Assembly: GCA_003427395.1 (NCBI GenBank)
Contig: BFEA01000036.1
Coordinates: 4,813,583-4,877,582 of the forward strand
Source: Chara braunii
Lineage: Eukaryota > Plantae > Charophyceae
Reading direction: 5' to 3'
Length of the DNA: 64,000 nucleotides
A program made the translations under genes and the position numbers. Within the stretch, counting starts at the first letter, position 1. Each line of letters begins with the position of its first letter. Of the stretch, positions 1 through 64,000 are shown in pieces. A model generated the notes under the pieces. That model was not told the DNA's origin, searched no databases, and saw only the letters and a program-made list of their open reading frames with translations.

Positions 1-2381
1 CGCATGGCCAGGAGGTGGTCATGCGCAATTGCCTCCACACCCGGTCCCACCGCCTCCACGTCCAAACCGACCCAGGGCACTGCAGAAAAATGTGTTCAAT
101 TGTCTCAGGTCTCTTCCTAGCAGGGTATGATGCCACACACAATTTGCACCAGGGGAGAGTCTTTCCCTTCTGTTCCAGGGATGTGCGGTCGATCAACCAG
201 TCGTTTGTGGGAAGGCAACGGTGTTATACTTGCCACTGAAGAGAGGCAATCTTGGCTGGTACTGATTTACCAAGTCTAAACCACTTGACTTGTTGGAGAG
301 CACTCTTTTCCAAATTGAGGTGTCTCATTCAACGCTCTGTCACCACAACCTTCAGGTTCACCCTTGGGCATAGCAGCCTGTAAGATCCCTTTACTGACAT
401 TGAGTGGATCTGCTGCTTACCAATTCTGCCCCTGCCCATCGGTGCGGTCAAGACCCAGGCGGCCAGGTCAAAAGCCAGTTGCAGAATCCACCTATCATGT
501 CTATATGCCCACCAGTGATCCCTTTCCTTTAACACTCTGATCCAGAAGACCTCCTCTTCTTTAAACCATCTCGTTTCCTCCAGGGAGGTCCTGACTAACC
601 TGTTGTTTCTTTTGATTTGGAACAAGTTCACCATCACCTATCTGTCTGGACGCCGAGACACTACCACATTTTCAACCCAATCCTTACACCCTTGAATCCC
701 CACCCAATCACTCTCCTCCAAGGTTCGTCATTTTCTTAGGATCCTTACCCAATCTAGAGGCGAAAAGATGATTTTCTCAAGTGCTTCCCCTGTATTGTGG
801 CAATATCGCAGCCTCTCCCTTAGCGCTGTTTCAGTTATCCTGTCTCTGGTTTCGGAATCCCAAATATCCCCCGCCCTAAAGACACCTCGAGCCACCCAAC
901 CCTTCCAAGGGGCCTCTGTGAAGTGGAAGGTTGTGCCATAGGAGTCGGTGATCCACCGGTTCCCGAACAGAGGTTGTCTGTACACCTCCTCCCACCTTTG
1001 TGGAACAACCTTGTCCGGGAGCGGCAGCTTACGCCAGGTGTTGAGCAATGTGGTCAAAAAAACATCGTTTTTTATATCCCTTCTTGCCGCTTGCCTATCG
1101 GATTCTTGGTCTTCATTACCTCTTGTTGTCCTTCTTGGTATAGTCCAGTTTCTGTCTTCTAACCACCCTATCGGGTCCATGCTCTCAAGGTTGGGTGGGC
1201 CCAGCCATCTAATCTGTTATAGGGTCAACTCCCTCCAGGGGGTGTGTACATCGAAAATCAGGCTCTTTACCCATTGCAGGGTTAGCGCCATTATTTGTGT
1301 GGCGGGATCCAAGATTCCCATACCCTCTTTTGCTTTTGGTTGTATGATCATACGCCAGGCGACCCTACTAATCACATTTTAACATTCATGATTCCCCTTC
1401 CAAAGGAAGGTTGCTACCAGTCTTTGGAGGGGACGCAGTGATGTCTTACTGAGTGGCCATATGGTTGTCTTATACCAAAGGGATGCTAATACCACATTAA
1501 TGATAACCAAGGCCCTGTCAATCAAAGATGTGTGTTGGTCCTTCCACTGCGTTAGTTTTTCCAATACCGGATGCATCAATCATTCATCATTTGCTGGCGC
1601 GCGGCCCTCGACAATCACTTGTACCCCTAAGACTCTAATAGGTAAGTTGGTTGGTACCCATCTCTTTTGGGGGGCCTCTAGTGGCCGGCACCCTTGGTAG
1701 TGGATCCACCACCCCTCTGTCATACTGCCCCAATTTACCTTCAGGTCCGACAGGGTGCATAAATGGTTCATCAGCAACTGATTTTTTTTCATGTTTTCAA
1801 GTGAGGCATCCAACATGAGAATAAGGTCATCCACGAACAAAGAGAAAATAGGGACTGCCTCTTCCGGGATAGAGGAGACGCATATTCGCTGAATTTTATT
1901 GTGTACTCTCAAGTTTGCTGCTAATGCCTCCATGATTATAACAAACAGGAATGGTCCCCCTTTGGCGTACCGAACATTCTAAGTCTGTAGGGGGGGTCAA
2001 CCTCTTATTTACTTGCACCCTTGTTGTGGCGCTACAATGGAGGATCTCCACCCACCTTTTGAAAAAATGACCAAAATTAAGTTTTTCCAGCTATTGTGCC
2101 AAGAAAGTCAGTCAACATGGTCATAAGTTTTTATGAAATCGATGAAGATTATGACCGCTTTATGCTTTGATTGGCGTGACAACTTTATTACCTCATTTAT
2201 AAAGATAATATTATCTTGTATTTTCCTACCCTTGAATGGCCTTGATAAAGTTTGTTTTTGATGAGTGAATACATTTTTCCATCACCTGAATCATCCGATT
2301 GGCAAAAGTTTTCACCGCCATTTTATATACCGCTGTTAATAAAGTGATAGGTCGGTAGTTTCAGATGTTAGTTTTTTCACC
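1..2381 (-). mobile_element. Degenerate non-LTR retrotransposon (L1/Tx1-like) ORF2: RT plus C-terminal zinc finger; 5' part cut off by a DNA transposon end
   Basis: Minus-strand fragments read GEKTNI*NYRPITLLTAVYKM (~2320-2381), FSLFVDDL (1580-1933 ORF), LIDRALVIINVVLASLWY, and CKLC...ETIEHIFLQC (75-150). Many stops and frameshifts. Confidence 0.9.
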
Positions 2382-2435
2382 AACAGCGATTTCATCTAAA
2401 CGGATATTTTATATTTTTTGAACGAAATTGGAATC
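2382..2435 (+). repeat. Terminal inverted repeat (AAC-type) of the Sola-like transposon
   Basis: aacagcgatttcatctaaacggatattttatattttttgaacgaaattggaa resembles the MITE terminus aactgccatttcgtcaaaatggacatcttttattttttgaacgaaattgaaa. It begins exactly where LINE homology stops. Confidence 0.65.
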
Positions 2436-3839
2436 GTCATTTTCATTGTGATTTTGGTGACCTTTGATGTTTTGTTAAGTCAATTTTTGGGAGGTACCCC
2501 GTTTTTGTTTGTATTTTGTGGTCCTGTTTACCGCAAATTTTACGTCAGTTTCTTATAAAATTTGGGGGGGGTTACAATTTCATTGTCATTATGTGAAGCT
2601 ATAAGGGTCTTTATGATCAGTTTTCTTACTTTTCAAACCTATCGATTAACGTTTATTATCTTTCACAATATAAAATCATAAAATGTTTTGGTTTTCCTCG
2701 GCCAGTACATGGAGATTAGAGAAACATACCGATAAACACCTATGACTGACAGTACATATGTGGGTTGTTTCATGATTGCATTGGTTGGTTTGCTATTCTT
2801 ATGCTTATTTACATGTATATAATACTTATTGAAGTGTTGTGTTGTCCTCGCAAATACCCTCCCCTTTGCCCCCATTACCCTCCTGCCCTCCCTCGAAAAC
2901 ATATCGAGCCCCCTGTTTTGTCCCGCCCCCCACCAATATATTTTTTTATTACCGAAGTGCAATGTTTGAAAATAAGAGGTGAACATTGAACATCTAAATT
3001 ATGTTCAAGCGACAATGTTGTTCGTGTTTTTTTTTTAACATTATGTACATAGAGAGGACACCTCGACGTTCTCCTTTGCTCTCTCTCTCTCAGCTCTTTC
3101 TATGAACGTCCACAAAAGTTGAAGACATATGATACATGGTCTACACTAAAAACAAAAAAACGAAATCGTTTGTTGAAAAATGATGGTGAACATATAGCTA
3201 CCTGAAGGAAATCCGCCTTGTCAACAAGGGAAGAAAATTAAATCGTCAATTAAAAAAATGAAAACGTCTACTCCAACTTCAATGCACGAAAAACTATCTC
3301 ACGCGTGAAAATCATACTACCTTGTAAGCAAACGACTCATTAGCAATCTTCTGTCAACATATGCAGTATGCAGGATGAAGTCTGGAATAAAACACACCGT
3401 TTACATAAGTCCAGAGAATCATTGTCATTCAGCGCATGCATATGCGGGTCATTAGAGAGTGATTAGTGTGGTTGCGGAACGACAGTCAATGTGGAGACCG
3501 ACCCAAGACGGACTGAAAGTTGTTCCGTTTGCCACTTTCGCGCCGTCGAATATGATCGATAATATTGAACTTTGTTATTGTGTTAGTTTTTTTCAGTTTC
3601 TGTTTCTTTCTGTCTTCGTTGTGGCATGTGATTAAAGTCGTCGCCAACATGAATGACAATCATCGACCTTTCGTAGATGAAGCGCAACATTATGTATTTG
3701 ATTTCGTTGCATAGAGGTTTGACATACTTCAACGTCGCCCTTTGCATGTTGGTGGTTGGCTTCATCGACGACACCTTCGTTCGTTCAATCCGTGTCTTGT
3801 ACCGTGTCAGACCACCGTTTGAACAAAATGCCACGCACG

Positions 3840-6800
3840 TCACTGATCCATTACGCCCATTTTCCCCCCGCATGTGAACAAACCCAACCTGTAAAATGCT
3901 TTGGTCCATATGCCACTGCCTTGCCTTTTGTTGTCTGCATCAGGCTCAATCGTCTTCGCGAGGTTGTAAACTTGCGGACACTCCTCGTCGTACCACAACT
4001 TAATCGAAGGCTCCAATGCCCACCAGTCAACTGCCTCCACGCCGACAACCCTTATTGCGTTCTTGTTTTCCATGATAGGAGGTCCTCCCATTTTATCGGC
4101 GTCTCCCATTTCTCATTACGCTTCCACTCGGACGATACATACAACATTTTAAACACAACGAAAAAATGAAAAAAATGCAATCCAATTGAACAATTAGCGA
4201 TGTGCTCTATATTGTTCGTATTGATCAGGTGATCCTCACTAAGACTCTTTCCCTCATCACGTCTACACAGATGTGTCTGAAGCAGATCTTATATTTTGCG
4301 TTGATGCAGGCATCTTGTTAGGGAAAGTCAACGACAACTGTGCATTGAGAGTCTCTCGCTTAGGGATCCGCATACCTGTCTCAGAGCGTTTATTGTTGGC
4401 CCACGTCTACACAACGACATCGAGGTCTTGCCCGTCGTCGCCAGATTCAGTTTCGACCTTCCATGTCTTTGCCCATGCGTCTGCATACAGCTTCGTTAAG
4501 TCACAATCCCTTCCGCAAGGTGTCCAATACTTGACGCGAATGCGATTATCATCTCGCTCCATAACGCGTCCAATTCAGAATGTGCAGCCCTTTGCAACAT
4601 AGTCCTCGGGTGCATGGAACACGACGAAGTTGTTGATGTCGACAGACTCATGTAGCTTCAACTCCGGTTTTGAAGCGTCTCTCTTGTAACCGACGAAGCG
4701 AGGTTTCCTCGGCGGTAAGCCGAGAACATGCGGCGTAACTGACATAAGGTCTTCTTTATCAGGTATGCGTGCTGACCAGAAGGCAACTTAAAGGGGCTTC
4801 GTACCGCTCTCCTCTTGTGATATGTTGTCAAACTTCTTGAGATGGTCGGTCCAGTAGCCCAAGCGTCTATATTTTGTCGCCCTTGTATGTTCGTCTTGTG
4901 TCTCCCATTGGATTTGTGAATTTTCTCACGATTTATGAAGAACACTCATCCCCGGTCCCCTGCTAGTATTCCGTTAACGAAATCGCCTGCCTGCGGGTTA
5001 GGCGACTCGCGGCAAGGCTGAAAACCCCATTGAGGCCCTGCCACCCGTTGTGAGCGTCCCTTTTAAACCAATACACAGGGCTAGTGTCTGACTCCCACTT
5101 TTTCTTGGTGCAAAACTTTGTATATATGATGGCGGGGTTGTCCCCATCCATGTAAAATCGAAAGAGGTGCGGCGCGACATGACCCTTGATTTTGTGATCG
5201 ATGTACGGGTCTATGGCGGTTTTTCAGTCAGCAATTTCAGTGAGCAACGAGCGGTCGACTTCCTCTTCGTAGGACGCTTTGAGGACATCGAAGAGCTCGT
5301 CCATGGTATAGGCATCGCAACCGCTCAATTTTTTAGCAAATAAGTTGAACTTTGCGTCTATGTCCGTGTGTGTGTGACCCACTATCATGAACCCTATTTC
5401 GACGACCTCGAATATACAAAATTTGACAAGCATGGTCATGAAGGTGAACACATACTTGTTTTTGTTTTGTCCCCCACATTAGTAAGCCTGTACCCGTAAT
5501 TTCGGTGAGAGCGCCCCTTCTCGTGCTTGGACATCTCTCAACACTTTGGCGATGGAGGTGACAACCGAGTTTGAGCCGTGCGACAAGTACGGAAACCATG
5601 TGTGGACAAAGAACGATGGTGTCCTACCGTGCGCGATTATCCCAGTGAGATTAGTTTTCATCATTATGTTATTCGACATTTATTTTAACAAGCGTCTTCT
5701 TGATGCATGGGGAATCGTTGTTTGTGCTTGCTAGTGATTCATATCATCGATGATGATACACAGGTCGTCTTGCTTTTGGTGTTCCGACTCGGCGGACCAC
5801 ACGCTATACAGTTTTCGGTATGCAGACTGTAATACAATGTGACTTTTCTCTTTTGCGACAAGTGTCTGTCTCGGCTCAGGCAGAGCCCCTTCTATGAGGA
5901 TGCTATTCTTAATGCACTCGTTGCATCCGCGTGGTTGGTCACCCTTGCCAGGCGAACGTGCCAGAAAAAGTCCCTAAACATCTTGTCGAAGACCTGGTAC
6001 GACGAGCAGCAGACACCAAGCTTAGAGAGTCGTCTACGAATAATGTGGAAGACGTCTTTCTTTGTGGCATACACCGACATAAGCTGAATGCGATTTCCGA
6101 TCTCGAAGTTCAGGCCTGTCTCAGTTTAATCTGGCATGGGATTAGACTCGTCAAAGATTATGTCCTCGAACACCGACCAGGTAATGGCGTAGGTGGTCGT
6201 TGTCCGCGGACGACCGTCATGACCGTGAAGAACGTCGACTGTTCCGCTTCGAGGTCTTCGCTGTATCTTTTGAATGTGTTCCTGTCGACGCTTAGTATGA
6301 GACACCAAGTAGTGACGCACACAGGGTGCAACTGCACTATCGGTTTAACTGTCGGCTTACGGTCAACTAACGAAATGAAGTTATCGAGTTTCGCTATTCA
6401 CCACTTCCGTCTATCCAGTCCTCTGAGAACGCAGTAGTCACATCTTCATTTCATCACGTCCTTTACTTTCAGTTTAAAAAGGCATTGAAACGTCTTGCAA
6501 CATGTTTTATGGAGGACGGCCTCACACTCGTCCACGCTACATGTACGTTCGAAAGTCGAGGTGGATGTAGAAGTACGTCTTTTCCCGAGTCTGTACGTGT
6601 ATTTTCTCTTTCCTTGTGCACCACACAACATAGATAAGACAGATATAGCAGTGTCCTCTCCAACAGGCAAGTCGATGTCCGACGAACGAGCAACATGACC
6701 TCCCCCCTCCCCCCTTTCATTGCCTTCGCCTGATGACGATGATAGCATGTCCATGGGAACATACCGGTCGTCATCGTCAGTTGCCGATGGCGAAATCACC

Positions 6801-7117
6801 TGAATGGAAGGATCAAGAAACCCTCGTGCTAGGCCTGTGCAGGCAGTAGAAGGCAAGCAGTCAACGTCCTTGATGATGTCGTCAAGGTGAAGATGCCGCA
6901 CGACGTTGAGATTGGAAGATGGCGTGGATCGAAGACGTGTGCGGCGTGTGAATATACCATCACCATGGTGTGCAGGGTGCCCATGTTGTAATGGTGTGAT
7001 GATAATATAAGGAGACCGATTCTCATAGGAGTTCTCAATAGCATTGGGCATGGGCGTGCGAAGAGACTGCGCAGATGGCAGAGAACTGTAGTAACAACTG
7101 TCCACCCCGCTTCTCAT
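3840..7117 (-). pseudogene. Sola-like DDD transposase pseudogene
   Basis: Broken frames give CIIIDDMNH (first D), LRVQAY*CGGQNKNKYVF (degenerate QxDNxxxQNKN) and GFMIVGHTHTDIDAKF (GHTHxDxD). N-terminal CC-x4-C motif (TCCKTFQC). Multiple stops. Confidence 0.75.
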
Positions 7118-7699
7118 TGAGTCGTAAACGCAGATGGAAATGACATGTGGGAGGACATAACATAACAGAAGAATCCAAAACAGAAAGACACATGAGAAGG
7201 GACGCCGAACCCCCCACCACCCACCTCTAGAACACTAGACCCCCTTGTTCGACGTAGGGGGTCCGGAACGCCAGACCCCCGCACTGAACAGGAAGTCCGG
7301 CGGATCCGGAATGCCGGACCCCTTCGTTGACGAAGGGGGTCCGACGTTCCGGATCCGTCGGACCCCCTGTTCGGTACGGGGGTCCGCCGAATGGTCCGAA
7401 ACGTCGGACAACCTAGCTCGACAAACAAGGGGGAGGGGGGGGTTCGGCGGATCCGGTAAGGGGGTCCGGCGGTTCCGGAACGACGGACCCCGTGTTCGGC
7501 AAGGGGGCGAGGCAATCGTCCTGAGCTCGCTCCATCCTCTGCCGTCGTCACAAAATTGCCCCCCTCAGACGTTCGGTAACGGGGGGTCCATCGGTTCCGA
7601 AAAAAACGGAATTCTTCACGCGCCTTCCTCTTGGAGTCGACGACCGGACGATGGGAGCCAGCGTTTCACCCCTCGGATCGCTTAGGGGGGAGGGAGGGA

Positions 7700-7889
<190 letters not shown>

Positions 7890-8039
7890 CTGGTTCCATT
7901 TGTGTAACTGCGCAAGCACTGGATACTTGACGACCAACCATCTTTTCGAAAAATCATGGCCTGCACGGCATTAAAATTAAATAACAAAATAAAAAAAAAG
8001 GAACGAGAAAAGGGGGGAGAGTAATGGATGTTTCCCTTT

Positions 8040-9163
8040 CCTCATCCCTACCCACAACTATCAGACCCGATTTTTTTTTCGGAACAAAAAAAAACAAAAA
8101 GGTGGAGGGGGGGGGGCGATCGTCGATTCCTAATCCCACCCACGTTGCAATTCTAGCATGGCAAACAATCAAACATGACAACCGATCCTTTTTTTCCGGG
8201 GAAAAAAATACGCTGGGAAGGGGGGGGAGATCGGCGATTCTCACCTCCACCAGCATTGCGATTCTAGCATGGTAACTAACCCAACATGAAAAAACTGCCA
8301 TTTCGTCAAAATGGACATCTTTTATTTTTTGAACGAAATTGAAACCGAGTTTTTTGGCCCAAAACTCGACAAAATATGTCGTTCCTGAGGATCCGGCGTT
8401 TGTAAAACGCTGGACTCCCTAGCTGTACATGGACCTAGCTTGACACCAGGGACCTCTAGGCAGTCCTGCCTGGAGGTGCCTGGTCTCAAGCTAGGTCCAT
8501 GTACAGCCAGGGGGTCCAGCGTTTGTAAAACGCTGGTCCCCCTCGGGAACAGTAAATTTGGACGAGTTTTCGGCCAAAAAACTCGGTTTCAATTTCGTTC
8601 AAAAAAAAAAAAAAAGTCCATTTTGATGAAATGGTCGTTACAAACGATCCTTGTTTTGGGAAAAAAACAAAAAAAAATAGTGGGGGCGGGGGGGAGTTAG
8701 CGTTTTCCACCCCCACCGGCATTGCGATTCTAGCATGGGAACCAATAAAACATAACAACCGATCATTTTTTCCGAAAAAAAAAATGGTTGGGGGGGGGGA
8801 ATCGGCAATTCCCACCTCCACCCGCATTGCGATTCTAGCATGGCAACCGATCAACCATGTCAACCGATCCTTTTTTCACGAAAAAAAAAGCAAAAACGTT
8901 GGTGGGGGGGGGGAGGGGGGATCGGCGATTCCCAACCCCACCTGCATTGCGAGTCTAGCATGACAACCAATCTAGCATGACAACCAATCAAACATGGCAA
9001 CCGATCAATTTTTCCCAAAAAAAAAAACAAAGAGATTGGGGAGGGAGATCGGCGATTTCCAACCCCAGCCGCATTGCGATTCTAGCATGGGAACCGATCC
9101 AGCATGACAACCGATCCTTGTTTTAGGAGAAAAAGAAAAAAACGATTGGGGGGGTTGGGAGAT

Positions 9164-9165
<2 letters not shown>
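8040..9165 (+). repeat. Tandem array of ~110-bp units (6 copies), interrupted by a MITE
   Basis: Core gatcggcgattcccacccccacccgcattgcgattctagcatggcaaccaatcaaacatgacaaccgatcc recurs near 8150, 8260, 8727, 8832, 8952 and 9079, with variable poly-A/poly-G linkers. Confidence 0.9.
8293..8639. mobile_element. MITE family A (AAC...GTT ends, long TIRs, 4-bp TSD)
   Basis: Palindromic element. Flanks aaaa/acaa; it splits one array unit at catgacaa-cgatcc. Confidence 0.85.
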
Positions 9166-9225
<60 letters not shown>

Positions 9226-9226
9226 N

Positions 9227-9290
<64 letters not shown>

Positions 9291-9418
9291 AAGAAAATTC
9301 GGAGACAGAGAATGCGAGAGAAGAACTGCACCATAACCACCATCACGCACACTCCAACTCGAAAATTTATCGATTCATACACATTTGAAAGCTCACGTAA
9401 ACACCACACATACACATC

Positions 9419-9466
9419 GCCCCTACGCGTTTCACCGCTGGCGTATGCAGCGGACTCATCAGGGGC
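9419..9466 (-). ncRNA. Minimal type I hammerhead ribozyme (3' copy of PLE1)
   Basis: Minus strand: GGCCC-CUGAUGA-GUCCGCUG-cauacgc-CAGCGGU-GAAA-CGCG-UA/GGGGC. Core intact; one stem I mismatch. Confidence 0.8.
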
Positions 9467-10320
9467 CTTCTTCCTTCCCACTGAATCGAGATACTGTGCT
9501 CCTCCTCCACCAGTCCTTATAGTCTCAGTGCGCGTCCTAAACCCGCCACCTAATCCCCCACTTCTCCTAAAATTCAGTCCTACCGTCTACTATCCCCACC
9601 TAATCCTCTATTCAAGTCCTCCTTACTTCATGCACCACCTATCCCACCTACTCCCTCTTCCCCTAATACACATGTGTGCTTTTCACCTGTTCATCTAACC
9701 GGCCAACCTCCCGCCTTCCTTACCTTTCTTTCCTTTTTTTCTTCTTTTCCACTATCACTCCTTCTTCCTCTTCGTCTCCCACATGCTCTCCTTGCCCATC
9801 TCCTCCTCCTTCTCTCTCGTTGTCGTCCTCTCGTTCTTTTTCTCCCTTCCCCATTCCCTCGTCTCATTCTCCTCCCCATCTTACCTGACAACATCGCGCT
9901 GGTCCGATTCTTCCCCCTACAACTTTTCTCCACTTTCCAACAATAGGATCCCCTCCTTCCGGGCTTTGCACGCTCCCTCATTGCGTCGGCCAAACCCTCT
10001 ATGCCTCTCAGCCTTCGCGATCTTGCATGTCCTCCTCCCACCATCTTCGTCATCCCAAAATTAACCCGGCTACCGCGCGAGCGCGACCCCTCACCTCGAG
10101 TTCCCGAAGACCCAAACCGAAGCGGACACAGCCGATGCTGCATATCTCCAGACGTATCCCAAAAAACCTCACCCGGGTACTCACCTGGATCTTTATCAAA
10201 AATTCAAAATTGGTTCCGAAAACTAAAATTAAAATAAAGGGTAAAAAAAGGTAAAAAAACTTTCCCACCACACTAAACAAATTAAAAAACTGGAATACAT
10301 TGGATCTGCATCCCATGTTT

Positions 10321-13141
10321 TCATACTTCCCTTCGACCCAGAAATTCCCTGAGTCGGGGGTACTCAGCAAAGAGATAAACCCTCCACTGACCACCCGGCA
10401 TCCCGGCGAACCTCGCCAAGGCCCCGAGAGAGACCTCCGGGGGGTACCCCCGGAGGCGTATTTCCATCATTAAAGCCGCGATTGCAGCTTTCAAAGCCTC
10501 GTCCGATGTCGACATCCGATGTAACCGAATTAACGCAGCAAATATGGTGGCTTTCTTTGATGCTTTCCTTGTGAAGGAGGCGAAATCCTGTAACGATTGT
10601 ATATTCAGTTTCCCTTCCTCGCGCAGGCACTGTTGGTTTCCGGTCATGGGGTGTATCTCAATGCTAATAGGTGCCATCATGACGAAGACACGTGCCCCTA
10701 TGAAATCAAAGACATTCCCATTACCATCTTTCCGAACCAACATCATCATAGCATCCTTCAAACTCATCGAGTATCGTTGCAGCTTCCCCGGCCATACCCG
10801 GCCGGTTGGTTTTGAATCCAACCAGAACTGCTACGTCATCGATCATCCTCACCCCCCTCACTACCATCCCGTACCTGATCACACGTCTCATAAAAATCGC
10901 TTCCGATCTGGCACATACCAAACATGCTAACGACGGGCTGGAACTCCTCCCCATGGGAATCCCGAAGACCTGTCTCCGCATTGTTCCTGCACAACGGACA
11001 AAGGATTGCGATAATTCGAATTTTACTTCCTTCATAATGTCATCAAATGACAAGCTTACAAACCCATCAACCTTCCTCAGGTTCTTCGTCATTGCACACA
11101 TTTTTTCTCTCTGACTCACCCTCACCCCCCTCATCCCTTTCCTCTCATGATATTCTACCAACCAATTCACCGCCTCCATAACCTTTTGATGCGACGACTT
11201 AGCAAACATGTCCTTGATGTCGTAACTTCTCGCAAGCACTCCATCCCCACCCTTCCTCATCTCCCTCTGAAACGTTTCGCATCTCCCCTTCAGCTCGTCC
11301 GTTGATCTCAGGTCGAAGTGCTCGGATCTTCGAACAGTAAACAACATGTACCTAATTGCCCTCCCTACCCGTGCTCCTGCCAATCTAGCAGGGTCAGAAA
11401 CACATGGGGAAATCGACGCCATCGGCCCAGGTCTTTGTTCTTGGGAAGGACATAGGCCCGACCGATCTTCCCTCCTGTCTGCTACCGGGCTACTATCTTC
11501 AGCACCCGATCTTCTGTCTTGTCACAAATCTAAAAACTCTGATTCGAATTGAAGGTCTCCTTGAAAGCACGAAGGTAAAGGACCGGACAAACTAACAGCG
11601 TGGCACCAGGATTTCTGTCGATTGGAACCGCCACCAAATTCCTGTAATCTTGAAAACATAATCTAACTTCATTCACGCTCAGGTCTCCCCTCTTTCCATC
11701 GCATACCGCTCGGTAGCACCGATCGACTATCTCGCGAGGGCATTGGATCCTGCTTCCCCTTACCCACCCTCTGACTCCTTCTTCAATGCACCCCACCAAA
11801 GACTCCGGCGACACGCTGCACCCGTACGTCACGTTCTTCGAATTCTTCACAAAAGCTCGTAAGTCATCCATGTCACACAGCCTCACCTTTACGTGGCTGT
11901 CGGTTCTGGGCAGATCCAAGTGACCGCATGTACACACAACCTCCCTCTCATCTGCAACGTTCGAATGATTATGGATGATCATACCGACGTTCATTCTCTT
12001 CTCACCACTACCCTCACCCTTCCTGCTATGAAACGCGCAATATCTTGATCCACCACAACACTCTAAACGAACTCGGCCGCTACCTGTTTCACTGCATCCA
12101 GGTTTATGTTCGGAGAGAATGGTACCTTCACACATGGTTTCCTTCGAATCTCCTGTCCATATTTCCGCTTCACGATCCGTATCAGGACATTCTTCAGGTG
12201 ATACCTACTGCTCTTCTCTGAAAAGAGACCCGCGGTCGGGTACAGCGCAACTAACTCATGGGAGCTCTTGCTATACAACGTGCGTAACCTCCATGGCTAC
12301 ACCATGATATCCCTCAGAATATACTTCCGATGTTCGATACCGGATAGTAATACCTTCACCTTCACCACCTGAAATCTACCACCACCCTCCAAAACCTGCT
12401 TACATTCCTTCACGGGTCTCCTCACCTCCCCTACCATTATCACGCTCTCTCCCACTTTATCCCGCACCACTTTTCACTTATCACCCCATATCGTCCCTCC
12501 TGACACCTTTATATGGTGTACCCCACGTTTCCCTTTCATTTCCTTCAGTAGATCGACGAGTGAGACCCGATCATCGAACTTAATCATCGCTCCCCCACAC
12601 ACGTGTGACCCCCTCTTCCCCCTTTCCCTTTTCCCTCTCCTCCTCTTTGCCTTTCTCACTTCTCTTCCCATACCCTGCATATTCAGAGATGGTGAAAATC
12701 TACGGATCATCGCCCTCTCGAGAAAGCCCAGATCCTGAATCCCACTTACCAAAGGAATGACCAGATATTTCTCCCATCCAAAAATTTGAAGCCAAGCATG
12801 TAACTTCGGAGCATTTCCTATAACGCCGCTCGTCGCTAGCTTAACGTGATCGGACCACCTCTTGATTACGGTCTGCGTGGGCAACCGATGTAGAAATGTC
12901 GATACCATGGGCTTACTAATGCATACACCCCTGGATCTCGTGTAGAAAGCTCCCCTTCTTCACCACTAACCAGACCCACCCACTTCCTTCCCCACAGACA
13001 ATCTCCTCGGATAACACACAAGAGAAATATCCTAAATATCTGATCTTCCTGGACTGTATTCAATACCTCCCGGTGATCATTCACCCTCCCTCCCCGTGCT
13101 AACATAATCCTCTTCACCTCTTCCATACTGACCTCCTTCAC
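10321..13141 (-). pseudogene. PLE1 ORF2: N-terminal GIY-YIG endonuclease + Penelope-type reverse transcriptase (frameshifted)
   Basis: GVYALVSPWYRHFYIG...RWSDH...ERAMIRRFSPSLN (GIY-YIG); CTCGH...H linker; PIDRNPG, SYDIKDMF, QVFGIPMG, RMIDD, FDFIG (RT motifs). Confidence 0.92.
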
Positions 13142-14312
13142 TTCTCAAACAACGGAGAAATCCTTCCGCTTTCGCTGAACTCCTCGTAGGCCAGTTTTGC
13201 CCTGCACTTCACAAGCTCCCCGACAGCTACATCCTTTCGTGACCACTCGATCCCCTCCTCGTTACATAGCTTTCGCAACTCGGGCACCTTCTTAGCCGAC
13301 AGGTGCCTATGCATTTCAATCACAAAATCCAGCATCCTGGGGTCCGCCATGCCCACCTCTGGTTCCTTCTTAACAGGCGGAGGTGTCCGAATCTCTTCGT
13401 CATCGTCGATCCTTACCGGGTCGCCCCTGTTCCCGCGCCTCGGGATTCTCGAAATCCTTCCTTCCTCCCCAAGCATCTTGGCCTTCCCCTTCCTTCTCTC
13501 GATAGCCTCAACAAGCTTCCCTACTTCCTCTTTAACCTCCTTGCTGTCGTCCTCGGACTCATCCAAATAACTGCGTATTTCTCGAATGACTCTAGCTTTC
13601 ATTCTAGGTGATTTCTTCTTAACCCAGGAGCTCTCTGCCTTCGCATTCGACCGATTATGTTGCGCAAGCATACGAACCAGCTTAGCCTCTAATCGAGCCT
13701 CTCTCATATCTGCCTCCCTCATCCTTTCCTGTTCCCTCCTGTTTTTCTCCTCTCTCCGCCGTTTATCCTCCTTTTCCCTCCCCTTCCTCTCCTCCTCAAG
13801 TTTCCTCTTCCTAATCTTCTCCCGGAAATACTCACGCATTTCCTTTGTTTCGTCATCGACTGCTGCCGCCATTACGTTAGGATGCTGTTGAGCTGGAGGC
13901 CTTCCATTCCCCCCTGCCCAACAATTCCACGCGTAGTGGTCGGCCTTTCCGCACAGATCACACGATACAATCCCAAATTGATTTCCACCACCAACCCCAC
14001 CCCCGTATCCTTAGATCTGAGGAACCCCCCCGTTCTGCATCTGGGGAAATGCACCGTTCTGCATCTTTCTCACCGTTCGCCTCTCCTCCTCCACTGTCTC
14101 CTCCTCCTCCTCCTCCTATCTCTTACCACACACCCCACGCTGTACAGTTTCCCTAGGCACCTTTCGAGCTTGCTCACCAACTCCTCCCTCGAGCTCTCGT
14201 CCCTAAATTCTAGTACAACGAAAATCAAAGGTACTACACTATCGTAGATAATCCTCTCAAGATCTAACCATAACCTATCAAACTCCGCTTCCCTAAAATT
14301 CATGTCCGTCAT
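13138..14312 (-). pseudogene. PLE1 ORF1: charged coiled-coil protein with SAP-like C-terminus (frameshifted)
   Basis: ORFs 14070-14312 and 13138-13872. E/K/R-rich helix, then LSAKKVPELRKLCNEEGIEWSRK. Its stop overlaps the start of the ORF2 frame (GTGA). Confidence 0.75.
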
Positions 14313-14966
14313 CCCCCTCGCTTCTACCTTCGGTCATAAGTAACTCTAATGCGCACTTCGACTTCCCACACACTCTTGTCACTCTTCTTCCCAAACTGCC
14401 ACACCATCGATATACCGCATACGCTGAGCACGAGCACACATACATGACCAACCACCACTCTAAACCGTGCTATACCCTTCTTCACCATATCTTACCGCAT
14501 CACGCCGAGGGACGTACGAAATCATAAGACGAAGCTGCCGCAGTAATCGAAAACGATCACGCTTCCGTGATAGGCCGTAGCCACCGTGCGCGAAGAAGAA
14601 CACGCTCCTCACCCCTTACCGCAGTTCTCTTCATCCCGAAAACGATCACGCTTACCTGCTCGTCATAACAGCCGAGGACGATCACGCCGTGATGCTCCTC
14701 ATACCACCGAACAATCAAGATCCTCCTTGCCACATACGATGCTACCGAGGACGATCACGCTGCGGGACACACCGAACATAAGCCGTAGCCACCGTGAGAC
14801 GTCAACCATAACCGGTTACCACGTTCGATGAGAATAAAGAAAGTTCGGAGACAGAGAATGAGAGAGAAGAACTGCACCATAACCACCATCACGCACACTC
14901 CAACTCAAAAATTTATCGATTCATACACATTTGAAAACTCATGTAAACACATCACACATACGCATC

Positions 14967-15015
14967 GCCCCTACGCGTTTCACCGCTGGCGTATGCAGCG
15001 GACTCATCAGGGGGC
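14967..15015 (-). ncRNA. Minimal type I hammerhead ribozyme (5' copy of PLE1)
   Basis: GCCCC-CUGAUGA-GUCCGCUG-cauacgc-CAGCGGU-GAAA-CGCG-UA/GGGGC. Perfect 5-bp stem I, 6-bp stem II, palindromic stem III region ACGCGU. Confidence 0.85.
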
Positions 15016-15970
15016 TTCTTCCTTCCCACTGAATCGAGATATTGTGCTCCTCCTCCAGCAGTCCTTATAGTCTCAGTGCCCGTCCTAAGCCCGCCACCTA
15101 ATCCCCCACTTCTCCTAAAATCCAGTCCTACCGTCTACTATCCCCACCTAATCCTCTATTCAAGTCCTCCTTACTTCATGCACCGCCTATCCCACCTACT
15201 CCCTCTTCCCCTAATACACACGTGTGCTTTTCACCTGTTCATCTAACCGGCCAACCTCCCGCCTTCCTTACCTTTTTTTCCTTTTTTTCTTCTTTTCCAC
15301 TATCACTCCTTCTTCCTCTTCGTCTCCCACATACTCTCCTTGCCCATCTCCTCCTCGTTTCTCCCGTTGTCGTCCTCTCGTGCTTTTTCTCCCTTCCCCA
15401 TTCCCTCGTCTCATTCTCCTACCCGTCTTACGTGACAACATCGCGCTGGTTCGATTCTTCTCCCTACAACTTTCCTCCACTTTCCAACAATAGGATCCCC
15501 TCCTTCCGGGCTCTGCACGCTGCCTCGTTGCGTCGGCCAAACCCTCTATGCCTCTCAGCCTTCACGATCCTGCACGTCCTCCTCCCACCATCTTCGTCAT
15601 CCCAAAATTAACCCGGCTACCGCGCGAGCGCGACCCCTCACCTCGAGTTCCCGAGGACCCAAACTGAAGCGGACATAGCCGACGCTGCATATCTCTACAC
15701 GTATCCCAAAAAACCTCACCCGGGTACTCAACTGGATCTTTATCAAAAATTCAAAATTGGTTCCGAAAAATAAAATTAAAATAAAGGGTAAAAAAAGGTA
15801 AAAAAACTTTCCCGCCACACTAAACAAATTAAAAAACTAGAATACATTGGATCTGCAACCCATTTTTTCATACTTCCCTTCGACCCAGAAATTTCCTGAG
15901 TCGGGGGTACTCAGCAGAGAGATAAACCCTCCATTGACCACTCGACATCCTGGCCAACCTCGCCAAGGCC

Positions 15971-16060
<90 letters not shown>

Positions 16061-16769
16061 CTCTTACCTGACGGCGCGTTGGTGCTTGGTGCTGTACGGG
16101 CGATGGTCGCTGCCCAACTGGCGTCGTCTGGCGGTGCTCAATGTTCAGTGGCCACGCTGGTCAATGGTGAATGGGCGCGCTGTTGAAAGGTGAATGGGTG
16201 CGCTGCTCGATGTTCAATGGGCGCACTGCTCAATGTTCAATGGGCGCGGTGCTTGCTGTGCATGCCGCTCGGAAATAACGTCGCAAATGACAACTCCCTA
16301 CATGCACGGGTGGGTTTTGGTACGCAGTTTTTTGTTTTTTTTTTTCGGGCCTGGGTTGTTGGTGCCAGCTTTTTCCCGTTCGAGGACGTCGGGCCGTGCC
16401 GTTGGTGCCGGTCTCTTTTTCGCCGCTACCGGCCTGTTCTATTGGTGTCGGCCTCTTTCGGTGGTACCGGACCTCTTTTTCTGGTTCTGGCCTGTTACAA
16501 TGGTGTCGCCCCCTTTGTTGTCGGCATTCTTATTGCTGGTTGATTTCGTTGTGTTCAAGCCACCGAATTCATTTCGTGTGTTCACTGCGTTTGATTCGTG
16601 TGCTCAAGCCACCACGGTCGACTCTGGTCACTGCGTTTATTTTGCGTGCTCAAGACACCACGATCAACTAGTATTTCTCTTGCGGTCACTGTGTTGATTT
16701 TGTGCGTTGTGGGCCCCCCCAAGATCGCGGGAGGTCAGTTGCTCCATAATGGCTGCTACTGGTAAGATT

Positions 16770-17365
16770 CTCATGCTTGATTGGTTGCCATGCTAGAATC
16801 ACAATGCGGGTGGGGTTGGGAATCTCCGATCTCCCCCCCCAACCTTTTTTTTTTTGGGGGGGGAAAGGATCGGTTGTCACGCTTGATTAGATGCCATGCT
16901 AGAATCACAATGCGGGTGGGGGTGGGAATCGTCGATCTCCCCCCCAACCTTTTTTTTTTTTTTTGGGAAAAAGGATCGGTTGTCACGCTTGATTAGTTGC
17001 CATGCTAGAATCGCAATGAGGGTGGGGGTGGGAATCGCCGATCTCTCCCCCCCACAACCTTTTTTTTTTTTTTTTTTTTCGAAAAAAGGATCAGTTGTCA
17101 CGCTTGATTAGTTGCCATGCTATAATCGCAACGAGGGTGGGGGTGGGAATCGCCGATCTCCCTTCTCCCCCCAACCTGTTTGTTTTTTTCCGAAAAAACG
17201 ATCGGTTGCCATGTTGGATTGGTCGCCATGCTAGAATCACAATGCGGGTGTGCGTGGGAATCGCCGAACTTCCCCCCGAAACCTTTTTTCTTCTTTTTTT
17301 TTTGGAAAAAAGGATCGGATGTCATGCTTGATTAGTTGCCATGCGAGAATTGCAACGCGGGCCGG
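16770..17365 (-). repeat. Tandem array of ~110-bp units (6 copies), inverted relative to 8040-9165
   Basis: ggatcggttgtcacgcttgattagttgccatgctagaatcgcaatgcgggtgggggtgggaatcgccgatct is the reverse complement of the left-array core. Confidence 0.9.
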
Positions 17366-17404
17366 GGTGCGGGGGNNNNNNNNNNNNNNNNNNNNNNNNN
17401 NNNN

Positions 17405-17525
17405 TAATCTTGCCCCAAGAAACCTACCAACACCGACCACAGTCTGTACTAAGTCTCACTCTCATCAACCGTTCCTGAGTCTATGGGCTGTCTCTTATAC
17501 ACATCTAGATGTGTATAAGAGACAG
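17405..17525. other. Assembly artefact: Nextera mate-pair junction adapter plus a chimeric 83-bp read
   Basis: 17488-17525 = CTGTCTCTTATACACATCT+AGATGTGTATAAGAGACAG. 17405-17487 is identical to 26454-26536. It sits beside an N-gap. Confidence 0.97.
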
Positions 17526-17679
17526 GGGTGGGGGTGCGGGGCCCGGCGGGGCTGCGGGGGTCGAGGCACCGGCAGGGGTGTTTTGGGGTGGGCGGGGGTG
17601 GGGCACCCCCACGGCAGGGGTCCGGGGGTCAAACCTCTACCCGGCTTTGCCCCCGGGGGCCCCCGCGTGACAACCCTGC

Positions 17680-18235
17680 CATGCGCCACATCAGCAATGC
17701 CTGGCGCACAGAACAGAAAGCGCCATCATGCTGCCACAACCCCGCGTCGCCGTCCACAGTGCTTGCGCATAACCAGCGTCAAGCTTGCGTCTCGCCTTTG
17801 TCGTGCCAACGTCAATGCCAGCGTCTAGTCACAGTCGAGCCAGCGTCCAAGCAGTATAGCAAGACTGAATGTCGACCTCCTAGAGACCAGTCCTTTTGTA
17901 GCATTTGACGAGGCTGTTTGATCTCGGATCCCTCTCCCACAGTTTGTACAGATTCACTCTCAACAGAGGGCTTGGATTGTGTACAGTTGCAAACTTCCCC
18001 TTGAACCTAATGTTGTTTGGGTACCTGCATACAAACAAGTGTGCGTCTAACCGCCGGTCTGGCTGGGTACACTTTGACTTTGACTGTTGGGTTCTCCGAT
18101 GGTTAACTTTAGTCAACTGTATCTCGTCCAGACCGTGAATCTTTACGTAGGGTTTATATTCCACTTCGGCCTGGGTCTAAGTGCGGCACGGAGACCCTCA
18201 GACTTTCCACGAGGCATACAACATGGGCTACTGCA
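17680..18235 (-). mobile_element. Partial LTR of the same chromovirus family as 43366-44445
   Basis: Colinear with ~43930-44445 (catgcgccacatcagcaatgcctggcgcacagaacag...gaggcataca-catggg). Truncated on the left by a GC-rich element ending in caaccctg. Confidence 0.8.
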
Positions 18236-18554
18236 ATCGACTGACTTATCGGGGCAACGACTCCGAAGTCACACCTAGCATTTGGAATAAGCAACTTTGG
18301 CAGTTGTCGAAACTGAGCACAAGAAACCACTGCGGAATCTGCATTCCCGCCACTTCAAAAAAATGACCACAGTTTCAACTCCCCAATAAACTTGCTCATT
18401 CTGAAACTTTAACGATAACATTGGTGACACTTTCTTTTTTCTTGTCAATTTCAAACTAAAAGGTGACTTAGGAGCAGTTTCCCCAAAATGGAAACATGCT
18501 TCGGCAAAGAAAACAGGTGCTAGGTTTGAAAAAGCAGTGAAAGTACAACGACCA

Positions 18555-18757
18555 TTTTTTTGGTCGAAAACTCGTCAAAATTTGTTGTTCCAGGAGGTGC
18601 CTGGTCTCAAGCTAGGTTCATGTACAACCAGGGGGTCCAGCGTTTGTAAAACGTTGGGCCCTCAGAAACAACAAATTTTGACGAGTTTTGGGCCAAAAAA
18701 CTCCGTTTCAATTTCCTTCAAAAAATAAAATATGTTTATTTTGGCGAAATGGCAGTT
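18555..18757. mobile_element. Truncated MITE family A copy
   Basis: Matches the right half of 8293-8639 and ends in gaaatggcagtt. Confidence 0.8.
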
Positions 18758-18844
18758 GTACCAACGACCAGGGTATCAGGCCGGTTATCATACCTACAGG
18801 GGTCAGCCGTGGTGTCAGACAGGGGGGGGGTGGGGGGAAGCAAT

Positions 18845-18878
18845 GAATTGATTGATTGATCGATTGATTCATTGATTA

Positions 18879-18909
<31 letters not shown>

Positions 18910-18910
18910 T
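18845..18910. repeat. (GATT)n microsatellite
   Basis: Tandem gatt units. Confidence 0.9.
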
Positions 18911-20419
18911 GTATTTTTTTTTACACCCCGTATATCCAGACGCGTCCCCCGTTATGAAAAAAATCATTTTTTATCTTTTGTGATAAGCAGGTGGGGGAGA
19001 CCCCCGCGACTGCGTGGAAGACGTTTCTGAATTTTGTCATACCATTTATAAGAAAACATAAGTTTTAAGCCTTTGTAATAAAATGTGTCACCCATGCAGA
19101 TAGTGCACGCCATACTTGAAAAAAAAAAAAAAGGGGGGGGTTGCCCTCGGACGACCATTCCACTGGCCCGTCTGAATGGCAGAGTCCTTCCTAAACAGAA
19201 TCTCGCCCCGTTCAAGGAGGTAAGATTCTTTCCAATAATCCATACAAAGGATCAGTACAACAAGGTCTCGTATTGGAAACCTGGTCAGCGCACTATGCCG
19301 AGTTTTTTTAGCCTTGTGCCACCATTCACCAAATGTGGAAAATAGAGCATGTGTCTTCCGACATAACATGGATAGATGGAAGTATACACCCACCAAAGTT
19401 TTTGTCTTTTTCACATTTGGTGCGTTGCTCGGCGAGGTCATTTAGAGCATACTTACAGATGGACCTGATGATCTAAAAGTGCAAAATTCGAGACAGATTT
19501 TAGGTCACATTTGGTCCTCTTGTGACCTTTTTTTTTTTTTTTATCGGAACAAGGCTCCAATCTATTCGTGGGGAGCAGCACGTGTTGGGAACCAGGCCCA
19601 ACGTCCCATATAGAAATTTACATAGAATTGAAAGTATGAGATACCGGGGTCATTACATGACTTTGGCTATAAAAAAATTGAAGTACTCAAAAAAATAGTA
19701 CGACGAAATTCAGAAATAGGCAAAATTCAAAAAACAACTCCCCAGCAATCCTCTGAACCTCACTACGGTAAGACTTACTGCAACAGAGTCACCATCTCCG
19801 CTGCTGTTGTACCCTATTAAGTCAATGGTTTACGGGGGCCTATGGGAGATAGGAATTTGCGATTTTTTCATTTGATGTGAGGTGATTGAAGAAATTTGTG
19901 CATGAAGAAAATAATACTGTGCGTTCTTTCAACATTAAAAAAAAAAAACTGTGGTTTCTATACGACAAGGAAGAGATTGTGTTTATCATGGTGAATAGGC
20001 GATGAACTACATTGCTAATTTATGTACTACTCTGACATTGAATCTACGTCCGCTGCTGGACAAGAACATACAATGTGTCCCAAAGTCTAATGTAGATGAA
20101 GTTAGGAATGATGAAAGAGACGCCCAAGAGGCTCACGACACTCAGTTGATAAGCAATCGCAGATGAATAGGAGAGTTGTCCAAGCGTACAACTGCTATGG
20201 GAACTTTTTTATCCGCCTCTCTCGCTCCACATGTAGAAATTTGTTCTTGTAGACCTTGATCCGAGCTATCTGTTCGGTTTGTGTGTCATCTTTCTCATGC
20301 TCCTCCAACAACTTCTTGTAGACGCAGATCTGAGTTATTTATTCATGTAGACCTCGATCTGAGCTATCTGTCCGATTTTTAATTTGTAGACTCTAATAAC
20401 TCTTTGGGTCAAATTTTTA

Positions 20420-23400
20420 TTTGCGCAAGTCACTTGCTCTGTTGGTCTACTGGTTACTTTCTCCTTTCGCGGAACACTTCTATGTCGGTTGCATCAGTAG
20501 ATCATTGAATCTTAGATGGTGTGAGTATCTAGTCCACACTACACTCGCGCACAATCTTATTGTTGGGATGCGCAATTACAAGCTTTATGAATGACTTCGG
20601 AGAACTTACGTCTATCACTATGTCACACTCTCTCTCGATTTTGTTCATTCTTCTCAACGTCGGAAGAATAAACAATCATAGGATGGTTTTCTTTTTATCT
20701 CAACTCATGCCCAACTAGTCACAGAAGAAAAAAAAAAAGAACAAGAAGGTCAGACAACGAAACATAGAGAGAATAAGTAAGGTGAGAAGATAGCAGCAGT
20801 TAAGTACGCAACCCCTTGGGAATGAGGTTGTTACTGAAGAGTAAGGTATTCTCCAATAAGAGCAGAAGGTTAGCTAGTTTCACTTCATCCTTTGGTCTCA
20901 TCTCCGTCTCACTTCTGCTTATTCTCAACGAGGGTGTGAAGAATTGTATTAGTTTATTTTCCATTGTTGCGAAAAGAGAGTGCTTATGATGAGACTCACG
21001 GAAAGTAATAAAGAGAATGTTTGGGGCATCGGTTGCACTAGTACTTATGGACGTGACCAATTGAAGTATTTTCGAGGATGGTTTGAGATTGGTTATGTGG
21101 TTAACGCCGTATCTAGGGTATAATTTTGCTCTCCTTCTTAAAACTTGAAACCGCTCATTTCACGTTTGTTGAGTCACCCTAACGAAAGAAGATCTTTATG
21201 CGTTTGGCATCTCGGTAATATGATAAATGTCATTCCCTATGAATTTATTCCTTGTTTTTCGAGGAAAGTTTCCAGGCAATCTCTTCGAGTGATATTGTTC
21301 AATAATATCCGTCAAAAAATTAAATTATGTTCGCGAAGGCGCCTTATTTTCATATTGCGATTTTCAAATATGATCTATAAGTCCTTCATTTGATCATTAT
21401 GTGATTGTTTGATACGAGGATCATCTCCCTGCTTCTTTGACGGACTTGCTTGCTAGGAGAATGAAAGTTGTTTGGACGAAGAACTACAACTTAGCAAAGT
21501 TGCTACATAACTTTCATTTTTATTCTCGCTTGCCTGGAATGGATGTACTTGGGGAGGTTTGTCACTGTCATGAGAAGTTGATGCAATACTAGCACCAATG
21601 GATCACATCATTATATCTGTTTCATCTTCACCCTTGTCATATTCATAGTTTCTTTATCCCCACCATCCCTTTGCTCCTCCTCCTCCCCGTCCTTCTCCTC
21701 TTCCTTCTTCTTCTTCTTCACCTTTATCCCAATCTCTCGTATCCGATCTCAATTTTTTCATCCCTCTCTTTTTTTTTCTTTTTTTGCTTATTCTTGTTTT
21801 TTTGTTCAGTCTTCCTTGGTTCATTTTTTCTCGTCTCTCCTTTTGATTCACTCGACTTTATTCTTCTCTTATTCTCTTATCTTTGTCTGGTCTACTCAAT
21901 CTTCATTTTTTTTTTTTTATTATCCTTTCTTTCTTTCTCCCCCTCCTTTTCGCCCTGTTTGTCTCCTCCTTCAACTCTTAATCCTTCCCTTTCTCTCTCA
22001 CACTTTCCTTCTTTGGTTACCTCTGTATCCCCTAATAATGTGTCTCACTCATTTCTTTTCTCGTGTTCTTTCACCCCCATTTCACTACCTGCCCCCATGC
22101 ACTATCCCATTTTTGGCTCATCCCCCCTGCACTCCTCGCACTGTCCCTCCCTTAGAACCTTGTGCGACGTATCCTCTGCTAACTTCGCTATGTTCTCCCC
22201 TCTTCACCATCGACTTCCCCATGAACTAAGGTCTCACCAATGCAAGTATTGCCGAACTTGTCGTCTCTTCTCCCAGTAGTCAACGACCATATTGTGTTTC
22301 GTGGGCAGGATTCTCACTTTATTCCTAGTTGGCTCTGCTCCCTCCGCAATTTTAGGAATGTCTCACCCTCGTCTCGAACCTATGGTCTAGCATTTTTGCG
22401 ATCTCAGATAAAACAAAAAAACAGAATAACATATTTTATCCTACTCTGATACATTATTCAATGTCTCCATACCTTATTCTTTCTTGCTTTCCCGTTTGAA
22501 ATCTCATACTCTCAGGAAAGTCATGTTCGACCCTTTCTCATACTATCCCTTCTATTAACTCCCTCATCATACTGAACAACAGCCGCACCTTACCTTTGAC
22601 GCCTGAGCGTGCGAAGGTATGAAAATAGTTGATGGAAGGATTGAGATTGATCCCAATTTACCATAATCTGGGTGATACGTTCTTCTGTTTTCCAATATTC
22701 TATAAGTCTGGTATGCACTCATACTTCTTAGTCTATAAGTCTGGTATGCACTCGTACTTCTTAGATAACTTGGGGTTTAACAAAGGACTGTCATTCGAAG
22801 TATCTGGACTCAAGATTCAATTCTATTGGCTTTTGGAATTCCAACGGTTGGTTTCGGGAAGGGTACACTATTCCTAAGCACAAGAACACATATAAGTGGC
22901 GACCTATATGTCCCACATCATCTGCACACTCGTCGGCTAGATGCAAGAGAGTCACCTCTTGCCTTAACATCCTCATCAAGACACTTCTCACCAAACTGCA
23001 CTTCAATATTTTTAGTACCAAAAAACTGATATATGCTCTAACTACGGTCAATGGGTTCATTCTTCCAACTGAAGACTTGCTTTCTGCAAGCTATGATGTT
23101 AAAGAGATGTTTACCAGACTGTCCCACTCCTTGATCCTCGACGTAGTTTGATGGTTCACCTACTACTTCCAACTACAGGGATATGAGGGTGTTTGGGTAA
23201 GAACGAGGGGAAAAGGAAACCAAGATTTTGCTTAGAACATATTGTTTAAAAAATAAGAAATTTGTTGGGTTTGATTTAAGTAACACATACGATACGACAA
23301 TGAAGCGACTACTTAAGCCGGAGGCTTGGAACTTGAGGTACCTTTGGGAAAGCCTTATAGCCCAACGATGACACATGTGCTATGCATATTCAATGAATTA

Positions 23401-24760
23401 AATTTTCTGTGTTCTTGGGTAAGGAGTGTGTTTTTATTCATGGTGCTGGTTTAGTTGATGACGTATCAACTTTTGTTAAATTCATGAGAGGTAGTGCAAC
23501 TCATGTCGTGAACTAGGCGTGTTATTTCGACGTTTTTTTTCTAAACTTTCGATGAATTTTGCACCGAAATTTCTGGCGAAAATGACGAATATTTGGCCCC
23601 CCATTAACCATGTCTCATCACAACCAATATCTTTTAGGTAGTATACAATTTTTTAATATTTGTCCAGTGAATAATAAATTATTAAAAATTGATGGTAATT
23701 AGTTTTTTTCTTCACTGTCCAAAGTTTTTTATAACAATGTCTGCAACATAGGGCAAGCAACGAGGATACGCGAAGGATTATTTCGATAATGCATTGTCAG
23801 TGTTGTATGCAAAGTTCGTCGGCTGTTGGGATGAGTGGATAGAGTGTCTTACCAAATGGGACATGCTCGTTGAGGAAATACCTTTGAATACTAAGGGGAA
23901 ACTGAAACATAATCGCACTAGAATCAAGGCAAGGGACTTCATTAAGTGACTGATTGACAACCATAGGTGGGTGTGTTGATTAGGCAGGCTGATTCTAAGA
24001 AGATTTGGCTTAATCGTACTATTAGGCTATTGTGGTGCTGGGGCCTAGAGGAGTGGTTGGGTTATTCTTTTGGGAGTCTGCAGATGTGCAAAACTATATT
24101 GGGTGTATGTTTCGGGTAGAATTTTTGTCTGGCCCGGAAACTTTGTCGCCAATAGTCGGTTAAGTTAGTTCAAACAGGTCTCTCCAACACGGTCTATAGT
24201 TTATGAATGCATTTGGTGATGTTCCCTGCATAGTTCAAAAGGTTAGGTGGGACAACAAGAACACTATGTCACAACGAGGACTTAGCCTCCGCCGGATCTT
24301 CAGCGTACTATAATAACCAAGTCGACGTGGTGTTTTCCCTCTTGAGTTAGCCAGTGAAAGCGTGTGCTTCGCCAGTGGTCCTTCTACATCCTTCAACCCT
24401 CGAGCATCTTCCGATCCTAGTTCGTTTCGCTTCATTTGCACTCTGTCTTCTACGATTGTTTGTTCCTGCAGTACTCTTCGGTCACTTCGACTACTACCTT
24501 TAGTCCGTCCGCGATTGTACTTCTACAACATTATTCATATCATCTTTGAGTGGTGGGCAATGCGATCCCTTGCACTCGTTCTCGAGAGTTAAGTGACCCT
24601 TCCTCCTCATTTATCTCCATCAACTTCAATTCATGCTCCTGAGTGGCTTATTTTTACCCTCTCGAGTGTTTCACTTTTGACCTTAGTGATTGCCCCTGAA
24701 GATGAATGGTTATTGGCGCTGGTCGAAACATGTCAGGCGCAACCAGTACGTGTTTCTGTT
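20420..24760 (+). mobile_element. Penelope-like element 3, highly degenerate (copy a)
   Basis: LVYWLLSPFAEHFYVGCIS...RWCEY (GIY-YIG, ~20440), SYDVKEMF (~23090), LVDD (~23455), and a hammerhead remnant near the 3' end. Boundaries approximate. Confidence 0.8.
24690..24742 (+). ncRNA. Degenerate hammerhead ribozyme (PLE3)
   Basis: ttgccc-CTGAAGA-tgaatggttattggcgctggtc-GAAA-CATG-TC-aggcgcaa. Core present, stems eroded. The paralogue at ~60284-60336 is more mutated. Confidence 0.55.
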
Positions 24761-25052
24761 GTGTTGTTTAGGATATCACATGATGTGCTCGTGTCATCGA
24801 TGACCCATTCGTCTTTTGGGAAGAGATCGTTGAACTTCATGTTATTCCGTAACGTTTAATCGCTTGGGCTTCATGAATTCTGTTGCGCTCATCTTGGTTT
24901 GAAGTGCTCTGATCAATCTCATCTTCCCCTTCTCTTTCTCTTTTGTTGTAGTATCCGCCTCATTATTTATCTTTTTCCCCCTCCTTTCTTCTTCTTTTCC
25001 TTTTTCTTCTTCTCCCTTCTTCTTCTTTTCCTCTTCTCCATGATCCTCTTTG

Positions 25053-25418
25053 AACTGCCATTTCATCAAAATTGACATTTTTTTTTTTTTGAACGAAATT
25101 GAAACGAGCTTTTTCAACATTTTTGGCTGAAAACTCGTCTAAATTTTGCTGCTCCGGAGGGTCTGACGTTTTTAAAACATCGGAACCCCTGGATGTATCT
25201 GGACCTAGCTTGAGACCAGGCACATCCAGGCGGTTCCCCCTAGATGTCTTTGGTCTCAAGCCTAGTCCTGATACTTCCATCGGGTCCGGCGTTTTAAAAA
25301 CACCGGACGCTCAGGAGCAACAAAATTTAGACCTGCTTTCGGCCAAAAAAGTTGAAAAAAACTCAGTTTCAATTTCGTTCAAAAAATTAAAAATGTCCAT
25401 TTGAACGAAATGGTAGTT
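25053..25418. mobile_element. MITE family A
   Basis: AACTGCC...GGTAGTT ends with a perfect 4-bp TSD tttg. Confidence 0.9.
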
Positions 25419-25677
25419 TTTGATGATCTCACCTGTAAAGTGCTATATCGGCATGTGATCTCATACATTGATTGCTTATTATTGACATTGCTTGCAATGG
25501 AGTGGCTTAATCGTGTTCTATGGACTCTCGATGGTCTGATGCATCTTCATCGAGGTTTTTGATGGTACGCCGACCATTAGGTATGCCATCTCCAAGTGCA
25601 AACGCGATGGCTGCAATAGGCGAGGTAGGTAGCATCGACTATAGATGTATCGTACCAACAATTGTCTTTTGCCCCCT

Positions 25678-25712
<35 letters not shown>

Positions 25713-26567
25713 AAAGCCCAAGTTGTTGTAGAGGCTGCATTACAGACATATAAGACTGAACTTTGGAACTTGGTCATGCGGTAGAGCCCCCCCGATCCTA
25801 TAGGACTCCCTCCCAACCTACCTCTTTCATAATTTCTCCTGGCGCACTCCTTCTCCCACTATCCTACCTCAGTGTCTTCCACTTAGGATCGTCCCCCTCC
25901 AGTCTTGGGGGTGACCTGACCTAACCGTGGTTGTAGATACCAGGGCTAAGCTGAGTCCCACACACCCCACTCAGCCCTGATTGAAGCATATTTGTGCGAG
26001 CCTTATCACCCAACCTCCCAGGTATTTCAGGTGCTAGGTACAGACGTTTTACTACAAGTCTCATAGGTGGACCTATTTTGCATTCCTATCGTTGTGAACA
26101 CAGTTGTTGTTACCGTTGTTTGTTGTTAGGTTGATCGTTGTGCACATTGTTGTCATTACTACTTGTTTGTTGATAGTGAACCAAACATAGGAGGAAGGCA
26201 ACCCAACCAATCCTGTGGAGAGCCCCACCGACACAAGAGCCCTACCTACACCAGTCATAAACTGTACTAAGTCTCACTCTTATCAACTGTTCCTCGCTCC
26301 ATGGGTTGTCTATAGGGTCCTAGTTCAGACAGACATCGACCATGCATTGTACTACGTCTCACTCTCATCAACCGTTCGTGTTCCACGGGCGAGCTGTCCT
26401 AAGGGGTGCCCTCACCCTAACCCCTTTCGTGCCTAGCGGCGTACCCCCTACTATAATCTTGCCCCAAGAAACCTACCAACACCGACCACAGTCTGTACTA
26501 AGTCTCACTCTCATCAACCGTTCCTGAGTCTATGGGCGGTGTGTAGGTCTCTTGGTGCTGCCTCCCA

Positions 26568-26638
26568 GTAGGTAAGCGAGTTTGAACACGCGACCTCATC
26601 CATGCAATCTTCTATCGAACCTACTGAGCTACTGTGGA
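26568..26638 (-). mobile_element. tRNA-like (probable SINE head) sequence
   Basis: Minus strand: cagTAGCTCAGTAGGttcgatagaagaTTGCATggatGAGGTCGCGTGTTCAAACTCGC. A-box, B-box-like sequence and T-arm; no intact cloverleaf. Confidence 0.45.
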
Positions 26639-27510
26639 AACTGAACGATTTGTATGCAATATCGGACTGGAAGGCAAATGAACAATCATTCTCAAGTATT
26701 ATGTCCCCTCCCTTTCCCATCTTTGCCGCCCGGGCCCCTGATTCATTGAGTTGGGCATCTCCCGTTGCTATTGTATAGCTCACACCTCCACACATTTTGG
26801 GAGGTAACTTGTGAGTACCTGCAGTTCCTTTGAAGTGTCATAGCTGCGACTTGGTCCTTTGTGGACACATAAGGCACATGTGCCCACACAGACACCCAAA
26901 GGCTCAAATACATGGTACAAAATTTTGCAGTGTTTCTTTTTTTTGATAAATTGAGACCTTCATGAACAGTGGTGGCACGGAAAAACATCAATCTTCAGTT
27001 CAAAACTAACAAGAGCCAGCAAGCGTCAAACTCGCAGTTTGAGCCGCACTCCTGCACATACTTGCTACTTTAGGTCTCCGTGTGAGTGTGCTCTCAGCTG
27101 CCTTTTCCATTGACCTCATCGGGCCTCGCCAAAATACCTATGAATAGAGAAAGTATGGGAGGGGCACCCATTGATAAACTATGAANAAAAAAAAAAAAAA
27201 GAAAAAAAAAAAGAAAATCGGGAGGGGATCCGCATGCAGAAGGCGCCGCAAGATGCATGTGCAATACCTCTCTCGGCATTTTTATTTTTATTTTTTTTCG
27301 AAAGAAGATCAATCTTTATATCAAAGCCGGAAAGCGGGCCCAACATCCCTTACAAAACTCGGTGCAGCTCTGAGGTGAGTGAGGCTTTCCAGCCAAGCGA
27401 AGATGGTGCCACAACTGTTTCAAGGGCAAAATTCGTCCTTCTCACCATCTCTTTCATCAACTCTCCAATTTATTCTAGCATTGTTAGTGCTATCCTACAA
27501 TAGTCCATAC

Positions 27511-27746
27511 CATACTTGCAAGCGGACGCCGTCCGGGCGGTTCCGCATGTGCGACAGATCGCCGGAGCGGACCCGCACGGCGCACGAATGTGCGCCCGAC
27601 GACCAGTTACGGCCCACCCAAAAAAACAAAAAAAAAAGCACCCCCGTTTGGTCCGGTCCGGGTCCGTTTGGTCTGGGGGGAAGGTGCCGCACGCGGCAAA
27701 GCGGACCGGATCGGACGCTCGTCCGGTCAGTCTGCTTGCAAGTATG
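27511..27746. mobile_element. hAT-like MITE
   Basis: TIR CATACTTGCAAGC(G/A)GAC; 8-bp TSD gtccatac/gtctatac; internal ccgg/gtccg motifs. Confidence 0.85.
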
Positions 27747-28157
27747 GTCTATACTATCTTTTTTTTTCTTTTTTTTTCCGTAACTCTGTATGTGGGAAAA
27801 CCTACTTTATGAACACTTTGTACAAGTCTGCAAACCACTATGTAGAATCACAGAAAAACCTCGGAAAAACGCAGACAAGACCTTTGACCTGAGAGTTAAT
27901 CCTCTGCTACTAACACCGCCAAAGCAGCCCTGTGTGCAGTTAAACCACCTGTACTTCCTAAAGTCGTGCCCTTCAACGCTACGCGATTTTAGGAAATGTA
28001 CGGGTCATTGCAGGAGCGCCCAAATTCATCCAACTAGAAACTTTCTACTCTATTTTTTTCCGCGGCCGATAGTTGGGCCAAGTACTGGTGGTTTAAGTAC
28101 TGCATTGCCTCTCTTGTAAACCCCTACCATTGTACCTAGTATTCCCAGTCTACCTGT

Positions 28158-29101
28158 AACACCGAATTCATGAAAGCCTTACAAAACGACAAAACCTAAC
28201 ATTTTTTATAGAATAAAAAAAAACAACATCAAACTATTTTTTTTGACACATAAAAATTAATATTTTTAACTGTGTCCCGAGAAAGGATGCAAAAAAACGG
28301 GCAAAAAGTCTAGCAATTTTTTAGATATGCAAGAAAATCATTTTTAGCAAAGAGCGTGTTATAGGACTATAAATTGTTCTTAGTAGATTGACAAAAAACA
28401 GAGCGTAAACAAGACAATCCTTAAGAACTCGAAATATGTACAAAAAAAACAGTTTTAGTGAATACTCATTTATAAAACTATAAGTTATTTTCAGTACTTG
28501 GTAAAAACCAAGATCTCTGAAAACTAATTTATAGATCTGTAAATCATATAAGTCATTTTTTGAGCCAACTGTAAAACCCTTGTCAAAAAACATGTTATTT
28601 AAAAGACGAATTTAAACAACTTTTGTCTCGGAAAAATCTTCAAATTTTCAACCAACCACGATCTAAAATTAAGAAATGATAAAATATTGTAATAAAAAAT
28701 AATATATTCGTCCATGTACGAGAGAACATATTCAAGCGAACATATTCGTGAAAAGGATAACATATGGCGTGTTTGGGAGACCATCCAACACGTTCATCGT
28801 GTTGCATACCTTATAGAACTATAAATATGATTTCTTTACATAAAGAAAAAAATGGAATATTTTGGTTCATGAAGAAACAGTGTTTTGGAAGGTATCGATT
28901 TTTTGTAAAAAAACTTGTTTTTCTCCTCACCACTTCGAGTGGTTTTGAAAAAGCAGTTTTTTATTCCATTTTTTGCGGATCTTTAACTTCACCTAGAATT
29001 TTGTTGATACAGGAGGCTTGAAAAACGTTTTATGAGAATCTTTGAAAATTTTTGTGCAAACCTAACAATTTGTTTTGTTGGGTTTTCATGAATCATATGT
29101 T
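28158..29101. mobile_element. MITE family B (AAC...GTT ends, 4-bp TSD)
   Basis: TIRs aacaccgaattcatgaaa / tttcatgaatcatatgtt. TSD ctgt. The empty site is visible in the duplicate at 61946-61949. Confidence 0.9.
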
Positions 29102-29397
29102 CTGTATGGCTTGTTTAATGCCATACTTAACCTCAGCTTGGAGCATCGGTGGCGTCAACCGTTCTCCGTGTTGAAGATCAAGTGTCGTACCTATTTTGAT
29201 CAGTGGTCCATCGAGCCACATTAAAAAAAGAAAAAGTGGAACGATGACTGGATTCTGACGGGCCGCAGGGCAACAAACTTGAACACCCAAAATGGAGGGG
29301 GCTATATTGCTCAGGTGGCAACTTAAAGGGTATTGCGGTTAGGTAGGAATGCGAAAGTGTTTAAGGGGGAGGAGACTTCACAACTGCAGATGCAAAT

Positions 29398-29736
29398 AGG
29401 AGTGCGTTTTCAACTCAGATTGACGACTTTGGTGGATTGGTCTCGAAGAGTCAAAAATAAAAAACCAGGCAAAAGGAAATATCAATGGTTTCTGAGAACC
29501 TGGGGCCAGAGAGACCAGTTGGGAACCCGCAAAATGCAGGGACAACTGATATTGGGCCGTTGTCCCTGCATTGTCCCCTCGATCAAAATGCCCTGCATAT
29601 TTTGATCGATGCCTGCTGGTTTCTCTGGCCCTACGTTCTCAGAAACTATTGATATTTCCTCTTGCCTGGTTTTTTCTTTTTGACTCTTCCATCACAATTC
29701 ACCAAAACAACCAATCTCAGTTGAAAACGCACTCCC
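29398..29736. mobile_element. Fold-back MITE (GGG...CCC-type ends, possible 3-bp TSD aat; PIF/Harbinger-like)
   Basis: Arms of ~130 bp (gagtgcgttttcaactcagattg... / ...caatctcagttgaaaacgcactccc). Paralogue at 62135-62461. Confidence 0.75.
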
Positions 29737-30296
29737 AATTTTTTTCTTTCGGGCGAAGATGCACTCCACATGTTCTTCTTTTGGTGCGTAGTAAAGGGAA
29801 TAAACTGTTTTTGAGGCATGTACGAAGTGTTCATATTTCCTCTTGCCAGGAGGATTCTACATAGTGGTTTGCAGACTTATACGAAGCGTTCATATTTCCT
29901 CTTACCTGGCTGAATGAGAATAAACTGTTTTTGGCGGGAAGGGGGTTTTCTGGTACTCTAAGCGGAATTGTGTAGACCCGGCCTCAATTACTTTTTTTTT
30001 TGTAAAGGGGTCCATGCCGTTGTACTTTATCATTATATATTTCAAAAAGTCGCGTTCAGTAGTTTTTCACTATGCGTATTATCCTTCCTTCTTCTCTCTG
30101 TGTGTTTGTCTACCCCCTTTGACCCTCTGTCTCGATTTGGCTCTGCCTTTGATTGGTCCTCGTCTCTTTCCATGTTGATGACGTCACTATTGAATGCGTA
30201 TTAACGAAGGCTTTGTGTTTTCACATAATACTTCAACTCACGAAGTAACGTCCGTAAGAATTATACTACGTGAACGTGTGACTTCGACTTGTTACT

Positions 30297-31629
30297 ATGG
30301 CTTCAAACCTACCTACCTCTACTATTGTTTATACATGCTTTAATTATGGTGATCCCAAGATTCCCAACCATTTTGCTAGATGGTGTCCGCATCCCCGTCA
30401 AGTTGCGTCAACCTCAGAGTAACGTTGTTGTTCCCGCACGAGCCCCTTTATCGACTTTACCTTCTAGCTCTGCCCCGTCGACTGCTATTGTGTCCCATGT
30501 TTCTAATCCTGCAGGTTCCTATCAAAGAGACAATGTATGGTACCAAGCACGTCAGCGTTTGGAGTACCTGGAAGGCACAGTTGCCGCCATCAAGATTCGA
30601 TATGACGTCGATGTCGAACGTGAGAAGACAAAACAGGTTAAAGATGAGAAATCGAAGAAAGACCAGGAGGATGACGAAAGGAGGGCTAAAGATAGAAGGG
30701 AGTGTGAGGACTTTCAGAGGCAGTTGACCGAGTGTATGAACAGCAAACTAGACACGGTGTGCTTGGCGCTTTCAGGTTTAGAAGTTGGAGAACATGGAAG
30801 CATCGCGCAAGGGTGCGGCTCCTCTTGGCACGGTAGTGCACGCCTCTGTCTCGCACAACAATGATGATGTTTTGGCTAGACTGCTGACGGATCAGGAGAA
30901 GATGAAGATTCAGCTTGATGAAGCGCTGGCCGCAAGGCGGCGGATGAAAATTTTGGAAAAAGAAATGATGACTATTCGGCTCGCTAGGGATAAAGCACGT
31001 CCCGAAGCTGAAGCTTGGAGGCAGGAGTCTACTCGGTCTAGCTCCAAACGTGGTTGTGTGGCACTTTCTACTCCGAATGCTCAGGCTACTACTCTGCCAC
31101 GCCAGACTCCTGTCAAGGCTCCTACGGTTCGGGTTGAGTACAAGGACCTGAAGCACATGCATCAGCTTGAGGTCGATACACTCCAAGAGATGAGGCTGCG
31201 TGAGATGAATAGTAGGAGGGAAGCAGAGCAGGAACTTGAGGTTGCCAAGGAGAGAATTGCACAGCTGAAGGCAGAGAAGGTTAGCAAAACTCCTCTCTCA
31301 AAATTCAGGGTTTGACTGGATGAAGCCGGTGTGAAAAGTTCCGCCAAAGGAAAGAAGAAGATTGTCAACAAGCAGATGACTAAGTTGAATGATCGGGAAG
31401 CCTTCATCAAGGAGACACGCAAATCCTTGCCAGTAAAGAAGGATAAGCAGACAACAATCTGCGTTCAGGAAGGCATAAAGTATACTACTATTTGACTATT
31501 GATGAGATTGTGGCAAAACGGGTGTTGGAAGCTTTTCCTCCGGTCAAAGATAACTCGGTGGTTGACGTTTCGGAAGATTTGGGTGGGGACGACTCTACGA
31601 GTGCCGGTGATGAGTCTACAGCATCTTAG
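30297..31629 (+). pseudogene. PLE2 ORF1: CCHC-like knuckle + long coiled coil (frameshifted)
   Basis: The ATG at 30297 reads MASNLPTSTIVYTCFNYGDPKIPNHFARWCP. Coiled-coil ORFs 30289-30864 and 30785-31315. C-terminal ICVQEGIKY resembles PLE1 LCNEEGIEW. Confidence 0.7.
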
Positions 31630-31643
31630 GGTCTCTCCCGGAC

Positions 31644-33429
31644 GTGGATGATCTATGGTTATTAGCGCAACGTTCTTGTAAGTTGAGATCTTCTTATTCT
31701 ACTTCTCGTCTTCGATGTCAGGTGCTGAATTCTTTTTTCCAAGTTGTGGTGACTGCCTTTGTCCTCCAAGGATGCATTCCTTGGGCTTCAAAGTTCGCTG
31801 GATGTATTGCTGACTCATGGCTTGTAGGGGATGATTACAACAAAGGTTCGTTGGTATACTTATTGGTTTCGCCCTGCTGCAGATATGTATATATAGGTAG
31901 TACTGAAAAAGATCTCCATTCGAGGTGGTGTGAACATGTGTATCAGGCTTGTAATGATAATTTGATTTCTAAGACCAGTAGAAATGAACGACTGTATGGA
32001 TGGCTTCGACGGTGTGGGATTCAGCAGTATGTGGCGATTCCGATTTGGTTTTCTTCCCTAAGTGATTTGCTCTCATTAGAGAACTTCTTCATTCAGCAAT
32101 TTAGTCCCTCACTTAATTTGAGGGGTGTTCCAAGGAAGTGTAGGAGAAAACGACCTGGTAAGAAAGAAGTTCAAAGAACGTGCCAAAAAATCCGCCCGTT
32201 ATATTGCTTATATTACCGTAGTTTCTGCAGTATCTTTTTCCTCTGATCATGTTCTTCACGTTTCCTCTTCCTCTTCTTCTTTCACGTCTGTCTTAAAATC
32301 ATTTCGTTCTTTCCCCTTGGTATTTTGTTCTTCAAATGGTGTTATCTCGACTAGCCTACTTCAAGTTCTTAATTCTGCTTCTAATGCTGGTGTGCCTACC
32401 CTGATTGTTGTTTGCAAAGGAGGTTGTGACGAACCACTTTCTGTCTCCGTGCGATTTTCTGCGCGATGACAATGAGGGGTCCTAAGCTGGGAAGGTTGGG
32501 CCAACTACGGGAGATCGGGATCGACGGAAAAATTGCATCGGTGTCCTCGCTTCTTCGTCTTTTTTGCGTCGCTCCTTTTCGAATGGCCGGGCTCAGAGTT
32601 GGGCAAGTCCCGGGATGATCGGTTGAGTGCCGCGCCGACACGTGCGCGATTAATAATGGTTGACGTCGCTTATTTTTGTTTTGCTGTCGGGTTTTTGGCG
32701 CGGTGATCGCGCGGGAGTTTTTGCTTCTCTCTTTTTGAAATTCTCTTCCGAATCTTGTCAAGCCCTCGATGACTCTCAGAATTTCGGACTTTCTTTTCGG
32801 AATTGTGCTTTATTTCTTTTTGCATTTTTGCATTAGATAGGAATTTAGAAATTTGGAACTTCTTTTGTTGCGCAGTGCTTTTTGCTTGCGCGACTATTTT
32901 TTCGGCAGCAACGGAGCTCTGATTAGCCGACGCCCTTAATCTTGCGTGTAACCGTAATTTTTGGGCGGGCGCCCTTGTAACTGTATCTTTCTTCTTGAGC
33001 TTCGTCTTTCCCCCTCTCCCTCTCTTCTTTGCAGTGTCTAATCGGCCCGCAGGCTGCATGATCGGATCAATGCGTGGAGAGCGGCTACGTTCCCCACGCC
33101 TCGATCTGTCCATGCGGAACGTAGGCATTCGCTCCCCTTCTTTCCTTCTAAGTCCTTGCAATTCCGTGTTCTTCTCGCATGGGATTAGATAGCTCTCTCA
33201 AACAAATGCTGGAAGCTCGGGGTAGCACGATCAGTGAGGGTCGGCTCACGAGCGAAGTAAGAGGTGAGTGAAGTGGGACTTGGGCGACCCGACGAGCTGG
33301 TGCTGAATGTGCAGGATTGACGCGTGGGGCTACGACGGACTATAGCGTGCGGGCGAATCCAACGGGCACAGGAGGACTAAGCGGGGTGACAACTTCGTGG
33401 GTTGGTGTGTGACAACGAACTGTCCGCAT

Positions 33430-33498
<69 letters not shown>

Positions 33499-36400
33499 GA
33501 GATGGATGGACGTGGAGTGGCGGTTTTCTTTGTCTTCTCCTTTGTTTTTGTATATAAGTTTTGATTGTGGCTACGAGCGATCGGCCCTTATTTTTCGATT
33601 CGGCATCTCTCCTTGTTTTCGCCTTGATTAGGGTTTCTTCTCGATTTTGATCTACTTCTTTTTGTGTGTGACGAATGGACGAGTTCTGCGTGGTTGAATG
33701 ATGTGCTAGTTGTTTCTCTTTTTGCTCATCTTAGCTCATGATGAATGGCTAATGACAGGAATTGATGTTGTGCGATGTCGAATGTATGATGTTGTATCAC
33801 TTTGCATAAACGGGAATATTTGTTGACCATGGGATCACTGAATTATTAGATGATTGGGTGATTGTCTATGCCACTTAGCGATTTTGCATGTAGGGCGAAA
33901 ACTTCACAGTTGCACGAAAATCAACCCGTGTACAACCGAACGCCTCGTGTGCGCACGTGTAAGCACGATCTTACCAGCGCAGCCTACACGTGTCCACACA
34001 CGAACGATTCTCGATCACTGACAAACTTGGCACCTCCGATAGGAATTTCCGCCACCAAACCCGAAAATTCCCTTATCAACCGAAGCACGATCAAATACGT
34101 ACACTAGAATGACAAGATGTCGTACGTCGCGGACTGGGAGAATTCGCGGGATCCAGAATACTTAGAACACTGGGGAGAAGGGTACCTTAGGCTGAGATAT
34201 CCGGGATTTCCCTATCTAACCGAGAACCGACTGTGCGCCAGGGAATTTCACTATGCCATAACCAGCGACCCGAGGTGCCCCGATTACCCAACTACGTATA
34301 ACACGCAATACTTCATATCCCCCGGCTTCGTCGTTATTGCTACCAATTTCCCTCCCTTTCGCATCCTCCTCCCATACCACCAGCTCACGGTGGTTCCGTA
34401 GAGCTCCATAGCCCCATATTGACCCCATACGCCATGCAGAAATTGCAGACGGCGCGACAACCGCTGAGCTTCTGGGGATACGAAGCCTAACCATAACTCG
34501 CCACATGTCCCCACCCGGAGGTCCGACTCCTAGAAATCGCCACCCTTACGGACGGACCTCTCCCGAACCGTCGCCACCGAAACAAGTGGACCGGACGGCC
34601 TGGGATGCACCGCGCATGCCATCTACCTTACGTTGCATGATATTGACCGCCATCAGACCGAAAGTAACCCGTCCCTTAGCCTTATTGGACCCATGCACCT
34701 GAACCCCCGCCATAGGAGATCTTAGTTCTGACCTGGGACTCCACCCTCACTTTCCCAAAAATCCTTGGCACACCCCTTTTCGCACTTCCAAGCCCACATC
34801 CCACTCCGATAAGGAAGTCGCGTCGGGCCTGAGGTTGGGCGTCACAAGGTCCTTTCTTTGTTGATAATTGGAAAGTTGTTAAGCGTTGTTTCGGTAGTTC
34901 GGTCATTTCATGTTCTTTCGGACGGGACTTCCTTCGATTGTCGAAGGGCTGGCTGATCAATGGTGTTGTTATCTCATTCCATTCTATTGTCCCTTTTTGC
35001 TGCAGATCGCTGTCTTTGAAACCTTCTTTGGTGGACTTTTTTAGTAATCCGGTCTCTAGGCGACAACTTCGGTCATGGTCGTTAGAGCACCTTGTGAATG
35101 CTTTCTCTGTTATTCGCTGTTTGCAGGAAAAAAGGTCACGGTTCCGACTGCGGTTGATCTTGTCTAAAGCTATTGCATCCTGTTTTGGGCTTCCAATAAG
35201 AAAGAGATTGACGATAAGAATTGTGTTTGACAATGTTTTTATAAGAGTGAGATTCATAGGCTCTGTGTTAAATTGATAAGAAGACTAAATATTGTCGTCT
35301 AGTGGAAGTCTATGCTCACATGGCACATGCGTGTGGTTAGGCGAAAAAATAAGACAGTAGGCAGTTACTTGCATAATTTTCATACGTTCGCTAAGACTTC
35401 AGAGCCTGTTTGATGCTGCCAGTCTCGTGGTGAAGATTTGCCACAGATAGGCAATCATGTGGCTTTCCGTCTTAGTGATGCTGACCTTTTTCTCGGATGG
35501 ATGCGAAACTCTCGTAACATTATTCATTCCTCTTCTGACTCGATCTCCTGTCTTCGTCATCGGATCTCCAAATCCTTCGCTACTATCCCTCAGCTTAATT
35601 TTTCATCATTTCACCCTCTCTTGATCAATTCTTCGCTGGCTAGATGTGTTTCCTCTGCCTCACCTTCCTTTGTCTTCTCCGCATCTACTGCTTCTTCCGG
35701 TCTTTATAATAAGTGTAATCTCGATGATATTCTTTCTCAGCTTGGTCGGCTTGAAGGATTCGTCCGTTGTCCCATAGATCGCAATCCAGGTGACACTTTC
35801 GTTTGTTGTCCAGTAATTTACTTTAATGCTATGAGTAAACTTTTCTTTGGTAACCCTTCCTTCTCTCATGTACCTGATAGTCGATCGAGTGTTCTGAGCT
35901 TATGTTGTGCTTAGTTTGGGGAAGGGAAGTTTGAGCGTTATGGTAAATGGGACAAGCAGGGTGAGATCGGTCATGCTTATTGTCTCCCTAAGCATAAGAA
36001 TGTTGAGCGTTGGTGACCTATCTGTCCTTCGTTTGTTGAGGGGAGCATTGTTTGTGGTCGGAGAATGACGTATGCTATCAATGCACCTTTGTGGCATCTT
36101 CCGGATAACTTTCATTTTAATCTCAGGTGTACTATGGATTTTGTGCCTGAAATTGTCGCTCTGAATGAAAGTCTGCGAAATGGTGAAAGTTTGTTGAGGC
36201 ATCCTTCGATTTTGTGCCTAAAATTGTCACTCTGAATGGATTTTGTGCCTGAAATTGTCACTCTGAATGAAAGTCTGTTCGATGGGTTACGGATTATAGG
36301 GCGGGGGAACAGTTCAAGGGTGTTTTGGTGAGATCGCATGGGAAGCTTGCCAGACTGACGAAGGGAAAAAGTGAAAACGGGTGGCTGATGATTAACTTCA

Positions 36401-37113
36401 AGGACATTGTTTGTTTTGTGGTTTTTGAGTTAGAGCGTACATATGTAATGGCTTCTGGACACTTGTTAAGACAGACTGGTGGTATCCCTATGAGCAAGAC
36501 AACCAGTCCTGCGTTGACCTGTTTGCTATGCGCGTTCAACGAGTACTGCTTCTTGACTTCACTCGGTAGCGATCGTAAGTTGGTGAAAGGTTTCCTCATT
36601 GTTGATGGCGTCTCCATTTTTGTAAGATGCTCTTCTTCAGCAAAGTCTTCTGGAGTGTCCGCCTCGGGTATAATTGAACATTTTTGACATTTTTACGACT
36701 CCGATCTAATTCTTGAGCAAACCAACATTGACGACAACTGGGATTATATTGGTTGTGTGGTTAAGGTCTTCTAGGATCCTGCTCGGGTGGCCTGCTTTGC
36801 TACCCACAAGAATCAGCAGTTGCTTCTGGATCACGGTTTGTTTTTTCAGTCGCTCCAGGATTTCTCTTCTTATTCTAGTAAACAACAAAAGATAGCTGTT
36901 ATCATTTCTTTTCTGCACCTAGCTAGGATTTTTTCTTCAGTTCCGGGCACGGAAGTTCCTTTTCCACTGACTCTGAAACATGAGCTATGGTTGAGGGGTT
37001 ATCATGATTCTTTTTTCGATGCTGCTCTTTTGAATTTTTCATGGAAATTCTTTGGCTGTTGGGACAATTGGTTGGGCATCTTGACGAATTGGCAATGGAT
37101 GTGGAAGAGGTAG
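31644..37113 (+). pseudogene. PLE2 ORF2: GIY-YIG endonuclease + RT (disrupted)
   Basis: LVYLLVSPCCRYVYIGSTE...RWCEH...ENFFIQQFSPSLN; PIDRNPG; QTGGIPMS; IVDG; C-terminal ELWLRGY. Confidence 0.88.
32425..34846 (-). mobile_element. Solo LTR (2.4 kb)
   Basis: TGTGACG...CGTCACA termini and TSD aggt. Excising it restores the PLE2 frame (CKGG-PFFVDNWKVV). TATATA at 33551 with a (CT)n leader suggests minus orientation. Confidence 0.82.
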
Positions 37114-37640
37114 AAGTTGGCAAGTGATTTTTGCTTTTTTGTTGTTGCTATTGCCATGTGTGTGTCAAGGCCGCCAACATATGATCATGGCAGGTAGGAT
37201 GATCTAAGGGCAAGGGAAAAATGATGTTATCAATATTAAGAATTGTTCGACCTGTAGATTTTGATAATGGCCAGGCCTCAAAACCGTGCCTTGTGCAGTG
37301 TTTGGTTGACTATGTAAGAGTTCGAGGACCGGACCTCTTTCTTTTCTAGGACGGTTCGACCCTTTGGGTACTAGTGAGGCCCTTACTTTTTTATAGTTAC
37401 CTGGTTTTGAAAATGTGATCTGTTCCTTCGTGAAGATTTTTTCCTATCTGTTGGAAGAATGTAAACGAGAGTTCGAGGAATAGGTTCCGAATGAGTGTAA
37501 GACCTTGCTATTGTGAGTACCGGATGTTTCGTAGGTTCTGACGATTGTGGCTGAAGTCTCTGGTCTTTTATACTTCTAGACTATGATAAATACGCGGTCT
37601 CGTCGATTCATTTTTTATCACTTGCGACGACGACGACCAA

Positions 37641-37685
37641 GACCCCTGATGATGGCTGGTTGGTGGGCCAGCCGAAACTAGGGTC
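37641..37685 (+). ncRNA. Minimal hammerhead ribozyme (PLE2 3' end), stem III shortened
   Basis: GACCC-CTGATGA-T-GGCTGG-ttggtggg-CCAGCC-GAAA-C-TA/GGGTC. Perfect 5-bp stem I and 6-bp stem II. Confidence 0.75.
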
Positions 37686-38879
37686 CATGCCGCTGTACTT
37701 TATCGTTATATATTTTGAAAAGTCGCGTTCGGGAACACCGGTTTTCAAGAGGGAAATAATACTGCCCACCGATCTTTGCGAGAGCTTCTCGTATGTCCCA
37801 CTGACAGATACGCGTCCTATCCTCGTTATACGGGAATGGGCGAAGAGGGGATACGGGAGGCTGGCGCCTAGTCGTGTTGAGCCCGTTAGTCCATATGGCA
37901 AAGAATCAAGAATAATTTAACCATTCATCGTGTGTATACAATCCTAGCAATCCAATCGGAAAGGCCAAATAGGAGAAACAGAGGGTTCGGAGAAAGAGAA
38001 AGAAAAACTCATGTGTGGCGAGACGCGACCACTATTTCGTGCTGAGATCGTGCGTGGCGAAACCGCATATATACTCGCAGCATTTCTTCGACAATCATAA
38101 ATCAAAGCATTCTTTTATTTCCAAATCCCAACAACATTGCCCCTGTCATCGACTCGCCCTAATCAAGATGGGTTTCGTACCCGTTCATTCTCATCTTCCA
38201 TGCATGCATTCACTGTGGAAGGTGCGAAAATGACAATCATGCAATTTTCCAACAAGGTGGCGTTAAGGGAAGAATCCTTAATGGTTAATACACGCGCATC
38301 CACCGTTCACAAGACAAAACCCACTAGATCGGGGGACTACCCAACAAACTAATGGGAGAGTTCCGGAAGAAATCATTCCAACATAGTCATCTTACTCGTT
38401 CCGTCACACGCCGACTTTTGGCTTATTACGTAGAACCATCCACATCCAGGAAGAAAGAGAAGGAGGAATGTGACAGAGACAGACGGGGATATCAAGATCA
38501 GAGAAAGGAGTTACACTGAGATTGGGAGAGGAAAAAAATAAGGTTCGGCTTTACCGCCGCAAAGTCACACCAGAGAATAGATTCGTAACCAAGATGGCGC
38601 ATTTGCCATCAAATTTCAACACGGCCCCGGGCCAATCATCCACTCAACTCAGATCACATGTCCGCATCCTTACACCGATGATCCCGGCCGTCGCACGTCA
38701 TCCTCCACCACTGCGATCGTCACCCCGCCAACTTAGTCTCGACGCGGCTTCCCTGGATCCCACAGTCCGTCGTGGCGATTTAGCACACCGCCCGCCAGTC
38801 TACAATCAGCTCGTCAGGACTTTCCGACTCGCACCATGCACATCCCCTAGTCACTACTTCCCCGAAGTTGGCCGATGAG

Positions 38880-39045
38880 TTGAGAGAGAGTTTTGCGGGG
38901 GCGCCGACGGAATTTATAGTTGTGAGAAGGGAGAGAGATGCGGAGAAGGGCGAAGGGTGAGGCAGAGGAGGGCACAGGAGAGTTTAGGCGTGAGTGCCCG
39001 TCGAAAGCCATGTGGATCCCTCCTAACTCGACGTCAGCCAATCAG
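38880..39045 (-). promoter_or_regulatory. Pol II promoter-like module in an unclassified insertion
   Basis: TGACGT (39031-39036, minus) and a CCAAT box (39036-39045), CTATAAAT (38912-38919, minus), then a pyrimidine-rich initiator-like tract. Confidence 0.4.
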
Positions 39046-39760
39046 AATCGTCGTGCAGTAAGAACTTACACGGCGCTTGTCCTTGGTTAGAGGGGGAGAG
39101 AGGATCAATTGGGTTTTCGAGCGCGGATCTGAGAGCGGCAAGAAGAGGAGCGCGAAGGATAGCACGAAATGGGTCCAAGATCCAGGTGATCAAGAAAGAG
39201 AAAAAAGGGCGTGCACTGAGAGGAGGAGGGAAAAGCAGTTACAGGGGGAGGGAGCGAGAAAGCATGCGCGCGCGAAAAAGGCGGTGAGAGGAGCGCAGGA
39301 GAAGGGAGCTTGCTTGCATGGCGCCGGTCGGCAAGAGGGAAATGGGCACCAAGACAGTTGCAGTTTTTCTCAATCCTATGCTAATTCGAAAATTGAAAGT
39401 ACCATATCCACGCGCAAAACAGGCGCGGGAACATCTTCCGTCCATCCATATTCCTACGAGAATTCCCGGAGCTTTCAAGGTCGGGGCCGAGAACATTCGC
39501 GCGCGGAAGGTCGCGCGGCATTCCGATAATTCCGGGATTTTTAACTGCCAAGCCAAATTCCAAGCACGCTCGCTAAGGCGCGCAAAATTCTCATGCATTT
39601 TCAAAACAACAACAAAAAAAAAGAAGGAAACTGACAGATTCCCGTACGGTACCCTTAATCGGGCACAGACAGAGGGTGGGGGGGGAGTCCCAGGGGTCGA
39701 ACTGTACACCTCTGGATGCAGGGAAACACGGGAAAAGGGAAGGGGTCCTAAAGACGGCGC

Positions 39761-40143
39761 AGGTCCCGAAGCTAGTATGTCACACACAAGTGGCATTCAG
39801 GAGGTCTTGGGTTCAATCCCCATTGGCCTCATGTACCTTCCTGGGCATGCTTGGCGCTTGCCACCTAGAGATAGCCCGTTGGTCCCCCCAATTGGCATTA
39901 AAAAGCAGGCTCTGCTGATGTTCATAGGGGGAGGGGTAATCCGGGAGGCACAGCGACTGGCCACTCAGATGATGCTGGGTCCCTCTGCCACCGGCTGTCC
40001 CCTGGCCGGTGGCCCCCGTTGGGGGTTCCCTGAAGGCTATCAGGACACCCTAAGGCTATCAGGCCACCCTGGGCTGAAAAGGCCACCGTTGTCAGATTAG
40101 ACACAAGATTGAATTTACCTGGGCTGGTAAAAAAAAAAAAAAA
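39761..40143 (+). mobile_element. Possible tRNA-derived SINE with poly(A) tail
   Basis: TGGCATTCAGGAGGTCTTGGGTTCAATCCCCATTGGCCTCA (tRNA 3'-half-like, B box), a GC-rich body, and an A-tract at 40129-40143, after which homology to the duplicate resumes. Confidence 0.35.
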
Positions 40144-41700
<1,557 letters not shown>

Positions 41701-42292
41701 CTAAGAGAGTGTGCGTAGGTAGCAGGTATTTAGGAGTGTACATGGGATGCTGGCTTCACCATCGGGATTCGCCGACCACGATTTGGTTCGGCCGTTTCAC
41801 TGTTGTGCGTTTTCGTTGCATTGTAGTTGAGTACTCTGGGGATTAGGAAGGGTCTCAGGTTGAGCACCAATCAATTACATTAGGTCGTTTCTTCTTGATC
41901 GTTGATGATCATGTTAGGATGGTGGCTGACTAGATGGAGTGGTAGTTAGGTGTAGTCAGTTCTCTTCTCGCTGCCTGCAACAGTACTTCGGCGAAAACCG
42001 AGTCTTTTGTCGCACCTCAGTTTCTGTCATTTTCTGTTTTTTCCTGGGAGCATGGCGGACGAAAGTCTGGAAGGGATGGTTAGCATTGGTATTTTAACCG
42101 CTTCTTGATGTTTCCTTACAGCGGTGTCTGTCTGTTAACTCTTCTTGTTCAGAGCGGCTGAAACTCAATTTCACACCGATCTCATTTCTGAGAGGTCCGG
42201 TTTGGTAATAACTGTTTGACGGCCGCTCTTGGAGTCAGTGCAGGTATTTGGAAATGACTTTTTTCTTCCCCCTAGCGAAGACATGTATATGA

Positions 42293-42471
42293 CGGGAAAA
42301 CGGAACGGCGTCTTTGGTTCGTTTTCTGATGCAAAATTCTTTCTGTTGTGTATGCGTTATCGTTATGGAAAAGAATAACGGGCGGGAAAACGGAACGGCG
42401 TCTTTGGTTCGTTTTCTGATGCAAAATTCTTTCTGTTGTGTATGCGTTATCGTGATGGAAAAGAATAACGG
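42293..42471. repeat. 90-bp direct tandem duplication
   Basis: cgggaaaacggaacggcgtctttggttcg...aagaataacgg occurs twice. Confidence 0.9.
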
Positions 42472-42795
42472 GTGGATTATGAGCTCGAATCCTGAGGGGA
42501 TCTAATAGATACAGAACGAAAATGTCTTTGTAGGAGGCTGCCCATTACTGAGGCTTATGAGAGCTTCCTCCAGTAATGAAAAATATCCTCTCCAGACAGC
42601 TTCAGTCTATTGGTGGGACGGAACACCTGCTGTCCAGCGGGCCACATGAGCCCGCACTCACCAAAGTCTGACCATGGACGCGGCCAGATACATCCTGGAA
42701 AGAGCTTGTGCGAGTACGGCCTGAATCCATGAGAAGAGTACTCGTGCATTGACTGCCTCCTGTTCTGAAGAGGGCTTAACTGCCTGAGTAATACC

Positions 42796-42826
<31 letters not shown>

Positions 42827-43365
42827 AACAAAAAAAAAACAGGACCTTAACAAGACATAGTATGCCACTGAGTGCTATCTGAATGCTAACTGCATGTAAA
42901 CGAACCATTCAATAATAAGAATGAAAGAGGTAGGCGCTCATATGGTCGGATTTAGAGAATGGCAACAAGTATGCAGTCTAGTGGCTGCCCCTTNAAGAAA
43001 GAAAGAACAAGTGCAACGGGGCAACAGGTGTTTTGAGGGGTTTGTGGTTTTCCTTGGTTTGCTTTTTGGTTCGTACCTCGTATTTTTGCGTTCTGGTGGT
43101 TGAAAAGTGGCTATGGAAACAACAAAACAAAAAAAAAACGACGCACGGGCTCACAGCTGCTTGTGTTCAGAGGGATGGATGGGGCAGGGCTCTCTAAAGA
43201 TAGTAGTGTGTATAAAATAACTGTGTGATTCCTCTGCAGACGTGTTTGGACTTGGCATGGCACCCGAATCAGACAAGGTACCATTCCCCTGGCAGAAAGT
43301 TTTTTCCGTTTTCCAAATTTCAAACGGAAAACCGGCAAGTACGTTGATGCCACTTCTGAGTATGG

Positions 43366-44445
43366 TGTAATGAACCCAGTCTAGCAGATACTCATAGACG
43401 TCAAGCACAAGTAGCCTCAGACCTGCACATGGACAAGTAGCCTCACACCTGCACAAGGTCTCCAGTTAACGTGAACGTCGTGAAGTGATATCTGAAACAG
43501 TATCTTGCTACCATAAGACGAAGAGAGTGAAAGGGGAATAGACAGAGGAGAAGGTGGGAGAGATGAACAACGATCACACAAGACTAATCCAATCAATCGC
43601 CACTTCTTCTCCGGGACCAGTATAGATAACAAGTATGAGAATACTGATCACACAGCAGTGCCACGTGGCACTTCTCCTGAAGACCATGAAGACAACAGCA
43701 GAATACAGTGATGCGGTCAACCTCAGGTGAGTACCCAATCCCAATCATCCACAGACCCCGATCTCCCTCCTTGTTGCAACCAGTCACCTCATGGAGACAG
43801 CGTGGCCAATGCCATGTCAGATGTAGAGACAGGTGGCATGCACCTCTTCAGCAATGCAGACCAGTGGCATGCGCCACATCAGCAATGTAGACCAGTGGCA
43901 TGCGCCACATCAGCAATGTAGACAAGTGGCATGCGCCACATCAGCAATGCCTGGCGCACAGAACAGAAAGCACCAGCATGCTGCCACAACCCTGCGTCGT
44001 CGTCCACAGTTCCTGCGCACATCCAGCGTCAATGCCAGCGTCCAGTCACCCAGCGTCGAAGCAGCATAGCAAGACTGAATATCCACCTCCTAGAGACCAG
44101 TCCTTTTGTAGCATTTGATGAGGCTGTCTGGTCTCGGGTTCCTCGACCACAGTCGTACAGATTGACTCTCAGCCGAGGGCCTGGATTGTGTACAGTTGCA
44201 GACTTCCCCATGGACCTGATGTTGTCTGGGTACCTGCATACAAACAAGTGTGTGCATCTGACCAGCAGCCTGGGCTGGGTACACTTTGACTTACTGTTGG
44301 GGTCTCCGGCAGTTGACTTTAGTCAACTGTATCTCCTCCAGGCCCTGAATCTTTACGTGGGGTTTATTTTCCCTTTCACCCTGGGTCTGATTGTGGCCCG
44401 GAGGCCCTCAGACTTTCCACGAGGCATACAGCATGGGTTATTACG
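43366..44445 (-). mobile_element. 3' LTR of the chromovirus, with ~4 x 31-bp internal tandem repeats
   Basis: Termini tgtaatgaaccc / gggttattacg. Repeat gaccagtggcatgcgccacatcagcaatgta at ~43828-43950. Adjoins the chromodomain end of pol. Confidence 0.8.
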
Positions 44446-45855
44446 TTCCTGCCGGCCCAATTTTTGAGTTCCATTGTAGAAATACATCAATTCTCCCTTA
44501 TCCCACGTTCGTATGCAGTCAGGAGTTTTTTCTTACTAAACCATCTGGCTTCAGATGGAGGTTGGGACTTGAACTGTACGATATACTGCTTCTCAGGTCT
44601 TCCTTTGCCACCTATAGAGAAATAGCCATGTTCCAGTATCCTTTCAACTTCATAACCTCCATTCATAGGAGGTGGAAACATAGATAGCATATTCGGAAAA
44701 GTATCTCCTTCTACATAGGGCAGCAGTTTAGACGCATGGAAGACAGGATATGTCATTAGGGGTGGAGGTACATCTATACGGTAGGAAGGTCCATCTGCAT
44801 CTCCAATCACCTTCTGAACTGCCTAGGAGCTATAGTAGACAGGTAGCAGTTCTTTAGATACATTTTCTTCTAAGGAAAATTCTTTAGATTTAACCTGAAG
44901 ATCTACTTTTTTAAATTGCGAATTCACGTGTACGTGAGGCTAGCCTCTGAATCTGGCCCCTTGTTAATGCATCAATGGGACGCCTAGGCTTCCACCCTCT
45001 ATGCAGTGCATTAGGCGTTCTACATGTAACAATATTTATACTATTATTGTAGGTACTAGCAATCTTAGGCAAGTTCTCATCTCAATCTACCTTGCAATGT
45101 TGGACCTACATTCGCAAAAGTTGCTGGCAAAGACAGTTCATTTGCTCAGTTTGGCCATTTATTTCAGAATGTCTGCCTGACGACATGGTGAGTCTGATCT
45201 CATAGACTTCCATCAACTTCTACCATTGTAGACTAGAGAACCGAACATCTCTGTCAGAAACGATGGTTTTCGAAAATCCATACTCAGAAACCCATTGCAT
45301 CTGAAACTTCTGGATAACCAGTTGGGTTCTAGCTTCGGCAGGCAAAGGAATGAACATAGCATACGTTGCGAATCTATCTACGATGACCATTATCTGACTG
45401 TTGTCATTTTGACACCAAGTGAGACTCATAAAGTCCATGGAAATAGAATCACTTGGTTCACTCGGAATAGGCAGCGGTCTCAGAAGTCCCGTCGGATGCT
45501 CATGTGAGGGTTTGTTCCTTTGACAGACAAGACAAGTCCGCACATAGGCTAGTGCATTTTCCTTCATTCCTTTTCATTTAAAACGTTCACGCAAATTAAC
45601 ATGCGTCCTATGAATCTCCCACGGAGGCGACCGTGGTCGGCCATGGTCGAGGCCGCGGCTGGGGCGATGAGGCCGCAATCCCGAGGCCATAGCCGCGTCG
45701 CCGCGGGACTTTGTGCTCACGTAGCGGCCAAGGAGGGGGGGGGGGGCGGTTAAAAACAAATTGGGGTTACACAAACCCCGCCCCAACCCCTCAAAGAAAA
45801 AGAAAAGAAAAAAAAACAATTTTCAAGTGGGGGAGGTCGTGATGCAAGTTGAAAA

Positions 45856-45894
<39 letters not shown>

Positions 45895-48800
45895 GGTTAC
45901 CTGACCGACCGTTCGGGGGCCCCCGGATGTTCGGGCGTTCGGGGGCCAAACACCTACAGGTTCGGCTTCCGCCAAAAATATTTTCGGGACCTAAAAATAG
46001 GTTTTTTTTCCTGAATTTTTTTTGTGAGTTTTGTATGATGTAACCTACACGCCTAAAAATTTTGAAGCGATTCTGCGAAGCCAAAAAAACATAAAAAATC
46101 ATCAAAGATGGGGGTGTCAAAACGTGCTCGCCCGCTCACTATTTTGTTTTTTTTCACTTTTAAGTTTTTGTTTTCACTTTATTTCGGGGCCTAAAACATT
46201 TTATTGTTTTTTTAAATTGTTTTATTGAGTTATTGATTATGTAAACTACGTATATGTAAATTTTCAGGGCATTTGTCAATGCCAAAAAGTAATTACAAAT
46301 TGGCAAAGATGGCTGTGTCGAAAAGGTGTTGGCACACTCACTCCTTTTAAATGTCTTTTTATTTTTTCTTATTTTTATCATAGTGTTTATTTTATGTATT
46401 TGATTTTTAATTCAAATTTGGTAAAGAATTTGGATGTAGTTCCCAGGCAAATGTTGTTTAGTTTCTTTTTCTCCATAACATATGTTTCTTTCGGAATTGT
46501 TNNNNNNNNNNNNNNNNNNNNNNNNGGGTCCCGTACGTTCGGGAGTTCGGGTTTGGGCGTTCGGCTCGTCCCGAACGCCGGCTACTCTGTATATATATAT
46601 ATTTTTTAACTATTTGTTATTTTTTAGGTTTTTATTTTTTTTCCGCTGATTGATTGATTAATTGGTGGGGGAGGGGTCGCCCCCCCCCCCGAACCACCCC
46701 TCACACACACACACACACACACACATACTAATCGTCCTTACAGAAAAACAATGCTATTTTATTTTTATTTTAATTTTTATTTCTTGATTTTTCGTTATTA
46801 AAAAAAAAAAAAAAAAAAACTACATGAATTTAAAGAAGACAATGAACTGCCAACCAGAAATCCCCCCTCCCCAAAAAAAAATATTATTATTTTTTTTTTT
46901 CAATTTTTTCTCTTCGCCTTTTTTGCTATTTATTTTTATAATTTCAAAAAATTCATTGTTTTCTTAAAAATAAATATGGGGTCGGAGGGTTTGAAAAACT
47001 TTATAACCTTTTTTTTTATGCCTATTATTGTTTACGGAAAAAATCCGTGAAAAACGGGGCCGCTATGGGACCCACCTCAGCCCTGGATGTGACCATGAAT
47101 ATGACCGCTCTTTGAGTCTGACCCTCGGCCACGGCCACGGGGATACATAACATATGTCTTCTTAAAACCAAAGTGACCTTACGCATCATGCCATTCCCCA
47201 ATTATAAAATTTTTGATTTGTTCTTTGTGAGGAACACACAATCTTTCTTCGGTTTTATTCAGAAAGAAGAGGAAGTCATCAGTCATTTGATATTATAGGA
47301 ATAACTCAGGGTTTTTTCGTAGAGTCTCAATGATAGGACTCCAAACAGGATCACTCCCATAACCCTTTCAGATTTGTTCTTTCAGTTTGTTCCTGATATC
47401 GAGGTAGGAGACAATAGTTCCAAGGAAGTCTGCACGTTTGGACAAAGCATCCGCAACCACGTTAGACTTACCTTTGATTGTTTTCAACTCAAAGTCAAAG
47501 GTATCAATGAAAACGAACCATCTTACAGTAAAGTGTCTCCCTAACAAGTAGTGTTCTCAGGTTTCTAGTGCAACAACAAAGGCATACAATTCCCTAAGAC
47601 TTTCGTAGGTGGAGTTAGCTACTTTCTCTGACGGTAGTCTCCTGGACATAAACTGAATAGGTCTACATCCCTTATCGTCATCTTATTGTAGCTCAACCTC
47701 AATTTCATACTGACTTGCGTCAGTTGTGACGATGAAAGAGAGAAAAGGGTTAACAATTTTTAAGACAGGGTAATGAGTCAGTAGATGTTTTAACTTTCGA
47801 AATGAAGACTCACAATCCTTGTCCCACAACCAAGATTTTTTTTTCTTCAGTAGTCTTCTTATAGGTGCAACTATCAAAGAGAAGTTTCAGACGACCTTCC
47901 TATAGTATCTCGCACGTCCTAAAAAATATTTAAATTCACTTCTAGTCTTAGGTTGGGGTCAATGTCGAATTGTTGTAATCTTCTTTTCCTCTAGCCTTAA
48001 ACCTTCCGCATTCACTATGTTGTCTAAGTAAAGTACCTTCGGCTTAGCGAATTCAAATTTTTTGGGGTTCGATTTGAAGTTGCCCTTATGCAAATTTTGC
48101 AAAATCATTCGTAGATGTTTCTCGTGATATCCTAGTGTCTTACAGTATAGTGGAATATCGTTAAGATAGACTGTTACGAATTGGGCAAGCCATTGTCGAA
48201 ACAACTCGTTCATTAACCTTTGGAAGGTCGCACGTGCATTAGTCAGACCGAAAGGCATAACAACAAACTCGTAGTGATCATACCTGGTTCGGAAAGTCAT
48301 CTTGACTTGATCCTCAAGAGCCACCTCGATCAGGTGGTACCCTGACTTGAGATCAATGTTACTTAAGTACTTGCATCTCTGCAACTGGTCCAACAGGTCG
48401 TCAATTTGCAAAAGAGGTTTCGCGCTTTTCACAGTGATGGGGTTCAACCCTCGTTAATCAATACATAATTGAAGCTCACATTCCTTTTGGGGCACGAATA
48501 AGACAGGGGCACCATAAGGAGATGAGCTATGGCGAATTCATCCCTTGTCAGTAAGTTCTTGCAACTGTTTTCGAAGATCTACAAGTTCCCTGAGAGATAT
48601 TCAGTAGATGGGACCCTTGGAAATCTTGCTTTCGGGAATAATCTCAATTGTGTGCTTGATAGCACGCTCAGTAATTCCCGTCAGCTCGGTTTCCAAGTTT
48701 TTTGTACTCGTCGTTAAGTTTTTCGATAGGAGGTGGACAGGATGCAGAACACTCACCGACTCGTTTGACAAGCACCATGATCTCCTCATGATCCAACTTT

Positions 48801-49434
48801 TTCTTAACTACTATCAAACGAAAAGTTGGATACTCATATAACAGAAAGACAGAGTAGAGTCAAAGTCATACCTATGATACAACTTTATCGCTCGAGTTTC
48901 AGACTTCACGTCCTTTATTTTGACAATTTTGTCTTTGAACATGACTTCGGGGTCGGCTTCTTCGTGGCAATCCATACCCAGAATCATGTGAAAGGGCAGA
49001 TTTTTTTCTCTATAAGGAAGGATATCTCATGTAGGATCTTCTTACTTTCCTTGGTCCTGAAATAACATTTGACACGATCGACGTATTGAGAGACAGTGAT
49101 CGTGCTCTTGTCAGCGAGTATGGACGTAATAGGTCAAGGTAAATTTTTTACCTTCATTCCCAGATGTAATTTGTGAATTGCCTTCTCTGAGATATAAGAC
49201 CGCGTCGATCCAGGATCTAAAAGTGCACCTACTCGCGTGTGCACAATTCCAATATCCGCGATCATTAATTCACTCTTAGTCTTCGTTTTCTTAGTCCACG
49301 AACTTCGAAGTGCTATGAGTTCATTGCCGAGTTCGCCAAGGGAATCGTCCAGTGAGACAAAGCAAAGAATAGCGTCAGGGTGCTCTGGACGATGGGCCGA
49401 AGAAGAGTCATCCTCTGCCTTTAGAGTCGAAAGG
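44446..49434 (-). mobile_element. Ty3/gypsy chromovirus pol remnant (PR-RT-RH-IN-chromodomain)
   Basis: ALLDPGSTRSYIS (protease, ~49200); IDLKSGYH, MPFGLTNA, VYLND (RT); TTDASQY (RNase H); CLVCQRNK, SMDF, IVSDRD (integrase); YEVERILEH...ARW (chromodomain). Confidence 0.92.
45571..47191. mobile_element. Non-coding insertion in the integrase, 6-bp TSD cattcc; contains a TA-flanked nested element (45892-46589)
   Basis: cattcc at 45565-45570 and 47192-47197. Removing the insert restores FYNWGMKENA. Confidence 0.65.
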
Positions 49435-50701
49435 AATATAAAATTCGTGAAAACCTAACAAAATAAAATGTTAGGTTTGCACGAAAAATTTTAAAGATTC
49501 TGATAATATTTTTTTCAAGCCTCCTACATGAATAAAATTTTATGTGAAGTAAATTAACCGCAAAAAAAAAATTAGAAAACTACTTTTTCAGAACCACTAG
49601 AAGTGATGAGGAGAGAAGAATTTTTTTTTACAAAAAATTTGTACCTTGCAAAGCACCGTTAAATCAGGAACTGAAATATCACAATATTTTGTTTAACTAA
49701 AAAAATCATATTTATAGTTCTGTAAGGTATGTAGCACGAAGAACCTATTCTGGGGTTTCCCAAACATGCACACATGCTCTCCTATTCACGAATACATTCG
49801 CTTGGATATGTTCTCTCATATATGGATGAATTTTATTTTTTAATTTTAAATCATCGTTGGCTAGGAATATCAAAATGTCTCCCAGCCAAAAGTTGTTTTA
49901 ATTATTCTCTTACATAACATATATTTTTTGACAAGGGTTTTACGGTTAACTGAAAAATGAAGGTATATTAATTTATAATTTTATAAATTCGATTTCGCAG
50001 AATCTGATTTTTACCAAATTGTTGAAAACGACTTATAGTTTTATAAATGATTATTCACTGAAACTGTTTTTTTTTAACATATTTCGGATTCGCCTTGTAG
50101 CCGTTAAAGATTGTCTTTTTTTAGCTATGCTTTTTGTCAATCTACTAAGAACGACTTATAGTCCTATAACATGCTCTTTGCTGGAAAGAATTTTCTTGCA
50201 CATTTTGAGAATCGCTAGACTTTTTGCCTGTTTTTTTGCCTCCTTTCTTGGAAAACAGCTAAAAACGCTCTCTTTTATGTGTCAAAAATAACCTATGATA
50301 AAATTTCGGATATCCGACAGACCCATTTTATCCGGAATTTTCAATCCGGATGAATTTTCCGGATTGATTCAGGATATGGAAAATCCGGCCCTGCGCAAAA
50401 TAATTTTTTTTACCAAACAAGAAGAAAATTCAAAAAAATATGGAAAAAAAGTATGTTGTTCCGATGAATGATACGAACAACATTTGGACAGAGGTCATCT
50501 TTGATATCTCAACAGATATAAAAATAAAAAATAAAACAGAAGAAGAAAATAATATTAAAATAAAAAATTACAGAATGAATTAAGCATCCCCCCTCTAAAC
50601 TTCTTTATTCCCTATCTTACCCCTTTTGAACCCTTCAATGCCCTTTTAAGCTTTTCATGAAATAAGAATATAGTTCTACTGTATTTTCCATGCGCAATAT
50701 C

Positions 50702-50750
<49 letters not shown>

Positions 50751-50927
50751 TTAATCTTTCGGATTTTCGGTTGATCCTACCCCCCCATCATCCAGCCAAA
50801 TAATCTGACCAGATTATCCGGCCAGATACCCAATTTATCATAGAAAACAACAGTTTGACTTTTACTTTTTCATTCTATAAAAAATGTTAGGTTTTGTGGT
50901 TTTGTTAGGTTTTCACGAATCAGTTTT
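49435..50927. mobile_element. MITE family B copy, in opposite orientation to 28158-29101
   Basis: attcgtgaaaacctaacaaa / tgttaggttttcacgaat ends. Internal sequence is the reverse complement of 28158-29101. No clear TSD. Confidence 0.8.
50293..50843. mobile_element. Nested hAT-like MITE
   Basis: TIR CTATGATAAA/TTTATCATAG; 8-bp TSD aaaataac/aaaacaac; subterminal tccgga-like motifs. Confidence 0.8.
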
Positions 50928-51154
50928 CGCAGTTGTTCACGAGCTTCGCGCATGTGCCCTCCGCTCAGCATAGAAACATCGGTGAGACACTCTTTTTAAA
51001 GAAGCAATAATTGTGAAGATTTATTTCAAAGTGATTCAGGTCATTTTTCAAATATTTGTCCCTTAGGCGTTTCTAAGACCTCGGTTTGAAAGTAGCAATT
51101 TCTAGTACTTTTTGGTTCGTTCTTGCGCGTTAGAAATGGTGTCAACATTCGCCT

Positions 51155-51720
51155 TTTTCTCTCGCCTTTGTGCGTTACAGTTTATAGAACTATAAACGGA
51201 ATGAAGAATTCCAAAGCTGAGATGGTTTTTTACGTTCCAATTTATAGGACTATAAATACGCAAATGTCAAGATGTCTGACTTCGGTACAAGGGCGCACAT
51301 TTTCGGAGTGCTTCTTTATTTTTTTTTTTCTCGCATGTTTGTGCATCACAGTTTGTAGAACTATAAACGGAATGGAGAATTCCAAAGCTGACATGTTTTT
51401 TTGCTTTCCAATTTTTAGGACTATAAATATGCAAATGCCAAGATGTCTGACTTCGGTACAAGGGCGCGCATTTTCGGAGTGCTTCTTTGTTTTTTTTTTT
51501 CTCGTATGTTTGTGCGTCATGGTTTATAGAACTATAAATCAAATGGAGAATTCCGAAGCTGATATGGTTTTTTGCCATCCAATTTATAGGACTATAAATA
51601 CGCAAATGTCAAGATGTCTGGCTTCGGTACAAGGACGCACATTTTCGGCGTGCTTCTTTATTTTTATTTTTTCTAGTGTGTCTTTGCCGCTTGTTTTATA
51701 GAACTACAAACAGAATTCGG
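51155..51720. repeat. 171-bp tandem repeat, ~3.3 copies
   Basis: ttt(a/g)tagaacta at ~51181, 51352, 51523 and 51696. Confidence 0.9.
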
Positions 51721-54094
51721 GATGCCTGAACTGCATTTGTTTTTTGCTTCTTTAATGAAAGGACTCCAAAGGTGCATATGCGGCTATGCCAGAAACTTTC
51801 GTATAACGCAATATATTTTGGAGTGATCGTTATCCTGACTGGGTTTTCTTAACTTTCCTCTAAGTTTGTAAGCGGTATCTAGTGTTGTGGAATGAATTGT
51901 CATATTAAATTTGCGCGGTTTCAGCAGAGCAAAGAATTAATTTCTCGACTACAAGCGACTTTTGGGATCACTTGTTGACCTGCTTTTGTATGTGATAAAA
52001 ATGAGGCTCCGTGGACAAGCTTTCGTCTCACTAATCACCTTNTCCTAACAGAAGCCTTGATTTGGTATGTTTTCCATCACTAGGTGCGGCATACAACGTG
52101 TAAAAGTAGCACCAGCGGAGTGAAAATGAGTGAAAAAATTTTGGTTTTCTNCGGTCTATAAAGATTGTTTGGTTTTCACGAATACTCTATTAAGGTTAGA
52201 AAGGGTTGTAGGCGTCTTACCTTTACTTTGGTCAAAACCCTTTGACTCAGTAGGAGTAGATGCTACTCCTACTGGCGGTTTGCTTTTGGGTTTCGGAGAA
52301 GTGGGCACCAAGCTATCACATGTCCCACGGTGTCACACGTGAGGCACTGACGATTGTTCATCTTGGACTATCATTCCTCACATGTCATGTTCATTTTCTC
52401 TCATGACTTTCCGAATGCTATGTCGGGATGCTCAAGAAACGAGCGTGACCTCGTCTTCTTCTTCCACTGACTTTTGCCCTCCCTTGTTGGCCATGACAGC
52501 TGTGACATCACCCTTCTCGAACTCACTGCTGCGTGTACCACCTCCTCCCTCAAATTCTTCGAGTGGTAATTTTTTTACGGTATCATCATCGAAGGCAACG
52601 AGCATATGGTCATGGCGCTTATGTCGCCAAAGAACCTGCTTTCCGTATCCATCTACCAGTGTATTTTTATTTTTATTTTTTGATGTTTAAATATATTTAA
52701 AAAAAAACTAAAACATAAACACACAATGAAAAAAAAAAAAAACAATATGAAATGAGTGTTTTTGTTTTGGGTTTCACACAAATTTTTTAAGGGCTAAAAC
52801 AAAAACAGAAAAAGAAATAAAGGGTTGTAGATCTTTCAAAGATGAATAACAATTTATTTTTTATTTTATTTTTTTAGAACCTCGTGTATTTAAAAAAAAT
52901 TAAAACCATAAAAAACAAATAGAAAAAAGGAAAAAAAAACACTCACACACACAAAATTGGACATGTAGCAGGTTGCATGAGTCTGGCGTCGGTTGGTTAA
53001 GAGAACCCAGGGCCTCGGCCGCCTGTGTGAATGTATGGAAAACAGACCCTGGGCTGGATACGGGTACTGGGCCAAAAACAGGCCAAAGGCAGTTGGGGGC
53101 ATGCAACCACCTGAGGCCCAAGGCCTCTTCTCGTTCGTGCTGGGCCTCAGGCTACAGGGGCCTACTCGAAGCTTCCTGGGATTGAACACAGGCAGGCCAC
53201 TTCGATATAGCAAAGGGCCTACCTCCACATTGGGCATTCGGGTGCTGGCTGCATGCTGTGTAAACGCTGCCCCGCTATAGCTCGCTAGCACTCACGCGCT
53301 TACGGGCGAGCAGGAAGGAGCAGGCAGCCATAACCGAGATGCGCTGTTGTAAGCAAGGTGTGGCGCAGGGTGGTCCTTGGGTGCAAGTGGCATCTGTGTG
53401 TTGGGGAACGAGGTTGTGAGTAAGGCGAGAGACATACCTCGTGCTGGAAGCGTGCGTCATTAATCGTTGTATGCTCGTACTTCGAGAAAGTTGTTGACGT
53501 CATCTTCGACATTGTAGTTTAGGCTAGATAGGATCTGCCATCTGTAGTCTGGGCGCCGAGCGCCAGATAGGATATTAACATTGGTTCTTCATTGATGATA
53601 ACGATGAGACTTTACCAACATTGTCAATTATGAGCTCTTGGTGTCTTCTTATTTGGTGAAACTCGTGATGCAATTTTGTTGTTGGTTCGAGGTCCCGATT
53701 ATCTGGTCTTATGTATATGTACTATATGATGTTGTTTGATTGCTGAAGTTCGCTATTGCTCATCTTCCTTGCACAATGGAAGAGGGAAAAAAAAACACAG
53801 ACCCAAATCGCCCGCCCAAACCCCTATCGCCCGCCCCCAGTTTTAAACGGGAAAAAACTATATCCCTCAAAAGCGAAACAATGGACACATGCCAACAATC
53901 ATGCACACACACACACACACACACACACTTACAAACACACACATACACAAACACACGCGCATACATTCATATTCATGCACAGACACACTCTCACTCGCAT
54001 GCACACGCATACACACATACGTGCACACACAGCACACCTACACACACATAACTGGGGCGTTGGGGGTTGGGGATGGGAGGTGCTTCAAGGGTTG

Positions 54095-54133
<39 letters not shown>

Positions 54134-56144
54134 CTAGAGCCACGTGTTCCGGACCACGTGCATTAATTCCGTTTGTTCGGAAAGCACAGGAGCGGCCCAT
54201 TTTCGCGTTTAACGCTATGTTACCTGTTGTCCGATGGTAGGACGTCCTGGGCGGACAGTCAGGGGGGTCCCGGACGTCCGGGCTTGGACAACTCCATTTT
54301 TAGCAATTAAATGCACCAAAAAAAGAAAAAAAAATAAGGGGTGCCTTTTATTTTATTTTCTATTTTGAAACTACGTTGCGATTTGTACTCACCCCCGTAA
54401 GAGTACAAGTTGTACTCATTTCTTGTACGCTACTCGTACTCAAGGCCCATACGATTTTTTTTATTTTTTTTTTTACTGTTTTTATTTTTTTTCTCTAATT
54501 CTAATAAGAATCTGCAGATGGTGTTCAGGCAAATGTTGCTTGTTTGGGGATGTTACATCACATATATGTTTTTCGGATTTTTTGGATGACTTTTTTTTTT
54601 TTTTTTTTTTTTTTTCGGGGAAACGTACAGAAAGGCCTCGTACGTGTACGTTCGGTAACGTAGTTTTGAAATTGACAGCGAATTTCGATATCATCCCAAG
54701 ATAAAAGTTGTTCAGTTTACGTCTCTGCATAATATAGTTTTTTTTTTCAGATTTTTTGGAGGACTTTTTTTTTTGCCGTTTGTGCTCAGACAGTCTGCGT
54801 AGGGAGGATGTCCGACCGGTTGCCCGAGCGGACAAACCCGGACGGTCAGGGGGGTCCCGGACGTCCGATGAGGTAACCTAGGTTTAATGCGAATTTAAGG
54901 GGATTTTTTTGAATTTAACGGGATTCAACGGGAGTTTAATTCCGCCGTTTAGCGTTAAAAAGATACACAACAAAGGACTAGTGCAACAAGGTCTCGTATT
55001 GGAAACCTGGTCAGTGCACTATGACGAGTTTTTTTAGCCTTGTGCCACCATTCACCAAATGTGGAAAATAGAGCATGTGTTTTCCGATATAACATGGAAA
55101 GATGGAAGGATACACCCACCAAAGTTTTTGTCTTTTTCACATTCGGTGCGTTGCACGGCGAGGCCATTTAGAGCATACTTACAGATGGACCAAATGACCT
55201 AAAATTGTAAAATTCGAGATAGATTTTAGGTCACATTTGGTCCTTCCATTACCTTTTTTTTTTTTTTCAATGGGAACAAGGCTCCAATTTATTCATGGGG
55301 AGCAACACGTGTTGGGAACCAGACCCAACGTCCCATATAGATATTTACATAAAATTAAAAGTATGAGATACCAGGGTCATTACCCGGCTTTGGCTAAAAA
55401 AAAAATGAAGTACTCAAAAAAATTAGTACGACGAAATTCAGAAATAGGCAAAATTAAAAAAACAACCCCCCATCAATCCTCTGTACCTCACTCCAGCAAG
55501 ACTTACTGCAAAAGAGTCCCCATCTCCACTGCTGTTGTACCCTATTAAGTCAATGGTTTACAGGGGGGCTATAGGAGATAGAAATTTGCGGTTTTTTCAT
55601 TTAATGTAAGGTGATTGAAGAAATTTGTGCATGAAGAAAATAATATTACGTGTTCTTTCAACATAAAAAAAAAAAAAAAACTCTGGTTTCTATACGACAA
55701 GGAAGAGATTGTGTTTATCATGGTGAATAGGCGATGCACGACATTGCTAAGTCAGGTACTACTCTGACATTAAATCTACGTCCGTTGCCGGACAAAAACA
55801 TACAATTTGTCCCCAAGACTAAAGTAGATGAAGTTAGGAATGATGAAAGAGACACCCAAGAGGCTCAAGGCACTCAGTCGATGAGCAAATTGCAGATGAA
55901 TAGGAGAGCGGTCCAAGCGTACTATGCAAACTTTTTTATCTGGCTCTCCCTCTCCACATGTAGAAATTTATTCTTGTAGACCTTGATCTGAGCTATCTGT
56001 TCGGTTTGTGTGTCATCTTTCTCATTCTCCTCCAACAACTTCTTGTAGACCCAAATCTGAGCTATCTGTTCTTGTAGACCCAGATCTGAGTTATCTGTCC
56101 GGTTTTAAATTTGTAGACTCTAACAATTCTTTGAGTCAAATTTT

Positions 56145-59100
56145 TATTTGCGCAAGTTACTTGCTCTGTTGGTCTACTGCTTAGTTTCTCCTTTCGCGGA
56201 ACAGTTCTATGTTGGTTGCATTAGTAGATCATTGAATCTTAGATGGTGTGAGTATGTTGTCCGCACTACACTCGCGCACAATCCTATTGTTGGGATGCGC
56301 AATTACAAGCTTTATGAATGTCTTCGGAGAACTTACGTCTATCACTATGTCACTCACTCTCTCGATCTTGTTCATTCTTCTCAATGTCGGCAGAATAAAC
56401 AATCATAGGATGGTTTTCTTCTTATCTCAACTCATGCCCAACTAGTCACAGAAAAAGTAAAAGAAAAAACAAAAAGGTCAGACAAGGAAACATAGAGAGA
56501 ATAAGTAAGGTAAGAAGATAACAGCAGTTAAGTACGCAAGCCCCTGGGAATGAGGTTGTTAGTGAAAAGCAAGGTATTCTCCAATAAGAGTAGAAGGTTA
56601 GCTAGTTTCGCTTCATCCTTTGGTCTCATCTCCGTCTTACTTCTGCATATTCTCAACGAGGGCGTGAAAAATGGTATTAGTTTATGTTCCATTGTTGCGA
56701 AAGAAGGCTGCTTATGATAGGACTCATGGAAGGTAATTATGCATTTTGGGGCATCGGTTGCACTAGTACGTATGGACGTGACCAATTGAAGTATTTTAGA
56801 GATGGTTTGAGATTGGTTACGTGGTTAACGCCGTATCTTGGGTCAAATTTTGCTCTCCTTCTTAAAACTTGAAACCGCTCATTTCTCGTTTGTTGAGTCA
56901 CCCTAACGAAAGAAGATCTTTATGCGTTTGGTATCCCTGTAATATGATACATGTCATTCTCTATGAATTTATTCAATGTTTTTCGAGGAAAGCTTCCAAG
57001 CAATCTCTTCGAGTGATTTTGTTCAATAATATCCGTCAGAAAGTTAAATTATGTCCGCGAAGGCGCCTTGTTTTCATATTGCGATTTTCAAATATGATCT
57101 ATTAATCCGTCATTTGATCATTATGTGACTGTTTGATACGAGGATCATCTCCCTGCTTCTTTGACAGACTTGCTTGCTAGGAGAATGAGAGTTGTTTGAA
57201 CGCCGAACTACAACTTAGCAAAGTTGTTACGTAACTTTCATTTTTATTCTCGCTTGCCTGGTATGGATGTACTTGGGGAGGTTTTTCACTGTCATGAGAA
57301 GACGATGCAATACTAGCACCAATGGATCACATCATCATATCTGTTTCATTGTCACCCTTGTCGTATTCATAGTTTCTTTATCCCACCCATCCCTTTGTTC
57401 CTCCTCCTCCTCGTCCTTCTCCTCTTTCTTCTTCTTCTTCTTCACCTTTATTCCAATCTCTCGTATCTGATCTCAATTTTTTCATTCCTCTTACTTTTCT
57501 TTCTTTTTTTGCTTATTCTTGTTTTTTTTTTCACTCTTCCTTGGTTCATTTTTTTTCGTCTCTCCTTTTGTTTCCCTCGACTTTATTCTTCTTTTATTCT
57601 CTTATCTTTGACATGTCTTGTCTACTCAATCTTCATTTTCTTTTTAATCCTTTCCTTTCCCCCTCACACTTTCCTTCGTTGGTTACCTCTGCATCCCCTA
57701 ATACCGTGTCTCACTCATTTTTTTTCTCGTGACAACCTTCTACGACGTATCCTCTGCTAACTTCGCTATGATTTCCCCTCTTCACCATCGACTTCCCCAT
57801 GGACTAAGGTCTCACCAATGCAAGTATTGTCGAACTTGTCGTCTCTTCTCCCTGTAGTCAACGACCATATTGTGTTTCGTGGGCAGGATTCTCACTTTAT
57901 TCCTAGTTGGCTCTGCTCCCTCAGCAATTATAGGAATGTCTCACCCCCGTCTCGAGCCTATGGTCTAGCATTTTTGCGATCTCGGATAAAACAAAAAAAC
58001 AGAATAACATATTTTATCCTACTCTGATACATTATTCAATGCCTCCATACCTTATTCTCTCTTGCTTTCCCGTTTGAAATTTCCTACTCCCAAGAAAGTC
58101 ATGTTCGACCCTTCTGCCGTTCACATACTATCTTTTCTACTAACTCCCTCATCATAGTGAACAACATGCGCACCTTACCTTTGACGCCTGAGAGTGCGAA
58201 GGTATGAAAATAGTTGGTCGAAGGATTGAGACTGATCCCGATTGACCATAATCTGGGTGATACTTTCTACTGTTCTCCAATAGTCTATAAGTCTGGTATG
58301 CACTCATACTTCTTAGATAACTCGGGGTTTAACAAAAAGTAAGGAAGAGATCTAAGACTTAAAGGACTTTCATTCGAAGTATCTGGAATTAAGATTCAAT
58401 TCTATTGGCTTTTAGAATTCCAACAGTTGGTTTCGAGAAAAATACATTATTCCTAAGCACAAGAACACATAGAAGTGGCGACCTATATGTCTCGCATCAT
58501 CTGATGACTCGTCAGCTAGATGCAAGAGAGTGACCTCTTACCTTAACATCCTCATCAAGACACTTCCCACCAAACTCCACTTCAATATATGCTCTAACTA
58601 CGGTCAATGGGTTCATTCTTCCAACTGAAGACTTGCTTTCTGCAAGCTATGATGTTAAAGAGATGTTTACCAGACTGTCCCACTCCTTGATCCGCGACGT
58701 AGTTGGATGGTTCACCTACTACTTCCAACTACAGCGATATGAGGGTGTTTGGGTAAGAACGAGGGGAAAGAGGACCAAGATTTTGGTTAGAACATATTGT
58801 TCAAAAAATGAGGAATTTGTTGGGTTTGATTTAAGTAACACATATTACACAGCAATGAAGCAACTACTTAAGCCGGAGGTTGGGAACTTGGGGTACCTTT
58901 GGGAATGTCCTCTAGCCCAACGATGACACTTATGCTATGCATGTTCAATGAATTAAATTTTCTATGTTCCTTGGGTAAGGAGTGTGTTTTTATTCATGGT
59001 GCTAGATTAGTTGATGACGTATTAACTTTTGTTAAATTCATGAGAGGTAGTGCAACTCATGTAGTGAACCAGGGGTGTCATTTCGATGTTTGCTTTCTAA

Positions 59101-60350
59101 AATTTCGATGAATTTTGCACCGAAATTTCTGGCGAAAATGACGAATATTTGGGCCCCCATTAAGCATGTCTCATCGCAACCAATATTTTTTAGGCAGTAC
59201 ACGATTTTTAAATTTTTGTCCAGTGAACAATAAAAATTGATGGTAATTAGTTTTTTTCCTCACTGTCCAAAGTTTTTTATAACAATGTCTGCAACACATG
59301 GTATGTCTGCTACACATTCCTAATCACCATTACGATGACACTCAAGCAACGAGGATACGCTAAGTACAATTTCGATAATGCATTGTCAGTGTTCTATGCA
59401 AAGTTCGTCGGTTGTTAGGATGAGATGGTAGGGTGTCTTACCAAATGGTACATGCTCTTTGAGGAAGTACCTTTGAATACTAAGGGGAAACTGAAACATA
59501 ATCGCACAAGAATCAAGGCAAGGGACTTCATTAAGTGACTGATTAACAACCATGGGTGGGTGTGTTGATTAGGTAGGCTGATTCTAAGAAGATCTGGCTT
59601 AGTCGTACTATTAGGCTATTGTGGTGCTGGGGCCTAGCGGTGTGGTTGGGTTATTCTTTTGGGAGTCTGCAGATGTGCAAAACTGAATTGGGTATATGTT
59701 TCGGGTAGAATTCTTGTCTGGCTCGGAAACTTTGTTGCCAATAGTCGGTTGTTAGTTTAAACAGGTCTCTCCAGCACGGTCTATAGTTTACGAGTGCATT
59801 TGGCAATGTTCCCTACATAGTTCAGAAGGTTAGGTGGGACAGCAAGAACACTATGTCACAACGAGGACTTAGCCTCCGCCGGATCTTCAGCGTACTATAA
59901 TAACCAAGTCGACGTGGTGTTTTCCCTCTTGAGTTAGCCAGTGGAAGCGCGTGCTTCGCCAGTGGTCCTGCTACATCCTTCAACCCGCGAGCATCTTCCG
60001 ATCCTGGTTCCTTTCGCTTCATCTGCACTCTGTCTTCCACGATTGTCAGTTCCTGCATTACTCTTCGGTCACTTCGACTACTACGTTTAGTCCTTCCACG
60101 ATTGTGCTTCTACAACATTATACATATCGTCTTTGAGTGGTGGGCAATGCGATCCCTTGCACTCGTTCCCGAGAGTTAAGTTACCCTTCCTTATGATTTA
60201 TCTCCATCAACTTCAGTTCGTGTTCCTGAGTGACTTATTTTTACCCTCTTGAGCGCAACGAGTTTCACTTTGGACCTTAGTGATTGCCCGTGAAGATGAA
60301 TGGTTATCGGCGCTGGTGGAAACATGTCAGGCGCAGCCAGTACATACTTC
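56145..60350 (+). mobile_element. Penelope-like element 3, degenerate (copy b)
   Basis: LVYCLVSPFAEQFYVGCIS...RWCEY; SYDVKEMF; GARLVDD. Confidence 0.8.
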
Positions 60351-60642
60351 TGTTTTGTTGTTTAGGATATCACATGATGTGCTCGTGTCATCGATGACCC
60401 TTCGTCTTTTGGGAAGAGATCGTTGAGCTTCATGTTATTTCGTAACGTTTAATCGTTTGGGCTTCATGAATTCAGCTGCGCTCATCTTGGTTTGAAGTGC
60501 TCTGATCAATCTCATATTCTCCTTCTCTTTCTCTTTCCTTGTAGTCTCCGCCTCATTATTTATCTTCTTCCCCCTCCTTCCTTCTTCTTCTCCTTTTTCT
60601 TATTTTCCTTTCTTCTTCTTTTCCTCTTCTCCATCCTCTTTG

Positions 60643-60980
60643 AACTGCCATTTCGTCAAAATGGACATTTTTTATTTTTTGAACGAAATTGAAACCGAGC
60701 TTTTCAACATTTTTAGCTGAAAACTCGCCTAAATTTTGCTGCTACAGGCCCTGGATGTATCTGGACCTAGCCTGAGACCAGACACATCCAGGCGGTCCCC
60801 CTTGGATGTATCTGGTCTCAAGCCTAGTCCTGATACTTCCATCAGGTCCGGCGTTTTGAAAACGCCGGACCCTCAGGAGCAGCAAAATTTAGACCAGTTT
60901 TCGGCCAAAAAATGTTGGAAAAACTCAGTTTCATTTTCGTTCAAAAAATTAAAAATGTCCATTTTGACGAAATGGTAGTT
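60643..60980. mobile_element. MITE family A (duplicate of 25053-25418)
   Basis: Same ends and the same tttg TSD. Confidence 0.9.
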
Positions 60981-62134
60981 TTTGATGGTCACACCCGTAA
61001 AGTGCCATTTTTGCGTGTGATCTCATACACTGATTGCTTATTCTTGACATTGCTTGCAATGGAGTGGCTTAACCGTCTTCTGTGGACTCTCGATGGTCTG
61101 ATATTTTGGCGTCGTGTTCTCCGCATTTTCGTCGAGGTTTCTGATGGTACGCCGACGGTTAGGTATGCCATCTCCAAGTGCAAACACGATGGCTGCAATA
61201 GGCGAGGTAGGTAGCATCGACTATAGATGNNNNNNNNNNNNNNNNNNNNNNNNNNNNNNNNNNNNNNNNNNNNNNNNNNNNNNNNNNNNNNNNNNNNNNN
61301 NNNNNNNNNNNNNNNNNNNNNNNNNNNNNNNNNNNNNNNTTTTTTTTTTTGCCCAGGTTGTTGTAGAGGCTGGATTACAGACATATGAGACTCACCTTCG
61401 GCACTTGACCATGCGGTAGAGACCCCCTGATCCTATAGGACTCCCTCCCAACCTACCTCTTTCGTAATTTCTCCCGGCGCACTCCTACTCCCACTATCCT
61501 ACCTCAGTGTCTTCGACTCAGGATCGCCCCCCTCCAGTCTTGGGAATTACCTGACCTAACCGTGGTTGTAGGTACCAGGGCTAAGCTGAGTCCCACACAC
61601 CCCACTCAGCCCTGATTGAAGCATATTTGCGCGAGCCTTATCGCCCAGCCTCCCAGGTACTTCAGGTGCTAGGTACAGACGTTTCACTACAAGTCCCATA
61701 GGTGGACCTATTTTGCGTTCCTATCGTTGTGTACACAGCTGTTGTTACTTTTGTTTGTTGTTAGGTTGTTCGCTGTGCACACTGTTGTCATTACGACAGG
61801 AGCGCCCAAATTCATCCAACTAGAAACGTTTCTACTCTATTTTTTTTCCGCGGCCAATAGCGGGGCCAAGTACTGGTGGTTTAAGTACTGCATTGCCTCC
61901 GACCCTTGTAAGCCCTTACCACTGTACCGAGTATTCCCAGTCTGCCTGTATGGCTTGTTTAATGCCATACTTAACCTCTGCTCCGACCATCGGTGGCATC
62001 AGTCGTTCTCCATGTCGAAGATCAAGTGTAGTATCTGTTCTGATCAGTGGTCCATCGGGCCACATGAAAAAAAGAAAAAGTGGAGCAATGACTGGATTCT
62101 GACGGGCCGCAGGGCAACAACTGCAGATGCAAAT

Positions 62135-62461
62135 GGGAGTGCTTTTTCAACTCAGATTGGCGGTTTTGGTGGATTGGGCTCGAAGAGTCAAAAATAAAAA
62201 ANCAGGCAAGAGGAAATATCAATGGTTTCTGAGAACCTGGGGCCAGAGAAACCAGCTGGCATCGATCAAAATGCAGGGACAATGCAGGGACCATGGCCCA
62301 ATATCAGTTGCCCCTGCATTTTGATCGATGCCAGCTGGTTTCTCTGGCCCCAGGTTCTCAGAAACCATTGATATTTCCTCTTGGCAATGCCTTCTTTTTT
62401 ATTTTTGACTCTTCGAGCCCAATCCACCAAAACAGGCAATCTCAGTTGAAAACGCACTCCC
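62135..62461. mobile_element. Fold-back MITE (duplicate of 29398-29736, centre inverted)
   Basis: gggagtg...cactccc long inverted arms. Confidence 0.75.
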
Positions 62462-63600
62462 AGTTTTTTTCTTTCCGTGCAAAGATGCACTCCACATGTT
62501 TTCTTTCCGTNCGTAGTATGGAGAATAAACTGTTTTTGAGGCCTGTACGAAGTGTTCATATTTCCTCTTGCCTGGAGGATTCTACACAGTGGTTTGCAGA
62601 CTTGTACGAAGCGTTCATACTTCCTATTGCCTGGCTGAATGAGAATAATCTGTTTTTGGCAGGAAGGGTTTTTTTTTTCTGTTACTCTTAGGGGAATTGT
62701 GAGGACCCGGCCTCAATTACTTAAAAAAAAAAAAAAGAAGGGGNGACGGCCTTGAGATATTATCATTGAGCTGACCGGCCCCAAGCAATTCATCAGTAGT
62801 TGGTTTGTACTCATTCCAAGCTCCATCGTCTCCATCATCTGGATTCGAGCTTGGGTCTGTATTTCAATAGTTAATGGCACTCGGGTTACTTATCACCGGC
62901 AAACATACGTGTTTTACAATTTGGTCAAGGAAGGAGAAGGCCTTACCCCCCTATCGAGGGGGGACTGCTGGGCNCGTCAGCCACCCCTCGCCTCATCCAT
63001 GAGAAATCAAGGGTATCCTTTCTCCAAAAAAAAAGGAAAAAAAAAAAAGAAAAGGATGCATATTTCCACCATCTGTGCGAAGATGCACTCCACATGTTTT
63101 TCTTTCCGTGCGTGGTATGGAGAGTCCAGTCCGTGACCGCACAATTACGGCCTCTCCACACCCCTTCCGGGAATGTGCAAAATGGAGCATCTACCGTCAG
63201 CAAAAATAATGGAATGGTACACCCAGCATAGACCATAGGTTTTGTCTTTTTCTGCAAAGATACTCCCACACCGACTGTTGAGATGCACACAGCAATTACG
63301 GCAAACTGTGGATGTATCTGACCTCAGTTATGCCCAAAGCTGAATAGTAGTATAACTACCNTCTTCCCCCGAAAACAACGCATCCTCATCACGACCAAAC
63401 ATTCATCATCAGGGTGCGTTGTGTTCGGGGAAGAAGGTACGATCTTTCTTTTTTTTTTTTTCCTTTTTCATTCAAAATTCTGGGCTCGATCTATCTAAAC
63501 AACAAAGCAGAAAAAAAAAAGAGAAAAAAAAAAAAAAGAAAGAAAGACGATCCGCAGTCTCCCTGCCAGCGGTTTTCCGACGTTCCGGAAGCGCATATAG

Positions 63601-64000
<400 letters not shown>

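Follow-up and report, generated by a model that had tools for sequence, protein, structure and literature searches.

The window, i.e., the whole 64-kb stretch of Chara braunii DNA analyzed here, carries a dead, decayed copy of a Penelope-like element (PLE) on its minus strand (9284..15980), which forms a partial tandem of 1.2 units inside a (GA)n microsatellite. Taken together, the observations are probably best explained by a Chlamys-type PLE with a selected hammerhead motif, copied from a linear template of more than unit length.

Anatomy, coding content and decay of the element

Self-BLAST and junction views delimited an insertion of 6,697 bp, corresponding to 1.21 units (6,697/5,548), in the order pseudo-LTR, leader, ORF1, ORF2, pseudo-LTR. 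The 5' pseudo-LTR (14830..15980, 1,151 bp) and the 3' pseudo-LTR (9284..10433, 1,150 bp), both on the minus strand and found by self-BLAST, form a direct repeat with 95.4% identity over 1,152 columns and a period of 5,546-5,548 nt; the opening ~110 nt of the 5' copy duplicate the final ~36 codons of ORF2. The junction views placed (GA)n microsatellite sequence on both sides, at 9166..9283 beside the 3' end (run 9166-9287) and at 15981..16055 beside the 5' end (run 15973-16055). Both junctions show microhomology to (GA)n, and at the 3' one the last GAGA of the microsatellite overlaps the end of the element.

The first-pass annotation had described a two-ORF PLE. The order of endonuclease followed by reverse transcriptase (RT) is supported; both ORFs, however, are remnants. 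The ORF1 remnant (13141..14010, minus strand) encodes a gag-like CCHC zinc knuckle (CX2CX4HX4C, 13962..13921), followed by a lysine/glutamate-rich stretch that is coiled-coil-like by appearance, and carries a stop between the probable start and the knuckle; a zf-CCHC domain was detected in relatives. ORF2, distributed among three frames and carrying at least four frameshifts and at least three in-frame stops, begins with a GIY-YIG nuclease region (12681..13126, minus strand; GVY...YIG at 12931..12881, R/H at 12866..12843, E/N at 12722..12681) that is itself interrupted by one frameshift. Between nuclease and RT lies a CxC motif (CTC; 11905..11940, minus strand), which is diagnostic of Naiad/Chlamys PLEs (PMC8557442). 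The RT and C-terminus (10324..12204, minus strand) run through three frames to a stop at 10324, with RT motifs A (11224..11204), B (10963..10919) and C (10849..10823) recognizable in the window copy.

Using a 266-aa piece of the RT as query, 443 protein matches were obtained, and all ten whose names were checked (nine among the top 21, plus P0021) were Chara braunii proteins, the nearest annotated one showing 73% identity. The relatives have a GIY-YIG-like segment N-terminal to the RT, whose predicted fold (pLDDT 80) matched I-TevI/UvrC GIY-YIG domains in all of its top 12 PDB matches (best TM 0.76), and an RVT_1 match was present in 4 of 16 relatives (best E 2.4e-08). We are therefore highly confident that this is a Chara PLE of the Chlamys type, with a CCHC ORF1 and an ORF2 composed of an N-terminal GIY-YIG nuclease, CxC and RT. 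The copy is transcriptionally silent in three oligo-dT-selected RNA-seq runs, of which 6-13% each was sampled: these yielded 26 partial reads over the element, and none of them at either predicted hammerhead cut.

A conserved hammerhead in both pseudo-LTRs

The window contains exactly two instances of a 39-nt motif comprising CUGAUGA, stem II, GAAA, CGCG and UA, both on the minus strand (15010..14972 and 9462..9424). The 5' hammerhead (14964..15017, minus strand; 81.9 bits; predicted cut 14972/14971) has a 5-bp stem I, the core CUGAUGA...GAAA, a palindromic ACGCGU stem III and A17; stem II consists of 6 bp plus a G.U closing pair, with a bulged U. The 3' hammerhead (9416..9469, minus strand; 76.1 bits; predicted cut 9424/9423) has an identical core, and a C-to-G substitution at RNA position 2.4 (window 9466) weakens its stem I to 3 bp, a mismatch and 1 bp. 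A distance of 5,548 nt separates the two predicted cuts, and the element continues for 140 nt beyond the 3' one, to 9284. This anatomy, with paired hammerheads in a 1.2-unit copy and a 3' overrun, confirms what the first-pass annotation had proposed, as does the presence in both pseudo-LTRs of a minimal type I hammerhead with palindromic stem III. Since the 1.2 units of the insertion form a partial tandem, both motifs represent one pseudo-LTR motif copied from one repeat, so that the window holds a single event and independent support has to come from relatives.

Such support was found in a sample of eight loci, picked via annotated gene models, in which many pseudo-LTR ends are assembly gaps. 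Homologous motifs scoring 59-82 bits lie at the same position in L001, L003, L004 (two), L005 (two), L007 and L008, and conservation of the hammerhead extends over six related Chara braunii PLE families. The motif forms an island of 73% identity between flanks that are only 26-38% identical. Pairing is retained in 92.5% of the alignment cells, compared with 31-57% when the partners are slid; the covariation score was equalled in only 3 of 500 shuffles. The first-pass annotation had named a lack of covariation in stems I and II as grounds for refuting its reading; compensatory changes are present in both stems, with three pairs altered on both sides. Co-folding of two copies gave the expected dimer, in which the ACGCGU stem III is intermolecular.

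It is hardly credible that the motif is a chance or relic sequence devoid of ribozyme function. A hammerhead profile search had also been suggested by the first-pass annotation, and here the outcome was negative: the Rfam models gave no hammerhead in the window, even at E<=10. The MFE z-scores of the single copies (-1.1 and -0.1) are likewise unremarkable, and most PLEs with an N-terminal endonuclease thrive without hammerheads. Against a chance origin, the 39-nt motif was recovered in 0 of 100 shuffled sequences and the stem-aware scan gave no match in 50 block shuffles; no variation is seen in the core among families whose RTs share only 50-60% identity, and the compensatory changes and the conservation island point in the same direction. 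Judged by its sequence, the hammerhead is a genuine minimal type I ribozyme of the dimer-dependent sort known from PLEs, and it is very likely a selected functional motif.

Fixed insertion ends and the form of the RNA template

The ends of the copies are fixed, but not at the ribozyme. A conserved 10-bp GC hairpin followed by UCUCUCUC (10426..10456, minus strand) lies within the C-terminal coding sequence of ORF2 (LRGYPPEVSL) and marks the same boundary in L002, L003, L004, L006 and L007. The 5' end of the window PLE (15980) is the first base past this hairpin. When copy ends were mapped relative to the cut, as the first-pass annotation had envisaged, all six informative 5' ends fell just past the conserved hairpin, ~1 kb 5' of the cut, and none of the six at the cut itself. 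The 3' ends of four copies lie within (TC)n, 93-150 nt beyond the cut and immediately before a conserved block (GCGUGGUAACCG, 17-20 nt, CGGUGGCUACG; 14783..14829, minus strand; six families compared), which is located directly 3' of the insertion end point and is absent from the copied 3' ends. A sister element in the same window, PLE2, begins exactly at its own predicted hammerhead cut and ends 50 nt beyond its 3' hammerhead.

Most likely, the copy was made by target-primed reverse transcription at the (GA)n microsatellite, on a linear RNA that would be longer than one unit and have its hammerheads uncut. RT would initiate within the RNA, at a UCUC site ~140 nt downstream of a hammerhead and adjoining the conserved RNA block that is not copied, and would terminate at a fixed point immediately 3' of the GC hairpin, where UCUCUCUC provides a second match to the target; this meaning of the start and stop sites is what we infer from their positions. 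A linear, more-than-unit RNA is favored by the 5' ends after the hairpin (6/6) together with the start of PLE2 at its cut, and a PLE2 copy that starts at the cut yet runs 50 nt past the 3' hammerhead is not easily made by a circle. For an anole PLE in vitro, hammerhead cleavage was dispensable, RT initiated internally ~90 nt 3' of the cut and no RNA ends were found at the cut (PMC11167929); the 93-150 nt in the Chara PLEs represent the same geometry. On this evidence a linear rather than circular template is somewhat favored.

According to one alternative, which we consider unlikely, a 1.2-unit transcript is cut at both hammerheads and the ligated 5,548-nt monomer, which would contain every cis element and both ORFs, is reverse transcribed from the UCUC site for 1.2 rounds. 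This circular-RNA life cycle, inferred by the first-pass annotation, was proposed in almost identical wording in 2014 (Cervera & de la Peña 2014, PMC4209133); it is not new, and it gains no support from the present data. Exactly one full unit is flanked by two hammerheads, as a circle would predict, and such circles are used by plant and animal retrozymes; none, however, has been demonstrated for any PLE. Religation would also leave no RNA ends at the anole cut, but insertion of that element in vitro was unaffected by hammerhead mutants (PMC11167929). RT would have to traverse the hairpin once and halt there on its second pass, and the ends of PLE2 would require one site to be still intact when RT first crosses it and already cut when RT comes round again, which is unworkable on one circle. 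Dimer-type hammerheads are moreover poor cis partners at 5.5 kb spacing, and cleavage by PLE hammerheads in vitro is weak (PMC4209133). None of the 26 partial reads from the oligo-dT runs lies at either cut; a religated junction would in any case be identical in sequence to the genome.

Three further observations concern the linear and circular forms. A circle copied 1.2 times reproduces the anatomy of the PLE equally well. In every informative copy the pseudo-LTR includes the hammerhead, an arrangement that a circle requires and a linear template does not. A 1.2-unit transcript has the uncopied block only near its 5' end and none 3' of the last pseudo-LTR, since only a circle or a tandem places the block after a complete unit; if the block is required for initiation, the template would be a tandem transcript or a permuted or circular RNA.

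It is also conceivable, but quite improbable, that a unit-length RNA was used in combination with a template jump. The 5' pseudo-LTR would then be an upstream promoter driving transcription from the conserved block (~14829); the RNA would run into flanking (UC)n that anneals to the nicked (GA)n target, and RT, on reaching the RNA 5' end, would switch to a second RNA, in its 3' part, and stop at the hairpin, thereby forming the 5' pseudo-LTR. In this scheme the 5' hammerhead would never be transcribed. The position of the conserved block exactly at the unit boundary and the (GA)n microhomology at both junctions fit this proposal, as do the promoters carried by the pseudo-LTRs of Penelope and Chlamys-3_cRei and the reported competence of PLE copies only when more than unit length. 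The strong conservation of the hammerhead, however, would be left without a reason. The 5' end of PLE2 at its cut shows that transcripts start 5' of the upstream hammerhead, at least in the PLE2 family, and it is ad hoc to assume that RT jumps seamlessly to an internal or exact 3' end.

Comparison with known systems

The element type is already known: by description, the window PLE matches Chlamys-2_cBra, the second Chlamys-type (N-terminal GIY-YIG) PLE of Chara braunii, for which an upstream CCHC ORF and a 3' hammerhead are described by Craig et al. (2021; PMC8557442). Both share an N-terminal GIY-YIG without upstream CCHH, followed by CxC and RT, a gag-like zf-CCHC in the upstream ORF, a hammerhead near the 3' end, and partial-tandem pseudo-LTRs with insertion into microsatellites. 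The closest relatives of the window PLE are likewise Chara braunii proteins; the likeness is drawn from the published description, and with 73% RT identity to the nearest protein the two may be the same or sister families. The window target is (GA)n, whereas (CA)n and (C)n are listed for Chlamys, and the text consulted makes no mention of a hairpin-adjacent fixed 5' end or an uncopied conserved block (PMC8557442).

With the minimal type I hammerheads of metazoan PLEs (Cervera & de la Peña 2014, PMC4209133; also Lünse et al. 2017, cited from PMC7761336), the motif shares a conserved core in both pseudo-LTRs, a long helix II (7 bp) with an unpaired base on its 5' side, a short helix I (5 bp) free of loop-loop contacts, and a palindromic helix III pairing between two copies. 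Unlike these, it belongs to an N-terminal-endonuclease element of a streptophyte alga and is recognized as a ribozyme from sequence only; the plant PLEs examined in 2014 had canonical rather than minimal hammerheads (PMC4209133).

Retrozymes, both the plant LTR type and the metazoan non-LTR type, similarly hold one unit between two hammerheads, a layout in which cutting at both would free a monomer whose ends can be ligated. They are small (170-1,000 nt), non-coding and non-autonomous, with demonstrated circles, and those of plants have type III hammerheads, PBS/PPT sites and 4-bp TSDs, whereas the window PLE measures 5.5 kb, is coding and autonomous in design, and has a type I hammerhead and a circle that is only proposed.

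The anole element, Poseidon PAc of Anolis carolinensis (Frangieh et al. 2024, PMC11167929), differs in its C-terminal endonuclease, single ORF, AT-rich targets and a hammerhead overlapping the ORF start, whereas in the window PLE the start site lies in the untranslated leader and has UCUC microhomology to the (GA)n target. In both, copies are tandem or partial tandem, and the hammerhead lies a short distance 5' of the insertion end, which suggests that RT initiates internally on an RNA that continues 3'.

Structure and decay of the element

The Penelope-like element (PLE) is a retroelement of 6,697 bp on the minus strand of the window (15980 to 9284). A direct repeat of about 1,150 bp, located at 9284-10433 and 14830-15980 (95.4% identity over 1,152 columns, period 5,546-5,548 by self-BLAST), forms pseudo-LTRs that arise from partial tandem insertion, a feature by which membership of the Naiad/Chlamys PLEs is recognised. 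A (GA)n microsatellite is present at both element ends (9166-9287 and 15973-16055), the GA/TC microhomology at the junctions amounts to 4 and 8 nt, and no target-site duplication was recognisable at these two junctions of the window copy. The microsatellite target recurs in relatives, where (GA)n was found at six further 5' junctions and three further 3' junctions. Either side of the PLE-bearing (GA)n is occupied by arrays of a satellite of ~105-115 bp (8069-9159 and 16726-17369), which are inverted relative to each other and whose individual arms of 70-165 nt are complementary at 73-88%. The (GA)n target was situated in the middle of an extensive palindromic repeat structure. The whole region is bracketed by short repeats of 72-164 nt (8293-8611 and 18590-18757; 86-93% identity), direct as well as inverted and ~10 kb apart, which look like MITE-type elements.

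The upstream open reading frame, ORF1 (14010..13141, minus strand), encodes a CX2CX4HX4C knuckle (13962..13921) and, after it, a stretch rich in lysine and glutamate that resembles a coiled coil. ORF2 starts a few codons past the ORF1 stop and carries, on the same strand, a GIY-YIG endonuclease (EN; GVY...YIG with the R/H and E/N residues, 12931..12681) N-terminal to the reverse transcriptase (RT), a CxC motif (CTC, 11940..11905) in the EN-RT linker, and RT motifs A, B and C (11224..10823). The CxC motif is found also in the homologous protein P0004 and is retained in the consensus of 16 relatives. Inspection of the window copy, P0004 and P0008 showed no CCHH zinc finger among the ~60 residues ahead of GVY. 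Pfam found nothing at E<=0.1 on the ten ORF fragments of the window copy, none of them being long or intact enough, so that relatives were used for the domain searches. Pfam zf-CCHC was matched in the relatives P0005, P0013 and P0019, and RVT_1 in 4 of 16 relatives (best E 2.4e-08), while GIY-YIG gave sub-threshold Pfam matches only (E 0.002-0.13). An RT query of 266 aa (11521..10724) retrieved 443 homologous proteins, 66 of them at E<=1e-30, and all ten RT matches whose names were checked (nine of the top 21, plus P0021) come from Chara braunii; when the RT alignment was searched as a profile against PDB, no TERT or RT match was obtained at E<=1. For the EN domain, the PDB profile search placed I-TevI at the top (E 0.077). 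The best 12 PDB matches of an AlphaFold model of the relatives' EN domain (pLDDT 80) were I-TevI and UvrC GIY-YIG structures, with a TM of 0.71-0.76 for I-TevI, and the EN of the window copy is 54-61% identical to the modelled relatives. Compared with intact relatives, ORF2 passes through frames 2, 1, 3, 2 and 3, i.e. at least four frameshifts, and is interrupted by three or more in-frame stops, and in ORF1 a stop codon lies ahead of the knuckle. The window copy is dead.

The hammerhead motif and its conservation in relatives

Within the 64 kb, a 39-nt motif (CUGAUGA, stem II, GAAA, CGCG, UA) is found at exactly two places, 15010..14972 and 9462..9424; shuffled sequence contained none. The cuts predicted after A17 (14972/14971 and 9424/9423) are 5,548 nt apart, and the element runs 140 nt beyond the 3' cut. 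The first-pass annotation had already reported the motif in each pseudo-LTR, the cuts, the monomer length and the 3' extension; its coordinates and arithmetic proved exact. The motif folds as a type I hammerhead with stem I open, in which the catalytic core (C3-A9, G12-A14, A15.1-U16.1, H17) is complete and in the correct order in both copies. Stem I comprises 5 bp (GCCCC/GGGGC), stem II consists of six Watson-Crick pairs, is closed by a G.U pair and has a single bulged U on its 5' side, and stem III is shrunk to the palindrome ACGCGU. When two copies were co-folded as a dimer, a double hammerhead with an intermolecular 6-bp stem III was obtained at -46.7 kcal/mol, compared with two times -21.5 for the monomers. 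In the 3' copy, C is replaced by G at position 2.4 (window 9466), which disrupts one pair of stem I; the replacement represents decay after insertion, since relatives carry C at that position. The Rfam hammerhead covariance models, proposed at first pass as a check, did not match the motif: cmscan found no hammerhead in the window at the gathering threshold nor in 9000-16500 even at E<=10, as expected for a variant without helix III. The only Rfam matches, Virus_CITE_1 (10415-10504, a chance match on a conserved hairpin) and mir-500 (on the microsatellite), were discarded.

A second AYGYGU element, conserved immediately downstream of stem I, is located 8-14 nt 3' of each cut (14950-14963 and 9402-9415, minus strand). 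It reads AUGCGU in the window copy and ACGCGU in the related loci L003 and L005, at the same place in relatives, and is able to base-pair with the palindrome of stem III. For the 5' copy, the MFE fold is the hairpin formed in this way, whose loop holds the cleavage site. Such a pairing may provide an alternative hairpin or, in the dimer, a further duplex between the two molecules, and may act as an on/off switch.

Since the two motifs of the window belong to one repeat, independent support was sought in eight related PLE loci of Chara braunii (L001-L008). A homologous hammerhead is present at the same relative place in six of them (L001, L003, L004, L005, L007 and L008), with two copies each in L004 and L005. 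A covariance model scored the homologous motifs at 59-82 bits, and no other sequence in 198 kb reached a comparable score. Among ten aligned copies the core is invariant except for position 7, which is free to vary in hammerheads, and a C3-to-A change in the 5' copy of L004. The alignment used for covariation is small (10 rows from 7 elements); in it, 92.5% of the cells are paired, compared with 31-57% when the partners are slid by 1-3 columns, and only 3 of 500 shuffles reached the observed covariation score. The ACGCGU palindrome or a wobble-compatible variant is kept in all copies, and the motif forms an island of 73% identity between flanks of 26-38% (seven families). Covariation in stems I and II, on which the first-pass annotation had let its proposal depend, is indeed present at three pairs with changes on both sides, namely CG/UA at one pair of stem I and UA/CG at two pairs of stem II. 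The hammerhead is under selection.

Two further hammerhead-like motifs on the plus strand (24696-24734 and 60290-60328) were dropped as comparators: their stems I and II pair poorly by eye, and the covariance model was silent at E<=1. They lie ~1.3 kb downstream of RT-like fragments (22855-23424 and 58627-59090, one each), and the copy at 60290 has G for C3.

Fixed termini and the RNA template

The ends of the copies were mapped relative to the cut, as had been suggested at first pass, in the informative copies. At the 5' side, the six informative copies (window, L002, L003, L004, L006 and L007) all end at one place, in (TC)n, and none of the six ends at the hammerhead cut. Their common start, UCUCUCUC, lies directly 3' of a conserved 10-bp GC hairpin within the last ~36 codons of ORF2 (LRGYPPEVSL); hairpin and UCUCUCUC occupy 10426-10456 (minus strand) in the window, inside the coding sequence of the ORF2 C-terminus, and the hairpin is found at the same site in L002 (~7924-7954), L003 (~9545-9577), L004 (~9315-9347), L006 (~9258-9286) and L007 (~11349-11378). 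It shows a compensatory change in L003, and it is this piece of DNA that BLAST recovers in each of the eight related loci. The hairpin could serve to stop RT, to start transcription or to bind a protein. At the 3' side, the ends of the four informative copies (window, L001, L004 and L005) lie 93-150 nt beyond the cut, again in (TC)n, and immediately before a conserved block that consists of GCGUGGUAACCG, 17-20 nt and CGGUGGCUACG. This block (14783-14829 in the window, minus strand; homologous in L003, L004, L005, L007 and L008) is kept in six families and never copied into the 3' end, which makes it a candidate RT/RNP recognition element for internal initiation.

Some apparent ends proved misleading. 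A first reading of the self-BLAST results, in which short pseudo-LTRs excluded the hammerhead in most relatives, was rejected, as the repeat ends turned out to be uninformative: they are assembly gaps filled with N or, for L008, the palindrome of a Nextera adapter. In that locus (12374-12411, BFEA01000228.1) the Nextera transposase adapter and its reverse complement are located at the pseudo-LTR end as an assembly artefact, and runs of N are found at several other pseudo-LTR ends (L002, L005, L006 and L007). PLE termini in the public C. braunii assembly must therefore be read carefully.

Three oligo-dT RNA-seq runs carrying the same species label contained 26 partly fitting reads, none near either cut and almost all at 10415-10467, in the hairpin region, with loose ends belonging to other families; neither joints nor end pile-ups occurred. 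The window copy is silent.

A sister element in the window, PLE2 (30008-37730, plus strand; EN 31923-32168, RT 35345-37074), has a single hammerhead at 37646-37680 (25 bits with the same covariance model). Its first base, 30008, is the base right after the predicted cut, and it ends 50 nt past its 3' hammerhead, so that 50 nt are shared by its termini (30008-30057 = 37681-37730). This implies that the template of PLE2 was an RNA with a hammerhead-cleaved 5' end. The ends would fit a linear RNA cleaved at the 5' hammerhead and uncleaved at the 3' one, and one circle would be unable to yield them.

For the element under study, we somewhat favour a linear template of more than one unit. In the Chara PLE lineage, RT would begin immediately 5' of the conserved, never-copied block and halt right after the hairpin. 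In the anole PLE (Poseidon of Anolis carolinensis), RT starts internally ~90 nt 3' of the cut, no RNA ends at the hammerhead cut, and hammerhead mutants leave in vitro insertion unimpaired (PMC11167929). A circular RNA as template appears unlikely to us: the hammerhead does lie always within the pseudo-LTR, as such a circle would have it, but the ends of PLE2 cannot come from one circle and no such circle has been reported in the literature for any PLE. A religated junction has the same sequence as the genome. A unit-length RNA combined with a template jump would be a further route to the same tandem, and we consider it the least probable of these explanations.

The circular template gains from one further point: if the conserved block is required 3' of the RT start, the linear transcript of a 1.2-unit copy has none in the right place. 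A complete template would then be obtained from such a copy only once both hammerheads had cleaved the RNA and its ends had been brought together again, in a circle or with stems I and III holding a nick in place, which we regard as quite improbable. If true, this cycle would make the element the first autonomous, protein-coding one with a retrozyme-like circular RNA cycle. The interpretation given in the first-pass annotation is supported in part. Its circular RNA is not a new inference, as it was proposed for PLEs, nearly in the same words, by Cervera and de la Peña in 2014 (PMC4209133).

Relation to known systems

As found, a dead and silent copy of a known type is of little importance. Its value is modest and lies in being a clean natural example: the fixed termini of the Chara elements, together with the 5' end of the neighbouring family at the cut, constitute a defined system for the role of PLE hammerheads, the purpose of which is still called a mystery by reviewers (PMC7761336). 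Element type, hammerhead and circular-template hypothesis had each been published before.

By its combination of features rather than by consensus sequence, the element is Chlamys-2_cBra, the second of the Chlamys types described by Craig et al. (2021; PMC8557442). This assignment is based on the N-terminal GIY-YIG without an upstream CCHH, the CxC motif, the RT, the pseudo-LTRs, the microsatellite target, the zf-CCHC ORF, the 3' hammerhead and the relatives in Chara braunii. The missing CCHH separates Chlamys from Naiad and places the element on the Chlamys side, and both subtype features of Chlamys-2_cBra, a gag-like zf-CCHC in the upstream ORF and a 3' hammerhead, are present in the window copy. 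Chlamys-2_cBra is one of two exceptions to the rule that PLEs with an N-terminal EN lack canonical hammerheads (PMC8557442). Retrozymes are small, non-coding and non-autonomous units between hammerheads, which accumulate as circular RNA, whereas the unit described here comprises 5,548 nt with remnants of ORF1 and ORF2 and thus falls outside that class. In the minimal hammerheads published for PLEs, helix II is long, helix I is short, and one base is left unpaired where stem II begins at its 5' end; the hammerhead of the window agrees with them in all three respects (PMC4209133). Moreover, the geometry of the window copy and its relatives, with 3' ends 93-150 nt past the cut, parallels the ~90 nt of the anole PLE (PMC11167929).
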